Shown: positions 1-64,000 of the stretch, piece after piece
Layout: the number at the start of each line of letters is the position of its first letter
How positions within the stretch are numbered: the stretch's first letter is position 1
Assembly: GCA_965231125.1 (NCBI GenBank)
Contig: OZ246414.1
Coordinates: 209,739-273,738 of the forward strand
Length of the DNA stretch: 64,000 nt
Source of the DNA: an uncultured Gammaproteobacteria bacterium
Lineage (GTDB): Bacteria; Patescibacteriota; Microgenomatia; Woykebacterales; RBG-16-39-9b
Direction of reading: 5' to 3'
Program-made: the position numbers and the translations under genes
The notes under the pieces: model-generated
The model's database searches: none
Seen by the model: the letters and a program-made list of their open reading frames with translations, nothing else
Told to the model about the DNA's origin: nothing

Positions 1-1
1 A

Positions 2-895
2 GGTAGGGTAACGGTTGGAAACTTTAGCACGGTTACCTCGAAAAAATACCCAGCTGGTACTAGCATAACTGCGGTTGGCGGTGCGTCTCAAGGTTTAATC
101 TTTACTTTGGACACAGCTGTCACTGTTCCAAAAGCTACCTCTTCAGGTTTTAATATTGTGGCTGGGCAAGCCGGCGTTAATGTAACCGCCAGCAAAATTG
201 GAGATAAAGGCAATGTTTCGGCAGGGTCTGATTTTCAAGTAGATGACGAGTCAATTGGGACCGTTAAAGCAACTAACGACCTTGATTTTTCGGGAGGAGA
301 ATCCCACCAGATAACGGCTGTATCCGACGAGGACAGAAAAAATCTTAGGGCGAAACTTTTAGCCAAACTTACTCAGGAGGCTAAGAAAGATCTTCAGAAC
401 AAACTTGGAGGGGCAAGCGTGCCGAACGGTGGTCTATCCGTTCAGGTGACCACAGAAAAATACGATAAGGCGGCCGGTGAGCAAGCAAAGGAAGTTAATT
501 TGACGATGGAGGTAACCGCCAGCGCAAAACTTTTTAAGGAGGAAGACCTCAAGAAAGTGTTAATTGGGTCAATGACAGTTCCGGATGGCTACGTCATAGA
601 TGAATCTGCCTCGCAAGTAAGTTCTAAAATAATCGGTACGGCTGGACAAGACGGTGCGGTGCAAGTTTTAGGAAAAATTAAAGCCGTTTTGGTGCCGGAT
701 ATAAAGCCTGAAGAACTGGCTGGTTATTTGGCGGGTAAAAGCTTTGGGGCCGCTAATTCATATCTGACAACTCTAAAAAATATTTCTGGGTTTGATATAG
801 AAATTAGGCCGGCAATATTTAGGATATTTAAGATTCTGCCTTTTAACAAATCCAGAATTAAAATTGACATATCGGAGCAGGATAGTGCAGACTAA
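2..895 (+). CDS. hypothetical secreted/surface protein, 5'-truncated by the window edge
   Basis: The frame of ORF 107..895 stays open back to position 2, so the CDS enters from upstream. It has Gly/Thr/Ser/Val-rich strand-like segments and no recognisable catalytic motif. Confidence 0.45.
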   Translation, partial: GRVTVGNFSTVTSKKYPAGTSITAVGGASQGLIFTLDTAVTVPKATSSGFNIVAGQAGVNVTASKIGDKGNVSAGSDFQVDDESIGTVKATNDLDFSGGESHQITAVSDEDRKNLRAKLLAKLTQEAKKDLQNKLGGASVPNGGLSVQVTTEKYDKAAGEQAKEVNLTMEVTASAKLFKEEDLKKVLIGSMTVPDGYVIDESASQVSSKIIGTAGQDGAVQVLGKIKAVLVPDIKPEELAGYLAGKSFGAANSYLTTLKNISGFDIEIRPAIFRIFKILPFNKSRIKIDISEQDSAD

Positions 896-1892
896 CTGGG
901 TTAAAAAAGGGAGAGTAATTGGTCCTTTTGGCGTATTTTCCACATTGCTAATAACAAGCTTTTTACTAGTAATTGCCGGCGTCTCGGTAGCAGGGGCTTG
1001 GTACAAAATTTCGCTCAAACCAAAAGGTGGAAACGTAACAAAAATTTTCGTAATTGGCAAAGGAGAGACAGCCCGAGAAATCGTCGGGAGGTTAGAAGAG
1101 GAAGGGCTAATTAAGAGCGCTTTCGCTTTCAGAATATACCTCTCAAGCTCTGGGTTTGGTAGTAAAATCCAAACCGGAACCTTTCGCCTCTCCTCAAATC
1201 AAAGTGCGCTTGAGCTTGCCCAGGAGTTACAAGGAGGTGAGCTGGATAAATGGGTTACTTTAGTGGAAGGTTTAAGAGACACGGAAATGGCCGCGATTTT
1301 GGCCAAGGAGTTCGCTATTAGCGAGGAAAATTTCATAAGTGCAGCCAAAGAAGGCTACATGTTTCCCGACACTTACTTAGTACCTGTGGATACCTCAGCT
1401 GAAAAAATTGTTACTATTCTAAGGAAAAATTTTGATAAAAAGGTTGATACGAAAGTTAGAGATCAAGCTAAAAAGGAGGGTTTAACTTTAAACGAGCTGA
1501 TAACACTGGCCTCAATAGTTGAGAGGGAATCTAAGACTGGTTCCGAGCGGCCAATAATTGCGGGAATCCTGCTTAAGAGATTTAAAGAAGGAATTCCTTT
1601 AGGAGCAGATGCTACTGTCCAGTACGCTTTGGGCTATCAATCAAGTGAGAAAACTTGGTGGAAAAAAATCCTTACCGATGAAGATCTTCAAACTGATAGC
1701 CCTTACAACACTCGCAAGTTTGCAGGTTTACCACCAACGCCAATATGTAACCCTGGACTTGCTGCTATTAAAGCAGCCGCCGATCCAAAATTTACCAATT
1801 ACAATTTTTATCTTCATGACCCCCAAGGAAAGGTTCATTTCGCTGAAACTTTGGAAGAACATAATGCAAACATTGCTAAACATTTAAGATAA
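864..1892 (+). CDS. mltG: endolytic murein transglycosylase MltG/YceG family
   Basis: N-terminal TM helix followed by a YceG-like domain (GTFRL, PDTYL, PTPICNPG motifs). Overlaps the upstream ORF by 32 nt, so the start may lie further downstream. Confidence 0.8.
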   Translation: MTYRSRIVQTNWVKKGRVIGPFGVFSTLLITSFLLVIAGVSVAGAWYKISLKPKGGNVTKIFVIGKGETAREIVGRLEEEGLIKSAFAFRIYLSSSGFGSKIQTGTFRLSSNQSALELAQELQGGELDKWVTLVEGLRDTEMAAILAKEFAISEENFISAAKEGYMFPDTYLVPVDTSAEKIVTILRKNFDKKVDTKVRDQAKKEGLTLNELITLASIVERESKTGSERPIIAGILLKRFKEGIPLGADATVQYALGYQSSEKTWWKKILTDEDLQTDSPYNTRKFAGLPPTPICNPGLAAIKAAADPKFTNYNFYLHDPQGKVHFAETLEEHNANIAKHLR

Positions 1893-1993
1893 GCAAAGAC
1901 ACTTGTAAACTTTGTGGGTACCAACTGACTTCGGACAAAAATGGAACGCAAGGTAGGATAAAATTTGACAAATAAGTAAGGCGTGTTTTATGC

Positions 1994-2434
1994 TTGAAGA
2001 AACTGCTTGTGAACGATAATCAAATCAAAACCACAAACTGGACCGCCTTTTTTCTCATCGTTGCTTTCCTGATTTTAGTGCCCGCACTTATTAGTTTCCT
2101 CTACTTAAGCGGCAAGGGTACGGAAAATGTAAAGAAGGAAACAAAAGTTAGCAGGATAGCCGGTCAGGCTCGGGTTTCCATCACCAAAGCCGGTTTTACC
2201 CCTTCTACCATCCAGATAGAGAAGGGCGTCCAGGTCACCTGGACCAACAACGACAGCTCCCCCCATCGAGTAGCGTCTGATCCTTACCCAACTCACACCA
2301 GTTTACCAGCCCTAGATTCTGAGATTCTAGCCCCCAAGGAGTCTTTCAGCTTTATCTTTGAGAAAATGGGCACCTTTACTTATCACGATCACCTCAAGCC
2401 ATTAAAGATTCGGGGGACTGTAATTGTCAAATGA
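1994..2434 (+). CDS. cupredoxin-fold (plastocyanin-like) protein with a degenerate copper site, membrane-anchored
   Basis: TM helix followed by TWTNNDSSPHRV...GTFTYHDHL. It is a paralogue of the 43648..44082 cupredoxin, but the Cys and Met copper ligands are replaced (HCSIH..M becomes HDHL..I). TTG start. Confidence 0.6.
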   Translation: MKKLLVNDNQIKTTNWTAFFLIVAFLILVPALISFLYLSGKGTENVKKETKVSRIAGQARVSITKAGFTPSTIQIEKGVQVTWTNNDSSPHRVASDPYPTHTSLPALDSEILAPKESFSFIFEKMGTFTYHDHLKPLKIRGTVIVK

Positions 2435-4521
2435 TGAATTTTGTTAGAGAACCGATTAATTTAAGAGATTACCGTCACCTAACTTCAATAGTCGTCGTGG
2501 CGTTTATTTTTGTTTCAGTCGTTGTTACAGTAAGTGGAGGTTTGAAACTTGAGGAGACAACTCGTAAACCAAAAGCAGCTAATCCATTAGAAACCATGAC
2601 CACCCCAGAAGGTACCGTTATAAACATTTATACAACCGGCGTGACGGCTGCGCAAATGTACAAATATTTGAAGGATAATGGCCTGGATTATGCAAGAGTT
2701 GGATCAGAAATGCGGGTAGACGTGGTTCCAACAGGTTTCACCACCGCGAGTGTTGGTTGCGGGTCTAGCGGCTCGACTTACGTTGCTAACCCCCCTGCAT
2801 TGCAGTTTAACATAAACGATATACTTTCTCACCCCAATTATTCTGTCGCCTACGAGTATTCTCACGCTTGGTTTACTTATTTTGCCTGTACTGCCTGGAA
2901 AGGTTCCTGGGACGAGTATCTTAAAGCCCGCAACCTCCTCGGTGATCCTCGACTTAATACGGATCTGTGTTGGACAGTTAATGACGGTCTGAGCGGCAGT
3001 GATTATGTAAAACTTTTTGCTCTGCCAGATCCTGGAGTTATTGTTGCCAAATGCCCCCCGGATATTCCGCTTGCCTCAGATGTGCCGGGTCTTAAAACTT
3101 TCTTAACCACAACCTGGAAGACCGGTTATAGTGGGACGGATACAGTTGCACCAACGGTCTCTATCAGACAACCGTCTAATAATGGTAATGTTTCTGGAAC
3201 TTCAGTCCAGATTTCTGCCAGTGCGGCGGATAATAATGGGGTTGCCTATGTTGAGTTTTATATCGATGGTGCTCTGAAACGGTTGGATGCTTACGGTTTC
3301 AATTTTGATTATACTTGGGACTCGACAAAAGTCGCTGACGGAGCACATGCAATCACTACCAAGGCCTATGACGCCGCTGGAAATACTGCATCGGCATCTA
3401 TTAATGTAAATGTTAATGGTTCAGGTGGGGATACCCAGGCACCCACTGTAACCATTACTTCTCCAGCGAACGGTGCTTCAGTTTCTGGGAATGTGAATGT
3501 AAATGCCAACGCTACGGATAATGTTGGGGTGACCAAAGTCGAGTTCTCTGTAGACGGGCTCTTGAGGGCTACTGATACAACCTCACCATACGGATTTACT
3601 TGGGATTCGACTACGGTTACAAATGGTACTCGCAATCTTTCTGCTAAAGCATTTGATGCGGCAGGTAATGTTGCTTCCGACACGATTTCTGTCACTGTGG
3701 CAAATGGTGACACCCAACCCCCATCAACACCCTCGGGTCTGACAGCTAGTGCAGCTAGTGCTACCTCAGTTAATCTCTCCTGGACCGCCAGTACAGATAA
3801 TGTTGGAGTCACTGGCTACTGGATTGTCAGGAATGGGGTCACGATTGCTTCTTCACTCACCAACAGTTACACTGATAATTCTGTTTCACCCGCAACCACC
3901 TACAACTACCAAGTAATCGCCTTTGATGCGGCTGGTAATACCTCTAGTACTTCTAACACCGCCACAGTGACTACCCCGGCTGCTCCGGATACTACACCAC
4001 CCTCCGCACCAACTAATCTAGTGGCCACGCCTGGTTCTTCTTCTCAGATTAACTTAAGCTGGACTGCCAGTACAGATAATGTAGGTGTGACTGGCTATGA
4101 TATTTACAGAAACAGTACTAAGATTGCCAAGGTGACTACAACAAGTTTTGGGGACACAGGACTGGCCGCCTCCACCACTTACAGTTACTTTGTCAAAGCA
4201 ATGGATGCGGTTGGTAATACCTCCAGCCCATCTAATACAGCTACTGCTACTACACTTAATCCTTCAATAAAAGGCAACATCACTGGAACCGTATTTAGCT
4301 CTGCTGGTGGGGTTGTAGCTGGGGCGAAACTTACTATATTTGTTTCTGGAAGCAAGAGAACATATTACACTTCTTCCTTTGGGATTTATTTTATCGACAG
4401 CATTCCCGTAGGTACTTACGATCTTCGGGTGTCAGCCCAGAGGTTTGCGCAGCAACAAGTGCAAGTTAGTGTGATAGCTAATACTACGACTACAAAAGAC
4501 ATCACTTTACAGAAAAGATAA
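2431..4521 (+). CDS. large cell-surface protein: TM anchor, novel N-terminal domain, 2 Ig-like plus 2 FN3 repeats, and a C-terminal carboxypeptidase-regulatory-like beta-sandwich
   Basis: ATGA overlap with the upstream gene. Ig-like repeats contain VEFxVDG...YGFxWDST...AxDAAGN. FN3 repeats contain LSWTASTDNVGVTGY. The C-terminal segment GTVxx..G..V.GA.L reads like CarboxypepD_reg. Confidence 0.8.
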   Translation: MMNFVREPINLRDYRHLTSIVVVAFIFVSVVVTVSGGLKLEETTRKPKAANPLETMTTPEGTVINIYTTGVTAAQMYKYLKDNGLDYARVGSEMRVDVVPTGFTTASVGCGSSGSTYVANPPALQFNINDILSHPNYSVAYEYSHAWFTYFACTAWKGSWDEYLKARNLLGDPRLNTDLCWTVNDGLSGSDYVKLFALPDPGVIVAKCPPDIPLASDVPGLKTFLTTTWKTGYSGTDTVAPTVSIRQPSNNGNVSGTSVQISASAADNNGVAYVEFYIDGALKRLDAYGFNFDYTWDSTKVADGAHAITTKAYDAAGNTASASINVNVNGSGGDTQAPTVTITSPANGASVSGNVNVNANATDNVGVTKVEFSVDGLLRATDTTSPYGFTWDSTTVTNGTRNLSAKAFDAAGNVASDTISVTVANGDTQPPSTPSGLTASAASATSVNLSWTASTDNVGVTGYWIVRNGVTIASSLTNSYTDNSVSPATTYNYQVIAFDAAGNTSSTSNTATVTTPAAPDTTPPSAPTNLVATPGSSSQINLSWTASTDNVGVTGYDIYRNSTKIAKVTTTSFGDTGLAASTTYSYFVKAMDAVGNTSSPSNTATATTLNPSIKGNITGTVFSSAGGVVAGAKLTIFVSGSKRTYYTSSFGIYFIDSIPVGTYDLRVSAQRFAQQQVQVSVIANTTTTKDITLQKR
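3142..3708 (+). repeat. intragenic tandem duplication encoding 2 Ig-like domains (about 96 aa each)
   Basis: Two consecutive units, 3142..3429 and 3430..3708, with a conserved protein pattern. Confidence 0.7.
3709..4254 (+). repeat. intragenic tandem duplication encoding 2 FN3-like domains (about 93 aa each)
   Basis: Units 3709..3987 and 3988..4254 share DTxPPSxPxxL...LSWTASTDNVGVTGY...AxDAxGNTSS. Confidence 0.7.
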
Positions 4522-4649
4522 AAGTCCCCTCTAAAAATAATTTTGGCTGGCCCAGTATATTGACTAACTTTTTAAGTGAAGAACTAGCTTAAAAACTGCA
4601 GCTTCTGCGCTAAAACAAAACATGCTGGGATACATGCTTGGGTTGGGTC

Positions 4650-4678
4650 TTGACAAGTCGACCTTTCGATGTTATTAT
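4650..4678 (+). promoter_or_regulatory. sigma70-like promoter for rpoBC (TTGACA-17-TATTAT)
   Basis: -35 TTGACA at 4650..4655, 17-nt spacer, -10 TATTAT at 4673..4678, about 225 nt upstream of the rpoB ATG. Confidence 0.5.
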
Positions 4679-4696
4679 AAGCGTAATTGAATATGG

Positions 4697-4739
4697 AAAT
4701 GACGTACGAATGTACGAGGTACGTCATTATTTTTTGCGT
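4697..4739 (+). terminator. intrinsic-terminator-like hairpin (attenuator) in the rpoB leader
   Basis: Perfect 10-bp arms AATGACGTAC / GTACGTCATT with an 11-nt loop, followed by ATTTTTTGCGTTTT. Confidence 0.5.
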
Positions 4740-4797
4740 TTTACTCGTTTTAATCTTCTCCGATAAGGATCGGGGAAATGACGTCCTCTCCAACTTC

Positions 4798-4820
4798 ACG
4801 TCGGAGCTGCCGACGTTTTA
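4798..4820 (+). terminator. second hairpin plus T-run in the rpoB leader
   Basis: ACGTCGG-agctg-CCGACGT followed by TTTTA. Confidence 0.35.
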
Positions 4821-4908
4821 TCGCCCCTAGGGTCGGGGAAAATAATTAGAGGTACTTCTTCGTAGATCCAGAAGAGTACCATAGAATTTATCTTAATTTA
4901 ATATTTTG

Positions 4909-7900
4909 ATGGCAAATTCTCTCTCAAGGAAAGTATTTGGGACAGCAGGGCACCAATATCCAATACCCAATTTAATAGAGACTCAAAAGACTTCCTATTC
5001 TTGGCTTCTTGGCGAAGGCATCAAGGAGTTACTTTCTGACATCTCCCCGATAGAAGATTTTACTGGAAAAACTTTTTCCCTAAGCTTTTTGGAGCATTCT
5101 TTAGGCGAGCCAAAATATACACCCGAAAAAGCGGTTGAAAAAGGGGTCACGTACTTCGCACCTCTTAAGGTGAAAGCAAGACTATTAAATAAAGAAACCG
5201 GCGAAACCATGGAACAAGAGGTTTTCATGGGCGACCTTCCTCTAATGACCGATTCGGGAACTTTCATAATTAACGGTGTTGAAAGGGTGGTGGTCACCCA
5301 ACTTACCCGGAGCCCGGGAATTTTTTACACTTCTGATATAGATCCGGCTACAGGCAGAGCTTTATACAGGGCGGAACTGAGACCAACTCGTGGTAGTTGG
5401 TTGGAATTTGAGACAGCTAAAAATAACGTTATCACTGTAAGAATTGATCGCAAGAGGAGATTGCCTGTGACTGTTTTGCTCAGAGCTGTGGGATACGGCA
5501 GTGATGATAAAATTAGAGAGCAGTTTGCAGAAATTGAAGAAGTCTCTGAGCACAAGTACATCGCCGCAACTCTCCAAAAAGACTCTACCAAAACATCCGA
5601 TGAAGCTTTCTTGGAAATCTATCACAAAATGCGCCCCGGTGACCCAGCGATACTTGATAATGCCAAACTTCTTCTGGAGACTCTTTTCTTCAACCCAAAA
5701 CGTTATTCTTTAGGAAAAGTCGGTCGCTACAAGCTAAATAAGCGCCTTTCTTTAGAAATTCCTAACAATCCCGAAAATTGGATTCTCAGACCAGAAGATA
5801 TAGTTGCCGGCACTAAATTACTTATTAAGCTTAACAATGGTGAAGGGGATCCGGACGACATTGATCATTTAGGTAATAGACGTCTAAGAGCAGTTGGGGA
5901 ATTAATTCAAAATACCCTGCGAGTGGGCTTTTTACAAATGGAAAGAGTCTCTAAAGAGAGAATGAGCATTTCCGCAGATCAAATGGCCGTGACACCAACT
6001 AGTTTAATTAACGCTCGACCGGTAGTTGCTCGCCTAAACGAATTTTTTGCGGGTAGCCAACTGTCGCAGTTTATGGATCAGATCAACTCACTTTCAGAAC
6101 TAGAACATCTGCGCCGACTTTCAGTTATGGGTCCGGGTGGGCTAACTCGCGAGCGAGCCAGTTTTTCAGTTCACGACGTTAACAACTCGCAATACGGCCG
6201 GATCGATCCAATAAAAAGTCCCGAAGGGCCAAACATCGGTTTAATTACCCATCTTGCTTTGATGGGACGCGTTAACGAGTACGGGTTTCTAGAAACCCCT
6301 TACCGAAAAGTTGTCAAAGATAAAAATGCTAAACCCAAGGTCACCGATGAAATAGTTTGGCTTATGGCAGATGATGAAGAGGGTTATTACATTACGGATT
6401 CAAATGCACGAACAGATAGCCAGGGCTATATTTTGGACAAGAGGGTAGCGGTGCGCCACAAAGCCTCTTTCACCACCGGGGCGGCAGACCAGGTAGATTT
6501 TGTTGATGTAGTGCCTTGGCAAATCGTTGGTGCATCGTCTTCCCTTATCCCCTTTTTAGCACACGATGATGCTAACCGGGCTCTTATGGGGGCTAACATG
6601 CAAGGGCAAGCGGTTCCTTTGGTCCGGCCAGAATCCCCAATTGTCGGTACCGGTATGGAGAGGGTTGTGGCTGAAAATATGGGTAGGGTTGCCAAGTCTC
6701 CGGTGGATGGGGAGGTTAGCGTTGTTGAAGGCAGTGAAATTATCATTAAAGGTAAGGACAAGAAAGAATACCGCCTGCCACTTAAGAAATTTACCAAATC
6801 AAATCAAAATACAGCTTACAGCCAAAGGCCAATCGTTTCCCGCGGCGAAAAAGTAAGGCAAGATCAAATAGTTGCGGATGGGCCGGTAACTGATTCTGGG
6901 GAACTATCTCTGGGCAAGAATTTGCTTATCGCTTATATGTCTTGGGAAGGTTATGGCTACGAAGACGCTATTATAATTTCCGATAGATTGGTGAAAGAGG
7001 ATGTTCTTACCTCTATTCATATCGAAGAATACGAATGCTCAGTTACGGAAACAAAATTGGGTCCCGAAGAAACTACGCGCGATATTCCCAACGTTGGCGA
7101 AGAGGCTTTGGCCAATTTAGATGAGCAAGGGATAGTTTACATCGGGGCCGAAGTTGGTCCGAACGATATACTTGTTGGAAAAATTACGCCAAAAGGTGAG
7201 ACAGAATTAACCGCCGAAGAAAGGCTCTTGCGAGCAATATTTGGTGAAAAAGCCAGGGAAGTTCGAGACACTTCTTTGCGTATGCCTCACGGTGAGCGCG
7301 GAACAGTTATTGCTATCCAAATTTTATCTAAAGAAGCCGGCGATGAACTTGAGCCAGGTGTCCAACGGCTCATTAAAGTTAAAGTTGCACAGACAAGAAA
7401 AGTAACTATCGGTGATAAACTTGCCGGTCGCCACGGAAACAAAGGAGTTATTTCTAAAGTTGTTCCCGCTGCCGACATGCCCTACCTTGAAGACGGAACA
7501 CCAATAGATATTATCCTTTCCCCACTTTCGGTTATTTCGAGAATGAATTTGGGTCAACTTTTAGAAACCCATCTTGGTTGGGCCGCTCAAAAACTTGGTC
7601 ACAAAGTGGCCGTACCGGCTTTTGGCGGATTCAAGGAAGAGCAGCTAGTCGAAGAACTTAAAAAGGCGTCTCTTCCAGAATCTGGAAAAGTCACTCTTTA
7701 CGATGGTAAAACTGGGGAAGCCTACGATAATCCAGTGGTTGTTGGCATTGGTTACATAATGAAGCTTGTCCATATGGTCGATGAAAAAGTTCATGCCAGA
7801 AGTACTGGTCCGTACTCTTTGGTTACTCAACAGCCGCTTGGTGGTAAAGCCCAAATGGGAGGCCAACGGCTCGGGGAAATGGAAGTTTGGGCTCTTGAAG

Positions 7901-8268
7901 CCTATGGTGCAGCCCACACTCTCCAGGAAATGCTGACAATCAAATCTGATGATGTTGTGGGGAGAGCTAAAGCTTTTGAGGCGATTGTTAAGGGAACGGA
8001 AATTCCTGAGTCTACGGTTCCGGAATCATTTAAAGTTTTAGTTAAAGAGCTTAATGGCTTGGGTTTGAAGGTCGAGCTTTTGGGAGCTCAAGTTGAGCAG
8101 GAACACGTGGAGACAGAAAAGGAATTGCAGGAAGAGGAAAAAGTTGAAAAAGAAGCTAAGGAACTTGCGGAGGCCTCGGGAGAAGAAGAAATAGTTACTA
8201 GCCAAGAGCTAGCCGCAGATAAGAGTCTGTCTGTTGAAGAGAGTGTTTCCGAAAAGGGGGCTTCTTAA
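4909..8268 (+). CDS. rpoB: DNA-directed RNA polymerase subunit beta
   Basis: Full-length RpoB homology throughout ([25 protein letters not shown]-like block). ATG at 4909 is preferred over TTG at 4906. Acidic 60-aa C-terminal tail. Confidence 0.97.
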
Positions 8269-8269
8269 T

Positions 8270-11200
8270 ATGAATGAAATTAAAGATTTTGAAGCATTAA
8301 GAATAATTTTGGGTTCGGCTGAGGATATACTAAGTTGGTCTCACGGAGAAGTTACCAAGCCCGAGACCATAAACTACCGAACTTTCAGACCAGAGAAAGA
8401 CGGTCTTTTCGATGAAAAGATTTTTGGACCCACTAAAGATTGGGAATGTTATTGCGGAAAATACAAGAGAATTCGTTACCGCGGAGTTATCTGTGACAAG
8501 TGTGGGGTTGAAGTTACTCAATCGAAGGTTAGGAGAGAACGAATGGGTCATATTAGTCTAGCCGCACCAGTCGCCCATGTTTGGTTTTTCAAAGGTTCTC
8601 CTTCTAAACTGTCTCAACTTCTAGATCTTACCCCGCGGAGTTTAGAAGCGATAATTTACTTTGCACAGTACATAGTTGTCGAAGTTAACGAGGATAAAAG
8701 AAAGGAGGCCTTGGAAAAGGTTGAGGAAAGAATAAAAAAGACAAAAGAGGAGATAAAAGATCAGTTTGCGAAACAAGCTAAGGAAGTGGAAAAGGAAGCG
8801 GAAGCCGAGATAAAAAAATTAGATATAAAAAACAAAGAACAAAAGGAATTAATAATTGAGGAGCTTAATCTAAAAACAAAGGCGCGCCTTGCTTCCTTGA
8901 GGGATGAGGAGGCTAACGAACTGGCAAAAGCTGATGATGAAAGCAAAGTAACTTTAGAAAAAATAAAATCCATTGTACCGGTATCCCTTCTTTCAGAAGA
9001 AGAATATCTAAAATTAACGGATTTTGGAGCCAGCAGTTTCTTAAAAGTAGGCATGGGTGCGGAAGCTCTGGTTCAAATTCTAAAGTCAATTGATTTGGCT
9101 AAATTAGCCCAGCGGCTTCGAGAAGAAGTCCAAAATTACACTGGACAAAGGCAGATAAAAGCAACGAAAACTCTGCGAATTGTTGAGGGTTTAAGGACTG
9201 CCAGTATTGGCTTGGATAGAATGATTCTCAAGTATCTGCCGGTTATTCCCCCAGACCTTCGTCCAATGGTCCAACTTTCCGGTGGACGTTTTGCAACTAG
9301 TGATCTGAATGATTTGTACCGCCGGGTTATAAATAGGAACAATCGTCTGAAGCGTTTAATGGATTTGGGTGCACCAGAAATAATTTTAAGAAACGAAAAA
9401 AGAATGCTTCAAGAGGCTGTGGATGCCTTAATAGATTCTACTCAAAGACCTGTTGGTAGAGCTGCGCCGGCACAGCTGCGTTCCCTCTCCGACATGTTGA
9501 AAGGAAAGCAAGGAAGATTTCGCCAAAACCTTTTAGGTAAAAGAGTCGACTACTCTGGGAGAAGTGTAATTATAATTGCCCCAGATATTAAATTAAATGA
9601 GTGTAGGGTGCCAAAGGAAATGGCACTAGAGCTTTTTAAGCCTTATGTTCTTCGTGAATTAATCTTTCAGGGTTACGCACCCAATGTAAAAAGCGCTAAA
9701 AATGTTTTCGAGAGAAGAGGCGAAGAAGTTTGGGATATACTTGAGGCCATCACTAAAAACCACCCAGTGTTGTTAAACCGGGCCCCAACATTGCATCGGT
9801 TGGGAATTCAAGCTTTTTACCCAATACTTACCGAAGGAAACGCTATCGGTGTTCACCCATCGGTTTGTGCCGGTTACGGAGCAGATTTTGATGGTGATCA
9901 AATGGCAATTCACATTCCTCTATCGAAAGCGGCAATTGGCGAATCCGAAGAATTGATGATGTCAACAAATAATCTTCTGCGGCCGGCTGACGGTGAGCCC
10001 ATAATGACTCCACGGCACGACGTTTTTCTTGGTGTTTATTACCTTACGCACATGCAGGAAGGCGAGCCAAAGGGTTTTTTTGCCGAGGACGAGGCGGTAA
10101 CGGCCTATCAAGCAAATAAAATCTCACTCACCACCCCAATTAAAGTCTGGTACAAAGGTGAGCTGTTGGACACCACCGTGGGTAGAATTCTTTTTAACAA
10201 TATTCTTCCAGGAGAGTTGCAATTTATTAACAATCGGGTAAAAGGGTCCGATCTAAAAAATATTCTAACTTCCTGCCAAAACCTTTTTGGGACAGATCGT
10301 ACCGTTGCCTTAATTGACGATATAAAAGACTTGGGTTTCTATTTCGCTACAATCTCGGGGATATCCATGGCCATAGCCGACTGTGAAATACTTCCAGAAA
10401 AGAAAGGTTTAGTTAGCCAAGCGGATAGGAAAGTTGAAGACATAGAAGGCAACTACCGAAAGGGATTAATTACTCAAACTGAGAAAACCCGTCTTACCGA
10501 AGAAGTTTGGGCGGATGTAACGGCCCAAGTTGATGAAAAAACATGGAAGGCGCTGAGAAAAGATAATCCCTTGCGAATTTTGCAAGAATCTGGTGCCCGT
10601 GGTTCTCGCGACCAGATAAAACAGCTAGCCGGTATGCGTGGTCTAGTAGCGGACCCACTTGGTAGAATTGTGGAACTCCCATCGAAAAGTAATTTTAGGG
10701 AAGGATTAGATGTTTACGAATACTTTACTTCAACCCGAGGGGCCCGAAAAGGTTTGGTAGACAAGGCTCTTAAGACGGCTGATGCTGGTTACTTGACTCG
10801 TAGATTAGTAGACGTTACGCACGATGTGCTTGTCCGCGAGGATGATTGTAAAACCAAAGAGGGAATTAATGTATCTGAAAGTGAGGAACGAACCACCGTA
10901 CTCGCAAATAGAATATTTGGTCGCACCCTTGCAAGGGATTTAATTGATGATAGAGGAAAAATTATCCTTAAAAAAGGTGAACAGATTATTGATAATAATT
11001 TCGAAAAAGCTAAAGCCGCTAAAATTTCAACTGTTTTTATCCGGTCTACCCTTACTTGTGAAACCAAGTACGGCGTTTGTATAGCTTGTTACGGGATCGA
11101 TCTTTCTACCAAGAAACCAGTTAAAATCGGTACACCCGTTGGTGTTATCGCGGCTCAATCTATCGGAGAACCAGGGACCCAGCTTACAATGCGTACTTTC

Positions 11201-12025
11201 CACCTTGGTGGAGTTGTCGGTTTAGATATAACCCAGGGGCTGCCTAGGGTGGATGAAATTTTTGAAGCTAGGTTACCAAAAACTCCAGCTGTGATTAGTG
11301 AAATATCAGGCAAAGTTCAGGTGATTGAGAGTGATGAGGGTAGAAAAGTTAGAGTTTTTGGTGAAGGAAGAAATAAAACGGAAAAAGAGTACTTGATACC
11401 AGTTTCTAGTGAGCTTTTAGTAACAGAGGGCCAGGAGGTTGCTGCCGGAGATAGATTAACTAGCGGACACTTGGATCTAAAAATATTACTTGAAACAAAG
11501 GGCATTAGAGCTGTCCAACAATATGTAGTTTCAGAACTACAAAAAGTGTATGAATCACAAGGTGCTCCAATTAACGATAAGCACTTTGAAGTAATTATTA
11601 GAAAAATGGGTGAAAAAGTTAAAGTTGAATCTTCAGGGGACACTTCGCTACTGCCGGGCGAATTGGTGGATAAAGTAAAGTTTGCGGAAGAAAATGCAAA
11701 GGTATTGGCAGCCGCCGGGGAACCAGCTACTGCCTCCGTAATTATCTTAGGTATTACTCGAGCCTCTTTATTCACAGAGTCGGTTCTTTCTGCCGCCAGT
11801 TTCCAGGAAACTACTTCAGTTCTTCGGGATGCGGCGATTAGCGGCAAGATAGATTATTTAAGAGGCCTAAAAGAAAATGTAATAATTGGACGTTTAATTC
11901 CTACCGGTGAGCGGGCCAGGCTGGATCGAAGAAAAGAGGTTCAAGTGACAGGTAAAGTGGTCGCCGCCGAAGAGGTTAAGATTAAAGAAGCAAGGCTGGT
12001 AGAAACAGAACCCGCAAAGGTCTAA
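8270..12025 (+). CDS. rpoC: DNA-directed RNA polymerase subunit beta'
   Basis: Zn-finger [33 protein letters not shown] catalytic motif. ATG at 8270 sits directly after the rpoB stop, with a GGGGG RBS. A lysine/glutamate-rich lineage insertion occupies about residues 140-260. Confidence 0.97.
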
Positions 12026-12027
12026 TT

Positions 12028-12056
12028 TGGCGCGGCTGTCAGCTAGCGCCACCGTC
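12028..12056 (+). terminator. imperfect hairpin after rpoC
   Basis: TGGCGCGGCTGtCAGCtaGCGCCA followed by a T-rich tract. Confidence 0.35.
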
Positions 12057-12101
12057 CTTTAAGTTGCCCTCTTCTTTTTCAGATGCTAGAATTTAGCCAA
12101 A

Positions 12102-12785
12102 ATGTTTCAGCAAAAACTATCTTTTAAAAATTCTCTTGGATTTTCCCTTTCGGCAATTTTCGAAGGCGAGACCGAGAAAGCTCCACTAGTTATCCTTTGC
12201 CATGGATACGAAAGTTCTAAAGACAGGATGTCAACGGCAAGTCTTGCGAAAGAGTTGGTAGAAAGAGGATTAGCCGTTTTCAGGTTTGATTTTACCGGTT
12301 GTGGGGAATCTGAAGGAAAAATTGAAGATCTCACCCCGCTACAAGGATTGGATGATTTAAAATCAGCTGTTGCCCATTCGGGTAGAAAAGATCTTGGGCT
12401 TTACGGAGCCAGTTTCGGCGGTCATGTTTCTCTAATGTATGCGATAGAGATTCCTGTTGCTGTTATGGCCCTGAGAGCTCCAGTTTCCGATTATGCTTGG
12501 GTAGTGGAAAAAGAGCCGAGCGGCAGGCGCAAAAGTTGGGTAAAGTCTCTTGCAGGTTTAGATCTTTATAAAGAAGTAAAAAAGATTTCCGCCCCGGTTC
12601 TTATTGTTCATGGAGATGCAGATGAGACGGTGCCAGTCGCACAAAGTAAAAAACTTTTCGACTCTCTACAAAGCGAGAAAAGACTGGAAATAATTAAAGG
12701 ACAGGGCCATCGCTTTGGTAAATCTGTAAATTTAGAAAAGACGAACGAGTTAATAGCAGACTTCTTTGGGGAAAAATTAAAATAA
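12102..12785 (+). CDS. alpha/beta hydrolase (dienelactone-hydrolase/S9-like)
   Basis: Nucleophile motif GASFGG, Asp in HGDADETVP, His in GQGHRF. Confidence 0.75.
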   Translation: MFQQKLSFKNSLGFSLSAIFEGETEKAPLVILCHGYESSKDRMSTASLAKELVERGLAVFRFDFTGCGESEGKIEDLTPLQGLDDLKSAVAHSGRKDLGLYGASFGGHVSLMYAIEIPVAVMALRAPVSDYAWVVEKEPSGRRKSWVKSLAGLDLYKEVKKISAPVLIVHGDADETVPVAQSKKLFDSLQSEKRLEIIKGQGHRFGKSVNLEKTNELIADFFGEKLK

Positions 12786-12821
12786 ATTGCCTACACATAT
12801 TTTAAGTGCTAGAATAGACCC

Positions 12822-13247
12822 GTGAATCCCATTTTTCTTGCCATTCTAGCTGCACTTTCCTACGGTATTTGGACCGTTTTCCATAAAATAGCCTCTACTA
12901 ATATAGATAAATTCCTTGGCTCGATGATTTTACAAATTGCTGCCTTTTCCACAGCGGCGGTTTTAGTTCTTTACATGAAATTTACAAAGCATAGTTTCCA
13001 GATTACCCCAAAGGGAGTTCTTCTTGTTATTTTAGCAGGTATTGCAGCGTCTTTTATAGACTTATTAGCGTTGGCTGCTTACTCAAAGGGTTTATCAATA
13101 TCTGTAGGAGGTCCTTTAATCATCGGTGGTGCTGTTGCAATTGCCGCTATTTTTGGTTTTGCCTTTGGTGATGCAATAACCCCCCCCAAACTTTTTGCGA
13201 TTGCTCTAATTGTTGCCGGGGCCTCAATCCTTGCTAAGTTCTCCTAA
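12822..13247 (+). CDS. small DMT/EamA-like membrane transporter (single EamA domain)
   Basis: 141 aa, four predicted hydrophobic helices, GTG start. Confidence 0.55.
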   Translation: MNPIFLAILAALSYGIWTVFHKIASTNIDKFLGSMILQIAAFSTAAVLVLYMKFTKHSFQITPKGVLLVILAGIAASFIDLLALAAYSKGLSISVGGPLIIGGAVAIAAIFGFAFGDAITPPKLFAIALIVAGASILAKFS

Positions 13248-13281
13248 TCAACCACTCTACTCATTGAGAAGGAAAGAGACT

Positions 13282-13638
13282 TCACTTTTTATTCTTCATT
13301 TCGCGCAGGCGGGAATCGGAAATTCCAAAATGATGGGCAATTTCGTGCTGAACAGTGTCCACAACTAGATTTTTTATAGACTGTTCGTCCCCTCTTGAGA
13401 GAAATTCAATCGGACCTTTGAAGATAGTTATTTTGTCCGGTAGCGCCATATTGTAGCCGGAGCCGCGTTTTATTTTAGGAATTCCCTGGTAAAGGCCAAG
13501 AAGCAGGCGTCCCTGGGCAATTTCTTGGTTGGGCCAATCTTCAACTACCACATCAACATTATCCAGCCGTTCCTTGAAAAAGGAAGGCAAGCTTTCGACG
13601 GCTTCTCGAACAAGAGCCTCAAAACTTTCATAGCTCAT
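13282..13638 (-). CDS. zincin-like metallopeptidase family protein (DUF1025-type)
   Basis: HEIAHHFG HExxH motif and an N-terminal ExxxExLPxxF...LDNVxVVVED pattern. Confidence 0.75.
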   Translation of the reverse strand: MSYESFEALVREAVESLPSFFKERLDNVDVVVEDWPNQEIAQGRLLLGLYQGIPKIKRGSGYNMALPDKITIFKGPIEFLSRGDEQSIKNLVVDTVQHEIAHHFGISDSRLREMKNKK

Positions 13639-13775
13639 AGAGGGATTTTACCATGAACCGACGTTAAAGTACAACCCATAGTCTTTACAGCTTTGGGTTC
13701 TTGCCGCAATAAGAAATCTCCCCAACAGAAATTGGTGAAAATTTATCGATATGTAAGAAAGGTTAAAAGGTAAGA

Positions 13776-14045
13776 TTAGCCTCTATCAGGTCTTTCTTCT
13801 CGAGGTCTTGCTTCGTTTACAACGATATTACGACCACCTACGTCTGAACCGTTCAATTTTTCGACTGCTTTAGTAGCATCGTCATCGTTAACCATTTCGA
13901 CGAAACCAAAACCGCGAGAGCGGCCGGTCATGCGATCGGTAATAACGTTTGCTGAACTAACTTCTCCAACTTGGGAAAAAAGTTGTCCTAATTCATCAGA
14001 AGTGGTTGCAAATGGAAGACCACCAACAAAAAGTTTTTTTGCCAT
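13776..14045 (-). CDS. RRM-type RNA-binding protein
   Basis: RNP2 (LFVGGLP) and RNP1 (RGFGFVEM) motifs. Confidence 0.85.
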   Translation of the reverse strand: MAKKLFVGGLPFATTSDELGQLFSQVGEVSSANVITDRMTGRSRGFGFVEMVNDDDATKAVEKLNGSDVGGRNIVVNEARPREERPDRG

Positions 14046-14235
14046 TAAACTGCTTTCACCCCCTTAGCGATACTTAAGTAGACACGCTATTCCTTTGTCT
14101 ACTGGGAAATACCAGAGGGGAAAGCTGCTGAACTTAAGAACATAAAGTATATAGTAATTTTACCCGATCAAAGCGGCCAAGTCAAGTACTATTAATTACT
14201 TGCGCGAAGAGCCTTTCTGAAGTAGCATCTTAAGT

Positions 14236-15357
14236 ATGGATTTTTCTAAAGAAGCGCTGGAGCAGGCGGAAAAGTTAGGTGGAAAAATTAGCGTCACCTC
14301 AAAAGTTAAAATAAAAAACCAGGAAGACCTTTCCGCTGCCTACACTCCAGGGGTAGCGGCCGTATCATCGGAAGTGGCTGGGGATGTTAGCAAGGCCTAT
14401 CGATTGACCATCAAAGGAAATTCTGTGGCCGTTGTCTCCGACGGCAGTTCTGTTTTGGGGCTTGGAGATATTGGCCCAGAGGCGGCTCTACCGGTAATAG
14501 AAGGCAAATGCATCTTGTTTAAAGAATTTGCTGGCATAGATGCTTATCCAATTGTCTTAAAAACTAAAAACGTGGCCGAAATTGTCCAAGTGGTGAAGGC
14601 AATTTCTCCTGGATTTGCCGGAGTCAACTTGGAAGACATTTCCGCTCCCCGTTGTTTTGAAATTGAAGAGGCGCTTCAAGATATTGGAATTCCGGTTTTT
14701 CATGACGATCAGCACGGGACAGCAATTGTAGTTTTAGCAGCTTTAACAAATGCACTAAAGGTTGTGGACAAAAAAATGGAGGGTATCAAAGTAGTAATTC
14801 TTGGCGCGGGCGCGGCTGGCATTGCAATTTCAAAAATAATTAATCCGGGAAAGCTAGTGCTGGTGGATTCCAAAGGGCCAATCACTGCAGAAAGAGCCGA
14901 TGCAAATCCTTATAAAAAAGAAGTGGTTAGCTTAAATAATTATTTTAACGCTGGGTCTCTGGAGAAGGCCTTTGAAGGAGCCGATGTTTTTATTGGTGTT
15001 TCCGGGAAAGGTAAAATAGAAAGCAGTCTGGTTAAAATGATGAGTAAAGACCCAATAATTTTTGCTCTTTCTAACCCAAACCCAGAAATTATGCCTAAAG
15101 AAGCAAGAGAAGCTGGGGCCTTTATCGTTGCTACCGGTCGAAGTGATCTCCCAAACCAGATAAACAATGTTTTAGCTTTTCCGGGCGTTTTTCGAGGAGC
15201 TTTGGATAATAGAGTAAAGAAAATTAATATGAAAATAAAATTGAAGGCGGCGTCTGCCATCGCAAAACTTGTTGAAAGACCGAAAGCCGAACAAATACTA
15301 CCCTCCCCCTTTGATAAGAGAGTTGTTGAGGCCATAAGTGCGGTAGTAGCAGATTGA
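14236..15357 (+). CDS. NAD(P)-dependent malic enzyme (short form)
   Basis: AYTPGVA, GAGAAG Rossmann motif, NNVLAFPGVFRGALD. Confidence 0.85.
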   Translation: MDFSKEALEQAEKLGGKISVTSKVKIKNQEDLSAAYTPGVAAVSSEVAGDVSKAYRLTIKGNSVAVVSDGSSVLGLGDIGPEAALPVIEGKCILFKEFAGIDAYPIVLKTKNVAEIVQVVKAISPGFAGVNLEDISAPRCFEIEEALQDIGIPVFHDDQHGTAIVVLAALTNALKVVDKKMEGIKVVILGAGAAGIAISKIINPGKLVLVDSKGPITAERADANPYKKEVVSLNNYFNAGSLEKAFEGADVFIGVSGKGKIESSLVKMMSKDPIIFALSNPNPEIMPKEAREAGAFIVATGRSDLPNQINNVLAFPGVFRGALDNRVKKINMKIKLKAASAIAKLVERPKAEQILPSPFDKRVVEAISAVVAD

Positions 15358-15395
15358 ATTTTAGCGTGTTGTTTTCCATGTTATAATTCAGCTAT

Positions 15396-15632
15396 ATGTC
15401 TAAGGTCGAGTTTGTTATCGAATTATTTGAAGATCCAGAGGTAGGTGGCTTTGTTGCCGATGTGGTGAATTTACCAGGCTGTATGTCTCAAGGAGAAACT
15501 AAAGAAGAAGCACTAGAAAATGTTGGGAAAGCAATTAAAGGTTATTTGGAAGTAGTTGGCAAACCAAAGTTGGGCGAAGAACCTAAATTAATCACAAAAA
15601 AAGTAGTTGAAATCCCCCAAGTTACTGTTTGA
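15396..15632 (+). CDS. hicB: type II antitoxin HicB family
   Basis: 78 aa, UPF0150/HicB-like (FVADVVNLPGCMSQGETKEEAL). Confidence 0.75.
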   Translation: MSKVEFVIELFEDPEVGGFVADVVNLPGCMSQGETKEEALENVGKAIKGYLEVVGKPKLGEEPKLITKKVVEIPQVTV

Positions 15633-15856
15633 TGGTTAGACTAGCAAATATATCTGGCCGAAAAGCTGTAAAAGCTTTTGGCAAGGCAGGGTACACTCAC
15701 GTAAGAACCACTGGCGATCACGCCATCCTAACTAAACCCAAATTTCATACTATTTCAGTTCCTCTTTACAAAGAAGTCAAACCGTTCCTGTTAAAGTCGC
15801 AAATTAAAAGAGCCGGTATAACAGAAGAAGAGTTTTTAGAACTACTTAAAAAATGA
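15632..15856 (+). CDS. hicA: type II toxin HicA (YcfA-like mRNA interferase)
   Basis: About 74 aa, motif GYTHVRTTGDHAILTKP. TGATG overlap with hicB and ATGA overlap with the downstream dehydrogenase. Confidence 0.75.
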   Translation: MVRLANISGRKAVKAFGKAGYTHVRTTGDHAILTKPKFHTISVPLYKEVKPFLLKSQIKRAGITEEEFLELLKK

Positions 15857-16971
15857 TAAAACACGACAACTTAGGACCGGAAAAGTTAATCGAGGTTTAC
15901 GATCAAAAGTCTGGTGTGCACGGTTTTTTAGTTATCGATAATACTTGGCTCGGCGTCGGGAAGGGCGGGTTGAGAATGACCCCGAATGTTAGTCTTGCGG
16001 AAATCTACCATCTGGCTCGCGTGATGACTTACAAAAACGCTTTAGCCGAGTTGCCGTTTGGCGGAGCAAAATCCGGAATAGTTGCCGACCCCAAAAAAAT
16101 TTCGGGGGATGAGAAGCTTGAATTAGTCCGCGCTTTTTCGCGCGCGATTAAAAATCTTTGCCCTTCCCTTTATGTGGCTGGGCCGGATGTAAACACGGGT
16201 GAGCGAGAAATGGCCGAGTTTGCGCGGGCCAACGGTTCTTTAAAATCGGCCACCGGAAAACCAGCTGATATGTGCGTTAAACCTGGGGTGGAGTGTGGTA
16301 TCCCCCACGAGTTTGGTTCCACCGGTTTTGGAGTGGTGCAGGCGGCTCTTGAGTCGATCGAATTTCTAGGAAAAAAAGTGAAAGATGTGAGGGTGGCAGT
16401 AGCCGGGTTTGGCAACGTAGGCACTTTTGCGGCCAGCCTTTTGGATAAAGAAGGGGCAAAAATAGCCGCGATTTCTGATAGCGCTGGTACAACGTATAAT
16501 CCCTCGGGGCTGAACGTTCAAAAAGTTTTTGATGTAAAAAAAGAGAAAGGAACGGTTGCGCAAAATCCAGATGGTGAAAAATTGGGAGTTGACGATGTTT
16601 ACAGTCTGGATGTGGATATTCTTATCCCCGCCTCTTTAGGAGGGGTTATCCATGAGACTAACGCCTCTTCCGTGAAAGCGAAAGTAATTATCGAGGCGGC
16701 AAACCTGCCGGTGAGTGAAGAAGCCGAGGAAATATTAAACAAACGGAATGTTTTAATCATTCCGGACATAATCGCCAACGCTGGTGGGGTTATCTCCTCC
16801 TACGCCGAGTATCGTGGTTACAATCCGAAGCAGGCTTTTAAACTGGTGGAGAGAAAAATTAAGAAAAATGTAAAGATGATTTTAGAAAAAGCGGGAAGTA
16901 AAAAAGTTACCCCGCGTAAAGCCGCTATGGAAATTGCTTTAGAACGACTTAACTCCAAAAAACCAAAATAG
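15853..16971 (+). CDS. Glu/Leu/Phe/Val dehydrogenase family protein (short glutamate/leucine dehydrogenase)
   Basis: GGLRM, GGAKSGI and GFGNVG motifs. Confidence 0.85.
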   Translation: MIKHDNLGPEKLIEVYDQKSGVHGFLVIDNTWLGVGKGGLRMTPNVSLAEIYHLARVMTYKNALAELPFGGAKSGIVADPKKISGDEKLELVRAFSRAIKNLCPSLYVAGPDVNTGEREMAEFARANGSLKSATGKPADMCVKPGVECGIPHEFGSTGFGVVQAALESIEFLGKKVKDVRVAVAGFGNVGTFAASLLDKEGAKIAAISDSAGTTYNPSGLNVQKVFDVKKEKGTVAQNPDGEKLGVDDVYSLDVDILIPASLGGVIHETNASSVKAKVIIEAANLPVSEEAEEILNKRNVLIIPDIIANAGGVISSYAEYRGYNPKQAFKLVERKIKKNVKMILEKAGSKKVTPRKAAMEIALERLNSKKPK

Positions 16972-17065
16972 TTAAATTTACGTTCCAAGGTCCGACCTTG
17001 ACGCACGAATTTTGGGAATTTTTAAACCATTGCAAAAAAAACAGGCGTAATATAATTTAAGGTGG

Positions 17066-17794
17066 ATGGAAAACCAACAATCTCAATCAAATATAAATTG
17101 GAAAACTGTCGTCGCAGTAGTATTTGTGTTAGCTGTAGTCCTTGCGGTGCTAGGCAGCGGTTGGTATTATCTTGCCACAAGAAACACAGCTAACCAACCC
17201 ACAACCACCACCCAACAAAACGAAACCGCCGGTTGGAAGACTTATATAAATAATGAGGACAAATTTTCTTTGAACTACCCGCCTGATATGATACCTCTTG
17301 ACGACACAGCCTTGGGCCTAGAAGGTCGACCTGAGAAAATAGATCCAAAAACGGGCGAAGTTGTGGCAGTTAAACTTGATCCAAGAACAACGGGTAACCT
17401 TATCTTCATTAATAGTAAACTTAAGGACACTTATGAGCCTGGCACTTTTCACACAAATCCTAAAATATCTCAATTTCTCTCGATTACTTCTAGGAAATAC
17501 GATTCCTCTTATAATTTGTATCAAAATGTTGTTTTAGACAGCTACAATAAAAATAAAGCGGACTCAAGGTCTATTACTCCACTTAGTAAAACAGAACTTG
17601 CGGGTAACGTTGCTTATACATATCAAATGACCGAAGCTAGAGGTTATAATTTTGAGGGCACAGCGATTAGCATTGAAAGTAAATCATTGGAAGTAACATC
17701 AGTGTACAAAAATAAGACACTGGTTCAGATGGTCTACTACAGTCCAAATGAGACTATTAAAAGAATGGTTTCAACCTTCAAATTCCTCGATTAA
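17066..17794 (+). CDS. hypothetical membrane-anchored/secreted protein
   Basis: AAGGTGG RBS, N-terminal TM helix, no recognisable domain. Confidence 0.5.
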   Translation: MENQQSQSNINWKTVVAVVFVLAVVLAVLGSGWYYLATRNTANQPTTTTQQNETAGWKTYINNEDKFSLNYPPDMIPLDDTALGLEGRPEKIDPKTGEVVAVKLDPRTTGNLIFINSKLKDTYEPGTFHTNPKISQFLSITSRKYDSSYNLYQNVVLDSYNKNKADSRSITPLSKTELAGNVAYTYQMTEARGYNFEGTAISIESKSLEVTSVYKNKTLVQMVYYSPNETIKRMVSTFKFLD

Positions 17795-17804
17795 GCCACC
17801 CTTG

Positions 17805-17833
17805 TTGACAGCGAGGACCGCTTTCCTTATAAT
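17805..17833 (+). promoter_or_regulatory. consensus sigma70 promoter TTGACA-17-TATAAT for rpsL, placed for leaderless transcription
   Basis: The -10 ends 9 nt before the rpsL ATG at 17843, and no SD is present. Confidence 0.6.
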
Positions 17834-17842
17834 TCCCAAGTT

Positions 17843-18256
17843 ATGCCGACGATAAGTCAGCTTGTTCGAAAAGGCCGAAAGAAAGTTGCTAAGAAAGTTA
17901 AGGCAACGGCCCTTCGTTCGAGTTTCAATGCCAGAACAAGAAAAATATCGCAAACTTTTAACCCCCAAAAGAGGGGCGTTGCCACTGTGGTGAAGACCAT
18001 GACACCGAAAAAGCCGAATTCGGCTCTTCGCAAAGTAGCCCGGGTTCGCTTGTCAAATAGAAAAGAGGTAACGGCCTACATTCCCGGTATTGGTCACAAT
18101 TTGCAGGAACATTCAATTGTTTTGGTGCGAGGCGGCCGGGTGAAGGATTTACCAGGTGTGAAATACCATATTATAAGAGGTCACTACGACACTACTGGTG
18201 TCGAGGGTCGTAAGCAAGGTCGAAGTTTATACGGTACCAAAAAACCGAAGGAATAA
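17843..18256 (+). CDS. rpsL: 30S ribosomal protein S12
   Basis: [11 protein letters not shown]...[10 protein letters not shown]...; about 13-aa internal insertion relative to typical S12. Confidence 0.95.
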
Positions 18257-18265
18257 TATATTATT

Positions 18266-18739
18266 ATGAGAGGAAAACGAGTCGAAAAAAGAAAATTAGT
18301 GCCAGACCCAATCTACGGGAGCCGTTTAATTACTCGGTTTGTGAACCGTTTGATGTTTGATGGTAAAAAAGCTGTCTCTCAGAAACTTGTTTATGAGGCT
18401 CTTGAGGGCATTAAAGAAAAAGGCAAGGATCCGGTAGAAACATTTGACAGCGCGGTGCGTAACGTGGCTCCTAAGGTAGAGGTGCGTCCACGCCGAGTTG
18501 GTGGAGCAAGTTATCAAATTCCGGTTGAAGTAAAGGGTGATCGCCGCGAGGCTCTGGCAATCCGGTGGATTATTGCCGCCGCCAAGGCTCGTTCTTCCTC
18601 GGAATTCAAGAGCATGGGTGCAAAGTTGTCCGCCGAATTTCTGGATGCTGCATCCGGCAGCGGTGCCGCTGTAAAGAAAAGAGACGACGCGCACAGGATG
18701 GCCGATGCGAATAAGGCCTTCGCCCATTTCCGTTGGTAG
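18266..18739 (+). CDS. rpsG: 30S ribosomal protein S7
   Basis: S7 homology. Confidence 0.95.
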   Translation: MRGKRVEKRKLVPDPIYGSRLITRFVNRLMFDGKKAVSQKLVYEALEGIKEKGKDPVETFDSAVRNVAPKVEVRPRRVGGASYQIPVEVKGDRREALAIRWIIAAAKARSSSEFKSMGAKLSAEFLDAASGSGAAVKKRDDAHRMADANKAFAHFRW

Positions 18740-18936
18740 AGTTTTTAAACCACCACCTCCCCGTTTCAAAAGTATAATTGTTAAAAAAGTTTGCGAAGGC
18801 CTTGCGAGAGTTGCGTTACTATCGAAATCGCTGTTTCGATAGCACTTCACTCTCTAAAAGTATTTGCGCAAAAGCCTTGTGTTCCGCTTCGCCGGACTAA
18901 AAGCTTTTGACCGCCTACCTACCTTTCTAAATTGTG

Positions 18937-18965
18937 TTGACAGCTTGGTTGCTATTTGGTATCAT
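18937..18965 (+). promoter_or_regulatory. sigma70-like promoter TTGACA-17-TATCAT upstream of fusA
   Basis: Lies inside the 374-nt rpsG-fusA intergenic region. Confidence 0.5.
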
Positions 18966-19113
18966 CCTCAAGTTCAACACCGAGCAGGTGTTTTTTCATG
19001 CGTAAAATAAGAACTTAGTCGGAATTTGCAAGAAAGTTTATTATCGCAAATTTCTCCCAAAACCCTGCCTTTTTCACTAGCGCGAAAAAGTAGTATAATT
19101 TAGGTTCAACATT

Positions 19114-21222
19114 ATGGCTAAGGAAGTCTCGTTAGATAAGATTAGAAACATAGGAATTATCGCCCACATTGATGCCGGGAAGACTACGGTTACGGAACGC
19201 GTGCTTTTTTATACAGGTAAGACATATAAGATAGGAGAGGTCCACGAAGGAGCCGCTGTTATGGATTGGATGGCGCAGGAAAGGGAACGTGGGATCACCA
19301 TTACATCCGCCGCGACCACTGCATTTTGGGCCACAAAAGAAGGGCCATATAAAGGTGAAAGACACCGAATAAATATTATCGACACTCCAGGGCACGTGGA
19401 TTTTACTGCCGAGGTCGAACGGTCTTTGCGAGTCTTGGATGGGGCCGTTGTGATTTTTGATGGAAAAATGGGAGTAGAACCACAAAGCGAAACTGTTTGG
19501 CGCCAAGCCGACAAATACGAAGTCCCCAGAGTGTGTTTTATAAACAAACTAGATGCAATTGGCGCCGATTTTTACATGAGTCTTTCTTCAATCAAAGAAA
19601 GGCTGGGTGCAAATGCCCACCCAATACAGCTCCCAATTGGTGAAGAAAGTGGCTTTAAAGGAATTATTGACTTAATTTCCCGTAAGGCGACTGTCTATAC
19701 CGATGAAACGGGTGCTAACCCGCAGGAAGCAGAAATTCCAGCGGAACTAAAAGATAAGGTGGAAGAATACCGAGCAAAGTTAGTTGAGGCAATTGCGGAG
19801 CACTCAAGCGACGCGCTTCTAGAAAAATATCTTGCCGGACAAGAACTCTCCGAAGAAGAACTACAAAAAGGATTGCGAGAAGCTACCATCTCAGCAAAAG
19901 TAATTCCAGTGTTGGCCGGCAGCGCCCTAAAAAATAAGGGTGTTCAACCAATGCTAGATGCAGTTGTTAACTACCTACCTTCCCCGTTAGATTTGCCGTC
20001 GGTTGAGGGTATTAATCCAAAAATGGGTTCCGAAGAAGAAAGAAAAACTGACGACGGCGAGCCTTTTGCCGCTCTCGCTTTCAAAGTTATGACGGACCCT
20101 TTCGTTGGCCGACTTACCTATTTTAGAGTTTATTCCGGAAAACTTTCTGCCGGCTCTTACATTTACAACTCCACCAAGGATACTAAAGAAAGAGTGGGGA
20201 GAATTCTTTTAATGCACGCTAACACTCGTCAAGAAATCCAAGAAATAGGGGCTGGGGAAATTGGTGCTGCCGTTGGTCTAAAGCAGACTTTTACTGGAGA
20301 CACCTTGAGTGACGAAGCAAAGCCAATAGTTCTAGAAACTATTAAATTTCCCGAGCCAGTTATTTCTTTGGCAATCGAACCAAAAACAAAAGCCGATCAA
20401 GAAAAAATGGGCTTATCGCTGGCAAAACTTGCCGAGGAAGATCCAACGTTTAGGTTGAAAGGTGATCTGGAGACGGGGCAGTCGATCATTAGCGGTATGG
20501 GCGAACTACATTTAGATATTATTGTCGATCGTATGAAGAGGGAATTTGGGGTTGAAGCAAATGTAGGAAAGCCCCAAGTTGCTTATAAAGAGACTATTAA
20601 AAAGGTAGCGCAGGGGGAAGGAAAATATATTCGTCAATCCGGTGGTCGCGGACAGTACGGGCATTGTCTTATCAGAGTCGAACCAAAAGGGAGGGGCGAA
20701 AATTACGAGTTTAAAAATGAAATTGTCGGTGGGGCTATTCCCCGTGAATTTATCCCCGCAATTGAAAAAGGCGTCCGCGAGGCTCTGGATAACGGGGTTT
20801 TGGCCGGCTATCCGATGGTGGATTTGTTAGTTGCCGTTTACGATGGAAGTTTTCATGAAGTTGATTCTTCCGAGGAGGCCTTTAAAATTGCCGGTTCCAT
20901 GGCATTTAAAGCTGCTACAAAAGCGGCGGACCCGGCGCTACTAGAGCCAATAATGAAGCTTGAAGTAACCGCCCCAGAAGAATTTATGGGTGATATCATC
21001 GGAGACTTATCAAGTAAACGAGCCAGAATTGAAGGTACCGAGCAAAAAGGTAACGCGAGGATAATTAAAGCGCTCGTTCCTTTGGCTGAGATGTTTGGTT
21101 ATGCAACAAGTTTGCGGAGTCAAACTCAAGGCAGAGCTGCTTTTAGTATGGAGCCTTCTCATTACGAGGAAGTTCCAGTAAATGTTGCAAACACTATTAT
21201 CAACAAAGGAGCCAAAGTTTAA
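19114..21222 (+). CDS. fusA: elongation factor G
   Basis: [17 protein letters not shown], full EF-G length. Confidence 0.97.
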
Positions 21223-21298
21223 AAAGGTAGTTTACAAGTTGACTTTGTTTGGTAAAATACATAAGTTGGATTTAGATCTAGGATATTAACTAGATTCG

Positions 21299-21307
21299 TG
21301 GTATAAT
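21299..21307 (+). promoter_or_regulatory. extended -10 (TGGTATAAT) upstream of tuf
   Basis: TGnTATAAT element 53 nt before the tuf ATG, followed by an AAGGAGG RBS. Confidence 0.4.
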
Positions 21308-21359
21308 TATCCACCTGCCAATGTTAAGTATAATTTAAAATCAAGCTGAAGGAGGTAAG

Positions 21360-22550
21360 ATGGCTGAAGCAAAAAAATTTGAAAGAAATAAACCCCACTT
21401 GAATGTGGGAACTATTGGTCACGTTGACCACGGAAAAACAACCCTTACTGCCGCTATTACAAAACACCTTGCTGATAAAGGCAAGGCGGAGTATCGAAGC
21501 TTTGAGACAATCGATAACGCTCCTGAAGAAAGGCAGCGGGGGATTACTATTGCTTTGGCTCACGTTGAATACGAAACTGATAAAAGACACTACGCTCACA
21601 TTGATGCCCCAGGACACGCTGATTACATTAAGAACATGATTACAGGGGCCGCCCAGATGGACGGGGCAATTTTAGTTGTGTCTGCAGCTGATGGCCCAAT
21701 GCCCCAGACTCGCGAACATATCCTTCTTGCTCGTCAAGTTGGAGTGCCGGCAATTGTAGTCTTTATGAACAAGGTGGATACCGTCGACGACAAGGATCTC
21801 CTTGACCTCGTTGAAGAAGAAATCCGCGATCTCCTTTCCAAATATGAATATCCAGGAAAGGAGATTCCTGTAATTCGGGGCAGTGCCTTAAAAGCTCTCG
21901 AAGGAGATGCCGAAGCCCAAAAAAGTATTGATGAACTTTTGAAAGCAATTGATGACTACATTCCAACTCCCACCCGCGATTTAGATAAGCCATTCCAAAT
22001 GCCAATTGAGGATGTTTTCTCGATTAAAGGTAGAGGAACAGTAGTTACTGGTAGAATTGAAAAAGGTAAGGTTAAGGTCAATGATACAGTTGAGATAGTC
22101 GGAATAAAGCCAAAAACTACAGCAACCGTTGTCACTGGTGTTGAGATGTTCAGAAAACTATTGGATGAAGGTCAGGCTGGAGATAACGTTGGTTTGCTAC
22201 TGCGAGGTATTGAAAAAGACGATGTCGAACGCGGTCAGGTTATAGCTCATCCCGGAAGTATTAAACCCCACACTGAATTTGACGCCGAGGTTTATGTCCT
22301 AACTAAAGAGGAAGGCGGTCGTCACACACCATTTTTCTCCGGTTACCGACCACAATTCTACTTGAGAACCACAGACGTCACCGGGGAAGTGACTTTGCAG
22401 GAAGGTACTGAAATGGTAATGCCTGGTGACAGCACAAAAATGAAAGTCAAATTAATTGGTCCGGTTGCTCTTGAAGAAGGGCTTAGATTTGCAGTCCGAG
22501 AAGGTGGTCATACCGTCGGCGCTGGAGTTATCACTAAGATAATTGCTTAA
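21360..22550 (+). CDS. tuf: elongation factor Tu
   Basis: [21 protein letters not shown]. Confidence 0.98.
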
Positions 22551-22577
22551 GCAAACCCTAGGCTCGCTAAAATATTT

Positions 22578-22886
22578 ATGCCAAAAGGTCGCATTAGGGT
22601 ACGTTTAAAATCTTACGACGCAAGAGTTTTGGATGACTCAGCTGAGGATATTTTGGATACAGCAATTCGCACTGGTGCGAAAATTGCTGGGCCAATACCT
22701 TTGCCTACCGAACGTGAATCTTTTACGGTGACAACCTCACCGCATATTGATAAAGATGCTCGGGAACAATTTGAGATAAAGACTCATAAGAGACTGATAG
22801 ATATCATTGAACCAACCCCGAAGACTCTTGACGCTCTGATGCACCTGGAATTGCCCGCTGGAGTTGATATAGAGATTAAAATGTAA
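22578..22886 (+). CDS. rpsJ: 30S ribosomal protein S10
   Basis: S10 homology. Confidence 0.95.
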
Positions 22887-23000
22887 ATTTTAATCTCTGC
22901 GCAGAGCCTACCGAGATAAAGATTACATCTTTATCTCTGTGCCGACTATGAAATCAAAATGTAATTTTGATTTCTGCGAAGACTAAGAAATCAAATATTA
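22872..23000 (+). repeat. tandem array of three and a half ~37-41-nt units, each a perfect 25-nt AT-rich palindrome plus a TGYGMMGAC spacer
   Basis: Hairpins at 22872..22897, 22913..22937 and 22950..22974. Arm differences between copies are all compensatory. Confidence 0.8.
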
Positions 23001-23084
23001 TGAGCGGTATGTAGATCAATTTTAAATAACAAGAGCAATAAAAAAGATTTATGGACCGAAAGGTCTTTTTTGTTTTTTAAAGTT

Positions 23085-23900
23085 ATGGTAAAAGGTTTAA
23101 TTGCTAAAAAACTAAATATGGGTCAAGTTTTTGATTCACACGGCCGGGCAGTTCCGGTTACAAGGGTCTTAGTTGAGCCAAACTATATAATTCAGATTAA
23201 AACGGAAGATGCGGACGGTTATAAAGCTGTGCAACTAGGGTCTGGTGAAGCAAAGAGGGTCAGTAAGCCACTGGCCCAGCATATTAAGAAAGCAGGATTA
23301 ACAAATCTGCCACGGGTTTTTAAAGAATTTAGATTTGACGGTGATGTTAAGTTAGGTCAAGAGATTAAAGTGGATGAAGTTTTTCATAAAGGAGTTTTGG
23401 TAGACGCTATTGGAATTTCTAAAGGTAAAGGCTTTGCTGGGGTAGTCAAACGGTATGGTTTTGCTGGTGGTCCCAGAACCCACGGACAATCGGATAGAGA
23501 AAGAGCTCCAGGATCTATTGGAGCTACAACTACACCAGGAAGAGTCTATAAAGGGACAAAGATGGCCGGCCACATGGGGGCGGATAGAGTGAAGATGATG
23601 GGTTTAGAAATCGTAGATATAGACGAAGAAAAAAAGGTTTTGAGTATTAAAGGTTCAGTTCCAGGACCAACTGGGAGTTTAATAATTCTTGAAAAATCGG
23701 CAAAGAAAAAGAAGAAATATCATGAACCAGAGATTCCTCAGGTGCCCCATCTTGGTGGCTCGGAAGAGGAAAAATCTGAAGAAAGTAGCCAGGCGGGAGA
23801 GCCTAAAGAATCTTCGCCTGGGCAGCCCAGCGAAGTGGTAAATAAGGAGCAACCTAAACAGACGTCTGCCCAAGAAGTAAAGGAGGAAGCAAATGGCTAA
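23085..23900 (+). CDS. rplC: 50S ribosomal protein L3, with a ~70-aa Ser/Glu/Lys-rich C-terminal tail
   Basis: VKGLIAKKLNMGQVF... L3 homology. Start 23085 is preferred over TTG 23070. No SD is visible. Confidence 0.9.
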   Translation: MVKGLIAKKLNMGQVFDSHGRAVPVTRVLVEPNYIIQIKTEDADGYKAVQLGSGEAKRVSKPLAQHIKKAGLTNLPRVFKEFRFDGDVKLGQEIKVDEVFHKGVLVDAIGISKGKGFAGVVKRYGFAGGPRTHGQSDRERAPGSIGATTTPGRVYKGTKMAGHMGADRVKMMGLEIVDIDEEKKVLSIKGSVPGPTGSLIILEKSAKKKKKYHEPEIPQVPHLGGSEEEKSEESSQAGEPKESSPGQPSEVVNKEQPKQTSAQEVKEEANG

Positions 23901-24594
23901 GGAAGTTACGAAAAAGAAAGAAACTAAAAAACTTCCCAAAAAGGACGTGGGCCCAGCCGCACCTTTATTTAACCAAAAAGGGGAAGCTTTAGGCGAAATT
24001 TCTTTAGACAAAGAAATTTTTGGGAACAAATTGAATGAGAGTTTAATTAACCAGTCTATCAGAGTCTACTTGGCAAATCAGAAGAAAGGGACTGCCTCAA
24101 CTAAGACTCGGGCAGAAGTTTCCGGTGGTGGAGCAAAGCCTTGGAAGCAAAAAGGAACTGGTCGCGCTCGCGCGGGATCAATTCGGGCTCCTCATTGGAG
24201 AGGCGGCGGTGTAGTTCATGGTCCAAGGTCAGGACATGTTAAGCTCTCGTTACCGAAAAAAATGAGACGAAAAGCACTACTTTCAGCCCTATCAGCAAAG
24301 GCAGTGGGTAGTGAGATTATTGTCCTTGAAGAGCTGAAATTTAAAGAGCCTAAAACAAAAACAGCTGCCAAATTAATTGAGAAACTGCCGGTTAAAGGTA
24401 AAAGCTTGGTAGTTTTAGACGAAAAAAATGAAACCACTCAAAAATCGCTAAGGAATTTGACGCAGGTTAGCTTTGACCAAGTTCAAAATTTAAATACGTT
24501 TAGTGTTTTAAATTCAGATAACCTAATTATTACTAAAAATTCTTTGGATAAAATGCGCAAGTTTTACTTAGGAGAAGCCAATGGAGCCAAATAA
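23893..24594 (+). CDS. rplD: 50S ribosomal protein L4
   Basis: L4 homology; 8-nt overlap with rplC. Confidence 0.93.
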   Translation: MAKEVTKKKETKKLPKKDVGPAAPLFNQKGEALGEISLDKEIFGNKLNESLINQSIRVYLANQKKGTASTKTRAEVSGGGAKPWKQKGTGRARAGSIRAPHWRGGGVVHGPRSGHVKLSLPKKMRRKALLSALSAKAVGSEIIVLEELKFKEPKTKTAAKLIEKLPVKGKSLVVLDEKNETTQKSLRNLTQVSFDQVQNLNTFSVLNSDNLIITKNSLDKMRKFYLGEANGAK

Positions 24595-24874
24595 GGTTAT
24601 TATAAGACCGATAATTTCTGAGGCAGCTCTTAAGGAACTTGAGGCGAATAAATACGTTTTTGAGGTTCAAAAGAAGGCTAATAAAAAAGAAATTGCGAGA
24701 GCAGTAAAAGAACATTTTGGTGTAGATGCACTTGTGGTTAGAACTAGAATTATAAAAGGACGTTCTCGTCGCGGTTTAGGTAAGAGAGCGCGCACCGCCG
24801 CAAGTCCATTAAAAAAAGCGACGGTGTTAATCGGTAAAGATCAAAAAATAGATATTTTTGAAGCAAAGAAGTAA
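24581..24874 (+). CDS. rplW: 50S ribosomal protein L23
   Basis: L23 homology. Confidence 0.9.
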   Translation: MEPNKVIIRPIISEAALKELEANKYVFEVQKKANKKEIARAVKEHFGVDALVVRTRIIKGRSRRGLGKRARTAASPLKKATVLIGKDQKIDIFEAKK

Positions 24875-24889
24875 GGCAGCAAAACATTT

Positions 24890-25717
24890 ATGGCGATTAA
24901 AAAGTTACCAGGTAAAAAAAATGCAAGAAGATTTATGACTTCTGTTGTGGCAGAGGTTACTCGGGCTGAGCCGTTAAAATCTCTTACCCACGCGCTGTCA
25001 AAAACAGGGGGTAGGGATGCTTCTGGAAAAGTTAGTGTGCGACACATTGGCGGACGCCACAAGAGACTTTATCGGGCAGTAGATTTTAAAAGGGATAAAT
25101 TTAATATACCGGCCAAAGTGGTTTCTATTGAATACGATCCAAACCGGACCGCTTTTATCGCCCAGCTAAATTTTGTAGACGGCGAAAAGCGCTACATTAT
25201 TGCCCCAGACACTTTAAAAGTGGGTGATAAAGTTATTTCTGGCGAAAACGTGGAGATTAGTTCGGGCAACAGCTTACCGTTGAAAAATATACCTGTCGGC
25301 ACCACGGTTCATAATATCGAGTTGACTCCTGGTAGAGGTGGGCAAATAGCAAGAAGTGCCGGTACCAATGCTACTTTAATGGCAAAGGAAGGGGGCCTTG
25401 CTCATTTAAAAATGCCTTCCGGAGAAGTGCGCAAGGTTTCGCATGATGGGTTAGCAACAATTGGAGTGGTAAGCAAAGTAGATTGGAAAAACGTTATTTT
25501 TGGTAAAGCTGGAAGGAAAAGACACATGGGTATTAGACCAACGGTGCGAGGGGTGGCAATGTCACCGCGGGATCACCCTCATGGTGGCGGTGAGGGTAGA
25601 AGTGGAATTGGTATGAGTTCACCAAAAAGCCCTTGGGGCAAGCCGACCTTAGGTAAAAAAACAAGAAAAAAGAACAAACATTCAGGCGGTTTAATAATTG
25701 AAAGGAGAAAGAAATAA
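24890..25717 (+). CDS. rplB: 50S ribosomal protein L2
   Basis: [21 protein letters not shown]. Confidence 0.96.
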
Positions 25718-26001
25718 TGGGAAGATCTCTTAGAAAAGGTCCCTATGTGGATCAAAAATTGTTAAAAAAAATAAAAAGCGCCAAAGAAGCTGGGTCCAGG
25801 GAACCTATAAAGACTTGGGCACGGCGTTCGCAAATATCACCAGATATGGTCGGAGTAACTTTAGCGGTGCATAACGGCAAGAACTTTGTTCCTGTGTTTG
25901 TTACTGAAACTATGGTTGGTCACCGGTTAGGAGAGTTTTCTGCTACCCGTAGTTTCAAAGGCCACGGGACGGTAGCTAAGAGAACTCTGACCCCAACGTA
26001 A
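25717..26001 (+). CDS. rpsS: 30S ribosomal protein S19
   Basis: S19 homology; TAATG overlap with rplB. Confidence 0.95.
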
Positions 26002-26014
26002 TGGTTGCGTATCT

Positions 26015-26368
26015 ATGAACATTGAAGCAAAAGCTAAAAATTTAAGAATATCACCAAGGAAAGTAAGGTTAGTAGCCGAGAATTTTTCTGGCCGGAAGGC
26101 GGTAGAAGCCTTGGAATCACTACGCTTTGTTAATAAAAGTGCAGCTCGCCCACTTTCAAAAGTAATTAAATCGGCTATAAGTAACGCGACTAACAACAAT
26201 AAGCTTGATGAGAAAAAACTTATTATTAAAGAAATAATTGTGGATGAAGGGCCTAGACTTAAGCGGTATATACCAAGAAGTAGAGGTATGGCCCACCCAA
26301 TTTTAAAGCGGACCTCACATATTAAGGTAGTAGTCTCAGAGGAGGAAATTAATGGGACAAAAAGTTAA
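26015..26368 (+). CDS. rplV: 50S ribosomal protein L22
   Basis: L22 homology. Confidence 0.93.
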   Translation: MNIEAKAKNLRISPRKVRLVAENFSGRKAVEALESLRFVNKSAARPLSKVIKSAISNATNNNKLDEKKLIIKEIIVDEGPRLKRYIPRSRGMAHPILKRTSHIKVVVSEEEINGTKS

Positions 26369-26999
26369 TCCTCGCGCATTTAGGTTGCCAACAAATTATC
26401 AATGGAGCGCAAATTGGATTGCCGATAACAAGAAGTATAAAGATTATGTTGCCCAGGATAGTAAGATCCGAAAGTTTGTTATGGCTAGGTTAAAAAACGC
26501 TGGAGTCGCGAACGTTGTTATTGAACGTTCGATCAATAAGATAAATGTTATTGTTCACGTTTCTCGTCCCGGAATGGTTATTGGTCGGTCTGGTCAAGGC
26601 GTTGAGGAACTAAGGAAGAATTTGGATGAATTGATTGGTCAAAAGATAAGTTTAAATGTGGAAGAAGTGAGAAACCCAGATTTGAATGCCTATCTAGTGG
26701 CGGTTTCGGTTGCAGATCAGATTGAAAAGAGAATGCCAGTGAAAAAAATTATGGCTCAGTCGGTATCTCGAGTTATGAGATCGGGTGCCAAGGGGGTAAA
26801 AATAATTTGCAGTGGTAGGCTTGGCGGAAGAGAAATTGCCGGTAGAGAGAAGTTAGTTGAAGGAAGCGTTCCTTTGCAGACTTTAAGGGCCAATATAGAT
26901 TTTGCTAGCGTACCGGCGAAAACAGCAACCGCTGGTGTAGTTGGTGTTAAAGTGTGGATCTACAAGGAAAAAGAACAAAAGAAAGGTACACGAGAATAA
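26352..26999 (+). CDS. rpsC: 30S ribosomal protein S3
   Basis: KH domain-containing S3 homology. Confidence 0.95.
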
Positions 27000-27001
27000 T
27001 T

Positions 27002-27418
27002 ATGTTACAGCCAAAACGAGTAAAATTTAGAAGGGCTTTTAGAGGGAGTAGATCTGGTGTGGCTACTCGGGGATCGACTATTAACTTTGGTGATTTTGCT
27101 TTGAAGTCTCAAGAAGCAGCTTGGGTAAGTGCTAGACAAATAGAAGCAGCCCGCCGCGCAATTACCCACTATACAAAAAGGGGCGGTAGGCTTTGGATAA
27201 GAATTTTTCCGGATAAGCCTGTTTCCAAAAAACCACCTGAGACTAGAATGGGTTCTGGAAAAGGAGCCGTGGATCACTACGCTGCCGTAGTAAAACCGGG
27301 AACTATATTGTTTGAGATCGGTGGAGTTACAAAAGATATTGCGGAGGAAGCTTTAAGGCTAGCAGCCAGAAAATTGCCGGTTGATTCAAAAATTGTGAGT
27401 AAAGAGGAAATACTATGA
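27002..27418 (+). CDS. rplP: 50S ribosomal protein L16
   Basis: [11 protein letters not shown]; ATG at 27002 sits right after the rpsC stop. Confidence 0.94.
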
Positions 27419-27609
27419 AAAAGATAGATGTAACCGGAAAAGATAAAAAAGAACTGGAGTCTATTCTTGAAAAGACACAGAAAGAAATTTTGGATCTTAA
27501 AATGGAAAACAGTTTAGGTAAACTTAGTAACCCTCGTGTAATTGGGCTGAAAAGAAAAGAAATTGCCCGCCTTTCAACTAGAATTAGGCAGCTGGAGGTT
27601 AAAGCATGA
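27415..27609 (+). CDS. rpmC: 50S ribosomal protein L29
   Basis: L29 homology; ATGA overlap. Confidence 0.88.
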
Positions 27610-27824
27610 TAGGCTACGTTTTAAGTAAAAAATTAGAAAAAACGGCGGTTGTGGTTATTGAGCGAGTAAAACCACACCCTCTCTATAAGAAGCAGATTAG
27701 AACAAGAAAAAAATATCTTGTTCATGACAGTCTTGGAGTCAAAGAAGGCGATAAAGTGAAAATCGCTCAAACTCGTCCAATTTCAAAGAGGAAGCATTAC
27801 AAAATAGTGGAGGTTGTGAAATGA
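27606..27824 (+). CDS. rpsQ: 30S ribosomal protein S17
   Basis: S17 homology; ATGA overlap. Confidence 0.92.
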
Positions 27825-28189
27825 TTCAGTCGAGAAGCATGCTGAATGTGGCTGATAACTCAGGGGCGAAAAGTTTAATGGTTATTGGAATTCCGGGAAA
27901 GAATAATAAAAAAGTTGCTCGTATGGGCGATGTTGTTACCGCAGTGGTAAAAAAGGCAAACGCGGAAGGAGCTGTTAAAGAGTCAGAAATAGTGAAGGCT
28001 TTAGTTGTCCGGGCTAGAAAAGAAAAAAGGCGCGAAGACGGCTCTTACATAAGATTTGACGATAACGCGGCTGTAGTTATTGATAATACAGGGTCCCCAC
28101 GTGGGACCAGAATTTTTGGACCAGTTGCCAGGGAAGTTAGAGATAGAGGATTTTTGAAGATAGTTTCACTGGCCCAGGAGGTAGTTTAG
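27821..28189 (+). CDS. rplN: 50S ribosomal protein L14
   Basis: [17 protein letters not shown]. Confidence 0.96.
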
Positions 28190-28494
28190 TGAAGTTTAAA
28201 ATTGGGGATTCAGTTATAGTTACAGCCGGTAAAGATAAGTCGAAGGTGGGAAAGATTGAAAGAGTCTACCCGAAGCTTTATAAAGTGCTTGTTGCTGGAG
28301 TTAATATTTACAAAAGACACAAAAAATCTACTGGTAAAACTCTTCAAGGAGGGATTATCGATATAACAAAACCCTTACCGGTGGCTAATGTCGCTTTAGT
28401 CTGCCCAAAATGTAACTTACCAACTAGAGTTGGTTACAGAATTGAAGGCAAAGAAAAACTAAGAGTTTGCAAAAAGTGTAAACAAGCTATATAA
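28189..28494 (+). CDS. rplX: 50S ribosomal protein L24 with a C-terminal CxxC...CxxC zinc-ribbon
   Basis: KOW motif GDSVIVTAGKDKSKVGKI; C-terminal CPKC...CKKC; GTG start overlaps the rplN stop. Confidence 0.9.
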   Translation: MKFKIGDSVIVTAGKDKSKVGKIERVYPKLYKVLVAGVNIYKRHKKSTGKTLQGGIIDITKPLPVANVALVCPKCNLPTRVGYRIEGKEKLRVCKKCKQAI

Positions 28495-28504
28495 GTCAAA
28501 CACT

Positions 28505-29041
28505 ATGGAAACTTTATTGGAAACAAAAGAAAAATCGGCAAAAGATTTAAATGTAAAAAATATTTTTGCTGTACCTAAAATCGAAAAAATTGTGTTAAAT
28601 GTCGGTTTTGGCGGCCTATCTGGCGATCAAAAGATACAAGAGGCTGTGGCCGCTGGCTTAAAAAAAATAACGGGCCAAGCCCCCTCCTTAACTGCAGCAA
28701 AAAAAGCAATTGCTTCTTTTAAAATCAGGAAAGGGCAAGTGATTGGTGCTAAAGTAACTTTGCGAGGCAAAAAATCTGACGATTTTTTCCGTAAGCTGGT
28801 GAGTATTGTCTTACCGAGAATGCGAGATTTTCGAGGAGTTTCGGCTCGCTCATTTGATGGACAAGGTAACTACACGTTGGGTTTTAGGGAATTTAACGTC
28901 TTTCCTGAGATCGACTATAGTAAAGGTGAAAAACAATTTGGTTTGGAAATAACAATAAAAACTACGGCTAAAACCGACGAAGAGGCCCGAAAACTTTTAG
29001 AAGGATTGGGAATGCGTTTCCAAAAGGAGAAGTTAAAGTAA
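28505..29041 (+). CDS. rplE: 50S ribosomal protein L5
   Basis: L5 homology. Confidence 0.95.
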
Positions 29042-29045
29042 TAAG

Positions 29046-29231
29046 ATGGCTAGAAAATCTTTAATTGAAAAAGCAAAAAGAACACCTAAATTTTCTGTTA
29101 GAGGCCGCAACCGGTGTTTAATTTGTGGACGGCCTCGCGGCTACATGCGAAAATTTGGGCTTTGTAGAATTTGTTTTAGGCAAGCAGCTCACAAAGGGGA
29201 ACTGCCTGGAGTTGTGAAAGCGAGTTGGTAA
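29046..29231 (+). CDS. rpsN: 30S ribosomal protein S14 type Z (zinc-binding)
   Basis: 61 aa with CLICGRP...CRIC. Confidence 0.95.
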
Positions 29232-29234
29232 GAT

Positions 29235-29621
29235 ATGGATGCAATCGGCGATATGTTAACAAGTATTCGTAACGGTTATATGAGTAGAAAAGAATCAGTA
29301 ATCGTCCCGCACTCAAAACTTAAATTATCGGTGGCAAATAAGCTTGCCGACCTTTCTTTTGTTGAGAAAGTATCTGTAGAAGGTGAGGGAGCGGTTAAAA
29401 ATTTAAATATTCAGTTGAAGTATACGGGTGGTAGTCCAGCTTTAAGTCGTTTGAAGAGAATTTCGAAACCAGGTTTGAGGATTTACTCTCCGAAAAAAAG
29501 TCTCAAACCAGTACTCCGGGGTTTAGGATACGTGTTGCTTTCAACCCCCAAGGGTATTTTAACTAATAAAGAAGCCGTCAAAGAAGGTATTGGCGGAGAA
29601 GTTATTTGTGAGGTTTGGTAA
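29235..29621 (+). CDS. rpsH: 30S ribosomal protein S8
   Basis: S8 homology. Confidence 0.95.
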   Translation: MDAIGDMLTSIRNGYMSRKESVIVPHSKLKLSVANKLADLSFVEKVSVEGEGAVKNLNIQLKYTGGSPALSRLKRISKPGLRIYSPKKSLKPVLRGLGYVLLSTPKGILTNKEAVKEGIGGEVICEVW

Positions 29622-29622
29622 T

Positions 29623-30168
29623 ATGAGTAAAATAGGCAATCAGCCAATAAAAATTCCGGCTGGTGTTGAAGTAAAATCCGAAAAGCACTATGTGGTTGTA
29701 AAAGGCCCTGGCGGTGAGCTCCAAGTAAGGGTTCCCAGTGGTATTACAGTTACCCAAAAGGAAGACCAAGTGGTAGTTGCAAGAGATAGTGACGAACGAC
29801 AGTCAAAAGCAAATCATGGTTTGATTAGAAGTCTGGTTAACAACGCCGTCGTTGGTGTTTCCGAGGGTTTTAAAAAAACACTTGAGCTTTCCGGTGTTGG
29901 ATTTAGAGCAGCGTTGTCACAAGATAAACTTGTCTTATCCATCGGGTTTTCACATCCAGTTGAGGTAGAAAAACCAGAAGGGGTAAACTTCACCGTTTCT
30001 GAAAATAAAATTACAATTTCTGGAGCGAGTAAAGAATTGGTTGGGGACGTTGCTAGTAAAATAAGAAAATTACGACCACCGGAGCCTTACAAAGGTAAGG
30101 GAATAAAATACGAAGGTGAGATAGTAAGGAGAAAAGCTGGTAAAGCCCAAGCCGCAACTACTTCATGA
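29623..30168 (+). CDS. rplF: 50S ribosomal protein L6
   Basis: MSKIGNQPIKIP; ATG follows the rpsH stop. Confidence 0.94.
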   Translation: MSKIGNQPIKIPAGVEVKSEKHYVVVKGPGGELQVRVPSGITVTQKEDQVVVARDSDERQSKANHGLIRSLVNNAVVGVSEGFKKTLELSGVGFRAALSQDKLVLSIGFSHPVEVEKPEGVNFTVSENKITISGASKELVGDVASKIRKLRPPEPYKGKGIKYEGEIVRRKAGKAQAATTS

Positions 30169-30509
30169 TAAGACCAAAAGGAACAATACTTAGAAAAAAA
30201 CGAGTGAGAGCAAAAATAGGTAGCTTGGAGAATCGAGCGCGTTTGAGTGTGTTTCGCTCGAATATTAATATTTACGGTTCATTAATTGAGGTAGGTTCTG
30301 GTAAGACAATAATTTCAATTGGTAGTAAGGATTTGAAGAAAAAATTGGAGAATAAAATTGAAGAAGCTTTTGAAACTGGGGTATTGCTTGGGGAGAAGGC
30401 TAAAGAAAAGAAAATAAAAAAAGTGGTCTTTGACAGAGGTAGCTATAAGTATCACGGGAGAGTAAAAGCTTTTGCAGAAGGTGCCAGAAAGGCAGGTTTA
30501 GTTTTCTGA
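30165..30509 (+). CDS. rplR: 50S ribosomal protein L18
   Basis: L18 homology. Confidence 0.92.
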
Positions 30510-31027
30510 TGGAAGAATACATACCAGAAGAATTTGAGGAAAAGATAGTTCAAGTCAATAGAGTGTCGAAAAAAACCAAAGGCGGCAATCGAATCGGATT
30601 TTCCGTAGTGGTTGTTGTTGGTGACAAGAAGGGTAAGGTTGGTGTTGGACTGGGCAAAGCCCCAACTGTCCAATCAGCTATTAAAAAGGGATCTGCATTT
30701 GCTAAAAAGCACTTAATAAAAGTACCTATGATGGGGACAACGATCCCTCACGAAATTTTCATAAAAAAAGGTGCAGCTAAGGTACTTTTAAAACCAGCCT
30801 CAACTGGTACTGGTGTTATCGCGGGTGGTGCAGTTAGAGCTGTTGTTGAGGCGGCTGGTGTAAAAGATATATTATCAAAAGTACTTGGCACATCAAACCA
30901 AGCGTCGAATGTTTACGCCACCCTTGAAGCTTTAAGACAGTTAAAAGAGAGGAAAGAAAAAACTTTAAAAGTTAAGGCGGCTCCAAAAAAGAAGGCAGCT
31001 ATAAGGGAAGTAGTTGGTCAGGAATAG
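30509..31027 (+). CDS. rpsE: 30S ribosomal protein S5
   Basis: S5 homology. Followed directly by rplO, so no L30 gene is present. Confidence 0.95.
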
Positions 31028-31030
31028 ATT

Positions 31031-31465
31031 ATGAAACTTTCGTCTTTAAAAAGCTTAAAAAGTGGTGCAAGAGCCGCAAAAAGGGTTGGCCGCGGTGAAT
31101 CTTCTGGGAAGGGTAAAACTGCGGGCCGCGGTATGAAAGGTCAAAAAGCAAGAGGCGCAGTTAAACCAGAATTTGAGGGTGGGCAACTTCCGATAATCAA
31201 GAGACTACCTTTCCAAAAAGGCGTTGGGAATAAACCCTCTAAACAGGCTTTCACTATTACTTTGAGAGACCTTTCAAAATTAAAAGAGGGTGCTACTGTC
31301 GAGTTAAGAACTCTCAAGGAGGCTAATTTAATTCCGAAGCAGAATGTGAAAGTCAAAGTAGTCGCAACCGGCAACCTCACTAAAACTCTAGTGGTTAAAC
31401 TTCCAGTGACAAAGAAAGCTAAAGAGGCTATCGAAAAGGCAAAAGGAAAAGTCCTAAATGATTAA
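31031..31465 (+). CDS. rplO: 50S ribosomal protein L15
   Basis: L15 homology. Confidence 0.93.
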   Translation: MKLSSLKSLKSGARAAKRVGRGESSGKGKTAGRGMKGQKARGAVKPEFEGGQLPIIKRLPFQKGVGNKPSKQAFTITLRDLSKLKEGATVELRTLKEANLIPKQNVKVKVVATGNLTKTLVVKLPVTKKAKEAIEKAKGKVLND

Positions 31466-32753
31466 AGTTTTATTGGATATTTGGAAAAGTCCAGACCTAC
31501 GCGGGAGAATTATTTTTACTTTGGCAGTGATTTTTATTGTCAGGGTTTTGGCTTTTATTCCCGTGCCAGGTGCAGATCCGACAGCTTTAAAAAATCTTTT
31601 TTCAGGCAGTCAATCACTCGGGCAGATATTAAATCTTCTGGATTTGTTTTCAGGAGGGACGCTGCTGCGTTTTTCAATAGTAGCGCTGGGTCTTAACCCT
31701 TACATAAATGCTTCGATTATTATGCAGCTTATGGGCATGGTAATTCCTCAGATTGAAGAACTCCAAAAAGAAGGTGAATATGGACGCCAAAAAATAAACC
31801 AGTACACGCGGATCCTCACCGTTCCACTTGCCTTGGTGCAATCGTACGGGGTAGTTATTTTAATTCGCCACACGGCGCCGCAGTTTTTAGGAGCCATCAA
31901 CCCACTTAGCTTAGTTACAATAATTTTAACTATGACAGCCGGAACAATTTTAATGATGTGGTTAGGAGAGATTATAACCGAACAAGGGATAGGCAACGGT
32001 ATATCGATATTAATCTTCGCAGGAATTGTTGCCCGCATCCCAATTAGTCTGGGGCAGACGGCTTCAATTTTTAACTCTCAAAACTTTTCTACAGTGGCCT
32101 TGCTTGTGGTTGTAGGACTAATTGTTATTGTAGCAACTGTGATAATTAACGAAGGTCAGCGTCGAGTTTTGGTACAGTACGCCAGGCGCGTTCGGGGCAA
32201 TCGGCTTTACGGCGGTCAAACCACCCACCTGCCAATTAGAGTAAATCAAGCGGGTGTAATACCTATTATTTTTGCTATCTCGTTAACATTGATTCCTACT
32301 ATGTTAGGGGCCTTTTTTTCAACCTCTTCAAACCAGGTAGTTGCTCACGCGGCAACGAGTATCCAAAATATTTTCAATAATACTTACTATAACAGCACAA
32401 TTTATTTTGTTCTGGTTCTTGTTTTTACCTACTTTTATACTGCAGTTACATTTAACCCAACTAAAGTCGCCGATGAAATAAAGAAGTATGGTGGTTTTAT
32501 CCCAGGGATAAGACCGGGCAAAGCAACAGCCGAATATTTAGGATTTATCTCAAACAGGATAACCTTATTGGGAGGAGTATTTTTGGGGTTAATTGCCGTA
32601 CTGCCGTTTATTGCTAGAGACGTAAGTGGTATAAGTACAATTGCTTTAGGAGGCACCGGACTCCTAATTGTTGTTTCGGTTGTTATTGAGACAGCTAAGC
32701 AACTTGAGTCGCAACTAATTATGCGCTCTTATGAAGGTTTTCTTTCTCGATGA
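31458..32753 (+). CDS. secY: preprotein translocase subunit SecY
   Basis: 10-TM SecY homology. Confidence 0.96.
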   Translation: MIKVLLDIWKSPDLRGRIIFTLAVIFIVRVLAFIPVPGADPTALKNLFSGSQSLGQILNLLDLFSGGTLLRFSIVALGLNPYINASIIMQLMGMVIPQIEELQKEGEYGRQKINQYTRILTVPLALVQSYGVVILIRHTAPQFLGAINPLSLVTIILTMTAGTILMMWLGEIITEQGIGNGISILIFAGIVARIPISLGQTASIFNSQNFSTVALLVVVGLIVIVATVIINEGQRRVLVQYARRVRGNRLYGGQTTHLPIRVNQAGVIPIIFAISLTLIPTMLGAFFSTSSNQVVAHAATSIQNIFNNTYYNSTIYFVLVLVFTYFYTAVTFNPTKVADEIKKYGGFIPGIRPGKATAEYLGFISNRITLLGGVFLGLIAVLPFIARDVSGISTIALGGTGLLIVVSVVIETAKQLESQLIMRSYEGFLSR

Positions 32754-33286
32754 ATATTTTAATCTTCGGAGTTCAAGGGTCTGGTAAAAGTACAGTTGGA
32801 CGTTATATCGCCAAAAAATTAAACATACCTTTCATCGCAACCGGGGATATCTTCAGAAAATTGAGAGAAGAACAATCTACGCTTGGCGGACTCGTGAGGG
32901 ACAAAATTGATAAAGGCTTTTTAGTTCTAGACGAACCAACTATGGGGATTGTCAATCAAAGATTGAACGAGAAAGACACGGAAAGCGGATTTGTGTTAGA
33001 TGGCGCGCCGCGAAATTTAAAACAGGTAGAGATGCTTAATAAAAATGTCGATCTACTCGTTTTGGTTAATTTGGATAAGAAAGAAGCAATTTCAAGGCTT
33101 TTAAACAGAGCTCGCCATGATGACACGAGAGAAGCAATCGAAAAAAGGATTTCATGGTATGAAGAACAAACAAAGCCGGTTATTGATTATTATAAAGGAA
33201 AAAACGTTAAGGTAACTACTGTAGATAACATGCCTGCCGAAGATTTGGTCAGAAAAAAAGTAGATGATTTATTTGAAGAATTCTAA
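32750..33286 (+). CDS. adk: adenylate kinase (short-LID form)
   Basis: P-loop GVQGSGKST; 178 aa. Confidence 0.9.
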   Translation: MNILIFGVQGSGKSTVGRYIAKKLNIPFIATGDIFRKLREEQSTLGGLVRDKIDKGFLVLDEPTMGIVNQRLNEKDTESGFVLDGAPRNLKQVEMLNKNVDLLVLVNLDKKEAISRLLNRARHDDTREAIEKRISWYEEQTKPVIDYYKGKNVKVTTVDNMPAEDLVRKKVDDLFEEF

Positions 33287-34007
33287 AGAAATAGAGCTTA
33301 TGCGGCAGGCTGGAAGAGTCGCTGCTTTGGCTTTAAAAAAAGTTGAGGAGCACATTAAAATTAGGGTGAAGATTAGGCAGTTAGATAAAATTGCTGAAGA
33401 AGTAATTAATAGCAACGGTGCGACTGCATCTTTCAAAGAAGTAGCCGGTTATCATCATTGTATTTGTGCTACTCAAAACGATTGGGTAGTGCACGGAATA
33501 CCGGGCGAGTACGAGTTGAAGGATGGAGATATCATTGGTATTGATCTTGGAGCTTACTATAAAGGCTATCATTCCGATATGGCTCATACCTATTTAGTGG
33601 GCAAGAGCCCAAAAAAAGAAAAATTTTTGCAAACTGGTGAGACAGCTCTATGGTCCGCCATTAAAGAAGCCAAAGTAGGTAATCATATTGGTGATATTAG
33701 TAATAAAATTCAGGTGGTTGTTGAGGGTGCTGGCTACTCGGTGGTAAAAGAACTAGTTGGTCATGGAGTCGGAAAAGATTTACATGAGGACCCGCTAATT
33801 CCAGGAAAAGGAAAAAAAGGAACAGGGGCTGAAATTGAGGAAGGTATGGTTTTGGCGATTGAAGTTATTTACAATATGGGAAGCCCGGACATAACGTTAC
33901 TTTCAGATGGGTGGACAATAGCAACAAAAGATGGTTCTTACTCGGGTCTTTTCGAAAGAACAATCGCCGTAACCAAAGAAGGACCTGTAGTATTGACGCG
34001 GGTTTAG
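33264..34007 (+). CDS. map: type I methionine aminopeptidase
   Basis: MetAP metal-ligand pattern (D..D..H..E..E). Confidence 0.93.
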   Translation: MIYLKNSKEIELMRQAGRVAALALKKVEEHIKIRVKIRQLDKIAEEVINSNGATASFKEVAGYHHCICATQNDWVVHGIPGEYELKDGDIIGIDLGAYYKGYHSDMAHTYLVGKSPKKEKFLQTGETALWSAIKEAKVGNHIGDISNKIQVVVEGAGYSVVKELVGHGVGKDLHEDPLIPGKGKKGTGAEIEEGMVLAIEVIYNMGSPDITLLSDGWTIATKDGSYSGLFERTIAVTKEGPVVLTRV

Positions 34008-34045
34008 CTTTAGTGTAAAATTACCAGGATCTTTTTTCAAATTGT

Positions 34046-34288
34046 ATGGAACAGGGAAATGAAAACATTCAGGTATCAGGAAAGGTATTAGAATCACTAC
34101 CTAACACTTTATTTAGGGTAGAGGTTGCTAAAGACGCTCCGGAGAGGGTTGCAGGCAAAATACTGCTCTGCCACATATCAGGCAAAATGCGAATGCATTA
34201 TATTAGAATTTTACCCGGAGATAAAGTGCGAGTGGAGGTTACCCCGTACGATTTGGAAAAAGGCAGAATTGTATATCGAGAGGGTTAG
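34046..34288 (+). CDS. infA: translation initiation factor IF-1
   Basis: S1-like IF-1 homology. Confidence 0.93.
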
Positions 34289-34308
34289 ATGATCGAGGAA
34301 ACAAAAAC

Positions 34309-34422
34309 GTGAAAGTTCAAGCATCAATTAAAAAACGTTGTGCCCAATGTAAAATAGTAAAAAGGCGTGGAGTTCTCTACGTTATCTGTACGAACCCGCG
34401 TCACAAACAACGTCAGGGATGA
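34309..34422 (+). CDS. rpmJ: 50S ribosomal protein L36 (zinc-ribbon form)
   Basis: 37-aa [40 protein letters not shown] with a GTG start. It is too short to appear in the ORF track and sits at the canonical infA-rpmJ-rpsM position. Confidence 0.9.
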
Positions 34423-34483
34423 TTAAGTTAGTAGGGTGTTAGCCACTAGCGACCAGTGGCTAGCGAACTAATTTCTAAATATT

Positions 34484-34897
34484 ATGGCTAGAATTGCAGG
34501 AGTAGAACTACCAGAAAATAAAAAAATAGTATTTGCACTACCGTATATTTACGGGGTTGGTTTTAGCCTGTCTAAAAAGATAGTAAAAGAGGCAAAAGTA
34601 GATCAGGAAAGACGAGTTAAAGAATTGACAGAAGAAGAAGTTGCCAGAGTGCAAAAAGCGGTTGATAAATACCCAATTGAGGGGGATTTGCGCCGCCAAG
34701 TACAGCAAAATATTAGAAGGTTAGAGGAAATCGGTACTTACAGGGGAGTGCGACACAAGAAAAATTTACCAGTTCGGGGCCAACGTACCAGAAGTAATGC
34801 ACGAACAAAGAGAGGAAAGAGAGTCACGATCGGAGCAATGAAGAAGGAAGTAATGCAAAAAACAGAGAAGCCCACCCAGGAAGAAGTTAAGAAATAA
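34484..34897 (+). CDS. rpsM: 30S ribosomal protein S13
   Basis: S13 homology. Confidence 0.95.
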   Translation: MARIAGVELPENKKIVFALPYIYGVGFSLSKKIVKEAKVDQERRVKELTEEEVARVQKAVDKYPIEGDLRRQVQQNIRRLEEIGTYRGVRHKKNLPVRGQRTRSNARTKRGKRVTIGAMKKEVMQKTEKPTQEEVKK

Positions 34898-35295
34898 TGG
34901 CAAAAAGTAAGCAGGAAGTGCATTCTAGAAAATTAAAAGAAAGAACCGACATTAACAAAGGCAAAGTTTTTGTGAGTGCCAGTTTTAATAATACTATCGT
35001 CACTATTACAGATAGTCGTGGTAATACTTTGGGTTGGAGTAGCGGTGGTAGCGTTGGTTTTAAAGGGGCTAGGAAATCTACTCCGTTTGCAGCCACAACT
35101 GCAATGGAAAGCTTAGTAAAAAAAGTGGTGGATAAGGGGCTAAAAGAGGTAGAAGTTTATGTTAAAGGTCCCGGCTCTGGACGAGACGCCGCCGTTAAAG
35201 CCTTAAAAGGTAGTGGTATTACAATCAAAGCTATCGCGGACGTTACACCAATTCCGCACAATGGACCAAGACCGAGAAAGAAGAGAAGAGTATAA
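34897..35295 (+). CDS. rpsK: 30S ribosomal protein S11
   Basis: S11 homology. Confidence 0.95.
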   Translation: MAKSKQEVHSRKLKERTDINKGKVFVSASFNNTIVTITDSRGNTLGWSSGGSVGFKGARKSTPFAATTAMESLVKKVVDKGLKEVEVYVKGPGSGRDAAVKALKGSGITIKAIADVTPIPHNGPRPRKKRRV

Positions 35296-35296
35296 A

Positions 35297-35926
35297 ATGG
35301 GAAGATATTTAGGACCAAAATTTAAATTAGATCGACGTGAAGGCACGAACCTTTTCTTAAAAGGGAAGAGGAGTTTGAGCTCTAAACACCCAATTGAGAA
35401 AAAGGGGGCAGTACTGCCCGGCCAGCATGGGCAATCAAGAAGAAGACGAAAAACCTCAGATTATGGTTTACAACTTCGTGAGAAACAAAAGGTCAAGAGA
35501 ATGTACGGTCTCTTTGAGAGACAATTTAAGAAATACTTCAAGCAAGCAGCGAGAGGAAAAGGGGATACAGGTTTTGCTCTTTTACAGAAGCTAGAGACGA
35601 GACTAGACAACGTTGTTTATCGGTTGGGGCTGGCTGCATCGCGATCTCAAGCCAGACAAATCGTTTCTCACGGCCATGTTTTGGTTAATGATAAAAAAGT
35701 GAATATTCCTTCTTTCGAGGTAAAAGTAGACAACATCATTTCTCTATCGGCGAAAGCACAGAAATTTAATTTGGTGAAAGAGTCTTTGGAGGCACAGGAT
35801 GCAGATTCATTACCAAAATGGTTGGAAAGAAAAGGTTTATCTGGTAAAGTGAACCGACTGCCAGAAAAAGAAGAAATCGTTCAAGATATAAACGATCAAT
35901 TAATTGTTGAGTTCTATAGTCGTTAG
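35297..35926 (+). CDS. rpsD: 30S ribosomal protein S4
   Basis: MGRYLGPKFKLDRREG; ATG at 35297 follows the rpsK stop. Confidence 0.94.
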   Translation: MGRYLGPKFKLDRREGTNLFLKGKRSLSSKHPIEKKGAVLPGQHGQSRRRRKTSDYGLQLREKQKVKRMYGLFERQFKKYFKQAARGKGDTGFALLQKLETRLDNVVYRLGLAASRSQARQIVSHGHVLVNDKKVNIPSFEVKVDNIISLSAKAQKFNLVKESLEAQDADSLPKWLERKGLSGKVNRLPEKEEIVQDINDQLIVEFYSR

Positions 35927-36043
35927 ACTTCAGGACTCGAAGAGTTCTACCGTCGTTAGGGATGGAAAGCCTAAGGCTCTCGTTCTAGATAATTGTTAAT
36001 TTATGATTTATATAACCACTAAGGTGGAGGAGGATATATTATT

Positions 36044-36949
36044 ATGGTAGATAAAGTTAGAGTGATTCCTTCGGGAAATGATAAGGAAGGGACTCTTATA
36101 ATAGAGCCATTACCCCAAAGTTATGGCGTGACTTTGGGTAACTCTCTGCGCCGTGTTTTGCTTACTTCCCTTCCTGGGGCGGCTATAACCCAAGTAAAAA
36201 TCTCGGGAGTATCCCACGAGTACTCCACGATTAAAGGGGTAAAAGAAGACGTGGTCGAGATACTTTTGAACCTAAAAGGGGTAAGACTTCAAATTGATGG
36301 CGATAAGCCGGTTAAATTGACTCTCGATGTAAAAGGTCCAAAAGAAGTGTTGGCAAAAGATATAGAAGTACCGTCCGGAGTGAAAATAGCAAATCCGGAT
36401 CATTATATTACTACTCTCTCAGATTCCAAAACGAAGCTATCCGTCGATATTAAGGCGGAAACAGGTTTTGGCTACGTACCTGTCGAATCGCGACGCTCTT
36501 TGGGGGTGGGGACTATTCCCCTGGACGCAACTTTCAGCCCAGTCCTAAAAGTTAATTATAAAGTTGAGGCGACACGGGTTGGTCAAATAACAAACTTCGA
36601 TAAGCTGATAATTACGGTAACTACAGATGGGACAATTACACCCGCCGAGGCAGTAAAACAAGCCTCAAAAATATTAACAGACTACTTCAATGTTTTGGTT
36701 GAACAAAAGAAACCGACAAAGGAAGATAAGCAGGAAAAGGCTCCTCGACCAAAGATCGAAAAAGACGCTCTTGTTGAAGAGCTGGAACTTTCCACTCGGA
36801 TAACTAATTCTCTACGTTCGGCTGGTATTGATACGGTTGAGAAGCTGCTTAAAACACCAAAGGAAGATTTGGTTAAATTGAAGAATATGGGCGCAAAATC
36901 CATATCGGATATTGAAGAAAAACTAAAAGAGAAAGGATTAGTCAGCTGA
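36044..36949 (+). CDS. rpoA: DNA-directed RNA polymerase subunit alpha
   Basis: Alpha NTD and CTD homology; GGTGGAGGAGG RBS. Confidence 0.95.
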   Translation: MVDKVRVIPSGNDKEGTLIIEPLPQSYGVTLGNSLRRVLLTSLPGAAITQVKISGVSHEYSTIKGVKEDVVEILLNLKGVRLQIDGDKPVKLTLDVKGPKEVLAKDIEVPSGVKIANPDHYITTLSDSKTKLSVDIKAETGFGYVPVESRRSLGVGTIPLDATFSPVLKVNYKVEATRVGQITNFDKLIITVTTDGTITPAEAVKQASKILTDYFNVLVEQKKPTKEDKQEKAPRPKIEKDALVEELELSTRITNSLRSAGIDTVEKLLKTPKEDLVKLKNMGAKSISDIEEKLKEKGLVS

Positions 36950-37488
36950 TGGCGCACCGGATTTTTGGCAGGAAGTTAAGTCGGACGACTAATCAAAGAA
37001 AAGCACTTTTGCGGTCTCTTGCAAACTCGGTTATTTTGTATGAGAAAGTGAAAACCACAAAAGCAAAAGCAAAAGCCGTAAAACCTTTTCTTGAGAAACT
37101 GATAACAGTTTCTAAAAATGATAGTATTTTCGCCAGACGTACTTTGGTAGCAAAGCTTGGGTTGGAAAATTCAGCCAGTAAACTTTTGGAGGTTATTGGC
37201 CCAACTTTTAAAGAAAGGCCGGGCGGGTATTTGAGATTAACAAAATTATCACCCCGCTCCGGCGATTCAGCCAATATGGTTGTCATTGAGTTTGTCGAGC
37301 AATTGTCCGCTCCAAAAAAGATCGTCAAGGGCAGCGCAGGGGAGCTAAAAACAAAAGAGCCACGAAGGAACCGTTCTTCGGCAGTTAAAAAAGAAACTAA
37401 AAAGACAGCCACCGAAAGTTCGAAAAAAATAAATAAACCCACTAAAAAATCTGCCCCAAAGATAAGCAATGAAAAAAGAGATAAGTAA
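36949..37488 (+). CDS. rplQ: 50S ribosomal protein L17 with a ~55-aa Lys-rich C-terminal extension
   Basis: L17 homology in the first ~120 aa. Confidence 0.92.
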   Translation: MAHRIFGRKLSRTTNQRKALLRSLANSVILYEKVKTTKAKAKAVKPFLEKLITVSKNDSIFARRTLVAKLGLENSASKLLEVIGPTFKERPGGYLRLTKLSPRSGDSANMVVIEFVEQLSAPKKIVKGSAGELKTKEPRRNRSSAVKKETKKTATESSKKINKPTKKSAPKISNEKRDK

Positions 37489-37987
37489 AAAGCCTTCGAC
37501 CCGAGTGAAGGATCAGGGTTCAAAAGTAAAAAGTCAAAATCAAGATAGGGAAAACACTTCTCTCAATAAAACAAGTAAAACTGTACTGGAGAAAAAGTGG
37601 TATCTGGTCGATGCGAAGAATAAAGTTTTGGGAAGGTTAAGTACCAAAATAGCAAAATTACTGATGGGCAAGGACAAGGCAGGTTTTGTTCGTTATAAAG
37701 ATAGTGGTGATTATGTAGTGGTGATAAATGCCGCCAAAATTGCGGTCTCAGGTACTAAAGAGAAGAATAAAAAATATTACAACTATTCTGGGTATCCAAG
37801 TGGGTTAAAAGAAACTACCTTAGGAAAGCTGCGAGCCCGAAAACCTGAGGAGATAGTTCGTCACGCAGTTTCGGGAATGCTACCTAAAAACCGTTTAGCC
37901 AAGGCCATTATAAAAAAACTTTACATCTACCCAAAAGAAGACCATCCCCACGAACCTCAGAAGCCGACTGTAGTGGAGTTGAACTAA
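37469..37987 (+). CDS. rplM: 50S ribosomal protein L13 with an N-terminal extension (start uncertain; GTG 37505 is an alternative)
   Basis: WYLVDAKNKVLGRLS core. Confidence 0.88.
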   Translation: MKKEISKKPSTRVKDQGSKVKSQNQDRENTSLNKTSKTVLEKKWYLVDAKNKVLGRLSTKIAKLLMGKDKAGFVRYKDSGDYVVVINAAKIAVSGTKEKNKKYYNYSGYPSGLKETTLGKLRARKPEEIVRHAVSGMLPKNRLAKAIIKKLYIYPKEDHPHEPQKPTVVELN

Positions 37988-37988
37988 T

Positions 37989-38504
37989 ATGCCGAGAACT
38001 AAAAAAAGTACAGTTGAAAAGGTAGATAAAGAAAAGGCCAAAGACACTCTCACGACCGAGAAAAAAACGGCTGAACAAAGTGAAGTTAAAGAAAAAGCCA
38101 AGGCGAAAGAAAAAAAGGAATTTTTTCAAGGACTTGGAAGAAGAAAAGAGTCTATTGCTAGGGTGCGCCTCTTTCTTAAAAAAGGTGATCTTTTGGTAAA
38201 TAATAAACCGATCTCCGAATATTTTTCTGAAGCAGCCGCCCAAAAAGTTTACGAAGAACCGCTTCGCACTGTTAACCGGCTTGGTCAAGTCTCCGGGACT
38301 ATAAAAGTTCGAGGTGGGGGTAGAGTTGGCCAACTTGGAGCCGTCACCCACGGAATTTCCAGGGCCTTGCTTGATCTGGACGAGAGTTTTCGAGCTACCC
38401 TTTCAAAGAAAAAACTTCTAACTCGAGATTCCCGTGTCAAAGAGAGGCGTAAATACGGCCACGCTGGTAAAGCTAGAAAAATGAAGCAGAGTCCGAAACG
38501 TTAG
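37989..38504 (+). CDS. rpsI: 30S ribosomal protein S9 with a ~40-aa K/E-rich N-terminal extension
   Basis: GLGRRKESIARV...C-terminal ...AGKARKMKQSPKR. Confidence 0.93.
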   Translation: MPRTKKSTVEKVDKEKAKDTLTTEKKTAEQSEVKEKAKAKEKKEFFQGLGRRKESIARVRLFLKKGDLLVNNKPISEYFSEAAAQKVYEEPLRTVNRLGQVSGTIKVRGGGRVGQLGAVTHGISRALLDLDESFRATLSKKKLLTRDSRVKERRKYGHAGKARKMKQSPKR

Positions 38505-38695
38505 TATTTGTTGTGGAAGATCGCTTGGTAAAGAAAGAGGATACCAACTAGTCCAGGTAGTAGGGATAAGAGTTCGAAGAAACGGATGTGGATTTGACCA
38601 ATTAGCAAGGCGATTAGCAAAAGCACAAACCCCCAAACAAAAGTTGGAATTCTTTTAATGACCACCCAGTTTATATTCCTTAACCATTCCTCCAT
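38501..38695 (-). CDS. possible small hydrophobic protein (64 aa, 2 TM)
   Basis: Convergent with rpsI, 4-nt overlap, no clear RBS. Confidence 0.25.
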   Translation of the reverse strand: MEEWLRNINWVVIKRIPTFVWGFVLLLIALLIGQIHIRFFELLSLLPGLVGILFLYQAIFHNKY

Positions 38696-38828
38696 ATTTA
38701 CATTATATCAAAGTAACAAATCTGCTTTTAAACCCTGTAGTTGATTAACGTTTACTAAAGGATTAATATGTAAACAATCGAAAAGACTTTTTAGTAAGTT
38801 CGATCAATCAAAAGTGAAGGAGAAGGTC

Positions 38829-40049
38829 ATGGATAGAGTCGTTGTGACTGGTAGAGGGGCAGTCTGCCCTTTGGCAAACAACTGGCCTGATAGTTGGGCG
38901 GCAATGCTGCAAGGGCGCTCTGGTATTGGCCCACTCACAAAGTTTGACGCGCCTTGGTTCGAAGCCGGAATTGTTGGTGAAGTGCGTAATTTCCATCCGG
39001 AGGAAGTTATCCCTGGAAAAGTTTTAAAGAGAGCGGCGATTCCTAGTCATTACGCACTTGTTGCTACTCACGAAGCAGTTGCCGAGTCGGGGCTGGTAAT
39101 TAACGAGTCGAACACAGAAGATGTGGGAGTGATCTTTGGCTCGGCGGGTGGAGGGTACGAACGTATTTTGAAGCAGGAGCATGTCCTTTTTGAAGAAAGT
39201 GCTCGACGCGTTAGCTCATTTACAATCGCCCACATGTTACCAGATGCTTCTTCCGGGCACATCGCCATTGCGCTTGGGGCAAAAGGACCAAACTACTGCC
39301 CGACCGCTGCCTGCGCTACCGGAACAGTCGCAGTTGGCGAAGCCATGGAGACAATCCGTCGCGGCGATGCCAAAGCCATAATTTGCGGTGGTACAGACGA
39401 GCCGATTCTGCCGGTACTGCTTGCCGGATTTCAAGCTTTAAAAGGCATGGCGACGGAAGCTTGCAGGCCTTTCGATCTACGTCGTGACGGTTTTGTTGTC
39501 GGCGAAGGGGCGGCAGCACTAGTGCTAGAAAGCCTGGACTTTGCGAGAGCCCGCGGTGCCCGCGTCTACGCGGAAGTTGTTGGCTATGGTTCAGCGGCTG
39601 ATGCCTTCCATATGGAAAAGCCGGATGAGTGGGGAGATGGGATCGGTCGGGCTATGGTAATGGCCTTACGAAAAGCAGATATTTCACCTGAAGAAGCCGA
39701 CTACATAAATGCGCATGGGACTGGTACGCCGTTGAACGACAAGGTGGAGACATTAGCCATAAGGAGCGTCTTCGGCTCGCATGCGTACGAACTTGCTGTC
39801 AGCTCAACGAAGTCGATGGTCGGTCATCTCATGGGTGGTGCTGGCGCTCTTGAGGCGTTGGCAACAGTTAGCGCAATTAACGACGAAATGATCCCGCCGA
39901 CCATCAACTACGAAACGCCGGATCCGGAGTGTGATTTGGATTATGTACCAAATACCGCCCGCCGAAGAAAGATAGATGTAGCGTTGTCCAACTCGCTTGG
40001 TCTTGGTGGGCACAACGCTTGCGTAGTCTTTAGGAAATTTGAGGGTTAG
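38829..40049 (+). CDS. fabF: beta-ketoacyl-ACP synthase II-like condensing enzyme
   Basis: Cys-His-His triad contexts (AACATG, AHGTGT, GHLMGGAG). AAGGAG RBS 8 nt before ATG 38829. GC about 50-52% versus about 40% in the flanks. Confidence 0.88.
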   Translation: MDRVVVTGRGAVCPLANNWPDSWAAMLQGRSGIGPLTKFDAPWFEAGIVGEVRNFHPEEVIPGKVLKRAAIPSHYALVATHEAVAESGLVINESNTEDVGVIFGSAGGGYERILKQEHVLFEESARRVSSFTIAHMLPDASSGHIAIALGAKGPNYCPTAACATGTVAVGEAMETIRRGDAKAIICGGTDEPILPVLLAGFQALKGMATEACRPFDLRRDGFVVGEGAAALVLESLDFARARGARVYAEVVGYGSAADAFHMEKPDEWGDGIGRAMVMALRKADISPEEADYINAHGTGTPLNDKVETLAIRSVFGSHAYELAVSSTKSMVGHLMGGAGALEALATVSAINDEMIPPTINYETPDPECDLDYVPNTARRRKIDVALSNSLGLGGHNACVVFRKFEG

Positions 40050-40067
40050 GTCAGATAACAGAAATCA

Positions 40068-40103
40068 AAACGGGTGTTCACACGAATGCCCGTTTCTTTT
40101 TTC
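40068..40103 (+). terminator. rho-independent terminator after fabF
   Basis: AACGGG...CCCGTT stem followed by TCTTTTTTC. Confidence 0.6.
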
Positions 40104-40164
40104 TATAAATATTTTTTCTTCCACACTTGGAATTATACTCTATAAGTATTTAAAATTTCAGCTA

Positions 40165-40193
40165 TTGACAAATGCAAATGATTTGCATATAGT
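40165..40193 (+). promoter_or_regulatory. zur promoter TTGACA-17-TATAGT with an embedded 17-nt perfect palindrome ATGCAAATgATTTGCAT (Zur/Fur-box-like operator)
   Basis: The palindrome at 40173..40189 overlaps the spacer and the -10. Confidence 0.6.
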
Positions 40194-40255
40194 TAGCCCA
40201 CGTAAGTGGTCGCAGAACGTGAAGCGATCTATTGCAAGTCAACTACACCTACATT

Positions 40256-40684
40256 ATGCAAAAAGACGTCTTAGAAATATTAAAAGAAAATAAAATAAAA
40301 ATTACCAACGAGAGAAAGGAAATTATTTCAGTTCTTCAAAGTACAAAATTCCCCCTTCGTCCAGCGGATATATTTTTAAGGATTAAGTCAAAGTTGCCTA
40401 AGGCCAACTTGACAACAGTTTACAGAAATTTAGAAATGTTGGAAGGTTTAAGTTTAATTAAAAAGTTGACTTTCGATAAAGACAGTTTCTCTTATGAATT
40501 AGTAACAAACCGGCCCCACCACCATCATGTTGTGTGTAAAAACTGCGGTAAGATTGAAGATTTAAATAATATTCCAGAAAAATTTGTCAAAGAAATTTCG
40601 GAAAGCACAAAATTTAAAATCGAAGACCACAACTTAGAATTCTTTGGTATTTGTGAATCCTGCTCAAAGGAGTTAAACAGATGA
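40256..40684 (+). CDS. zur: Fur-family metalloregulator, probably Zur
   Basis: HHHH...CxxC...CxxC motifs, winged-helix N-terminus, and immediate linkage to znuACB. Confidence 0.8.
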   Translation: MQKDVLEILKENKIKITNERKEIISVLQSTKFPLRPADIFLRIKSKLPKANLTTVYRNLEMLEGLSLIKKLTFDKDSFSYELVTNRPHHHHVVCKNCGKIEDLNNIPEKFVKEISESTKFKIEDHNLEFFGICESCSKELNR

Positions 40685-41598
40685 GTAACAGAAAATTGCT
40701 TTCGCTGATCGCGCTTATTATTTTAGTTCTGTCAGCGGGGTATTTTGTTTTCCGAAACTACCACCCTTCAGAAAGTTCCGGAAAGTTAAAAGTGGCAACT
40801 AGTTTCTACTCACTTTACTTTTTCACTAAGGAAATTGGAGGAGACAAGGTTGATGTTACCAACATTACTCCGGCTGGAGCAGAACCGCATGATCATGATC
40901 CTTCAACAGGTGACATTGTTAAGATTGAAGAAAGCAAAATGCTGGTTCTCAATGGTGCAGTAGAATCTTGGGGACACAAGATTAAGGACATTTTGAAGGG
41001 AAGTAATGTCCTGGTAGTTACTGCCGGAGAAGGTTTGCTAACCAAACAACTAACTGAAGGTGGGCAGACTGGTGTGGACCCGCACGTTTGGCTCGACCCT
41101 ATATTAGCCAAGCAAGAAGCTCACGCGATTGCCCAAGGATTGATTAAAGTCGATCCAGCTGACACTACCTTTTATCAACACAACGAAAAGAAACTCGACG
41201 GCGAGCTTGATCAGCTGGATCAGGATTATAGAAAAGGTTTGGTAAGTTGTCAGCAAAAAGACATTATAACTTCTCACGCCGCCTTTGCTTATCTTGGCTC
41301 TCGCTACGGGCTTAACCAAGTAGCAATCTCTGGTCTTTCGCCAGATGCTGAGCCATCAGCCGCCCAACTAGCTGATGCAACCAACTTTGCCAAATCGCAC
41401 AACGTTAGATATATTTTCTTTGAGAGCTTGGTCAGTCCAAAGCTCTCCGACACCATTGCTAACGAAGTTGGCGCGAAGACATTAGTTCTTGATCCGATCG
41501 AAGGTCTGACCGATAATGATATTAAGGCAGGCAAGACCTACTTTACGGTGATGCAAGACAATCTAAACAATCTGCGTATCGCTCTGTCATGCAAATAG
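40681..41598 (+). CDS. znuA: metal (zinc) ABC transporter substrate-binding protein, ZnuA/TroA family
   Basis: Cluster-9 SBP homology with a short His/Asp-rich loop (PHDHDP). Confidence 0.85.
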   Translation: MSNRKLLSLIALIILVLSAGYFVFRNYHPSESSGKLKVATSFYSLYFFTKEIGGDKVDVTNITPAGAEPHDHDPSTGDIVKIEESKMLVLNGAVESWGHKIKDILKGSNVLVVTAGEGLLTKQLTEGGQTGVDPHVWLDPILAKQEAHAIAQGLIKVDPADTTFYQHNEKKLDGELDQLDQDYRKGLVSCQQKDIITSHAAFAYLGSRYGLNQVAISGLSPDAEPSAAQLADATNFAKSHNVRYIFFESLVSPKLSDTIANEVGAKTLVLDPIEGLTDNDIKAGKTYFTVMQDNLNNLRIALSCK

Positions 41599-42338
41599 AT
41601 CACAGCAAAAGTATTATTGAAGTTGATAAAGTTTCCTTTGCTTATAACGGTGAAGATGCGATTAAAGACGTGTCAATAGCCGTTCACAGAGGAGATTACT
41701 TAGGAATAATTGGTCCTAATGGCGGTGGGAAATCAACATTATTGAAAATAATGCTTGGGCTTTTGCACCCCAAAGAAGGAGTAATTAAACTTTTCAATCA
41801 GTCTATTGATGAATTTAAGGATTGGTCCAAAATTGGTTACGTCCCTCAAAAACCACCGAATTTCGAATTAAATTTTCCAGTGAGTGTTCGAGAAGTAGTC
41901 GCCATGGGTCGTTACGGAAAACGTGGTTTATTACGGTTTCCGACCAAAGAGGATGGAGAAAAAGTTAACAAAGCCTTGAGTCAAGTTGAAATGACAGAGT
42001 TTGCCGGTCGGCAAATTACCGAACTTTCGGGAGGACAGCAGCAAAGAGTTTTTATTGCCCGGGCACTAGTGAGCGAACCAGAGGTAATCTTTCTCGATGA
42101 ACCAACTGCCGGAGTTGATATTAAAACCCAAAAGAGTTTCTACGCACTGCTTGAAAAATTAAACCGAGATTTCGACCTCACTTTAGTTCTAATTTCCCAC
42201 GAACTTGACGTTTTGGCCCACGAGGCTACTGAACTGGCGTATATAAACAGAACTCTTGAGTATTACGGCGACCCAAAAGAATTTTTGAAGGGGGACTATT
42301 ACCACCAGTTTATTGGCAAGGGAGAGCCTCACCACTAA
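41589..42338 (+). CDS. znuC: metal ABC transporter ATP-binding protein
   Basis: Walker A GPNGGGKST, signature LSGGQQQRV, Walker B FLDEP. Confidence 0.9.
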   Translation: MQIDHSKSIIEVDKVSFAYNGEDAIKDVSIAVHRGDYLGIIGPNGGGKSTLLKIMLGLLHPKEGVIKLFNQSIDEFKDWSKIGYVPQKPPNFELNFPVSVREVVAMGRYGKRGLLRFPTKEDGEKVNKALSQVEMTEFAGRQITELSGGQQQRVFIARALVSEPEVIFLDEPTAGVDIKTQKSFYALLEKLNRDFDLTLVLISHELDVLAHEATELAYINRTLEYYGDPKEFLKGDYYHQFIGKGEPHH

Positions 42339-43132
42339 TGCTTTCGATTTTCCAATACAGTTTCATTGTGCGTGGTTTTGAGGCCGGCGTCGTCGTCGCC
42401 TTAATTGCTCCGTTGATTGGAATTTTTTTGGTGCTGCGTCGCTACTCTTTGATCGCCGATACACTAGCACATGTTTCGCTAGCTGGAGTGGCCATTGGGT
42501 TGCTTTTAAAGGTGAGCCCATTAATTACCGCTATTATTGTATCTGTTGCGTCCTCAGCCGCTATTGAACGTTTGCGTATTTCCAAAAAAGTTTATGGAGA
42601 AAGTGCCCTTGCAATTTTTCTTTCCGGAAGCTTAGCGTTAGCAATTGTTCTGATTAGTGCGGCCCATGGGTTCAATATTGATATCTTCAACTATCTCTTT
42701 GGATCAATTTTGACAGTGAGACAGACTGATATTTACCTTATCGCTTCCTTAGGAATAGTGATTTTGGTAGCAGTAGCGGCCTTTTATAAGGAATTACTTT
42801 TCGTTACTTTTGACGAGGAGGCGGCAGCTGTTAGCGGAATTCCGACTCGGTTAATCAATACAATGCTGATCGTCTTGGCTGCTTTTACAGTCGCCTTGGC
42901 AATTCCAGTAGTTGGAGTTTTGTTAATCGCGGCTTTGATCGTAATTCCAGTAGTAACTGCCCTCCAATTTAAAAGGGGTTTCAAACAAACTATTCTTATT
43001 GCGGAAGCAATCTCAGTTTTCTCGGTAATAGCGGGAATATTCACCTCTTTCTACTTAAATCTTTCCGCAGGTGGAACTATAGTCTTAATTGCGTTAGCAA
43101 TATTTTTAATTGCGTTAATTATTAACGATTGA
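42338..43132 (+). CDS. znuB: metal ABC transporter permease
   Basis: ZnuB/TroCD-type permease homology. Confidence 0.88.
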   Translation: MLSIFQYSFIVRGFEAGVVVALIAPLIGIFLVLRRYSLIADTLAHVSLAGVAIGLLLKVSPLITAIIVSVASSAAIERLRISKKVYGESALAIFLSGSLALAIVLISAAHGFNIDIFNYLFGSILTVRQTDIYLIASLGIVILVAVAAFYKELLFVTFDEEAAAVSGIPTRLINTMLIVLAAFTVALAIPVVGVLLIAALIVIPVVTALQFKRGFKQTILIAEAISVFSVIAGIFTSFYLNLSAGGTIVLIALAIFLIALIIND

Positions 43133-43157
43133 AAAAACCGTTTGTTATAATTAGTTT

Positions 43158-43529
43158 ATGGGCAGTAACGTTGAGATAAACGATACTTTACAGATTTCAA
43201 AAGAACAAGGTTTCCCGGGGGAATTAGATTTCGAAAGACACAAAGAAAAACCTTTTACAGCGGAGGATTTTAAGGAGAAAGTTTTTGAATTCAAAAACAA
43301 AAAGGGTGTGCGGATTTATAAAAGTCCGCCAGTCCGAAACTTTTTAGTTGAAAATAAAGCCGGCAAGTGGCTTTATTGGGGGTTGATCTATATCTTAGAG
43401 GTGACTAACAATTACGAGAAACAAATAACCTCAGGAAAGTATAAAATAATTTACATATATACACCTGAGGAAATGAGGCAGGCCCATAAATTGATAGATA
43501 GAGATCACGAAACAGGTTTTTTTGACTAA
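43158..43529 (+). CDS. hypothetical protein
   Basis: 123 aa, no recognisable motif. Confidence 0.45.
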   Translation: MGSNVEINDTLQISKEQGFPGELDFERHKEKPFTAEDFKEKVFEFKNKKGVRIYKSPPVRNFLVENKAGKWLYWGLIYILEVTNNYEKQITSGKYKIIYIYTPEEMRQAHKLIDRDHETGFFD

Positions 43530-43594
43530 ATTTATTTAGTTTCCGTCAACCGATATCTGCCTTCGCACCCGTAATCTTTTTACAATAACCGCTC

Positions 43595-43623
43595 TTGACT
43601 AAAATTTGATGCCAGAGTACAAT
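43595..43623 (+). promoter_or_regulatory. sigma70-like promoter TTGACT-17-TACAAT for the cupredoxin gene
   Basis: Consensus spacing, 25 nt upstream of the ATG. Confidence 0.5.
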
Positions 43624-43647
43624 TAGTTTTTGCAAGAAAGGTAGCAC

Positions 43648-44082
43648 ATGCGAAATATCATCATTGGTGTAATAATAATTGTTTTGATAATAGTTGGTGT
43701 ATGGTACTTTTCAGGTAAGAACAAAGGGTACAATACCCCAACTAACAGCTCGCAGAACCCATCTACTTCAAGCAGCCAAACCAAGTCTAACCAGACTGGC
43801 ACGACCCAAAAGCAATCTCAAGCATCTACCAGTGCTGTTACAATCCAAAACTTTGCTTTTAGCCCGGCGGACATTACCGTCAAAAAAGGTACTAAGGTGA
43901 CTTGGACCAATCAAGACAGCACTGCCCACACCGTAACTGAGACGGATGGTCAAAATGGGCCGGGTAGCGGTACTTTAAACCAAGGACAAACTTATTCTTT
44001 CACTTTTGACAGTGTTGGTACGTTCCACTACCACTGCTCGATCCACACTAGTATGACAGGTATGGTGACTGTTACCGAATAA
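43648..44082 (+). CDS. plastocyanin/azurin-type cupredoxin, membrane-anchored with a Ser/Thr/Gln-rich linker
   Basis: Type-1 copper ligand set: H in TAHTV and C, H, M in HYHCSIHTSMTGM. Confidence 0.8.
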   Translation: MRNIIIGVIIIVLIIVGVWYFSGKNKGYNTPTNSSQNPSTSSSQTKSNQTGTTQKQSQASTSAVTIQNFAFSPADITVKKGTKVTWTNQDSTAHTVTETDGQNGPGSGTLNQGQTYSFTFDSVGTFHYHCSIHTSMTGMVTVTE

Positions 44083-44273
44083 CACCTGGCAAAGCCTTTA
44101 TCGGGCGTTCTATTCTTTGCAGATTTAACTAGATTTATGATGAGACATTGCTTTGTTTATGTCTGCGTTAGCACCGGCCAGCTTAGCCGCCTTTAGTGAT
44201 TAGTTGAATGGTAATGTAATCTAGCGCAGCCATTTTTTGACAATAGGTTGGTGGTTATGGAAGGGAATCCAAG

Positions 44274-44294
44274 CCGGCCTTGATGAGCCTAGAC
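44274..44294 (+). repeat. island repeat family, short form (D1)
   Basis: CCGGCCTTGATGAGCCTAGAC overlaps the stop of the DoxX-like gene and resembles repeat C. Confidence 0.5.
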
Positions 44295-44609
44295 TTCATT
44301 AGGATTGAGAAACAGATAAACTGGAACGGCTAAGATGCCGATATGTTCTAAAGTGTCGCCTACACTACCAAACCCAGAGACAAGGATCACCCCAATTATC
44401 CAGGCGGCAGCGTAGACAGAGACATATTTTCGGAATAAACCTAAAATCAGGAGAATACCAACTAGACCATCACTTACTCCGATTAGCTTTACAATGGTCT
44501 CGGCCGAAAAAGGTACCACACTAGTTAAAAAAGAATTTTTAACTAATTCTGTGAATTCATCAGGCGCGAAAAAAGCAGTGTAAGAGTTGGCTATAAAAAT
44601 CAGACCCAA
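44289..44609 (-). CDS. DoxX-like small membrane protein (the ORF stays open upstream to about 44690, so the true start is uncertain)
   Basis: Several hydrophobic helices; TTG start in the track. Confidence 0.4.
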   Translation of the reverse strand: MGLIFIANSYTAFFAPDEFTELVKNSFLTSVVPFSAETIVKLIGVSDGLVGILLILGLFRKYVSVYAAAWIIGVILVSGFGSVGDTLEHIGILAVPVYLFLNPNEV

Positions 44610-44734
44610 GCCGACGCCGATTATTTCCGGGGAAAATTTTTTCAGGTTTTGAATAATAATCGGTTGCCTCCAAGTAAAGATTAGTAACAGTTAATTATAT
44701 TTGGAGTATTTTGAAAAAAGCAAGCTTTATTAAA

Positions 44735-44760
44735 CCGGCTGGCCTTGATGGACTCCTCAC
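44735..44760 (+). repeat. island repeat family (D2)
   Basis: CCGGCTGGCCTTGATGGACTCCTCAC, similar to the 5' parts of repeats A and B. Confidence 0.5.
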
Positions 44761-44912
44761 TAGATTTGTGATATAATTCATTTATTGACAATTTAATATT
44801 TACTGGACGTTGAAAGGCATCTAGTAACTGGAGTTGAATGTTTAAGTAAGTTGTCATTGCGTGACCCGCCCTGAAATCTTGGACATCGAAACCAGTTGTC
44901 GGATGCCTTTTT

Positions 44913-45263
44913 TTGTATCTTAATCTTAACAAAATTATGATAGATTATAAGTTTTTACCGAAAGATTTAAAGCAATACCTCGGGCCCAATTACAATTGGA
45001 TAATTGCTTCCGGAGAAAGTAAGTTAACTGCTAAAAATCAGACCAACGATTTACGTTCGATTCTTAATTCAATTGGGAGATTTAACTACGCAGATTTTAG
45101 AAGGTTCATTCAAATAAAACGGGAATTAGGTGAATCTAATCTATATTTAAACTCCCGTATTTTGGGAGCGAGGCAATTTGCGCAGTTTTTGAAACAACAA
45201 GAATTTGCTGTTGACGCGCAGCTTTTAACCTACCCTATCTTCAAGCCTGAGTTAGTTCATTAG
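44913..45263 (+). pseudogene. 5' fragment of a tyrosine recombinase/integrase (N-terminal SAM-like core-binding domain only)
   Basis: About 116 aa matching the integrase N-terminal helix pattern (LTAKNQTNDLRSILNSIG...FRRFIQ...LGARQFAQFL). The catalytic R-K-H-R-H-Y domain is absent, and the ORF stops 12 nt before repeat A. Confidence 0.55.
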
Positions 45264-45275
45264 GTATTTGAATTT

Positions 45276-45357
45276 CTGGTTGGCCTTATTGGACCGCACT
45301 TCGTTGAAACTTCGCGCGGCTGGCGATTTGGAGGAACCTCTGGCCTCAATTAAGTTC
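45276..45357 (+). repeat. island repeat family, long form (A, ~82 nt)
   Basis: About 80% identical to B over its length (GGCCTTATTGGACCGCACTTCG...GGCGATTTGGAGGAACCTCTGGCCTCAATTAAGTTC). Confidence 0.7.
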
Positions 45358-45391
45358 TTTTGATTTTTCTCCTATACACCTAAACCATTTC

Positions 45392-45847
45392 TTAGGTTGC
45401 TAGCTCTTTACTAAATTTTGTGAAAATTCTTCTAATTTCCCTTTCAAGCCTCTCCTGTGTTATTCCGTTTCGATTGGCTTCTACAACAATAATAGCTAAT
45501 TCGTAAAGAGATTCTCTAGGAATTGTGAAATCAACCCCATGAGCTAATAAAAATACATGTGTAGAAAGAACGGCTGTTCTTTTGTTACCTTCAAATAAAG
45601 GGTGTTCGCAAGCTATCTTAATAAAATAGGCAACTGCGGCGTTTAAAACTGTGGGTTTTACATACTTATTAACAATAGATAGTTGAACTGAGCCAAGAAT
45701 GCTTTCTAGTTTCCCGGGGGTTCTACGGTCGAAAGGTTCAGTTGGGTCGCCAAGACTAATCTGCAAGTTCTCGTAGGCGGTCTTGTAAATCTCTACTGTT
45801 AGATAATTCTTTGGGGGTAGAGTCAGATTCTTTATCATATTTTTCAA
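45392..45847 (-). CDS. doc: Doc (death-on-curing) Fic-family toxin
   Basis: Fic/Doc motif HPLFEGNKRTA and N-terminal GDPTEPFD..PGKLESILGSVQ. Confidence 0.8.
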   Translation of the reverse strand: MKNMIKNLTLPPKNYLTVEIYKTAYENLQISLGDPTEPFDRRTPGKLESILGSVQLSIVNKYVKPTVLNAAVAYFIKIACEHPLFEGNKRTAVLSTHVFLLAHGVDFTIPRESLYELAIIVVEANRNGITQERLEREIRRIFTKFSKELAT

Positions 45848-45926
45848 GCAGCTCGTAAGTTTTGCGGTATTTTTTTATGCTGTGATTAATATTTTTTTGG
45901 ATTATCTTTTTCTCGGAAGTTGTCAT
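45756..45926 (-). CDS. candidate antitoxin partner of Doc (56-aa unlisted ORF)
   Basis: ATG 45926 to TAG 45756, MTTSEKKIIQKNINHSIKKYRKTYELLEKYDKE... It lies immediately upstream of doc and overlaps it out of frame by about 90 nt. No family assignment. Confidence 0.3.
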   Translation of the reverse strand: MTTSEKKIIQKNINHSIKKYRKTYELLEKYDKESDSTPKELSNSRDLQDRLRELAD

Positions 45927-46090
45927 ATGTAGCAGTATACTACAATTCTACAAATAAAGTGAAAATCAAGCAACACTTGACAGGTTTATGCTTTATCACC
46001 AAAGTGCTAGAATAACACCTTGCAGGTGATGTTTTTTGACAAAATAACACTCTAGCGAGTGATGTTTTCTCATCAATTAATGATTCGAAA

Positions 46091-46321
46091 ATGGCAGCTA
46101 TGAAAATTAAAAATTTATTATTGAAAATTATTCTTTCGCTTCTCGGTTTAATTATTCTTACCATTGTTGGCAGCCTTCTTTATTTGAGATTAAGCTGTAA
46201 GGCTATTCAAATTATCAAGACTCATAAGGGCAATACACAATATTCAATAATAAGCCAGCGGGGAGATTCTCACGAACCAGCAAGTTGTAGTGGATTTCCG
46301 GTGGTAGTTGGAATGGAATAG
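46091..46321 (+). CDS. possible small membrane protein
   Basis: 76 aa with one hydrophobic helix; weak support. Confidence 0.25.
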   Translation: MAAMKIKNLLLKIILSLLGLIILTIVGSLLYLRLSCKAIQIIKTHKGNTQYSIISQRGDSHEPASCSGFPVVVGME

Positions 46322-46356
46322 TATTTTTAGAAAAAGAGACTCAGGCACGAATTTCA

Positions 46357-46381
46357 TTGGTCGGCCTTGTTAGGCTCAGAC
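46357..46381 (+). repeat. island repeat family, short form (C)
   Basis: TTGGTCGGCCTTGTTAGGCTCAGAC. Its first 15 nt are identical to the start of B, and it contains a GTTAGGC core. Confidence 0.65.
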
Positions 46382-46412
46382 AGTTGGCGGGGCCCAGTGG
46401 CGAGCTCAGTCC

Positions 46413-46778
46413 TCAGCTCACCGCTTTCTTCACGAGCGCGCCGATCTTTGCCTCTTCGGCGGCAGTCAACCCCTTCAGCGCGAAGGCGATTGGCCACATG
46501 TGGCCTTCGTCGAGGTTCGCCTCGTCGTTGAAACCGAGCGTCATGTACCTCTCCTTGAACTTCTCCCCGCCGCGGAAGAAGCAGATAACCTTGCCGTCCT
46601 TGGCATACGCGGGCATCCCGTACCAGACCCTCGGCGAGAGGGTTGGCGCGCTCTCTTTGATGATAGCATGGAGCCGCTCGCCCATGGCGCGATACGGTCC
46701 CGGCATCGCGTCGATCGCCGCGAGCACCGCGGCCTCGCCGTCGGCCTTCTTCGTCGCCTTCTTGTCGACTACTTGCAT
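46413..46778 (-). CDS. DUF1801/YdhG-like protein, strongly GC-rich (probable horizontal acquisition)
   Basis: About 60% GC against a ~40% background. DUF1801-like pattern ([25 protein letters not shown]...[17 protein letters not shown]). Confidence 0.7.
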
Positions 46779-46929
46779 ATAGGGTTCCTTTCTACTGCGA
46801 TTAATATTTTTGTAAAACCACGTTAATTGGTATTAAAGTTATTGTCAATGGTTTTAGTATGAGTTCCAAAAACGTTACTATCCCCACAGAAAAAGAAGTT
46901 TCTGTCGAAAATATTTAGCTTCAAAAACC

Positions 46930-47015
46930 TTGGTCGGCCTTGTTGGACTACACTTCGCTAAAGCTCGCGTAGCAGGCGATTTCGAGGAACCTCTGTCCGC
47001 AATTGAGCTCGTTAG
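46930..47015 (+). repeat. island repeat family, long form (B, ~86 nt)
   Basis: TTGGTCGGCCTTGTTGGACTACACTTCGCTAAAGCTCGCGTAGCAGGCGATTTCGAGGAACCTCTGTCCGCAATTGAGCTCGTTAG. Confidence 0.7.
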
Positions 47016-47027
47016 TTAAAACACAGC

Positions 47028-47720
47028 TTATTCAGATTTACCGCCCGTTGTTAAAAGCCGGTCGTGATTATATCGGAGTAACATTATCCCAATAAGTAGA
47101 GCAAAGCCAAATAAATACCCGCTAATTACATCGGATAACCAGTGTAGGTGTAGATAGATACGAGACGGGCCAACTAACAACACGACAGTTAACTCGACTA
47201 ATAGAAGCATTAAACGAAGTTTTTTATTTTTGATGTACAACAAGGTAAGAATTGCTAAATAGCCAAAGAAAACAACGTATGAAGCAGTATGGCCCGAAGG
47301 ATAACAAGTCTCGTGCCAAAAAGTTTTTTGAAGAAAGGAAAGATTGAACACCTCGTGAAAGGAAACAATTTTGCTAAAGGGAGAAGCTGGGCATTCTACT
47401 CGAAAGATGAGTTTTACCACGAATTCAGTTAAAAACCAGCCGGAAAAGCTCAATGGAAGCATTTTTGCTTCAAAATTATTCTTCTTGCGACGGAAATAAA
47501 CAAACAGCCATATTAAAACACCTACAATTGGCACATAGAGAAAAGCCAGAAACCTAGAAACATAATAAAGGAGATTGTTCAGTGAGAAAGGTAGGTTTTG
47601 GTTAAGATAAACGTCAATCGGTGTTAGTTGCCCACTCATTACTATAAAAGTGAATACGACAAAGGCCACAAGAAGCAGGCAAAAAATAATTGAATAGGTG
47701 CTGTACTTTAGAGAAAGCAT
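47028..47720 (-). CDS. PAP2-family membrane phosphatase
   Basis: PSGH and SRxxxxxHxxxD motifs (YPSGHTA; SRIYLHLHWLSD); 6 TM. Confidence 0.75.
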   Translation of the reverse strand: MLSLKYSTYSIIFCLLLVAFVVFTFIVMSGQLTPIDVYLNQNLPFSLNNLLYYVSRFLAFLYVPIVGVLIWLFVYFRRKKNNFEAKMLPLSFSGWFLTEFVVKLIFRVECPASPFSKIVSFHEVFNLSFLQKTFWHETCYPSGHTASYVVFFGYLAILTLLYIKNKKLRLMLLLVELTVVLLVGPSRIYLHLHWLSDVISGYLFGFALLIGIMLLRYNHDRLLTTGGKSE

Positions 47721-47810
47721 TTGATGCTATTTTGGATTTTACACCAAAAATGCTAGAATAACACCCAACGCTACTAAAGTTATGCTGGGCGATCCCACAT
47801 TTCACCAAGG

Positions 47811-48236
47811 CTATTTATGATGCTTTTGAAGAAATTTTTTTGGGGTTGCTATCTGAATTTTTGGAATTATCCTTTGCGATTCTTCAGTTAGAATGTGTTT
47901 TCTATCCAGACTAACTAAAAAATCTGACTTGGATTCTTGGGCTGAAATAAGAATGTGCCGATCTTTTTGATCTATGTCTTTTAATTTCTCAAGCTTTTCT
48001 TCCTCCGGAAAAGGTAAAATTTTGAAGTAATCTTCTTCCAGCCAGTTTAGAAACAGTTGATATTTTTCTTGATTTAATTTCCTTCTGATAGCTTCTTCGG
48101 ACTCTGCCACCACACCTTCATTTATCCAACCGTCAAGTTTCCCTTTCTCTATCAGATTAATTATTTCAAAAGAGCCGCCGGTTTGTGAACCAGCGGCAGC
48201 AACAATTACAGAGGAGTCTAGGAAAACCTTTATCAT
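47811..48236 (-). CDS. PIN-domain toxin (VapC-like)
   Basis: N-terminal VFLDSSVIVAA and acidic residues consistent with a PIN fold. ATGA overlap with the upstream antitoxin. Confidence 0.65.
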   Translation of the reverse strand: MIKVFLDSSVIVAAAGSQTGGSFEIINLIEKGKLDGWINEGVVAESEEAIRRKLNQEKYQLFLNWLEEDYFKILPFPEEEKLEKLKDIDQKDRHILISAQESKSDFLVSLDRKHILTEESQRIIPKIQIATPKKFLQKHHK

Positions 48237-48454
48237 TCTAACTTATCTTCTTCAAGAAAACTCTCTATCTCTTTATCAGTGTATTTCCGCAAATATTTGG
48301 TTGGAATACTTTTCAGCGGCTTAATTATGAGTTCGCCTTCTTTAATACTTACATCAAGGAGAGTATTTTCATCTATCTCTAGTTGTTTGCGAAAGGTCGC
48401 AGGAATAGTAATTTGGCCCTTTGGTAATGGTTTTACAACTTCGGAAGTCTTCAT
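48233..48454 (-). CDS. AbrB/MazE-type antitoxin (VapB-like)
   Basis: SpoVT/AbrB swapped-hairpin pattern KGQITIPATFRKQLEI. Confidence 0.65.
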   Translation of the reverse strand: MKTSEVVKPLPKGQITIPATFRKQLEIDENTLLDVSIKEGELIIKPLKSIPTKYLRKYTDKEIESFLEEDKLE

Positions 48455-48498
48455 ATAGTTAGAATTTTAGAATTTCTAACTTTCTTTGTCAAGTATGT

Positions 48499-48572
48499 TG
48501 GTCGGGGAGGAGGGAATCGGACCCACGATACCGCACCCCCAGCGCGGTGTATTACCACTATACTACTCCCCG
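48499..48572 (-). tRNA. tRNA-Pro (anticodon GGG), CCA encoded
   Basis: 7-bp acceptor stem CGGGGAG/CTCCCCG, D-arm GTAT-AGTGGTA-ATAC, anticodon loop CTGGGGG, discriminator A plus CCA. One T-T mismatch in the T-stem and C55 in place of U. Confidence 0.75.
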
Positions 48573-48659
48573 AATGAAGTCATGGTGAGATTGAAATTAT
48601 ATCCGTTTTTGTGTTACTCTTCAAATGTAACCTTTGCATTGTAGAATTTATCTGCCTAT

Positions 48660-49571
48660 ATGGATTTTAGTCAATTAATTTCAGAAGCTTTTAACATCAC
48701 TCGTAGAAATCGGGCGCTCTGGATCTTCGGAGCAATATCCGCAATTTTTGGCGCCGGTCCACCCTTCATAAATTTCATCTTTAGTTTTCCTACCAATTTC
48801 GGCACGTCGAGTAACATGAATGACTTTCAAAACTCAATGTCTACGAACTTTGACTTTTTGAAATACATAGATTCATCGGTTTGGGCCACCATTGTAATCG
48901 CCGGATTGATAGCGCTCTTAGCGATAAGTTTCTTTTTTCTCTACGTACAAATTTGGTCCTTTGTTGCTCTTGTAGCGCAGACTCTTGGGTTAACTGAGGG
49001 CAAAAGTGTTAGTTTTAGGCAAGCTTGGCAAATTGGTGAGAAATATTTTTGGAGAGTAGTTGGGGTTTGGTCTATACTCTCTTTAATAGTTTTGCCGCCA
49101 ATTATTCTTTTCATTGCCCTCCCTGTAATGTTTTTTGTAGCTGGATTAAACGTTTTTGCGCTGATAATTGGGGCAATAGAGGTTTTAATTTTTATTGTCG
49201 CATTAATGCTTTACTTGATAGTTGCGAGTATTATGGTTGAATTTAGTGTCCGGAAAATTGTGGATAGTGATACAGGAGTTTTGGAATCTATCAAAGAGAG
49301 TTGGTGGCTTTTTAGAGGAAGTTCCGGTAAAAGTTTTCTCGTTTGGCTGGTGAATGTTGCCCTAGGATTTTTCTTGGGTTTTGCGTTTTTGCTTGCCAGT
49401 GCCGTGTTTTTCTTTATTGGGGTTGCCGCTGTCGCTATTAGTGTTTGGCTCGTCGTATTGCCCATAGTAGGTTTTGTCTTAACAATTATTTTTATTAGTA
49501 TGCTCTGGAGCGTCTTTTCTACTTCTTATTGGACACTCGCTTACAGGCAGTTGTCGAAAGGAACAGAGTAA
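48660..49571 (+). CDS. hypothetical polytopic membrane protein
   Basis: 303 aa, about 6-8 TM, no motif. Confidence 0.55.
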   Translation: MDFSQLISEAFNITRRNRALWIFGAISAIFGAGPPFINFIFSFPTNFGTSSNMNDFQNSMSTNFDFLKYIDSSVWATIVIAGLIALLAISFFFLYVQIWSFVALVAQTLGLTEGKSVSFRQAWQIGEKYFWRVVGVWSILSLIVLPPIILFIALPVMFFVAGLNVFALIIGAIEVLIFIVALMLYLIVASIMVEFSVRKIVDSDTGVLESIKESWWLFRGSSGKSFLVWLVNVALGFFLGFAFLLASAVFFFIGVAAVAISVWLVVLPIVGFVLTIIFISMLWSVFSTSYWTLAYRQLSKGTE

Positions 49572-49572
49572 A

Positions 49573-50124
49573 ATGCAAGATAATGTCCCACCTGTAGTTG
49601 CGCCGGTGCCAAATCAAATGCGACCTCAACCAACTCCACCAGCTTTCCAGGAACAAGTGACTCCTGCCGCTCCTGTTGCTACTGCATCAGTAGCTACAGA
49701 AGTACCTGCGGAGTACGCCAGTTTTTGGCAAAGGTTCGTAGCTTCATTCGTCGATGGGTTATTAATTATTTTTGTGAGTTTCTTTTTAATCTTTATTCTT
49801 GGCGGAATTTTTAAGCCGCTTCGTGAGGGTAGTGGGCTTGCTAATATTTTAGGCTTTCCTATTTTATTAATTGCCTGGGCCTACCATGTTTATATGGTGG
49901 GAAAGTATGGGGCTACTCTTGGTAAAATGGCGGTTCATATAAAGGTTATAGATGAGAATTATCAAATTCCGACTTTTGGCAAGGCAGGGTTAAGAGAAAT
50001 AATTGGGAAGTTTGTCTCTGGCATTATCCCATTATTCATTGGTTACCTCTGGATGTTGTGGGACGATAAGAAGCAGACGGTGCATGATAAAATTGCCAGT
50101 ACGTACGTAGTTAAAGTTAAGTAA
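49573..50124 (+). CDS. RDD-family membrane protein
   Basis: RDD-like pattern (GATLGKMAVHIKVID...R) with a Pro-rich N-terminus. Confidence 0.7.
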   Translation: MQDNVPPVVAPVPNQMRPQPTPPAFQEQVTPAAPVATASVATEVPAEYASFWQRFVASFVDGLLIIFVSFFLIFILGGIFKPLREGSGLANILGFPILLIAWAYHVYMVGKYGATLGKMAVHIKVIDENYQIPTFGKAGLREIIGKFVSGIIPLFIGYLWMLWDDKKQTVHDKIASTYVVKVK

Positions 50125-50248
50125 TTCCTGTTATCTTGCGTTTAGTGCTAGGTAGTCATCGTGAAATTAGCTGCTTGTTTTTCTCCTATAGTTATGTTAC
50201 GGTTTTTATAGTTTTAAAAAAAGGCCTGCCTAGAAGGGGGCATTTTTT

Positions 50249-51280
50249 ATGGATACTAAAAAGTTAGAGGCGATAAAAGCCGCCATGGGAGAGATCGAAA
50301 AACAGTTTGGTAAAGGTTCTATTATGCAGCTAGGGGAGGCAGCGGCTAAAATGGATATCTCCGCGATTCCCACCGGGGCGTTAGGGCTGGATCTTGCTTT
50401 AGGAATTGGTGGTCTTCCCCGGGGAAGAGTTGTGGAAATTTTTGGCCCCGAAGGCGGCGGAAAAACTACTCTTGCTCTTCACGTAATTGCTGAGGCTCAG
50501 AAAAAAGGCGGCGCAGCTGCTTTCGTTGATGCTGAACATGCGCTGGACCCGTCCCGTGCGGAAAAAATCGGCGTCAACATTAAAGACCTTTTAGTTTCTC
50601 AACCGGACACCGGCGAACAAGCGCTAGAAATTGTTGAGACTTTAGTGCGAAGTGGAGCAATTGACGTTGTAGTTGTGGATTCCGTCGCCGCTCTGGTTCC
50701 CCGCGCCGAAGTGGAGGGGGAGATGGGCGATGCCTTTGTTGGAATTCAAGCAAGACTCATGAGTCAGGCAATGCGAAAGCTTGCCTCCGCAATTTCCAAA
50801 TCCAGAACCCTCGCGATTTTTATAAACCAACTTCGAGAAAAAGTTGGTATTATGTTTGGTAACCCGGAAGTGACTCCGGGTGGGCGGGCCTTGAAATTTT
50901 ACTCTTCGGTGCGCATCGACATCCGCAGAATAGAATCTATCACCGACGGCCCAAATGCAATTGGGAACCGGGTCAAGGCAAAAATTGTTAAAAATAAAGT
51001 GGCGCCGCCTTTCCGGGTAGCTGAGTTTGACATAATGTTCGACCGCGGAATTTCTCGAGAAGGGTCCATTGTGGACGCTGCCATTGAGACCGGTGTGGTT
51101 AAAAAAACCGGTGGGTGGTTTTCCTACGCTGGTCAAAACATCGCCCAAGGTAGAGAAGCCGCTAAATCCTACCTCGAAGAGCACGCTAAAGTAGCCGCCG
51201 AAATTGAGAAAAAGGTAAAAGAGGTTTACGCAAAAGGAGTCCCAACAACGCCTCCTAAAGAAGAGTCTGAAGAAGATTAA
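50249..51280 (+). CDS. recA: recombinase RecA
   Basis: GPEGGGKTT Walker A, L1/L2 loop conservation. Confidence 0.97.
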
Positions 51281-51316
51281 AGCCGTCCAAGAATAAATCC
51301 CAGACGGCGTTGAAGT

Positions 51317-51727
51317 CTAGTTGGAGTTCCCTTCTGGTACGATAACTTCGGTGGTGCGATCAAGGATGATTGGACGTTCACTAAGCTCGTACCAGTCGGT
51401 CTGCATCCTGTCGCTATCCACTTTTTTGGTTGGACGTGCTTGAACACCATTCACGACTTGGTCTCCAATCAGAAGCCATTGGTTAAGCTCCCCAACCTGT
51501 CTGCAGATATCTCCTCTTTCAAGATCTCCGGCGGTTGGTAGTTGGACGATTTTTTCTACTTTTTCGTGGAGCTTTACACTAGTTAACTCCCCATCTTCAG
51601 TTCGAAAGTTAAACCCATCTCCTTCTGGAACACGTGTCCAGACCTCACCTCCGACTATAATCCGTTCTCGAAGTCCAACTTCGTGGGCCGACACCTTGAC
51701 AGTGGCCATCAAACCAGTTCCAACCAT
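51317..51727 (-). CDS. hypothetical protein
   Basis: 136 aa on the strand opposite recA/recX, GC slightly elevated (about 47%). Confidence 0.45.
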   Translation of the reverse strand: MVGTGLMATVKVSAHEVGLRERIIVGGEVWTRVPEGDGFNFRTEDGELTSVKLHEKVEKIVQLPTAGDLERGDICRQVGELNQWLLIGDQVVNGVQARPTKKVDSDRMQTDWYELSERPIILDRTTEVIVPEGNSN

Positions 51728-51821
51728 TGGTTAGATTTCCTTTCTCCTACCGAAGATGTGGACTTTCTGGCCGCTAAGCCAGGCAAAAGTCTACCAAAAT
51801 TGCATGATATAATCAAGCCTA

Positions 51822-52502
51822 ATGAAGATTACCGACATTGTCGCCCAGAAAAAAGATTCTAAGAGAGTAAACGTCTTTCTTGATGGCGAATTTGCTTTTG
51901 GGATAAGCGCCGAGATTCTTTTTGAAAAAAGGCTAAAGATCGGCCAGAGTTTATCCGAAAAAGAAACCGCCTCTATTGTTCAAGCAGATCAGGCTGTCAG
52001 ACTTTTAAATAAAGCGCTGCGATTTTTATCGTACCGGCCTCGAAGCGAAAAAGAAATTCGAGACCATTTGCTACGTAAAGGTAAGCTTAAAGATGTGGAA
52101 AAATCTGACACTGAGAAAGTTGAGTACGAAAAATCGGTCGACGCAGTGATAAAAAAATTAAAAAATCTAGGCCAAATTAACGACAAAGAATTCGCTCTCT
52201 GGTGGGTTGAACAGAGGGGGAAGTTTAGGCCGAGAGGGAAGATGTTGGTAAAGTTGGAGTTGTTACAAAAGGGAGTGGATAAGGAGCTCATTGGAGAATT
52301 AACCCAGGGGACACACGAGACAGGAGCGACAAATGAATTAGAGTTGGCTAAGAAAGTTGCTCTGAAAAAGTCTGTTAGCTACAAAAAATTAGAGCCAGCG
52401 GACTTTAAAATTAAGATGGGGCACTTTTTGGCGAGACGCGGGTTCACTTGGGACGTGATAAAAAAAACCGTTGACAGTTTAGTAGACAAAGGAGTAAAAT
52501 AG
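51822..52502 (+). CDS. recX: recombination regulator RecX
   Basis: Three-helix-repeat RecX pattern in a recA-proximal location. Confidence 0.8.
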   Translation: MKITDIVAQKKDSKRVNVFLDGEFAFGISAEILFEKRLKIGQSLSEKETASIVQADQAVRLLNKALRFLSYRPRSEKEIRDHLLRKGKLKDVEKSDTEKVEYEKSVDAVIKKLKNLGQINDKEFALWWVEQRGKFRPRGKMLVKLELLQKGVDKELIGELTQGTHETGATNELELAKKVALKKSVSYKKLEPADFKIKMGHFLARRGFTWDVIKKTVDSLVDKGVK

Positions 52503-52668
52503 GTATCGAGTTAGTTAGAAGAATTAGATTGACAGGACAATAAATTCCACAATCTAGAGTCTTACTTCTTAACTACTTTTATCCCCGTCTCGCGAGCGGG
52601 CCGAGCCGGACCTGCCCCATTAAAACTTATGAACATTTATCAAGAAAGGTCTAAGGTGAAAATAATTT

Positions 52669-54156
52669 ATGGATCCAGCTTTAATTGCAATGGGAGCCCT
52701 AGTAGTTGGGGCTTTCGTAGGCTTCGCCTATCAAAACTTTGTTAAGTCAAAACTTCCCCAAAAATCTTCTGGAGAAAAACCGTCTGAAGGGACCTCAAAC
52801 GCCCGCGAACTAATCATCGAAGCCAAAGATGAAGCTTACAAAATTAAACGTGAGGCCGAAGAAGAGGCGCGAAAGGTCCGTGAAGAGGTAATAAAATTGG
52901 AAGCTAGAGTCGCCTCAAGAGAAGAGACCATCGAGAAAAAACTTTCCGAGATTGAAACCAAAGAGGCATCTCTGGCGAAGAGAAATGATGAATCCGAAAA
53001 AATTCGAGCTGAACTCGTAACTAAATTAGAAAAAGTTGCTGGTGTTACTAGAGACGAAGCGAAAAAACTAATTGTTGATGCTACTGAATCGCATTTGAAA
53101 GAAGAAGTTGCTCGAAGGATCCGTGAAGCCGAGGAACAAGTTAAAAAGGAAGCCGATGAAAAAGCAAAAAATATTTTGGTAGACGCGATGAAGCATGGTG
53201 CTACCGATTATGTTGCAGAATACACCACCTCCACAGTTAAACTTCCCGATGACGAAATGAAAGGGCGAATTATTGGCAAAGAAGGCCGCAATATAAAGGC
53301 TTTTGAGATAGCCACTGGGGTTGATGTAGATCTTGATGATCCCGGAATTGCCCGACTTTCATCTTTCGACGGGGAGCGGCGTGAAGTCGCCAAGATTTCT
53401 CTTGAGCGGCTAATGGCCGATGGTAGAATCCAGCCAACAAGAATTGAAGAAATTGTCGACCGCGTCAAAAAAGAATTCGAAAAAATCCGCCGCGAAGAAG
53501 GAGAAAAGCTTGCCAACGAGGTGGGCGCTCCGAACCTACCCTTGGAGATACTAGAAACTTTAGGAAGATTCAAGTGGCGCTTTTCTTACGGACAGAACCT
53601 TTGGCTGCACACTTTGGAAGAGACCAAGATTGGTATGGCGATAGCTCGTGAAGTTGGCGCCGACTTGAACATAGTTCGGCTTGGGTGTCTCTTTCACGAT
53701 ATTGGTAAAGTGTTTACCCCAGAGCAGGAAGGTACTCACGTGCAAGTTGGCGCCGACTTTTTAAGAAAATTTAAGATGGACCCGAAAGTAATTGCCTGCG
53801 TTGAGGAACACCATGAAGATAAACCTTTTTCAGCAGTAGAATCTGTTATTGTCTGGATTTCCGATGCAATTTCTGGTTCCCGACCCGGCGCCAGACACGA
53901 AGCAGTTGAGGATTATATAAAACGAGTAACCGAAATTGAAAATGTTGCCAGTTCCTTCCGCGGGGTTGAGAAATCCTTTGCAATCGCAGCTGGCCGGGAA
54001 GTACGGGTAATTGTAATACCGGAGCAAGTTAGCGATGCCGACCTAACAAAACTAGCGCATGACGTTGCGGATAAAATCCATGATTCAATTACATACCCAG
54101 GACAGGTGAAAGTCACAGTAGTTAGGGAAACACGGGCGGAATCCGTCGCTAGATGA
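52669..54156 (+). CDS. rny: ribonuclease Y
   Basis: N-terminal TM, coiled coil, KH domain, HD domain (LFHDIGK). Confidence 0.95.
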   Translation: MDPALIAMGALVVGAFVGFAYQNFVKSKLPQKSSGEKPSEGTSNARELIIEAKDEAYKIKREAEEEARKVREEVIKLEARVASREETIEKKLSEIETKEASLAKRNDESEKIRAELVTKLEKVAGVTRDEAKKLIVDATESHLKEEVARRIREAEEQVKKEADEKAKNILVDAMKHGATDYVAEYTTSTVKLPDDEMKGRIIGKEGRNIKAFEIATGVDVDLDDPGIARLSSFDGERREVAKISLERLMADGRIQPTRIEEIVDRVKKEFEKIRREEGEKLANEVGAPNLPLEILETLGRFKWRFSYGQNLWLHTLEETKIGMAIAREVGADLNIVRLGCLFHDIGKVFTPEQEGTHVQVGADFLRKFKMDPKVIACVEEHHEDKPFSAVESVIVWISDAISGSRPGARHEAVEDYIKRVTEIENVASSFRGVEKSFAIAAGREVRVIVIPEQVSDADLTKLAHDVADKIHDSITYPGQVKVTVVRETRAESVAR

Positions 54157-54323
54157 TGTATTTAGTATTTGGTATATAATATCTGGTATAGAAAAACAGG
54201 AACTATAAAGCCACATACTAAATACAAAACACACAATACAAAATACAATGCGAATTCTTAGCCCACGAAGCCCGCTTTGCGGGGCGAGTGGTCGCAAGAT
54301 TTTCGACACTGATTTAGTTTAGA

Positions 54324-55115
54324 ATGAAAATCTTATTCATAGGTGATATTGTTGCAAAACCTGGTAGGCAAGCAGTAGAAGAAGTCTTACCAGATATAAT
54401 TAAGAAAGAAAAAATCGATCTTTGTGTGGCCAACATTGAAAACCTAACTCACGGTAAAGGCGCCACAGCCGAAAGAGTTGATGACATGAGGGAGGCTGGA
54501 GTCGATATTTTCACTTCGGGAAATCACATTTGGTTCCGCAAGGAGTTTGAAGAGGTCCTTAATAATGATCCAACCGTGATCCGACCAGCAAACTATCCAG
54601 CCGATGCGCCTGGTTTCGGTTTCACCTACGCAACCGTCGGTAAGGAAAAAGTTCTAATTATTAATTTAATTGGTCGGCAGTGGATTGACGAACCGGTGGA
54701 CGAGCCCTACCGGGTTGTCGACGCCTTACTTTTGGATCAAGTCGATAAAGAAAAACCAAGCGCTATACTACTAGATTTTCACGCCGAGGCAACTAGTGAA
54801 AAAAATGCTATGGCTTGGTTCTTGGACGGCAGAATCACGGCTCTCGTTGGGACTCATACGCATATCCCGACCGCAGATTCTTGGGTTTTACCAAAAGGTA
54901 CAGCCTTAGTTACCGATATTGGTATGACGGGAGCATTGCACTCTGTTCTTGGGGTAGACCCTTCCATAATTATCGCTAAACAGAAAGACCCAGCCGCGAT
55001 CAAATTTGAGTGGGTGGAGAAAGGACCAAAGGTTTTTCGTTCGGTTTTGATTGAAACAGATAAAAAAGGGCTTGCTAAATCAATCAAAAGGGTAGATAAA
55101 TTAATAGGAACGTAG
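54324..55115 (+). CDS. ymdB: YmdB-family metallophosphoesterase (2',3'-cyclic-nucleotide phosphodiesterase)
   Basis: MKILFIGDIVAKPGR...GNH...GTHTH motifs; conserved rny-ymdB pairing. Confidence 0.88.
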   Translation: MKILFIGDIVAKPGRQAVEEVLPDIIKKEKIDLCVANIENLTHGKGATAERVDDMREAGVDIFTSGNHIWFRKEFEEVLNNDPTVIRPANYPADAPGFGFTYATVGKEKVLIINLIGRQWIDEPVDEPYRVVDALLLDQVDKEKPSAILLDFHAEATSEKNAMAWFLDGRITALVGTHTHIPTADSWVLPKGTALVTDIGMTGALHSVLGVDPSIIIAKQKDPAAIKFEWVEKGPKVFRSVLIETDKKGLAKSIKRVDKLIGT

Positions 55116-55149
55116 TGACGCAGTATTAGAGCGAAGGGAGGTGTTTTAA

Positions 55150-55422
55150 TTGCTCAAAGCAGATATTGTTGAAAAAGTTGCTAAAGAAGCCCATCTTACC
55201 AAAAAAGCGGCTAAAGAAGCCGTCGATGCCACCTTTAACACGGTAAACACCGCCTTAAAAAAAGGGGAAAAAGTTGTGCTTTCTGGTTTTGGAACATTCA
55301 TCATTCGCGAGAGGAAATCACGAGTCGGCCGGAACCCAAAGACAGGAAGCAGTTTGCAACTTCCCCAAATGAATACTATTGGTTTCATCGCCGCCAAACA
55401 GATGAAAAAATCCGTGCGTTAG
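55150..55422 (+). CDS. hup: HU-family DNA-binding protein
   Basis: Arm motif RERKSRVGRNPKTG; TTG start with a GGGAGGTG RBS. Confidence 0.9.
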   Translation: MLKADIVEKVAKEAHLTKKAAKEAVDATFNTVNTALKKGEKVVLSGFGTFIIRERKSRVGRNPKTGSSLQLPQMNTIGFIAAKQMKKSVR

Positions 55423-55760
55423 GGTGGAAAAGTGTCGTCTAATAACAAGTTGAAACCTTGGGTAGCATCTCCACCGAAGAAAAACCACTATTCTCTACAT
55501 TTTAGTTCAGCTAATTAACAGTCAAAAATTCTGCGTCTTTCAGAATAGTTTATAAGTCCAATATACCAGTATATTGCACCAATTGTATCCAAAGAAAAAC
55601 GACCCTTTTGCCAATCCTTCGTAGCTTTATGCGAAGAATGGATCGAGTCGTTTTCCCTCCTAAGAGAACCTCAAAGAGATTCCCTTGGGTTTTACGAGGA
55701 AGGCTTTGAGGCTTCCTCGGGATGAGATTGTTGCGAGTCTCGCATCCGTGGACTCTGCTC

Positions 55761-56099
55761 TTAAGTTGTTGGGGCTGGTCCTATTCGACTCTCAAGATCG
55801 GGTACTGAGTCGAGTATGGCCTTGATCTGCGCTAGGGCCAGGAGCTGGGGATCGTGAGCGCTGAGCGAGAACGGGCCGCCGCCAATTTTCCTTCTTTCCG
55901 CGATCTGATCATACAAAGTCCTAAGCCGCTTAAGGTACCAGTTGTAGAACTCTTCCTTCGTGATACCCATACCCGTTACTGCGGGGCAGAGTGCTACCGA
56001 AGTTGCCAGACCCTGCAAGATCATGAACTCGTTGGTAGGGTTCTGTGGCGCTTTATTGCTCGCGTCGCTTACTACACGCTCCAATGTCGGTATGCCCAT
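55761..56099 (-). CDS. hypothetical protein, GC-elevated (~52%)
   Basis: 112 aa, no motif; flanked by a hairpin-dense 3' region at 55540..55760. Confidence 0.4.
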   Translation of the reverse strand: MGIPTLERVVSDASNKAPQNPTNEFMILQGLATSVALCPAVTGMGITKEEFYNWYLKRLRTLYDQIAERRKIGGGPFSLSAHDPQLLALAQIKAILDSVPDLESRIGPAPTT

Positions 56100-56192
56100 C
56101 GTTGCTCTCCTTCCTAAAAATAGACAGAATTACTTGCTTCGGAGAGAAATTATAGCAAAGTTAGAAACAATTGTCAACTATAGGATTGTTAC

Positions 56193-57062
56193 TTAAGTAA
56201 CGAAGAAAACTTCTCTTTTGCGTTTGAAGTCGGTGGCTACGTGTTCGGCTTCGCCTTTTAACACCGCTTCGTATTCCTTGCAAAAAATGCAGTTTTCCGA
56301 GTTGTGAGGGAAATTATCCGCAAGCTTGGTTTTTTCCACCGCCAGTGCCCTTTGCTCAACCATTTTTAGTGCCGCGCCTAGATCCTTCATCTGCACCTCT
56401 TTTGGAGCCTTATCTTTATCCAAATACCAGTAACTTGTTTTTCGCACGGGTTTGTTAAGAGTCTCATTCGCCAAAATTGTGTAAATCGGCAGCTGCAACG
56501 AGTCGTCGGCCTCTTCGTGCTGGCCAGTTTTAAAATCGAGAATATGCAAACCGTCTTCATACGGCTCCAACCAATCAAAGTTTCCTACTAAGACGATCTC
56601 TTTTTCGGGGAAAAGCTTTTTCTTCGGAAAGTCGGGAGCTGTCATGGGAGTTTTTCCCGCGAAGTCTTTATTTGCAAAAAAGCGCTCTGCCATCGCCACG
56701 GAGCGGTCTTTAAACTCTTTTTCTTGAGAAGAGGATTTAAACCCGCCAATTTTCCTAGGCTTTAGCAGCCAGCCGCGGGAAAGCTCATACATCAGCTTGT
56801 CTTTATTTCTCTCGGTTGGCGGGTAGCGGTTAACAAAATTATCAATTGCATCGTGAACAATTTCTCCTAACGAAAGGTATGGGTTCGCCACTTGGATACG
56901 AAAATTATTGCCGAAAGCTTTGTCTCGATAGAGGTTGCGCAGAAAGTAAAAGTGCGGACATTTTTCAAAATCGGAAAGTGATGAGTGAGAAATCCAAGTT
57001 GTATTAGGATTATAATCAAAAGCCATAAGAGACAGCTTAACCGACTTATTTGCCTTTTTCAA
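56193..57062 (-). CDS. PD-(D/E)xK nuclease superfamily protein (RecB/Cas4-like fold)
   Basis: ILDFKTGQ...QLPIY motifs plus a C-terminal CIFC. The start is probably ATG 57026 rather than TTG 57062. Confidence 0.6.
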   Translation of the reverse strand: MKKANKSVKLSLMAFDYNPNTTWISHSSLSDFEKCPHFYFLRNLYRDKAFGNNFRIQVANPYLSLGEIVHDAIDNFVNRYPPTERNKDKLMYELSRGWLLKPRKIGGFKSSSQEKEFKDRSVAMAERFFANKDFAGKTPMTAPDFPKKKLFPEKEIVLVGNFDWLEPYEDGLHILDFKTGQHEEADDSLQLPIYTILANETLNKPVRKTSYWYLDKDKAPKEVQMKDLGAALKMVEQRALAVEKTKLADNFPHNSENCIFCKEYEAVLKGEAEHVATDFKRKREVFFVT

Positions 57063-57085
57063 GCTTTAGCCTTAAACTTTATATC

Positions 57086-58366
57086 ATGGATTCCGCCCGA
57101 GATATTATTGACGAAGCCAAAAAAGTTCTCTACGGAAATTTAAAAACCGGGTACTCCACATGGGCCAAAAGCGAATACAAGTACATCAGTCCTTCGCGAG
57201 ACCACTACCACCACCAATGGTTTTGGGATTCTTGCTTTCACGCAATCGTTCTCTCCCATTTTGACATTGAGCTTGCCAAGAATGAGATTCGCTCGCTTCT
57301 TCGCGCCCAGCGGAAAAATGGTTTTATTCCCCACGTAATTTACTGGCGGGAAGGGAGGTTTAGACGGCCAATCGCTGGTCTTGGAGCGCTGTTAGAGTCC
57401 AAACTTTCCCTTGAACCAACATCTACAGAAATGATTCAACCACCTCTCATTGCCCAGGCGGTCGAGGCAATTTACAAGAAAGAAAAAAATCTAAGTTTTC
57501 TAATTGAGGTAGTCCCAAAAATTAGAGAATACTATAAATGGATCGCTGAAAATCGCGATCCGGACAAGGACAACCTAATTTCAATAATTGCCCCGTACGA
57601 ATCCGGCCTGGACCAAAGCCCGGCATTTGATCCAATTCTCGGTGTTGAAAATCGTAATATCTTATTAATAGCTTTGGCTGGCCGGAAGGTTACGTTCAAA
57701 AATTTACTTAGAGACTACTCGCTTGATAAGATTTTTGCCGCCGATTATTTCAATGTTGAGGATGTGTTTGTAAATTCGATTTATATATACAATCTGAAAA
57801 TTATGGCGAACCTACTTCACGAAATTGATGCAGAGGGAGATGCCCGCTGGTTTTTGCAAAAATACCACTTGGCAAAAGAGGCTCTGGTAAAAAAATGTTT
57901 TGATAAGGAAAATAAAATCTTTTTTGACATATATTCAAAAGAAGAAAAAATGTCCAAGATTATTACCATAAAGAGTTTGACGCCACTTATTTTGGATATT
58001 GATGAGAAGATTGTTAAGGCGTTGGTGGCGCGTCATTTGGAAAATACAAATGAATTTAATCTCCCGTACCCACTACCAACCGTTGCTCGAAATGAGCCTT
58101 CGTTTGCGCCGTCGCCTTCGACTATTGCTAAAGAACCGGTTATTTGGCGAGGCCCAACTTGGGTAAACACCAATTGGTATTTAGTTAAAGGTTTAAGGAA
58201 ACACGGTTTTAATGAGTTTGCCCAGACGATCGTCGATCGCACTGTAGAGCTCGTAAAAAGAGGCGGTTTTAGAGAATTTTTTGATCCCTTCACCGGCGAA
58301 GGATATGGCGCCTCATATTTTGGCTGGTCCACCTTAGTTGTTGATATGATGGCAGAACCCGAATGA
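57086..58366 (+). CDS. six-hairpin glycoside hydrolase (GH63/GH15/glycogen-debranching-like)
   Basis: (alpha/alpha)6-type GH pattern. ATG 57086 is preferred over the track start 57050. Confidence 0.6.
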   Translation: MDSARDIIDEAKKVLYGNLKTGYSTWAKSEYKYISPSRDHYHHQWFWDSCFHAIVLSHFDIELAKNEIRSLLRAQRKNGFIPHVIYWREGRFRRPIAGLGALLESKLSLEPTSTEMIQPPLIAQAVEAIYKKEKNLSFLIEVVPKIREYYKWIAENRDPDKDNLISIIAPYESGLDQSPAFDPILGVENRNILLIALAGRKVTFKNLLRDYSLDKIFAADYFNVEDVFVNSIYIYNLKIMANLLHEIDAEGDARWFLQKYHLAKEALVKKCFDKENKIFFDIYSKEEKMSKIITIKSLTPLILDIDEKIVKALVARHLENTNEFNLPYPLPTVARNEPSFAPSPSTIAKEPVIWRGPTWVNTNWYLVKGLRKHGFNEFAQTIVDRTVELVKRGGFREFFDPFTGEGYGASYFGWSTLVVDMMAEPE

Positions 58367-59208
58367 ACCACTATTTAGCGGAGTATTTGGGAGAAAGTTA
58401 TAAAGAGGCTCATATAGACTCGTCTCACGAAGGTTATTCTTGTCGCGCCGTCTTAGTTGGAGAGCGGGTTGCCCCTGTTGTTACAATTGTTCCAGGATTT
58501 AGTTCTGAGATTGAGCAAATGGCTCCTTTCATAAAAAAATTCCGGCTGTCAGGTTACAGCGTTGTCTGTCTTTCACAACCAGGAGCACCGACTTCGGCTC
58601 AGCCTAATCATTTTTACAAACACCAAGGATTTTCTGGTTTTGCTGCTTCGGTTAAAAAAGCACTGGCGCGTTTTGGAATCCCAAAAACTTTTATTTATGC
58701 GTCTTCTACAGGGGCAGCGGCCGCCGCTTCTTTAGCGTCCGAAGAGGCAAGTTTGGTGCAGTCAATTGTTGCCATGAACCCAGCGGCCCTTTTTTCCCAA
58801 TCACCATTTTCGGCCGCCTATGGATCCATCTTTACCTTGTTCGTGGATTGGAGAAGGCACGCTGGCGTTGTTAAGGATGCGCCTCGCCCACCAAAACCAA
58901 AAGTTAATTTCTTAGTTTCAACCTATCGTCACTACTGGGGTTTTTGGAATCTTTCCAAGATTGCGGCGCAAGATTCAACTTTTGAAAATCTAAAAAAAGT
59001 TTCGGCACCGGTACTAATTTTAGTTGGCGAAAAAGACACCCTAGCGCAGTTTGGAAAAATTAAAGAGCGAGTTGAGAATTTTAAAAATGTCCAGGTTTAT
59101 TCAATGGCCGGTTTTTCTCATTCAGACCCGAATTCGGAAGAAAAGATTGAGGAGACTATCGAAAAAGCAGCCTGCTGGTTTGAAAAAAGTGAACCCGCTT
59201 ACCGGTGA
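58363..59208 (+). CDS. alpha/beta-fold hydrolase
   Basis: Nucleophile elbow YASSTG and a C-terminal GFSHSD; ATGA overlap with the GH gene. Confidence 0.6.
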   Translation: MNHYLAEYLGESYKEAHIDSSHEGYSCRAVLVGERVAPVVTIVPGFSSEIEQMAPFIKKFRLSGYSVVCLSQPGAPTSAQPNHFYKHQGFSGFAASVKKALARFGIPKTFIYASSTGAAAAASLASEEASLVQSIVAMNPAALFSQSPFSAAYGSIFTLFVDWRRHAGVVKDAPRPPKPKVNFLVSTYRHYWGFWNLSKIAAQDSTFENLKKVSAPVLILVGEKDTLAQFGKIKERVENFKNVQVYSMAGFSHSDPNSEEKIEETIEKAACWFEKSEPAYR

Positions 59209-59468
59209 TACCAGAAAGCGGGTCCTTTTGTGTCTAGATATATCAGAAGGCCAAAAACGCCGACCAGTCCCCAGCAGGTGAAATATCGGGCCGTTACTTC
59301 CACTTCTCCAGGATGAGCAGCGAAGAAGCCTCCACCTCTAATCCCCAAATCCGCCAACATGTAGGCAGTGGCGAAAAAGAGACGGAACCCTCCTCCCCAA
59401 ATTAGTCCTGACTGAAACGAAGTCATGGTCCATAGACCACGCAGGAAACTGCCGTCACTAAGGTTCAT
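59199..59468 (-). CDS. small Gly-rich membrane protein (possibly GlsB/YeaQ/YmgE-like)
   Basis: Perfect SD AAGGAGGTG 5 nt before the ATG and an upstream TATAAT; 89 aa. Confidence 0.5.
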   Translation of the reverse strand: MNLSDGSFLRGLWTMTSFQSGLIWGGGFRLFFATAYMLADLGIRGGGFFAAHPGEVEVTARYFTCWGLVGVFGLLIYLDTKGPAFWYHR

Positions 59469-59593
59469 CTCTCACCTCCTTGCGGTATATTATAGCACAG
59501 AAAAGCAAACTATAGGTTGACTTCGGTGAGATTTTTATGTATGATAACGAAACTAATTTTGGCAGATAAGCTTTAAATGAAAGGAGACAAAAA

Positions 59594-59917
59594 ATGCCCA
59601 CTAACTGGCCCATTTATCTGTGCCTCTATGGGTCGGGGAAACCGAAGTTCCGACTGGACACGATGACTCCTGAAGAGGTCGAAACTTTGGCGTCCTTGAT
59701 GACTCACCACTACGAACCTTTCACTACTGCCATAAGGGTGAAAATCGACGGGGGAGTGTCGCGAGTAAATCCAGAAGCTGACCGATTAGCGAGGTCAAAG
59801 GGAATTCATATCGGTCCTTACCACCGAGGCTCAATGAACATAGGTTTAGGCATTTCAGATCTGTCAAAGATACCTCAGCTAGTCAAGGATCTAAAAGAGG
59901 TACTTGGCATGATCTAG
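59594..59917 (+). CDS. hypothetical protein
   Basis: 107 aa with a GGAGAC RBS. Confidence 0.45.
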   Translation: MPTNWPIYLCLYGSGKPKFRLDTMTPEEVETLASLMTHHYEPFTTAIRVKIDGGVSRVNPEADRLARSKGIHIGPYHRGSMNIGLGISDLSKIPQLVKDLKEVLGMI

Positions 59918-59988
59918 TGATAACCACATTGGCGAGCTGTCTGAATAATTTAGGCAGCTCGCCTCTTTTTTATGCTAAACTCACACTT

Positions 59989-60936
59989 ATGAAAAAACTT
60001 TTGGCCGTTGTTGGGCCGACGGCAACTGGTAAAACAGATTTAGCGATTTCTCTTGCGAAAAAATTTAACGGCGAAATTGTCTCCGCGGATTCACGGCAGA
60101 TTTACAAAGGGATGGATATTGGGACCGGGAAGGAATTAAGTCAAAAGTCAAAAGTCAAAAGTCAAAAATTCGAAAAACACAAAGGATATTGGGTTGTTGA
60201 GGGGATACCAATTTATCTTTATGATGTTATCAATCCAGACGAGAGTTTTTCAGTGGCGGAGTACCAACAGCTTGCTTACGAAAAAATTGCAAAGATTCAC
60301 GAAAAAGAAAAATTGCCAATATTAGTTGGTGGGACCGGTTTGTACACAAGATCTGTACTACAAGGTTTGAAGATACCTCAAGTTGCGCCGGATAATAATT
60401 TAAGAAAAAAATTAGAAAAAAAACCACTCGGAATCCTTCTTAAAGAGTTGGAAGAGGTGGACTATAAAGCTTATCAAAAAATTGATAAATCCAACCCTCG
60501 TCGAGTTATACGAGCGCTTGAAGTTTATTTAAAAACAGGTAGAACTATATCGGAACTCGCAGCAAAATTTAAGCCGAACTTTGAAAGTCTTGTGGTTGGC
60601 CTTTCGGCCCCGCGCGAAGTTTTATATGAAAAAGCGGATAAAAGAGTGGAACTTTGGTTTAAAACAGGTTTTGTCGATGAGGTACGAGAGCTTTTGAAAA
60701 AGTATTCCTCGGATTTACCATCGATAAACTCTTTGGGTTATCGGCAGGCAGTTTCGTACCTCCAAAACAAAATTTCACTCCCGGAGGCTATCCAAAGAAC
60801 AAAATTTGATCATCACGGTTACATCCGCCGGCAACTGACTTGGTTTAGAAAAGAGAGGGTTGAATGGTTTGATGTCGGCCGTCCAGGATTCGAAAAAGAA
60901 ATTTACAGAAAAGTGCGGGAATGGATTAAAGACTAA
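59989..60936 (+). CDS. miaA: tRNA dimethylallyltransferase
   Basis: P-loop GPTATGKT. ATG 59989 is preferred over the track start 59917. Contains a (GTCAAAA)4 repeat. Confidence 0.9.
   Translation: MKKLLAVVGPTATGKTDLAISLAKKFNGEIVSADSRQIYKGMDIGTGKELSQKSKVKSQKFEKHKGYWVVEGIPIYLYDVINPDESFSVAEYQQLAYEKIAKIHEKEKLPILVGGTGLYTRSVLQGLKIPQVAPDNNLRKKLEKKPLGILLKELEEVDYKAYQKIDKSNPRRVIRALEVYLKTGRTISELAAKFKPNFESLVVGLSAPREVLYEKADKRVELWFKTGFVDEVRELLKKYSSDLPSINSLGYRQAVSYLQNKISLPEAIQRTKFDHHGYIRRQLTWFRKERVEWFDVGRPGFEKEIYRKVREWIKD
60140..60167 (+). repeat. heptanucleotide tandem repeat (GTCAAAA)x4 inside the miaA CDS
   Basis: Perfect 4 copies, encoding KSKVKSQK. Confidence 0.85.
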
Positions 60937-60984
60937 AATTTGCTTGGAAAGGCGAGTTTCTGCTAAAATTTAACTAGGTTTTCA

Positions 60985-61998
60985 ATGAACGATAAACAAG
61001 TCATCGAAATATCCACAAGAAGCATTCTCAAGGCAGTCGCAATAGTTATATTTCTCTTGGTTGCCTGGAAGATTAAGGGCATTATTTTTGCTTTGATTAT
61101 ATCTATAATTTTGATGAGTGGTTTTTCGGCAGTTGTAGATTGGTTTGTAGAAAGAGGGATCAATAGAGTTATCGCCGTTGTCCTTTCGTATATTATTGCA
61201 ATTGGGCTTTTAGGACTTATCCTCTTCATTATCCTACCGCCGCTTATTATTCAAACTAGTGAGTTTTTTAAAGATCTTCCACTTTACGTTAATACTCTTT
61301 CGGAAAATCTGAATAAATATCATATATACGTTTCAATAGATACCGAACACATAACCCAACTCTTATCAACTCGGATAGAAACCATATTGAACGAAACATT
61401 AAATATTATCCTTAATGTCTTCACGGGCTTTTTGACATTTGTTACTGTGGCCGTTCTCACTTTCTACCTGCTTTTGGAAAAAGACAAAATCAAAAGGAAT
61501 ATGTTTGTTCTCTTTCCGCATCTTCCAAAAGAGCGGGTGACAAGTTTGGTTAATAAAATTGATGAAAAGTTAGGCGCTTGGGTACGCGGTGAGTTTATCC
61601 TTATGGTGATAATTGGTACGGCTAGTTGGATTGGCCTCTCTCTTCTTCGAATTAATTTTGCGCTTCCTTTGGCTGTCTTGGCTGGGTTATTTGAGGCGGT
61701 GGCAATAATTGGACCGATTTTCGCGTCTATCCCCGCAATGATAGTTGCTTTTGTTCAATACGGCACGCCAATTGCAGTTGTCGGTGTTGCGCTTCTTTAC
61801 TTCCTAATCCAACAGTTTGAAAATAATTTATTAGTGCCTAAAGTTATGCAGAAAGCAGTCGGGGTGCATCCGCTCGCTGTTATACTTTCTTTGCTAATTG
61901 GAGGATCGCTTTTTGGGATTTTTGGTGCTGCCTTGGCTGTGCCAATAGCGGCTACAATTCAAGTAATTATCGAAGATATTCATGAGCACAGTGATTGA
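60985..61998 (+). CDS. AI-2E family transporter (PerM/YhhT-like permease)
   Basis: 8-TM topology and length typical of the family. Confidence 0.7.
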   Translation: MNDKQVIEISTRSILKAVAIVIFLLVAWKIKGIIFALIISIILMSGFSAVVDWFVERGINRVIAVVLSYIIAIGLLGLILFIILPPLIIQTSEFFKDLPLYVNTLSENLNKYHIYVSIDTEHITQLLSTRIETILNETLNIILNVFTGFLTFVTVAVLTFYLLLEKDKIKRNMFVLFPHLPKERVTSLVNKIDEKLGAWVRGEFILMVIIGTASWIGLSLLRINFALPLAVLAGLFEAVAIIGPIFASIPAMIVAFVQYGTPIAVVGVALLYFLIQQFENNLLVPKVMQKAVGVHPLAVILSLLIGGSLFGIFGAALAVPIAATIQVIIEDIHEHSD

Positions 61999-62000
61999 CC

Positions 62001-62966
62001 CTACGTAAGTTGGCTGGTAGTAAGAACCACTGCAAAAATAATAAAGCACAGTATCAGCCCCACGCCTATTTTGCTCAAAGAAGTTTTTGAAAAAATTGCG
62101 GCAAGCCCCAACCCACTAATAGCAAAAAGTGTAAGTGTAGAAATTATTAAGAACCCTCTTCCAACTGCAATCGGGTGGAAAATTCCGCCAACGCCAAGAG
62201 CGATTGTTAAGTCTAAAATCGATGCGCCAGTCAAATTACCAACGGATAACATCATATGCCCTTTTATAATAGAACGAATTGTGGTTGCAATTTCCGGGAT
62301 GGAAGTACCAACTGCAATCGGCAGGGCCGCTATTAAAATCGGTGAGATGCCAAAATCGGAGGCCAACACAACAGCCGAATCCACTAAATATTTTGCGCCG
62401 ACTCCTAAAATTATTGCTGCAACTACGAAAAAAATTAAATCTTCAACCCCATCTTCGTGGTCTATAAAGGATCTGATTTTATTGAAGCGAGTTTCTATCT
62501 GATTTAAAATACTTAACTCGCTTTTAGTAACGGAAAATTCCAGAAAAAGATAAACTATCCCGATAGTTAAAAGAAGGAAACTTTGCACCCTGGTTATTTC
62601 CCCACCAAAACCAAGGATTAATATTAGAAGCGTTAAGAAGATAAGAATGTTAAAGGTGCGGCTAAAATAGCCTTTTTGCGGTCGCCCCTGGCTAAAAAGG
62701 AAAATAATTCCAAGAGCCAGGCCTAAATTAGCTATTGGTGAAGCTAACACTGTCCCGAAAGAAATTCCCGGCTCTCTTGAGGTTCCACCAAAAAAAGATA
62801 CAGATGCTTCAGGCAAAGTTGTGGCTAAACTTACAATGGTGGCCCCAACAACTAGTTCTGAGACCCCTAATCTTCTGGCCATCTCAATAGCGATCTCTCC
62901 AATCCAATCGGCCCCCTTAATTATAGCCGCTAAACTTATTACAAAAATTAAAATTTCTGGCAGCAT
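62001..62966 (-). CDS. CaCA-family sodium/calcium exchanger (YrbG-like)
   Basis: Two alpha-repeats (GATIVSLATTLPE; GTSIPEIATT). Confidence 0.8.
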   Translation of the reverse strand: MLPEILIFVISLAAIIKGADWIGEIAIEMARRLGVSELVVGATIVSLATTLPEASVSFFGGTSREPGISFGTVLASPIANLGLALGIIFLFSQGRPQKGYFSRTFNILIFLTLLILILGFGGEITRVQSFLLLTIGIVYLFLEFSVTKSELSILNQIETRFNKIRSFIDHEDGVEDLIFFVVAAIILGVGAKYLVDSAVVLASDFGISPILIAALPIAVGTSIPEIATTIRSIIKGHMMLSVGNLTGASILDLTIALGVGGIFHPIAVGRGFLIISTLTLFAISGLGLAAIFSKTSLSKIGVGLILCFIIFAVVLTTSQLT

Positions 62967-63016
62967 TTAAGCAGTAATATTAGTAACATACTTATTATAC
63001 TAAACTCGACGCCGTG

Positions 63017-63045
63017 TTGAAAACTAAGGCAAAATGTGCTATAGT
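63017..63045 (+). promoter_or_regulatory. promoter TTGAAA-17-TATAGT for rnpB
   Basis: Consensus spacing, 6 nt before the predicted 5' end of the RNase P RNA. Confidence 0.55.
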
Positions 63046-63051
63046 ATGCGG

Positions 63052-63435
63052 GCTTGGAGGTAGATGGGTGATCGCTCCGCCAGTTGGCGGAGAGGAAAGT
63101 CCAGGCAGCAAGCCAACGCCCAACGGACTGTAAGGTCCGACTGGTAACAGCTAGTCCTCGCCCCATTCCTTCGGAATGGGGATCCCAAAAGGGAAAATGA
63201 GGCCAATCTCGAATTGACGAGATTGGAGAGCAACAGAGACGAGTCTCGGCTTTTTTGAGTCGAGGGTGAAACGGGCAATCCTAGGGGCTGCAATCGCCGA
63301 ATCCTGCGTTGACAGTTGGGATAGCAGGGAAGACGCGAGCACTCCGACTAAATCGGAGGAGGTTGACTAAACGTCGACTTCAGATAGATGATCGCCTTAA
63401 AACAGAACCTGGCTTACAAGCTACCTCTAAGCAAC
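63052..63435 (+). ncRNA. rnpB: RNase P RNA, bacterial type A
   Basis: P4 halves AGGAAAGTCCAGGC and ACAGAACCTGGCTTA; P1 pairing CTTGGAGGTAG/CTACCTCTAAG; UUCG-capped stem. Confidence 0.9.
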
Positions 63436-63440
63436 AAAGA

Positions 63441-63470
63441 ACCTCGATTTTAATCGGGGTTTTTTGTTGG
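63441..63470 (+). terminator. terminator hairpin after rnpB
   Basis: CCTCGATTttaAATCGGGG followed by TTTTTTG. Confidence 0.55.
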
Positions 63471-63524
63471 CAAGATTTAGTGCAGCTTCTTGAACACTAG
63501 AGATTTTTCTGAGAAAATACACTT

Positions 63525-64000
63525 ATGGAAGCAAATATTAATCCCCCTCCATCAAAGAACAAGGATTCTCAACAAGAGCCCCAGAAAACTAATAAATTAA
63601 GATGGTTACTACTTGGTCTGTTTATTCTCTTGTTATTACTAATCTCATATGTGGGTTACTTAAAGGTCAAAGAAAAACTCACGCCATCGTACCAACCGGA
63701 TTATGGTCCTTGTGCACCAGGTGGGACGACTTGTTTTGAGGCTGAGGGAAAGGTTAAAGTTGTTAATACCCCGGAGGTTCAAGAATTAATAAAAAAATAT
63801 GGTGTCAACAATGTTCATATAAGAGCGCTTGACATAGACTTAGTGGAAGATATTGAGTTTATAAAGCAGATACATCCTAATTTTAAAGAACAAACAGGCT
63901 GTATTATTATAGTTCATGCTGGTGATGATGGTTATGTTTATCAGGAAGATAAGCAGCTGAATATAATTTACAAAGAGACATTGTCAGAATTCACAGAAAA
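63525..64000 (+). CDS. hypothetical membrane-anchored protein, 3'-truncated by the window edge
   Basis: Open frame from ATG 63525 to the window end (158 codons), N-terminal TM helix. Not listed in the ORF track. Confidence 0.5.
   Translation, partial: MEANINPPPSKNKDSQQEPQKTNKLRWLLLGLFILLLLLISYVGYLKVKEKLTPSYQPDYGPCAPGGTTCFEAEGKVKVVNTPEVQELIKKYGVNNVHIRALDIDLVEDIEFIKQIHPNFKEQTGCIIIVHAGDDGYVYQEDKQLNIIYKETLSEFTE

Follow-up and report, generated by a model that had tools for sequence, protein, structure and literature searches.

The window, by which we mean the whole stretch of 64,000 nucleotides that was analysed, carries a pair of overlapping genes on its forward strand, one for a small cupredoxin-like protein and one for a large modular exoprotein (Table 1). 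YceG, the exoprotein and rpoB are the neighbours of the cupredoxin gene. The two reading frames and their ATGA overlap, as set out in an earlier note on this DNA, are present. Independent gene calls in other assemblies of the same organism (L125) returned this gene pair too, again overlapping by 4 nt, and exact copies of both proteins are encoded on a 915-kb NCBI contig. A canonical Shine-Dalgarno sequence is absent in the 5-12 nt ahead of the exoprotein ATG. We rejected a shorter call for the exoprotein (P0126, starting at Met55 with no overlap), as the leader upstream of Met55 is conserved in homologues and in related partner proteins, and the NCBI and Logan calls are of the long form.

Table 1. 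Features of the cupredoxin-exoprotein locus and of the comparison gene (positions in the window)
Feature	Position	Strand	Details
Promoter-like TTGACA-18-TATGCT	1965..1994	+	Consensus match only; abuts the cupredoxin start codon from upstream
Cys-less cupredoxin-like protein gene (class A subfamily)	1994..2434	+	146 aa, TTG start
Predicted cupredoxin N-terminal transmembrane helix	2039..2107	+	Residues 16-38, TNWTAFFLIVAF...FLYL
Cupredoxin beta-sandwich ectodomain	2168..2431	+	Residues 59-146; Pfam, AF2 model and Foldseek
His91	2264..2266	+	Sole type-1 ligand position kept; invariant in 82/82 paired family members
Inserted loop SDPYPTH	2276..2296	+	Residues 95-101; family consensus SDP[HY]PxH
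Former copper-binding loop, Y130-H131-D132-H133-L134-K135-P136-L-K-I139	2381..2410	+	Aligned to the 43648 cupredoxin and amicyanin
Modular exoprotein gene	2431..4521	+	696 aa, ATG start
ATGA stop/start overlap	2431..2434	+	Cupredoxin TGA (2432-2434) over exoprotein ATG (2431-2433); same overlap in L038, L039 and L125
Class A N-terminal leader	2431..2586	+	MMxFLxEPxNLRxxxHL, hydrophobic residues 19-37, ...PKA
Head domain	2587..3135	+	Residues 53-235, ~180 aa; unclassified HExxH family without a Pfam model
YEYSH	2851..2865	+	Degenerate form of the family HE[YF]GH; in a predicted helix
Two Big_7 Ig-like domains	3148..3708	+	Residues ~240-426; Pfam
Two fibronectin type III (fn3) domains	3709..4266	+	Residues ~427-612; Pfam
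CarboxypepD_reg-like C-terminal tail	4267..4518	+	Residues 613-696; module most constantly tied to an adjacent Cys-less cupredoxin gene
Classical type-1 cupredoxin, comparison gene	43648..44082	+	His94, Cys130, His133, Met136; YHCSIHTSM

The 146-aa protein is modelled with confidence as a cupredoxin fold. Cupredoxin_1 (PF13473) matches residues 57-145 at 38.6 bits, above its gathering threshold of 27 (E = 1.2e-9), while the score for Copper-bind (PF00127) passes marginally at 24.5 bits against 21.2. The protein scores under the cut-offs of the plastocyanin model TIGR02656 (35.6 against 87.85) and the amicyanin model TIGR02657 (31.5 against 110.2). Only cupredoxin models from Pfam and NCBIfam match it, with no known foldase or inhibitor family among them. 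The AF2 model has a pLDDT of ~98 over residues 60-146, and Foldseek against the PDB gives a probability of 1.0 to the purple cupredoxin 5fc9, to plastocyanins and to amicyanins. The profile matches and the model both agree with the scaffold that the earlier note had read from sequence motifs. A hydrophobic N-terminal anchor is found in 83 of 85 homologues, and the protein is predicted to be a small type II membrane protein with an extracytoplasmic cupredoxin ectodomain. The membrane segment itself (TNWxAFxLI...G[FY]LYL) is kept across the class A cupredoxins and is generic in other subfamilies.

Aligned with amicyanin and with the cupredoxin encoded at 43648, the 146-aa protein lacks three of the four type-1 copper ligands. 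The Cys is replaced by Asp132, the C-terminal His by Lys135 (Asn in the family consensus) and the Met by Ile139. The losses of Cys and Met had been recognized in the earlier note, which overlooked that of the C-terminal His. It also described the 43648 protein as a paralogue. Both are cupredoxins, though with 36% identity over 73 aa they belong to different, old subfamilies and the term is only loosely apt. The replacements hold across the family: where the gene is paired with an exoprotein gene, the Cys position is Asp in 82 of 82 members, the His position Asn in 68 of 82, and the Met position hydrophobic. No Cys is found anywhere in the domain in 82 of 85 homologues. By sequence, then, the 146-aa protein keeps the cupredoxin scaffold but has lost the type-1 copper site. 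A CupA-type Cu(I) chaperone was considered and rejected, the domain having no Cys or Met ligands.

The family is marked by the inserted SDP[HY]PxH loop and by a YH[DN]H strand, in which His98, His101 and His133 co-vary. These three residues tend to be kept or lost together (Fisher p = 1.7e-8, 5e-8 and 4.5e-4, without correction for phylogeny). They are nearly fixed in the unpaired subfamilies and relaxed in the 82 paired members, where position 98 is Tyr in 44, position 101 is Asn or Asp in 32, and position 133 is Glu, Asn or another residue in 56. All family members have Asp at the Cys position; His91 is invariant in the paired members and His131 nearly so. The window protein retains His91, His101, His131, Asp132 and His133. 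It may have a residual non-type-1 metal site, because the co-varying cluster of His98, His101 and His133 exists in the family. The earlier note took the protein to be redox-inactive or differently metallated. The loss of the type-1 site is upheld, but redox inactivity or absence of metal is put in doubt by the alternative His residues and the invariant Asp. Candidate alternative His ligands elsewhere in the fold, which that note had named as evidence against its own reading, were found in part in the form of this cluster.

The 696-aa partner scores well above the Pfam gathering thresholds for Big_7 (125.7 against 24.1), fn3 (60 against 25) and CarboxypepD_reg (50.2 against 32.3). Ahead of this Ig-like stalk stands a head domain that was missing from the earlier note. 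The head has no match in Pfam even at an E value of 10, save faint Peptidase_M43 and DUF1570 hints in one relative. It also has no sequence match in the PDB, and Foldseek gives nothing significant with its AF2 model, which is poor (mean pLDDT 54) and places strands at residues 95-127 before a helix at 135-155 bearing the motif. HExxH, the metal-binding and catalytic motif of zincin metallopeptidases, is present in 134 of the best 150 representatives of the head family, and the window head has YEYSH. The same YEYSH occurs in an independent JGI strain assembly, which argues against a sequencing error. The first metal-binding His of the motif is Tyr in the window head, so this domain may serve in binding as a pseudo-enzyme and not act as a peptidase. 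At the N-terminus, the class A leader is shared by partners with unrelated heads and, in the DNA fetched, occurs only downstream of class A cupredoxins. The partner had been called membrane-anchored; hydrophobic residues 19-37 are indeed there and may either stay as a lasting anchor or be cleaved off as a leader.

We collected loci around genes for related cupredoxins. The Cys-less cupredoxins form a large family in the Patescibacteria, mostly in Saccharimonadia, with 173 confirmed relatives in one metagenome scan. A Big_7/fn3 exoprotein gene often directly adjoins the cupredoxin gene on the same strand. This is so for at least 61 of the 67 metagenome loci that could be assessed, for 21 of 34 genome loci and for the window. 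Exoprotein-type genes account for only 2 of 303 and 4 of 227 non-adjacent genes, giving Fisher odds ratios of 44-80 (p = 2e-25 and 4e-17). Proteins with the C-terminal CarboxypepD_reg-like tail adjoin a Cys-less cupredoxin in 73 of 74 cases in all fetched loci, a count that covers only these loci, gathered around cupredoxin genes. Adjacent partners usually end in such a tail; eleven have none. The co-occurrence across genomes, a check that the earlier note had proposed, is strong, and the tight coupling to a large extracytoplasmic Ig-like/FN3 protein proposed earlier is borne out by both the ATGA overlap and the conserved adjacency.

The heads of the partner proteins vary and include subtilases, GH16, GH5/53, GH39-like, malectin, and LamG with CBM4_9, while the stalk and tail are constant. 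In one locus (L038), independent gene calls with Pfam give a cupredoxin followed by a Peptidase_S8-Big_7-fn3-CarboxypepD_reg protein. Two others (L040 and L041) also have an S8 subtilase as partner. Up to three cassettes occur within 19 kb, as in L039. P0121 and P0122, which resemble the head but have neither stalk nor tail, are without a cupredoxin neighbour. Adjacency to a cupredoxin is independent of head type. On the claim that the partner is adhesin-like, then, the Ig-like/FN3 stalk stands, but the heads are variable and enzymatic or glycan-binding, and the window head is a degenerate HExxH domain.

Most relatives have the exoprotein gene first and the cupredoxin gene second, the reverse of the window. 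The arrangement in the window is that of the less common class A, with the cupredoxin first, a 4-nt overlap and conserved N-terminal membrane segments in both proteins. Class B partners have AxA-type signal peptides, with no LPXTG and no C-terminal transmembrane segment. The pair is a single instance of a two-gene cassette that is conserved, and often present more than once, in Patescibacteria of the Saccharimonadia type. We found no description of this cupredoxin family or cassette in the literature for Saccharibacteria or Patescibacteria. The recurrence of the pair in many copies across genomes of the Saccharibacteria type points to a cell-surface module new to the literature, not to an electron carrier.

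Could the adjacency have no functional meaning, the two genes merely duplicating and moving as a unit? Tandem cassettes (L039, L066 and L002) indicate that co-duplication inflates the counts. However, adjacency holds at 40-55% protein identity, in two gene orders, with many heads and in several orders of Patescibacteria. The gaps between the two genes are short (-4 to about 30 nt), and two cassette classes co-exist with matched features in both partners of each. We regard this reading as very improbable.

The nearest well-known relatives of the window cupredoxin are amicyanin and plastocyanin (PF00127), which share its Greek-key fold and are its best profile and structural matches (E ~1e-13, Foldseek probability 1.0). 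The first His ligand and the YH ahead of the Cys position are kept in the window family. Unlike them, the family lacks the Cys, C-terminal His and Met ligands and has the SDP[HY]PxH insertion of 5-7 residues, and the window protein is predicted to be membrane-anchored with an exoprotein rather than a redox enzyme as its genomic partner. An Asp in place of the thiolate ligand is also found in FtrB, in EfeO-Cup cupredoxins and in azurin C112D. FtrB is a Cys-less, Cu(II)-binding cupredoxin with ferroxidase activity, and azurin with Cys changed to Asp still binds Cu(II) (PMC11966278). FtrB differs in having Asp-x-x-His and in being encoded in ftrABCD iron-uptake operons (PMC11966278), whereas the +3 residue in the window family is Asn (68 of 82) or Lys. 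FtrB (8VUK) is absent from the best 60 of 95 PDB profile matches of the window cupredoxin. Ftr/Efe genes are absent near the window gene, and exoproteins adjoin its relatives elsewhere. Membership of the FtrB/EfeO group was accordingly rejected: Asp132 is present, but there is no His at +3 and no adjacent Ftr/Efe permease gene.

These Asp-containing proteins bear on a second reading, in which the cupredoxin would be a metalloprotein with Cu(II) or Zn at His91 and Asp132 and/or at a surface cluster of His98, His101, His131 and His133. It would handle metal, or serve in redox or oxidase chemistry, at the cell surface, and its link to the exoprotein would be indirect. The invariant Asp and His91, the nearly invariant His131, and the strong co-variation of the cluster with its near fixation in unpaired subfamilies all fit such a site, as does the retention of five of these residues in the window. 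Precedents are the predicted Asp/His Cu(II) site of FtrB and the azurin Cys-to-Asp variant (PMC11966278), and Cupredoxin_1 proteins of B. anthracis have been crystallised with Cu and with Zn (4hcf and 4hcg). Among distant members of the family, one is encoded beside a Rieske protein and others are fused to a Cys/His-rich domain. However, the cluster is replaced in most paired members and the His equivalent is Asn (Lys in the window), and working metal sites are rarely so variable. A shared need for metal is also unlikely because the heads are chemically unrelated, being serine proteases, glycosidases and lectins. The proximity of the His residues is deduced from plastocyanin topology, and the co-variation statistic is not corrected for phylogeny. 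On balance we think a metal-based role rather unlikely, yet the strongest of the competing explanations. Were metal bound through the His cluster, it would be a new type of non-thiolate cupredoxin site.

Metal-free cupredoxin folds have been reused for protein binding elsewhere. SufI/FtsP is a three-domain, multicopper-oxidase-like periplasmic protein and ephrins are eukaryotic ligands, and both act by protein-protein contacts. There is no sequence relationship between them and the window cupredoxin. Our preferred reading, to which we give a probability of roughly 40%, is that the window cupredoxin would be a dedicated extracytoplasmic partner or tether for the constant part of its neighbour and no longer an electron carrier. 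It would act as a protein-binding subunit that holds or organizes this constant part at the cell surface. In class A the complex would probably also involve a helix-helix contact in the membrane, because both partners carry conserved N-terminal membrane segments. In favour of this reading are the modelled fold with its lost ligands, the conserved adjacency and its link to the tail across unrelated heads, the class A membrane segments, the absence of another recognizable anchor in class B partners, and a His cluster that is relaxed in paired members and kept in unpaired ones. Several observations run against a tether. The class A exoprotein may anchor itself by its own leader, making a tether redundant there, eleven adjacent partners have no tail, and the invariant His91 and Asp132 with His131 fit a metal site too. 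The distant members beside a Rieske protein or fused to a Cys/His-rich domain also weigh against it.

The tether would be non-covalent, by analogy with cohesin and dockerin in the cellulosome, where varied catalytic heads also share one common C-terminal module and a cell-bound beta-sandwich is a possible counterpart of the holder. In support, relatives of the window head carry Dockerin_1 at the C-terminus, where the window protein has fn3-CarboxypepD_reg. In the cellulosome a common scaffoldin serves the enzymes, whereas in the cassettes every enzyme gene is accompanied by a partner gene of its own, and the proposed binding is deduced from this adjacency. Pfam gives no cohesin or dockerin match for either window protein, Dockerin_1 being found only in the distant head relatives. 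Cargo of the type IX secretion system (T9SS) consists of modular hydrolases with Ig/FN3 domains and a conserved C-terminal beta-sandwich sorting domain of ~80 aa. It shares with the exoproteins the order of catalytic head, Ig/FN3 domains and constant C-terminal beta-sandwich, and differs in that the window tail is CarboxypepD_reg-like. Saccharibacteria are not known to have an outer membrane or a T9SS.

A tether is not the only way to account for so close a partnership. Rather than a stable tether, the cupredoxin-like protein could be a chaperone, a maturation factor or a regulator that works outside the cytoplasm and is dedicated to the exoprotein, helping the beta-sandwich stalk fold after Sec export or keeping the enzyme latent. 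The one-to-one genetic association with translational coupling is consistent with this, and the association tracks the constant stalk and tail rather than the head. The dominant order, with the exoprotein first, would bring the helper to the same membrane site after the C-terminus of its substrate emerges. However, the profile searches returned only cupredoxin models and no known foldase or inhibitor family, and an inhibitor would be expected to follow head type, which the cupredoxin does not. We consider a helper role unlikely, although the sequence data fit helper and tether alike.

Slightly less probable again is the reading of the earlier note, in which a redox-inactive cupredoxin would partner a membrane-anchored adhesin for episymbiotic attachment to a host. 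The Ig-like/FN3 partner is in keeping with it, and a head with the degenerate YEYSH is compatible with a binding role. In cultivated Saccharibacteria, proteins containing FN3, dockerin and VCBS domains are among those needed for growth on hosts, and host glycans were suggested as their targets (PMC10633639). However, the heads of most cassette partners are of hydrolase type (S8, GH16, GH5 and GH39-like) and not of adhesin type, and a metal-free state is made uncertain by the co-varying His98/101/133 cluster.

The tether reading may extend beyond the window. Saccharimonadia could have a lineage-specific, non-covalent surface-display system in which membrane-anchored cupredoxins without their copper site are cognate receptors encoded beside their clients, a broader proposal that we hold more tentatively and find somewhat doubtful. 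Each receptor would bind a secreted protease, glycosidase or lectin by its constant fn3/CarboxypepD_reg tail and, in class A, by the conserved N-terminal leader as well. At least two paralogous receptor/client classes would co-exist in one genome. If so, this would be a new means by which episymbionts that are ultrasmall and wall-poor could equip their surface with hydrolases. Patescibacteria rely on other cells and external polymers, and little is known of how they display or retain exoenzymes and binding proteins. The cassette is abundant and strongly conserved, and it couples a redox fold put to new use with a whole range of proteases, glycosidases and lectins. A cupredoxin acting as receptor or tether would represent a new principle of surface organization, and a search for its gene would be a way to locate exoproteins of uncultured Saccharibacteria from sequence alone.

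At Microgenomates loci, genes for RmuC-like, TsaD-like and UvrD-like helicase proteins were considered as functional partners and rejected, since their conservation resembles that of housekeeping genes kept in order between related genomes.

The two genes that the earlier note had described near the start of the window, for a 146-aa cupredoxin-like protein and a 696-aa exoprotein, are both present and joined by an ATGA overlap. Independent gene calls on other assemblies of the same organism give both with the identical overlap (locus L125), and exact copies of both proteins are encoded on a 915-kb NCBI contig. A YceG/MltG-like gene lies upstream, and rpoB and rpoC downstream. Promoter-like sites precede both the cupredoxin gene and rpoB, so the pair looks like its own bicistronic unit, judging only from consensus matches; the site before rpoB is the strongest in the region, exceeding the one at the cupredoxin start. 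The 5-12 nt ahead of the exoprotein ATG contain no canonical Shine-Dalgarno sequence, which fits termination-reinitiation coupling. At the cupredoxin gene, the -10-like hexamer of the promoter-like site overlaps the annotated TTG start (window 1989-2011). Were that promoter real, translation of the cupredoxin could actually begin at an in-frame GTG at 2009, or its mRNA could have almost no leader. The intergenic region before rpoB matches no Rfam family, and a 71-aa minus-strand ORF there (4584..4799) is probably spurious. The single Rfam match at the gathering threshold over the 64 kb is a tRNA (48502-48572, minus strand). An ORF at 107-895, upstream of the YceG gene, passes the Baseplate_J cut-off of 21.1 bits only narrowly, at 21.6; its L125 counterpart is at least 515 aa long.

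Features of the cupredoxin-exoprotein locus and positions of the leader shared by class A exoproteins
Feature	Position	Strand	Remarks
YceG/MltG-like gene	864..1892		upstream of pair
Promoter-like site	1965-1994		abuts cupredoxin start; consensus match only
Cupredoxin ORF	1994..2434	+	TTG start, 146 aa
Exoprotein ORF	2431..4521	+	ATG start, 696 aa
Exoprotein head	2587-3135		residues 53-235
Intergenic region before rpoB	4522-4905		384 nt
Promoter-like site	4650-4678		precedes rpoB; TTGACA-17-TATTAT with upstream TG; consensus match only
Class A leader, window	2431-2586
Class A leader, L038	926-1090
Class A leaders, L039	5480-5644 and 8424-8585
Class A leader, L048	2701-2847
Class A leader, L050	741-896
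Class A leader, L069	2095-2238

By fold the small protein is a member of the cupredoxin family PF13473. In Pfam it matches Cupredoxin_1 and, by a narrow margin, Copper-bind, and it fails both the plastocyanin and the amicyanin equivalog models. The structure prediction suggested in the earlier note (AF2, 71-sequence alignment) gives a TM helix at residues 16-39, then a linker of lower confidence, then a cupredoxin sandwich with pLDDT about 98. Among solved structures it comes closest to the Nitrosopumilus purple cupredoxin, plastocyanins and amicyanins; the matches also include Cupredoxin_1 proteins of B. anthracis whose crystals contained Cu or Zn. Aligned to amicyanin and to the classical paralogue of the window (43648..44082; ligands His94, Cys130, His133 and Met136), it keeps His91 among the type-1 ligands. 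Asp132 and Ile139 replace the Cys and the Met, as had been claimed, and the second His is also gone (Lys135). Because these defining ligands are missing, the small protein is not a type-1 copper protein. Genes for an ABC transporter ATPase (Walker A motif GPNGGGKST, signature LSGGQQQR) and for a multi-pass permease, ZnuB/ABC-3-like by eye, come shortly before the classical paralogue within 41589-44082, a stretch that also contains a 123-aa ORF with no assigned function.

The Cys-less cupredoxin is no accident but a member of a family. A database search returned 260 relatives, the first 90 or so with the same ligand substitutions and an inserted SDP[HY]PxH loop; classical Cys-containing cupredoxins rank only behind these. 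An N-terminal hydrophobic anchor is present in 83 of 85 homologues (median linker 21 residues), and the domain is cysteine-free in 82 of the 85. No structure from the Cys-less group is among the best 60 of 95 PDB profile matches, no curated Pfam or equivalog model is specific for it, and we found no paper describing the family or its cassette with an exoprotein gene.

Co-occurrence of the two genes, proposed earlier as a check, holds widely. In a scan of one genome per species (37 loci, mainly Saccharimonadia with some Microgenomates; 34 usable), with our own ORF calling and clustering of neighbours, the same-strand direct neighbour of the cupredoxin gene encodes a protein with the Big_7/fn3 domains of the 696-aa protein at 21 of 34 loci. 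Such a protein is encoded by just 2 of 303 non-adjacent genes (odds ratio 80, p 4e-17). A metagenome scan confirmed 173 relatives; among the best 80, pairing is found at no fewer than 61 of 67 determinable loci (odds ratio 44, p 2e-25), a lower bound as L046 is also paired judging from its exoprotein leader. Precomputed gene calls annotated with Pfam show the same. L038 has the cupredoxin, a 4-nt overlap and then a Fervidolysin_NPro-Peptidase_S8-Big_7-fn3-CarboxypepD_reg protein; in L040 the gene before the cupredoxin encodes an S8 subtilase that shares this stalk and tail, and in L041 an fn3/CarbopepD_reg protein. Three cassettes lie on the 19-kb contig L039. Co-duplication without functional meaning is a very improbable reading. 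Pairing is absent in the Microgenomates members and in L042, and is thus a feature of a Saccharimonadia-centred subfamily. In L042 (1092-1834; GCA_964643435.1) the distant Cys-less member P0073 has no Big_7/fn3 partner beside it; it lies 8 nt upstream of a gene for a 99-aa Rieske-domain protein, among pentose-phosphate genes.

The heads of the partners differ (Peptidase_S8, GH16, GH5/GH53-like, GH39-like, malectin, Laminin_G_3 with CBM_4_9, and Cys-containing CBM-like domains). What stays constant is the Big_7/fn3 stalk, joined in most partners by a CarboxypepD_reg-like domain at the C-terminus. By HMM, 74 proteins of all fetched loci carry this tail and 73 adjoin a Cys-less cupredoxin gene, the loci having been gathered around cupredoxin genes. 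The window head belongs to an unclassified family that has no Pfam model and includes proteins P0126-P0275; a search of 1.84 billion proteins gives it 521 representatives at E<=1e-3, clustered at 50%. HE[YF]GH is present in 134 of the 150 best representatives. The window has YEYSH, as does an independent strain, which rules out sequencing error, and its head may be catalytically dead or altered. Companions of the family are Big_7, PKD, fn3, CBM60 and SdrD_B; two relatives (P0130 and P0177) end in Dockerin_1, so the C-terminal position is used there for an anchoring module. Head relatives without stalk and tail have no cupredoxin neighbour. The association is therefore independent of the head and follows stalk and tail.

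Two classes of cassette can be told apart. In class B, the majority, the exoprotein comes first (gaps -4 to about 30 nt) with an ordinary AxA signal peptide and neither LPXTG nor a C-terminal TM, and its cupredoxins have generic anchors. In class A (the window, L038, two L039 cassettes, L046, L048, L050 and L069) the cupredoxin comes first, with a 4-nt overlap. Its exoproteins, despite unrelated heads, have in common a leader of about 50 residues (MMxFLxEPxNLRxKxHL, a hydrophobic stretch ending IPLTV, then ...PKA), and similarity ends directly after PKA. In the fetched DNA this leader is found only 3' of class A cupredoxins; it may serve these bacteria as a specialised signal or anchor. A conserved TM, TNWxAFxLI...G[FY]LYL, is common to the cupredoxins of this class (P0001-P0013), giving class A matched features in both proteins. 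L039 carries both classes, which indicates co-existing paralogous systems with matched partners.

The earlier note had proposed a redox-inactive or differently metallated cupredoxin. Loss of the type-1 site across the Cys-less family is borne out by the ligand positions; a metal-free or redox-inactive state is less certain, as a candidate alternative His cluster co-varies in the family. In 82 paired members His91, Tyr130, Asp132 and Pro136 are invariant and His131, Asp96 and Pro97 nearly so. Asn occupies position 135 in 68 and Lys, as in the window protein, in 3; position 98 is Tyr (44) or His (28), position 101 His (36), Asn (18) or Asp (14), and position 133 His (26), Glu (20) or Asn (12). 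In 15 unpaired members His98, His101, His131, Asp132, His133 and Asn135 are nearly fixed and His91 is not. His98, His101 and His133 co-vary (Fisher p 1.7e-8, 5e-8 and 4.5e-4, values that ignore phylogeny). In plastocyanin Tyr83, immediately N-terminal to the Cys, is next to the segment after the first His ligand (acidic patch), so by analogy these histidines could form a surface cluster beside the old copper site. Cys-to-Asp cupredoxins, FtrB and azurin C112D, can bind Cu(II) (PMC11966278). FtrB/EfeO-Cup proteins likewise have Asp in place of Cys, but the present family fails their motif and genomic context. A non-type-1 site with a metal or redox role is a possible but rather unlikely reading, and relaxation of the cluster specifically in the paired subfamily would fit a shift towards protein binding. 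L035 (27-10811; CAZRJH010000004.1, a MAG labelled 'uncultured Gammaproteobacteria') has eight tandem genes for a Cys/His-rich domain of about 350 aa (motifs CHxxxH, CxYGFYHGF and CYHGIGHG). In five of them it is joined to a TM anchor and a Cys-less cupredoxin domain (FWPASDPHPxH...YH[DN]H), and in three it stands alone; Pfam gives no match. Such a fusion in nature may point to a role connected with metal in that lineage.

Both cassette proteins are exported or membrane-anchored, and the two are co-encoded and tightly coupled. We put at roughly 40% the reading that the cupredoxin is a dedicated partner subunit of its neighbour, with an additional contact, which we infer, between the membrane segments of both partners in class A. 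The cupredoxin would hold or organise the constant part of the neighbour at the cell surface in a cohesin-dockerin-like manner. SufI/FtsP and the ephrins are precedents for copper-less cupredoxins acting by binding. A chaperone, maturation or latency factor is a reading that we consider improbable. The earlier reading, an adhesin for attachment, overlaps the partner-subunit explanation and on its own seems slightly less probable still. A genetic study of Saccharibacteria that makes no mention of cupredoxin lists FN3-, dockerin- and VCBS-containing proteins among those required for epibiotic growth (PMC10633639). What is new and testable is a conserved multi-copy cassette with two matched classes, its function being our deduction. 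Elsewhere in the fetched loci, L003 (12172-14379) and homologues in L018, L029, L033 and L036 encode a UvrD/PcrA-like helicase with an apparent intein-like insertion (CLMPGSLIETKEG...VHNS).

Follow-up and report, generated by a model that had tools for sequence, protein, structure and literature searches.

Tandem hairpins between rpsJ and rplC in a Woykebacteria-related clade, probably copied from the 3' end of rpsJ

The gap between the genes of ribosomal proteins S10 (rpsJ) and L3 (rplC) in the analysed window, a 64-kb stretch of DNA from an uncultivated member of the Patescibacteria, contains three perfect hairpins and a decayed fourth unit. Their sequence pattern well supports the view that the final four codons of rpsJ and its stop codon have been copied in tandem, each copy folding back on itself. 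Most likely, the hairpins are intercistronic mRNA stem-loops rather than a mobile repeat or a known regulatory RNA, and judging only from position and analogy, their most likely function would be that of an mRNA decay barrier or insulator. For the explanation as a whole, duplication of the rpsJ end combined with a role as cis-acting mRNA stem-loops, we estimate an even chance.

The neighbours of the array are tuf and rpsJ upstream and rplC and rplD downstream. rpsJ (22578..22886, + strand; ORF, with Pfam PF00338 found on an identical gene) ends with the codons GAG ATT AAA ATG and the stop codon TAA at 22884-22886. The true start of rplC (23085..23900, + strand; ORF, PF00297) is the ATG at 23085 rather than the TTG at 23070, as indicated by the N-termini of its relatives (MVKGLIGKK...). 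A first-pass annotation had called the gap unusually long; its length of 198 nt is correct, but gaps of 100-250 nt between the two genes are usual in this lineage. Since a promoter scan found no + strand promoter in the gap, the hairpins should sit within a tuf-rpsJ-rplC transcript; a weak match (9/12) is located on the - strand at 23026-22997. Two independent assemblies, Logan SRR6155504 and JGI 3300010391, agree exactly at this locus, which rules out an assembly artefact. The window also contains genes for RNase Y and RecA, and tRNA-Pro is the only Rfam family found in it.

Direct reading of the DNA bore out the array reported at 22872-23084. Its first hairpin, H1 (22871..22898, + strand), is the coding copy, a perfect 12-bp stem-loop spanning 28 nt (AGAGAUUAAAAU-GUAA-AUUUUAAUCUCU; as DNA, AGAGATTAAAAT-GTAA-ATTTTAATCTCT). 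Its 5' arm and loop are made of the final four codons of rpsJ plus TAA, so that the stop codon lies inside the loop; the first-pass annotation had noticed that hairpin and stop codon overlap. The energy of H1 is -12.5 to -13.1 kcal/mol, varying with the flanks folded, its pair probability is 0.998, and its covariance-model score is 47.9 bits. Spacer 1 (TGCGCAGAGCCTAC, 22899..22912, + strand, with C at 22912; direct reading, type 'a') resembles the spacers TGCGCCATAGGCTAC and TGCGCAAAAGACGGCTAC of the relatives L086 and L087, respectively. H2 (22913..22937, + strand), identified from its fold, relatives and the covariance model, is a perfect 11-bp stem-loop (GAGAUAAAGAU-UAC-AUCUUUAUCUC; as DNA, GAGATAAAGAT-TAC-ATCTTTATCTC) with an energy of -12.2 to -12.7 kcal/mol, likewise depending on the flanks, and a score of 39.4 bits; its loop UAC is the reverse complement of the usual GUA. 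Spacer 2 (TGTGCCGACTAT, 22938..22949, + strand, direct reading) includes GAC TAT, which in the frame of the unit is similar to the GAT ATA (D-I) codons that precede EIKM in rpsJ. H3 (22950..22974, + strand; identified as H2) also has a perfect 11-bp stem (GAAAUCAAAAU-GUA-AUUUUGAUUUC; as DNA, GAAATCAAAAT-GTA-ATTTTGATTTC), reads GAA ATC AAA ATG TAA, i.e. E-I-K-M-stop, and has an energy of -8.9 kcal/mol and a score of 46.4 bits. Beyond spacer 3 (TGCGAAGACTAA, 22975..22986, + strand, direct reading), a partial fourth unit, GAAATCAAATA, begins at 22987; this remnant (GAAATCAAATATT, 22987..22999, + strand) has kept its 5' arm and lost its 3' arm. The units start 41 nt (40 nt in an alternative repeat register) and then 37 nt apart, and CUGCGC, CUGUGC and CUGCGA follow H1, H2 and H3, respectively. 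Two details of the earlier description apply to H2 and H3 and not to H1, namely the perfect 25-nt palindrome (the 11-bp core noted for H1 spans 26 nt) and the spacer motif TGYGMMGAC, the spacer of H1 being TGCGCAGAG. H1, H2 and H3 are the sole perfect hairpins of at least 11 bp in the 64-kb window, as compared to about 0.1 in shuffled windows; the fold of the gap has a z-score of -5.2 against dinucleotide shuffles, and rpsJ ranks first among 71 genes of the window for a hairpin at the stop codon.

In every unit, 5' arm and loop follow the pattern GAR-ATH-AAR-ATG-TRR, which encodes the C-terminus of S10 (E-I-K-M-stop), and all 20 units from eight genomes spell this sequence or a near variant of it. 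Within the 14 units that still fold, the 5' arm varies at positions 3, 6 and 9 of 11 only. These are the third positions of codons, and by our calculation the chance that variation falls on just these three is 1/165. Read in reverse complement, the 3' arms match the rpsJ codons exactly. Since the units spell the rpsJ C-terminus and the covarying positions coincide with codon third positions, the array appears to have arisen by tandem duplication of the rpsJ 3' end together with its reverse-complement arm. Copies of the last four rpsJ codons downstream of the gene are all but confined to the clade described below: they were found at 13 of 175 S10 loci (4.7 expected); eight of the 13 belong to this clade, and among the other five only L050 has an exact copy. 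Translation of the downstream units by read-through or as a small ORF was rejected: H2 is out of frame with rpsJ, and H3, though in frame, is separated from it by a TAA at 22917-22919. The stop codons kept in the loops (TAA, TAG and TGA, never TGG) were likewise dismissed as a sign of coding selection, because single transitions from TAA yield stop codons only.

Close relatives were gathered from L3 homologues and 11 contig look-ups; a metagenome scan with a clade-specific S10 N-terminus as query returned no close relatives, the best match being 75% identical among the matches listed. A hairpin at the rpsJ stop codon occurs in eight of ten genomes of a Woykebacteria-related clade, with one to four units each, although these genomes differ by about 15% in the protein sequence of tuf, S10 and L3. 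Orthologues of H1 are found in L083, L084, L086, L087, L169, L177 and L193, and in L085 and L172 the hairpin is wholly lost, so that the copy number ranges from 0 to 4 over the clade. Stability decays along the arrays: the energies of successive units are -13.1, -12.7, -8.9 and -0.3 kcal/mol in the window, -14.0, -10.4 and -1.2 kcal/mol in L086, and -15.7, -7.9, -10.1 and 0 kcal/mol in L193. The stem of H2 is identical to that of the coding hairpin of L086, and the stem of H3 to that of unit 2 of L086; these identities could be due to convergence, as just 12 synonymous states exist.

Pairing in the 14 folded units comprises 137 Watson-Crick pairs, eight G·U pairs, two A·C pairs and one other pair, and as G·U pairs outnumber A·C pairs, the molecule that folds would be the + strand RNA. 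All stem differences among the copies in the window are complementary. Double-change cells numbered 11, as compared to 4.8±1.4 in shuffles (0 of 500 shuffles were as high), and this signal collapsed in slid alignment registers; two rows of the alignment used for the count were shifted by one, which makes the pair counts conservative. The complementary changes had previously been taken to show selection on the stem. In the comparison of S10-L3 gaps across relatives, as the first-pass annotation had advised, maintenance of the stems was corroborated: the orthologous hairpins keep pairing in eight of ten genomes while the third positions of the Ile and Lys codons change, stem position 6 alone appearing as U-A, A-U, C-G and U·G. 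Independent compensation in each copy, by contrast, did not hold up. As the covariation between copies is limited to stem positions 3, 6 and 9, it mostly records synonymous and compensatory changes in the coding copy, and would mostly reflect duplication of whole hairpins after the coding copy had changed. Textbook-looking covariation among repeat copies can come from a coding template, which calls for caution when motif hunters take paralogous repeats as evidence of RNA structure.

With respect to the origin of the array, we propose that in the clade ancestor the last ~11 nt of rpsJ (GAR AUH AAR AU) gained a reverse-complement copy directly after the stop codon, which would have created a stem-loop with the rpsJ stop in its loop. 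The resulting unit of 37-41 nt, running from the last rpsJ codons and the stop through the 3' arm to a TGCG...CTAN spacer, would then have been tandemly duplicated one to three times; every downstream unit would be an rpsJ 3' end no longer in use, intact when proximal and decaying when distal. Perfect pairing may be upheld partly by purifying selection acting on the RNA helix and partly by template-switch events, i.e. reverse-complement copying. Template switching is a source of perfect stems and loop inversions, and can make or repair perfect stems without selection (PMC8794818). Both marks of its products described there, a perfect reverse-complement copy and a loop inverted while the stem is unchanged, were found in the array, the assignment being based on a match of pattern; the reverse-complement loop of H2 accordingly reads as a template-switch signature, probably the footprint of one such event. 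The hairpins resemble those reported by Mönttinen and Löytynoja (2022; PMC8794818) in being perfect reverse-complement copies of adjacent sequence and in showing a multi-base 'compensatory' change and loop inversion. However, that mechanism was described for rRNA and microRNA genes, whereas here a protein-coding gene would have supplied its 3' end as the template, followed by tandem amplification of the product. The array thus offers a clean natural example of a hairpin apparently built from a gene's own last codons, amplified and maintained, with a template-switch-like loop inversion.

That template switching alone might keep the stems perfect without selection counts against our explanation. 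The array could be a neutral by-product, in which a template switch made the inverted repeat, hairpin-promoted slippage or unequal recombination duplicated it, and functionless decay has since been relieved by occasional template-switch repair. The range of copy numbers with complete loss in two genomes, the decay gradient along the arrays and the inverted loop of H2 as the footprint of a DNA-level event all fit such a history, and copying of the coding unit would account for all variation between copies. We nevertheless consider it somewhat unlikely. In the coding hairpin, the 3' arm follows synonymous changes among relatives whose other intergenic sequence no longer aligns, and the preference of non-canonical pairs for G·U (8 to 2) is seen on the mRNA strand. 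H2 and H3 have diverged to a similar extent in stems (6/22) and spacers (4/12), yet all of the stem changes are paired. Moreover, unrelated hairpins recur at the rpsJ stop codons of other Patescibacteria, where a significant local fold was observed in 22 of 72 cases as compared to 3.6 expected.

Further copies of the hairpin were absent from the 64-kb window when up to three mismatches were allowed, and a covariance-model search of the window with filters off gave no further copy either, the next best score being 11.8 bits. In about 189 kb of the relatives' loci, all matches were situated at the rpsJ 3' end or in the following gap. Viral contigs yielded 12 matches, all of them single copies in unrelated AT-rich coding sequence and mostly imperfect palindromes. 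Within the sequences searched, the array appears to be confined to the rpsJ-rplC locus of one small uncultivated Patescibacteria clade. The first-pass annotation had named absence from all related genomes, or a common genome-wide repeat, as outcomes that would speak against the finding; since the array is present in relatives and does not recur elsewhere in the window or in the relatives' flanks, the finding survives.

These searches also bear on the earlier suggestion of a REP-like protein-binding array or small mobile palindrome, and more widely on a reading as a REP/BIME- or MITE-like element or a DNA target site of a recombinase or transposase. REP elements can stabilize the upstream segment of an mRNA, malE-malF being the classical case. 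The REP/BIME elements of Enterobacteria and Pseudomonas are 20-40 bp extragenic palindromes, often in tandem, after genes inside operons (reviewed in PMC3733652 and PMC3337134), and the array likewise consists of extragenic tandem palindromes of 25 nt at the 3' end of a gene. In addition, L050 carries a 16-nt direct repeat of its rpsJ end around an insert of ~280 nt, suggesting that the rpsJ end is open to insertions. However, REPs are high-copy, dispersed, GC-rich, imperfect and RAYT-mobilized, while the array occupies one locus per genome and has AU-rich perfect stems apparently derived from the adjacent gene; the high dispersed copy number of REP/BIME (REPIN) elements is lacking in the window and in the ~189 kb of relatives' loci. 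REP palindromes carry a GTAG or CGTC tetranucleotide at one end (PMC3733652), but the units begin with GAGA or GAAA and end with CTC-TGCG; a Y1 transposase was absent among the 15 of about 70 window ORFs scanned against Pfam. Neither does the array conform to a MITE or other small mobile palindrome, as it is restricted to a single locus, its units abut in tandem with homologous spacers, and terminal inverted repeats or target duplications were not found around them. The sequence covaries while pairing stays constant, which argues against recognition by a sequence-specific DNA-binding protein. The mobile reading is largely refuted, and we regard it as extremely improbable. The first-pass annotation had rightly set the array apart from CRISPR: spacers of a CRISPR array are unique, of similar or greater length than the repeats (at least ~25 nt) and accompanied by cas genes nearby, whereas the spacers in question are 12-14 nt long and related to each other, amid translation genes.

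Downstream of the array, a box AAGAGCAAT is conserved in the clade. This single-stranded element, AACAAGAGCAAT with the core AGAGCA (23028..23039, + strand), is located 13 nt upstream of a terminator hairpin, and a comparable box was found at the same relative position in nine of ten clade genomes, that of L083 having diverged. It does not qualify as a boxA (NusB/S10), as the boxA-like TTGCTCTTG occurs solely on the non-transcribed (-) strand of the AAGAGCAA box. The element at 23053..23078 (+ strand), GGACC-GAAA-GGUCU followed by U6GU6, ends 6 nt before the ATG of rplC; with its GC-rich stem and direct U tract it fits the definition of an intrinsic (Rho-independent) terminator, with a predicted pair probability of 0.95. 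Its stem sequence is conserved over the clade, with GNRA loop variants, and it is a putative attenuator or the putative 3' end of the tuf-rpsJ transcript. L085 and L172 have kept box and terminator despite the loss of the hairpins. A GC-rich hairpin in the gap, and none of the array hairpins, is present in these two genomes and in the outgroups L003, L176 and L178; among the five, only L085 and L172 possess the AGAGCA box and the U tract. The control point for dosage or attenuation of rplC and the following genes is likely the terminator, not the hairpins. Antiterminator pairing between hairpins and terminator was discarded, because a segment complementary to GGUCC is missing upstream.

Ribosomal-protein autoregulation had been put forward as well; in this reading, S10, L4 or L3 would bind the hairpins to control translation or attenuation of the S10 operon. 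The array is located in a ribosomal-protein operon, directly upstream of the conserved terminator before rplC, and the S10 leader of E. coli contains an attenuator that is under the control of L4. Leaders of ribosomal-protein operons are listed in PMC3616713. Nevertheless, no Rfam leader family was matched in the window at the gathering score; at E values up to 10, region 22780-23180 gave only spurious miRNA and snoRNA matches and nothing credible, and the loci of 20 relatives gave no matches. The hairpins are missing from L085 and L172 and from the three outgroups, their copy number is variable, their stem sequence is set by rpsJ codons rather than by mimicry of rRNA, and ~80 nt of non-conserved sequence separate them from the terminator. 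Autoregulation through the hairpins is therefore very improbable. The candidate L4-Archaeoglobi leader (Eckert and Weinberg 2020, PMC7247131) has a similar position, directly upstream of rplC-rplD-rplW-rplB, but the motif is archaeal and, although included in Rfam (PMC7247131), has no match at this locus. The leader of the E. coli S10 operon has its intrinsic terminator directly upstream of the first controlled cistron, and the element at 23053-23078 shares this layout. However, the E. coli leader precedes rpsJ, whereas the present element follows it and has no covariance-model match, and the hairpin array upstream of the terminator forms a module of its own that can be dispensed with.

A role in transcription, with the hairpins as terminators, as pause sites or as a structure barring Rho from the long untranslated gap, also seems unlikely. 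Structure in untranslated RNA hinders Rho loading, and the array follows the end of a cistron, within ~200 nt of untranslated sequence. However, the stems of H1-H3 are AU-rich and no U tract lies behind them, on which grounds they were rejected as intrinsic terminators, and a proper terminator exists downstream.

According to the favoured explanation, the hairpins would act in cis on the + strand mRNA, between the tuf-rpsJ and the rplC... segments of a single long transcript, where they would block degradation by exonucleases and possibly position processing by the encoded RNase Y. In this way the tuf-rpsJ message, which may end at the conserved terminator or continue past it, would be insulated from what happens to the S10-operon message downstream. 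Each ribosome that terminates translation of rpsJ would melt H1; its footprint does not reach H2 and H3, which provides a rationale for keeping extra copies. The functional analogy we favour is that of the intercistronic 'mRNA decay terminator' stem-loops between pufA and pufL of Rhodobacter capsulatus, whose function was reportedly demonstrated experimentally by Chen, Beatty, Cohen and Belasco in 1988, and which set the differing stabilities of the upstream and downstream segments of one transcript. The puf hairpins, however, are GC-rich and neither tandem duplicates nor built from coding sequence, whereas the function proposed here is inferred. Loss in L085 and L172, the variable copy number and distal decay imply that any function is dispensable or dose-tolerant, and the short, AU-rich stems (11-12 bp, -9 to -13 kcal/mol) should be weaker barriers than classical GC-rich stabilizers. 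The predicted fate of H3 also argues against a decay barrier: the unit 4 remnant can pair with the 3' arm of H3 (22964-22975), and at thermodynamic equilibrium this rival helix has a predicted probability of 0.97, as compared to 0.03 for H3. A role as RNase III substrate was rejected, as stems of 11-12 bp would be too short. Should the hairpins turn out to limit decay or to guide processing, few cis-acting mRNA elements would have been described before them in the Patescibacteria (CPR), whose gene regulation is almost unknown.

A more far-reaching possibility, which we consider doubtful, is that the array is a 'conveyor belt' of retired rpsJ 3' ends that continues to exchange sequence with the coding copy. 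Template switching or slippage would add new units next to the gene, and older ones would shift distally; unequal recombination or gene conversion would sometimes return a non-coding unit into rpsJ. Non-coding units would thereby be kept E-I-K-M-stop competent indirectly, while selection would keep decay barriers tunable by copy number. If true, a coding terminus and its non-coding duplicates would, unusually, evolve in concert, and the array would preserve in readable form the synonymous states through which a universal ribosomal-protein gene has passed.

Terminators of the kind seen before rplC are present in 40 of 61 rpsJ-rplC gaps of Patescibacteria; their occurrence in about two thirds of those sampled points to an uncharacterised S10-operon attenuator. 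Two sequence-conserved leader types, both absent from Rfam, were observed among the sampled Patescibacteria with a terminator directly before rplC.

The rpsJ (S10; 22578–22886) and rplC (L3; ATG start at 23085) genes of this uncultivated member of the Patescibacteria (Microgenomates) are part of a str/S10/spc ribosomal-protein region comprising rpoB, rpoC, rpsL, rpsG, fusA, tuf, rpsJ, and rplC onward. The 198-nt gap between them contains three perfect hairpins, H1 (22871–22898; 12 bp, AGAGATTAAAAT-GTAA-ATTTTAATCTCT), H2 (22913–22937; GAGATAAAGAT-TAC-ATCTTTATCTC) and H3 (22950–22974; GAAATCAAAAT-GTA-ATTTTGATTTC), followed from 22987 on by a decayed fourth copy, unit 4, which retains only its 5' arm. 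Start-to-start distances are 41 nt (40 in the repeat-finder register) and 37 nt. Direct reading of the sequence thus matches the array described in the first-pass annotation, except that the proposed 25-nt palindrome does not apply to H1, whose 11-bp core spans 26 nt, that the spacer motif TGYGMMGAC ends in GAG rather than GAC after H1, and that the gap, called unusually long, falls within the 100–250 nt which are the norm in the lineage. Apart from H1–H3, no perfect hairpin with a stem of 11 bp or more is present in the 64-kb window (about 0.1 in shuffled windows). The predicted fold of the gap is 5.2 standard deviations more stable than the folds of dinucleotide-shuffled sequences, and the array sequence is identical in two independent assemblies. 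At predicted equilibrium, H3 is replaced by a helix of its 3' arm with the 5' arm of unit 4 (P = 0.97 vs 0.03); this helix (22961–23002) reaches –9.2 kcal/mol when 22962–23002 is folded alone and –10.8 kcal/mol within 22947–23004, as compared to –7.7 kcal/mol for H3 as a bare 25-nt hairpin and –8.9 kcal/mol with flanks. The modeled alternative could be incidental to adjacent similar palindromes or act as a structural toggle; in co-transcriptional folding, H3 would form before it.

The 5' arm and loop of every unit read GAR ATH AAR ATG TRR, i.e., Glu-Ile-Lys-Met-stop, which is the C-terminus of S10. H1 is the true gene end (GAG ATT AAA ATG TAA), H3 reads GAA ATC AAA ATG TAA, and H2 reads GAG ATA AAG AT before its altered loop; the spacer ends GAC TAT and GAC TAA resemble the preceding Asp-Ile codons (GAT ATA). 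Covariation in the stem is seen at arm positions 3, 6, and 9 (columns 6–27, 9–24, and 12–21 of the alignment), all of them codon third positions, and by our calculation the chance of three variable sites out of eleven falling there is 1/165. A downstream copy of the last four rpsJ codons was found at 13 of 175 S10 loci (4.7 expected), eight of which belong to a clade of ten Woykebacteria-related genomes that includes the window; the only exact copy outside this clade is that of L050, so that such copies are essentially clade-confined. From the Glu-Ile-Lys-Met-stop reading, the third-position variation and the clade restriction we infer that the units arose by tandem duplication of the rpsJ 3' end plus its reverse-complement arm, an origin which, taken alone, is very probable. 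In L050, a Levyibacteriota MAG (L050:2810–3110), the 16-nt exact copy TGAAATTAGGATGTAG lies about 280 nt downstream of the stop and flanks an insert within a gap of 531 nt, as if the rpsJ end had taken up an insertion accompanied by a long direct repeat.

The array was not found in the nearest species representatives, a Woykebacteria MAG with 92% S10 identity and a Woesebacteria MAG with 87%. Closer relatives were obtained via L3 homologues and contig look-ups; nine of the genomes in the tree, eight relatives plus the window, group into a single clade and are 82–87% identical over the tuf, S10 and L3 proteins. L193, added later and outside the tree, was assigned to the clade on the basis of 94% S10 identity to the window and of a gap with the same modules. 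Of the ten genomes, eight have a stem-loop made from the last rpsJ codons, in each case at the rpsJ stop, so related genomes do carry the array. Its copy number varies: three folded units plus a remnant in the window and likewise in L193, two perfect and two decayed units in L086, two units and a 7-bp hairpin in L087, one unit plus a remnant in both L083 and L084, and a single unit in L169 and L177. No rpsJ-end hairpin was detected in the clade members L085 and L172 or in the outgroups L178, L003 and L176, and L004 has a weak 6–7 bp version. A covariance model built from 11 units and run over the whole window with filters off recovered H1–H3 only (47.9, 46.4, and 39.4 bits; next match 11.8), and its matches in about 189 kb of relatives' loci were all confined to the 3' end of rpsJ and the gap that follows. 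A pattern scan of viral contigs gave 12 matches, all unrelated AT-rich sequences, and Rfam gave no match in the window array or in the relatives' gaps. The element is locus-specific; in view of the model matches and the Rfam result, it is therefore neither a dispersed repeat nor a known RNA family. REP/BIME stabilisers are, with puf-type intercistronic decay terminators, among its nearest functional analogues, but identity with REP fails on copy number, dispersion, and end tag, and a REP, MITE or DNA target site is hardly credible. The array belongs to neither CRISPR, on which the first-pass annotation had reached the same view, nor terminators, nor any Rfam family.

Maintenance of the stem, as claimed initially, is borne out by pair counts, double changes and arm tracking across orthologues. 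The 14 folded units contain 137 Watson-Crick, 8 G·U, 2 A·C, and 1 other pair; 11 double-change cells compare with 4.8±1.4 in shuffles (0 of 500 reached 11), the covariation score is 0.251 vs 0.133 in shuffles, and in all slid registers the paired fraction drops to 36–55%. In orthologous coding hairpins, the non-coding 3' arm tracks the Ile codon (ATT/AAT, ATA/TAT, ATC/GAT; a U·G pair in L084), and the synonymous state of the Lys codon is tracked likewise. The stems of H2 and H3 show 6 differences over 22 positions, all of them in complementary pairs; their spacers show 4 over 12. The pairing implied by the covariation reported between copies is thus real; what does not hold is an independent origin in each copy, since much of it arose by synonymous change and compensation in the coding copy and was then copied as whole hairpins. 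Template switching during replication is known to make perfect stems, multi-base “compensatory” changes and inverted loops (PMC8794818), and the origin of the array matches such hairpin formation as a mechanism: the H2 stem is that of the L086 coding hairpin, and its loop TAC is the reverse complement of the usual GTA. That the array is a neutral by-product of template switching and slippage is a possibility, albeit a doubtful one. G·U pairs outnumber A·C pairs, which fits a constraint on the plus-strand RNA, 8 vs 2 being a modest difference. Selection and template-switch repair are probably both involved in stem upkeep, in shares that are inseparable in these data.

Stability declines along the arrays of five genomes, namely the window (–13.1, –12.7, –8.9, and –0.3 kcal/mol), L086 (–14.0, –10.4, and –1.2), L193 (–15.7, –7.9, –10.1, and 0), L083 (–9.6 and –1.5) and L084 (–10.4 and –0.6), which fits birth of units beside the gene and distal decay. 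The stems of H2 and H3 equal those of L086 units 1 and 2, respectively, which could reflect one more proximal duplication in the lineage of the window or convergence within the 12 possible synonymous states. Unequal recombination is available, as RecA is encoded in the window (50249–51280). Heptamer tandem repeats occur at 60138–60176 (AAGTCAA, about five times) and 54215–54248 (ATACAAA, about five times).

Downstream of the array, the clade shares a box containing AGAGCA (AACAAGAGCAAT at 23028–23039) and a hairpin GGACC-GNRA-GGUCY with a following U tract (23053–23078), which ends 6 nt before the rplC ATG. Both are kept in L085 and L172, which have no rpsJ-end hairpin, and in L172 they directly follow rpsJ, 176 nt before rplC; the array is a module of its own, set between the rpsJ stop and this conserved box and terminator. 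A role of the array itself in transcription, by pausing or Rho exclusion, is improbable. No plus-strand promoter was found in the gap, so that the simplest explanation of rplC expression is read-through from tuf-rpsJ, with the terminator as the likely control point for rplC. The layout is analogous to the S10 leader attenuator of E. coli, but the element sits after rpsJ and matches no model. A terminator-like hairpin with a U tract within 70 nt of rplC is present in 40 of 61 Patescibacteria rpsJ-rplC gaps (0.1 in shuffled gaps), positioned 5–40 nt before rplC. These gaps (loci L004–L077) include at least two sequence-conserved leader types, neither in Rfam: a “Levy-type” leader, ATGCCCAAAC...AAGCCTA...GRTAGCC-loop-GGCTATC-U8, with a terminator stem that does not vary among 11 genomes, and a “Gottesman-type” leader, GAGATACTYTGGTATACT...CCAAAAGTCTCGGATGAG...CGACCTCAACCGAGGTCG-U7. 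Both are candidate S10-operon (L4?) attenuators of CPR bacteria. In loci L171–L175, which encode the same L3 protein, the gaps (223–226 nt) differ mostly in T and A run lengths just past the terminator (about 60–100 nt after the rpsJ stop), plus a few substitutions there; L171 has a scaffold N-run at that site, and the differences look like homopolymer slippage or a weak point of the assembly in the U tract.

Located on the mRNA strand where rpsJ ends, the stem-loops are specific to this locus and their pairing is preserved. Most likely they would serve, between cistrons or in a 3' UTR, as barriers to exonucleolytic decay or as guides or limits to endonucleolytic processing, so that the tuf-rpsJ segment would have a fate separate from that of the segment beginning with rplC. 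RNase Y, the endonuclease that starts operon mRNA processing in Gram-positive-type decay, is encoded at 52669–54156 (PF12072 with KH and HD domains). Across the phylum, 22 of 72 loci (3.6 expected) have a significant hairpin that coincides with the rpsJ stop or closely follows it, even with unrelated sequence, and in the window the structure at this stop ranks strongest of 71 genes. Lying among ribosomal-protein genes, the array might also be a ribosomal-protein binding site, which is very unlikely. Every ribosome that terminates on rpsJ must melt H1, given that the 3' arm of H1 is no more than about 14 nt from the stop; H2 and H3 lie beyond the footprint of the terminating ribosome, a possible advantage of extra copies. 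The stems are short and AU-rich, and the element was lost twice in the clade. Some function at the RNA level is somewhat favored, and for origin and function jointly the chances are about even. The array is a set of intercistronic stem-loops, unusual in being built and amplified from the last codons of the neighboring gene; it is real, statistically solid and evolutionarily instructive, from a poorly understood phylum, and also small and dispensable, with a function that we infer.

The second strongest structure among the 71 genes is a stop-spanning hairpin before rpoA (35909–35950; GAGUUCU-AU-AGUC-GUUA-GACU-UC-AGGACUC, z = –4.0), in which rpsD (S4; 35213–35926, PF00163/PF01479) ends. The L3 proteins of the clade are extended at the C-terminus by about 65 residues, with K, E, S, and P abundant (…KKKKKYHEPEIPQVPHLGGSEEEKSEESSQAGEPKESS…; window 23700–23900), a feature that typical bacterial L3 lacks. 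The 374-nt rpsG-fusA gap (18740–19113) contains a perfect 9-bp hairpin (18819–18842), a consensus promoter TTGACA-17-TATCAT with TG (18937–18965) and, about 10 nt past it, the terminator-like AACACC-GAGCA-GGUGUU-UUUUC (18976–18992); these elements may form a short attenuated leader before fusA.

Follow-up and report, generated by a model that had tools for sequence, protein, structure and literature searches.

The 64,000-nucleotide stretch of DNA analysed here (the window) comes from a Candidatus Woykebacteria bacterium (Microgenomates, CPR) and carries a gene for an intact FabF, a beta-ketoacyl-ACP synthase of the KAS II type. Lateral acquisition of this gene from Chloroflexota, probably from a Dehalococcoidia-like donor, is well supported by sequence comparison. 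With moderate confidence, we regard it as a captured fabF whose product would still be a working ACP-dependent condensing enzyme, with partners encoded elsewhere in the genome. This is a clear case of gene transfer and not a new kind of system; taken alone, it is another single-gene transfer of a well-known enzyme into CPR. The wider question is the membrane-lipid supply of CPR/Patescibacteria that lack fatty-acid synthesis, and a seemingly retained KAS in a genome of about 0.9 Mb offers a small concrete handle on it.

The fabF gene (positions 38829 to 40049, forward strand) is recognised by its Pfam and NCBIfam families, a match to solved structures, nesting in a clade of related enzymes, a step in GC content and kept residues. 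Its reading frame is intact, runs from an ATG at 38829 to a stop codon that ends at 40049, and encodes 406 amino acids; an in-frame GTG at 38814 is an unlikely start because it falls inside the Shine-Dalgarno sequence. Pfam scans assign residues 2-237 to PF00109 and residues 247-362 to PF02801, and the protein scores above the NCBIfam cut-offs of both TIGR03150 (fabF; 517.4 bits, cut-off 493.75) and NF005589 (504.7, cut-off 387). Among solved structures, B. subtilis FabF (4ls5/4ls6) gives the best match, which covers the full length with E-values of ~2e-128 to 3e-128, and residues 3-405 align to solved FabF chains. The fold was taken from this full-length sequence match. An AlphaFold2 model was discarded, with a mean pLDDT of 49 due to a shallow, 31-sequence alignment.

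In the alignment, the catalytic set consists of C162, H296 and H333 (Cys-His-His) together with K328; C162, H296, H333, K328, T298 and T300 correspond to E. coli C163, H303, H340, K335, T305 and T307, respectively. D258 and N396, the equivalents of E. coli Asp265 and Asn404, are both kept. Numbering follows E. coli FabF, with which the catalytic residues align as expected. ACP docking was compared at E. coli positions K65, R68, K69, R127, K128 and R206, of which R68, R127, K128 and R206 are presumably docking positions; the basic residues kept in the window protein are K64, K67, R68, R126, R127 and K205. K65 and K69 of E. coli FabF are interface residues that matter for AcpP docking (PMC7138838). 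A GFGG gating loop with Phe400 is conserved in FabF, as are Asp265 and Asn404, and the role of the gate has been described (PMC7138838). The gate of the window protein reads GLGG, with all three glycines kept and Leu392 replacing Phe400, and Leu is also found in 118 of the 119 members of the Chloroflexota clade described below. A private deletion removes 5-6 residues from the loop before ACRPFD, just after docking residue K205.

Signals for translation and termination frame the gene. A Shine-Dalgarno sequence, GAAGGAG (38816-38822, forward strand), can be read 6 nt 5' of the ATG in AT-rich, host-like DNA, and a pattern scan combined with folding identifies an intrinsic terminator downstream (40068-40104, forward strand), composed of a 12-bp stem, a 4-nt loop and a T-run. 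The stem occupies 40068-40095 and is followed by CTTTTTTCT; the hairpin folds with a dG of -18.9 kcal/mol (z -5.49), and 0 of 200 shuffles fold equally well. An earlier sequence-only reading of this DNA had described an intact Cys-His-His condensing enzyme of the KAS II type with a strong Shine-Dalgarno sequence and its own terminator, a description that the three catalytic residues, the TIGR03150 score and both signals bear out; the terminator explains the end coordinate of 40103 given there. A 133-bp AT-rich spacer (38696-38828) leads from a divergent gene for a conserved 64-amino-acid predicted membrane protein (small64; 38501-38695, reverse strand) to KAS. A consensus scan of the spacer detected a sigma70-like promoter for small64 (38731-38702, reverse strand) and no consensus sigma70-like promoter on the forward strand upstream of KAS; a weak 8/12 candidate for KAS was picked out by eye (TTGATT-17-TAATAT, ~38743-38771). 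No forward-strand terminator lies between the stop codon of S9 and KAS, so read-through into KAS from the rpoA-L17-L13-S9 operon would be possible.

The composition of fabF sets it apart from its surroundings. Its GC content of 0.533 exceeds the mean of the 65 other ORFs in the window (0.418, sd 0.037) by about 11.5 points (z ~3), close to the 10 points estimated earlier, and its GC3 is 0.496 compared with 0.374 (sd 0.057). The step is sharp at both ends of the gene (0.287 to 0.553 upstream, the lower value being that of 38675-38824 directly before KAS, and 0.47 to 0.31 downstream), and the GC island coincides with the KAS ORF alone. Much of this raised GC reflects a donor-like protein rich in Gly, Ala, Arg and Pro. 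The codon-usage comparison proposed in the sequence-only reading gave a divided answer: composition is foreign, whereas synonymous codons are nearly host-like. The RSCU distance of KAS is 0.150 to the host and 0.290 to clade members, which places it just beyond the host genes' own distances (0.105 +/- 0.018, maximum 0.134). Since synonymous sites are already near host usage, KAS does not look like a fresh insertion. Host-like codons, set beside a sampled clade whose members have a GC of about 0.70 and a GC3 of 0.87-0.94 in genomes of ~67-71% GC, imply many synonymous changes without a disabling one, an argument that presumes a high-GC donor: an unsampled donor of ~50% GC and a recent transfer would give an identical codon picture.

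The nearest homologues of the window KAS are 62-71% identical to it, and the named members of their clade are all Chloroflexi/Dehalococcoidia. Nothing between 71% and ~100% identity was found among 5.8 billion proteins, and in the protein database search the window KAS occurs in just one species-level population. In a neighbour-joining (NJ) tree, all eight named neighbours are Chloroflexi or Dehalococcoidia and stand on both sides of the window sequence, which is placed outside the clade by just 2 of 100 bootstrap replicates; B. subtilis FabF is excluded from the clade in 100 of 100. Identity to Chloroflexi is 70% for KAS, as against only 47% for RpoA of the same genome. In each of the three distinct clade contexts read, fabD lies immediately upstream of fabF, with a 4-nt overlap in two of them and a distance of 88 nt in the third, and the pair has housekeeping genes as neighbours. 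Measured from root to tip, the window KAS is the most distant sequence of the clade (0.319, compared with 0.230 +/- 0.029), and it carries 12 changes at 147 clade-invariant columns, where other members have a median of 1 and a maximum of 5. This long branch, the invariant-column changes and the private deletion would fit relaxed constraint too. Compared with the three clade members for which DNA was available, dN is 0.22-0.31 and dS is saturated (NG86 undefined), so that a dN much smaller than dS is a qualitative statement only.

The gene sits in a part of the genome that differs among relatives. The small64 gene, for which a Pfam scan gave no match, is the last gene of a conserved synteny block: homologues 50-73% identical adjoin S9 in three related loci (L005, L006 and L009), and in L019 a homologue of 58% identity lies ~0.8 kb downstream of S9. 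It forms the left border of a 9.8-kb lineage-specific variable island (38696-48498), delimited by gene content and by comparison with relatives, which contains KAS, zur-znuACB, a cupredoxin gene, a DoxX-like gene, Fic, DUF1801, PAP2, PIN/MazE and hypothetical genes. The right border is a tRNA-Pro(GGG) gene (48499-48572, reverse strand), at which conserved synteny resumes in the window and in L006, L007, L011, L013 and L014. From S9 to this tRNA the window measures ~10 kb; the five relatives measure 0.24-3.8 kb (L007 0.24, L013 0.76, L014 1.07, L006 2.1 and L011 3.8 kb) and have no KAS there. RecA is encoded within a few kb after tRNA-Pro in four of these five, joined by RecX and RNase Y in L006, L011 and L013. 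In none of 16 related loci is there a KAS within 10 kb of rpoA. No integrase was seen among the island genes, and no significant direct or inverted repeats flank the KAS ORF. Acquisition, which the sequence-only reading had suggested and proposed to check by a phylogeny of the KAS, is now well supported by the NJ nesting in a Chloroflexi/Dehalococcoidia clade, the 16 loci without KAS and the variable island by a tRNA gene. The same reading had the gene inserted between the ribosomal super-operon and zur-znu; the position is right, with S9, the end of the ribosomal/rpoA super-operon, before and zur-znuACB after, but "inserted" is too narrow because the whole 9.8-kb stretch, zur-znu included, varies among relatives. 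A detail to be added to that description is that small64 stands on the minus strand between S9 and KAS.

Partners of a condensing enzyme were sought with Pfam labels and Pfam scans of the remaining ORFs across ~80 kb (from 7.5 kb before the window to 8 kb after it) of a roughly 915-kb genome. No ACP, AcpS, FabD, FabH, FabG, FabZ or FabI was found in these ~80 kb, and an ACP HMM built from E. coli and B. subtilis ACP sequences had no match at E<1 in a six-frame translation of the window and none in any CPR locus read. Within ~80 kb of the roughly 915-kb genome, fabF is an orphan, in line with the earlier observation that fabH, fabD, fabG and acpP are missing from the window. The lineage had also been expected to lack fatty-acid synthesis, and CPR, to which Ca. 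Woykebacteria belong, are indeed described as being without complete fatty-acid synthesis (PMC7242380; PMC12455944; PMC4736985) and are thought to recycle the lipids of other bacteria (PMC7242380; PMC12455944). Our literature search returned no paper that joins FabF with CPR, and the Woykebacteria papers it returned do not discuss lipids.

We propose that a Candidatus Woykebacteria lineage captured fabF laterally from a Dehalococcoidia-like member of the Chloroflexota. Only the fabF ORF would have been kept, the fabD that precedes it in donor-clade contexts being absent here, and the captured ORF would have come to lie between stretches of AT-rich DNA of the host type, with a Shine-Dalgarno sequence and a terminator of its own, at an island edge near tRNA-Pro. 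Long residence would then have made synonymous codons almost host-like, while every catalytic, malonyl-binding and ACP-docking residue was kept. Because codons are near host-like and all functional residues are kept, a still working ACP-dependent condensing enzyme is the likeliest outcome. In the predicted reaction, an acyl group would be moved onto Cys162, malonyl-ACP would be decarboxylated with the help of His296 and His333, and a Claisen condensation would yield 3-oxoacyl-ACP. The kept docking patch argues that the enzyme probably still needs ACP, which a lone KAS cannot supply; ACP and malonyl-ACP would have to be encoded or supplied from elsewhere in the roughly 915-kb genome. We infer that KAS is expressed and under selection in its Woykebacteria host and that FAS II partners exist elsewhere in the genome.

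The most serious competitor, which we nevertheless hold to be unlikely, is that the gene is a laterally acquired orphan without partners, useless to the cell and simply undecayed so far. It would account for the lack of partner genes in ~80 kb and for the general absence of FAS II in CPR (PMC7242380; PMC4736985), and it suits a hypervariable island that also carries toxin-antitoxin and Fic genes, a gene with no promoter match upstream, a presence in one species-level population only, and the longest clade branch with its 12 substitutions at clade-invariant sites and private loop deletion. Set against it are a 406-codon ORF that is intact, with catalytic, malonyl-binding and ACP-docking residues all in place, codons that are almost host-like although the sampled clade has a GC3 of 0.87-0.94, a dN far below a saturated dS, a clean Shine-Dalgarno sequence and a strong terminator. 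Small CPR genomes, moreover, tend to shed useless DNA.

It is improbable, in our view, that the enzyme has instead been repurposed to stand alone, acting on acyl chains or carriers of a host organism, or catalysing some side reaction, for instance malonyl decarboxylation or the formation of a 3-oxoacyl product for another pathway. Accelerated lineage-specific change, including the loop deletion just after K205, points in this direction, as do an unusual gate and pocket (Phe400 to Leu, giving GLGG, and Ile108 to Gly, both clade-wide) and window genes of a lipid-scavenging type, namely two Hydrolase_4 alpha/beta hydrolases and the PAP2 gene; lipid recycling by CPR (PMC7242380; PMC12455944) would provide the setting. 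A single condensation, however, yields a 3-oxoacyl thioester, whose entry into membranes requires a reductase, a dehydratase and an enoyl reductase, none of which was seen in the region searched, and the basic docking patch is intact, so that a carrier protein is still implied. The gate and pocket residues, for their part, are inherited from Chloroflexota, where the gene adjoins fabD in housekeeping neighbourhoods, and are not adaptations to a CPR host. Action on host-derived acyl chains is speculation. Decidedly improbable, too, is a more specific version, in which a CPR bacterium without a fatty-acid synthase of its own keeps a Chloroflexota-derived, GLGG-gated KAS II under selection as a stand-alone tool, for example to extend or re-tailor acyl chains that it scavenges from a partner among the Chloroflexota and holds on a minimal or borrowed carrier; if true, this would also suggest that Chloroflexota physically host this Woykebacteria lineage.

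Vertical inheritance, in which fabF would be a FAS II relic of a common ancestor of CPR and Chloroflexota that almost all other CPR have lost, was rejected as very improbable. Some rooted bacterial phylogenies do set CPR close to Chloroflexota. The contrast between KAS and RpoA in identity to Chloroflexi and the nesting of KAS inside, rather than outside, the Chloroflexi/Dehalococcoidia-named clade speak against it, as do the 16 related loci without KAS, the lack of any protein of 71-100% identity among 5.8 billion, the variable island and a composition unlike the host's.

As for the locus itself, the window RpoA is 85% identical to that of Woykebacteria MAGs, and the related loci belong to Woykebacteria, Woesebacteria or Patescibacteria. 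The exact KAS protein is encoded on a 915,171-bp NCBI contig; a Logan contig matches at 100% identity along 11.8 kb that span both KAS junctions, and a JGI contig (116 kb) is 99.89% identical over 21 kb, with one SNP in KAS and a SNP density there as in the flanks. Our literature search found no paper citing SRR6155504, 3300010391 or Ga0136847. An assembly or binning artefact, that is, a Chloroflexi fragment wrongly joined to a CPR contig, might be suspected from a GC island that coincides with one gene, yet its probability is negligible and a chimera was rejected, because the gene lies on a 915-kb NCBI contig and the independent Logan and JGI contigs show the same junctions, SNP density equals that of the flanks, codon usage is near the host's and far from the Chloroflexi clade's, and identity to the closest Chloroflexi protein reaches only 71%, so that no co-occurring donor read set explains KAS.

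What the captured fabF means depends on the remainder of the genome. Should it hold ACP and the further FAS II genes, gene transfer would have made this lineage an exception to the 'no lipid synthesis' rule; should it lack them, fabF would be either a rare orphan KAS kept by selection or a useless acquisition caught at one moment. Its Chloroflexota origin is a hint at the organisms that live alongside this CPR lineage.

Compared with known systems, the window KAS shares with canonical FabF (E. coli, B. subtilis; TIGR03150) the two-domain thiolase fold, the Cys-His-His-Lys set, Thr298/Thr300, Asp258/Asn396 and the docking patch. It differs in its gate (GLGG instead of GFGG, Phe400 to Leu392), in three further positions (Ile108 to Gly107, Leu111 to Tyr110 and Thr270 to Glu263) and in the loss of 5-6 residues from the loop that corresponds to E. 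coli 209-218, and its gene lies outside any fab cluster, with no acpP, fabD, fabG or fabH nearby. The Chloroflexota/Dehalococcoidia fabD-fabF clade (P0002-P0120) has in common with it the GLGG gate, the GSAGGGY pocket motif, the ACK/RPFD motif and Glu at position 270. Unlike these relatives, the window copy has a GC content of 0.53, host-like codons and no fabD, lacks a 10-20-residue N-terminal extension, and has His at position 268 where 118 of 119 members have Asp; it alone has the loop deletion, and its branch is the longest. Partial FAS II sets have been reported in CPR: that of Nealsonbacteria is near-complete without ACP-processing genes, Peribacteria have only fabG, and acpP has been transferred into Patescibacteria (PMC7242380; PMC4736985; PMC12455944). 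As in the window, these are isolated or incomplete genes in genomes seemingly reliant on external lipids, with a lateral source reported in one case. The window gene differs from them in that it encodes the elongating condensing enzyme itself, in a lineage of Woykebacteria (Microgenomates), and in that both a donor clade, Chloroflexota, and an insertion site, the island by tRNA-Pro, can be named.

The beta-ketoacyl-ACP synthase II (KAS) gene is an uninterrupted fabF-type ORF of 406 codons (38829-40049, + strand). A Pfam scan finds both ketoacyl-synthase domains in its product, which passes the cut-off of TIGR03150, the NCBI fabF equivalog model (517.4 vs 493.75 bits), and can be aligned along its whole length with FabF chains of known structure, B. 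subtilis FabF 4ls5/4ls6 ranking first (E ~2e-128 to 3e-128). A Shine-Dalgarno sequence, GAAGGAG, is read on the + strand 6 nt 5' of the ATG, and the stop codon is followed by a 12-bp hairpin and T-run (dG -18.9 kcal/mol; 0/200 shuffles fold equally well). GC (0.533 vs 0.418 ± 0.037 for the 65 other window ORFs) and GC3 (0.496 vs 0.374 ± 0.057) are both raised, and the GC step falls at the ends of the ORF. The sequence-only reading of a KAS II with raised GC and signals of its own, flanked by S9 and by zur-znuACB, is borne out, both neighbours included. A promoter scan found no consensus promoter upstream of KAS and a pattern scan no + strand terminator in the S9-to-KAS stretch, which leaves room for read-through out of the rpoA-L17-L13-S9 operon. 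At 36949-38504, L17 (C-terminal), L13 and S9 (both N-terminal) bear Lys/Glu-rich extensions of 40-60 residues that are poorly conserved in relatives, where tblastn matches begin at about residue 41-45. On the other flank, zur-znuACB is preceded by a near-consensus promoter, TTGACA-17-TATAGT (40165-40193), whose spacer holds a perfect 17-nt palindrome, ATGCAAATGATTTGCAT (40172-40188), probably a Zur operator through which the zinc-uptake operon would be autoregulated.

The window's RpoA shares 85% identity with that of two MAGs, labelled Candidatus Woykebacteria and 'Patescibacteria group', respectively, and 58-73% with that of about 15 more loci. Among the latter, the labels that are informative read Woykebacteria, Woesebacteria, Saccharimonadales or Patescibacteria, and several are implausible automatic ones (Gammaproteobacteria, Nanoarchaeia). 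Identity to Chloroflexi RpoA is only ~47%. By these similarities the KAS host is assigned to the CPR as a bacterium of Microgenomates type. Chimeric assembly or a binning error can in practice be excluded: a 915,171-bp NCBI contig carries the exact KAS protein, a Logan contig (run SRR6155504) matches the window at 100% across 11.8 kb including both KAS junctions, and a 116-kb JGI contig (3300010391) is 99.89% identical across 21 kb. Within KAS the JGI contig differs by one SNP (39328 T/G, Val/Gly), a SNP density equal to that of the flanks.

The 5.8 billion clustered proteins searched include a single near-identical match to KAS, this JGI variant, after which identities fall to 71-62%; the eight matches with a source name all come from a 'Chloroflexi bacterium' or a 'Dehalococcoidia bacterium'. 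In a neighbour-joining tree rooted on E. coli and B. subtilis FabF (100 bootstraps), KAS falls with or within a 78-member subclade of these homologues in 70/100 replicates and outside the whole clade in only 2/100, B. subtilis FabF is excluded from the clade in 100/100, and KAS has named Chloroflexota sequences to either side. The acquisition suggested from composition thus agrees with the phylogeny. Vertical inheritance from an ancestor common to CPR and Chloroflexota is rejected, since KAS is nested inside the clade rather than beside it and is 70% identical to Chloroflexi homologues, vs 47% for host RpoA. The three clade members with readable DNA, which represent both subclades, have GC of ~0.70 and GC3 of 0.87-0.94. 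In 3/3 clade contexts fabD lies immediately 5' of fabF (a 4-nt overlap in two, a distance of 88 nt in the third); these are housekeeping neighbourhoods, with fabH 9 kb off in one. Transfer from Chloroflexota to Woykebacteria is the only direction that fits, because the donor clade is broad with conserved synteny and the recipient single and nested.

Across 16 related loci, the 10 kb downstream of rpoA hold no KAS gene of any kind. A tRNA-Pro(GGG) gene downstream of S9 is kept in five relatives (L006, L007, L011, L013, L014), with RecA following within a few kb in all of these except L007; among these four, three have RecX and RNase Y and three have DUF7544 and/or RDD homologues. The S9-to-tRNA interval measures 0.24-3.8 kb in the five relatives vs 10 kb in the window, where it (38696-48498) holds KAS, zur-znuACB, cupredoxin, DoxX-like, Fic, DUF1801, PAP2 and a PIN/MazE toxin-antitoxin pair. 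KAS therefore lies at the left end of a variable island that is specific to its lineage and has a tRNA gene as border, and in Woykebacteria the interval is a hot spot for variable gene content. Neither an integrase among the island genes nor flanking repeats around KAS were found. Between S9 and KAS, a predicted small membrane-protein gene of 64 aa with no Pfam family (38501-38695, - strand) runs convergently to S9, with a 4-nt overlap at the S9 stop; homologues adjoin S9 in L005, L006 and L009 (50-73% identity) or lie ~0.8 kb downstream in L019 (58%), and it is a lineage-specific small gene closing the ribosomal synteny block. The GC-rich content of the island is the KAS ORF only, the remainder being host-like. 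Composition also sets apart a second ORF, of 112 aa and without a Pfam match (55761-56099, - strand; GC 0.537, GC3 0.602, the window's highest GC3), which may be another foreign gene. Elsewhere, a HicB/HicA toxin-antitoxin pair (15396-15856, + strand) is inserted between malic-enzyme and glutamate-dehydrogenase genes, directly upstream of the S12-S7-EF-G-EF-Tu block. We hold the foreign origin and genomic setting of KAS with high confidence.

Whether KAS still works as an enzyme is judged from its residues and codons. The alignment retains catalytic C162, H296, H333 and K328, malonyl-binding T298 and T300, loop-coordinating D258 and N396, and all six basic ACP-docking positions (K64, K67, R68, R126, R127, K205), four of which are assigned from the general FabF literature. 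The FabF roles of K65/K69, D265, N404 and the GFGG gate are documented (PMC7138838). In the codon-usage comparison proposed earlier, KAS lies near its host (RSCU distance 0.150; host genes 0.105 ± 0.018) and far from the sampled clade (0.290), with Leu and Gly codon choices nearly identical to the host's. Codons differ from clade members at 61-66% of identical amino acids (~40% within the clade), and dS is saturated at a dN of 0.22-0.31. Amino-acid composition is still donor-like (GARP share 0.355 vs 0.253 in the host), which accounts for much of the rise in GC1 and GC2. Provided that the donor shared the high GC of its sampled relatives, KAS would have undergone extensive synonymous turnover in a CPR genome with its protein preserved, a signature of purifying selection; an unsampled donor of GC near 50% would weaken this amelioration argument.

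The main rival, that KAS is an inert passenger gene, is unlikely on these grounds but can draw on several features counted against a working enzyme: a root-to-tip distance greater than that of any other of the 120 clade members (0.319 vs 0.230 ± 0.029), 12 changes at 147 clade-invariant columns (elsewhere median 1, maximum 5), a 5-6-residue deletion, private to KAS, in the loop directly after the R206-equivalent residue, and the missing consensus promoter. Several of the 12 changes (G16A, M69A, G124S, P130S) affect positions whose conservation extends to E. coli and B. subtilis. On balance, the retained residues and codon turnover moderately favour a working enzyme.

ACP, AcpS, FabD, FabH, FabG, FabZ and FabI are all missing from ~80 kb (~9% of the genome), from 7.5 kb left to 8 kb right of the window, by precomputed Pfam labels, Pfam scans of remaining ORFs and an ACP HMM on six-frame translations, as had been noted for fabH, fabD, fabG and acpP in the window itself. 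CPR bacteria are described as without complete lipid synthesis, with known exceptions (PMC7242380; PMC4736985; PMC12455944): Nealsonbacteria have a near-complete FAS II without ACP-processing genes (PMC7242380), Peribacteria fabG only (PMC4736985), and Patescibacteria have received acpP by transfer (PMC12455944). In the literature library searched, no paper names both FabF and CPR. Two genes of the Pfam Hydrolase_4/Abhydrolase families (12102-12785 and 58363-59208, both +), whose products we take to be lysophospholipase/monoacylglycerol-lipase-like, and a PAP2 phosphatase gene (47028-47720, - strand) fit the lipid-scavenging lifestyle proposed for CPR. The earlier idea that KAS acts on host-derived acyl chains is improbable, being unsupported and biochemically incomplete. 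The best-supported account, to which we give a slight preference overall, is that a Woykebacteria lineage took up a Chloroflexota fabF laterally and retained it, and that its product probably still acts as an ACP-dependent condensing enzyme, with partners, if any, elsewhere in the genome.

The case is one of a familiar enzyme in an unusual genome, reached by a familiar route. The gate and pocket traits of KAS, as read from the alignment, are Chloroflexota inheritance and not adaptation to the CPR host: Leu replaces the gate Phe400 (E. coli numbering) of the otherwise highly conserved GFGG loop in KAS and in 118/119 clade members, and Ile108 -> Gly, Leu111 -> Tyr and Thr270 -> Glu or Val are clade-wide, whereas His268, Asp in the clade, is still His in KAS. 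In contrast to canonical FabF, with its gating Phe400, Ile108 and loop 2 His-Met-Thr, the fabF genes beside fabD in uncultured Chloroflexota/Dehalococcoidia (L002, L090, L092) encode GLGG, and their large clade has Asp-Met-Glu/Val in loop 2 and Gly for Ile108, which is an unusual gate architecture for an apparent housekeeping KAS II.
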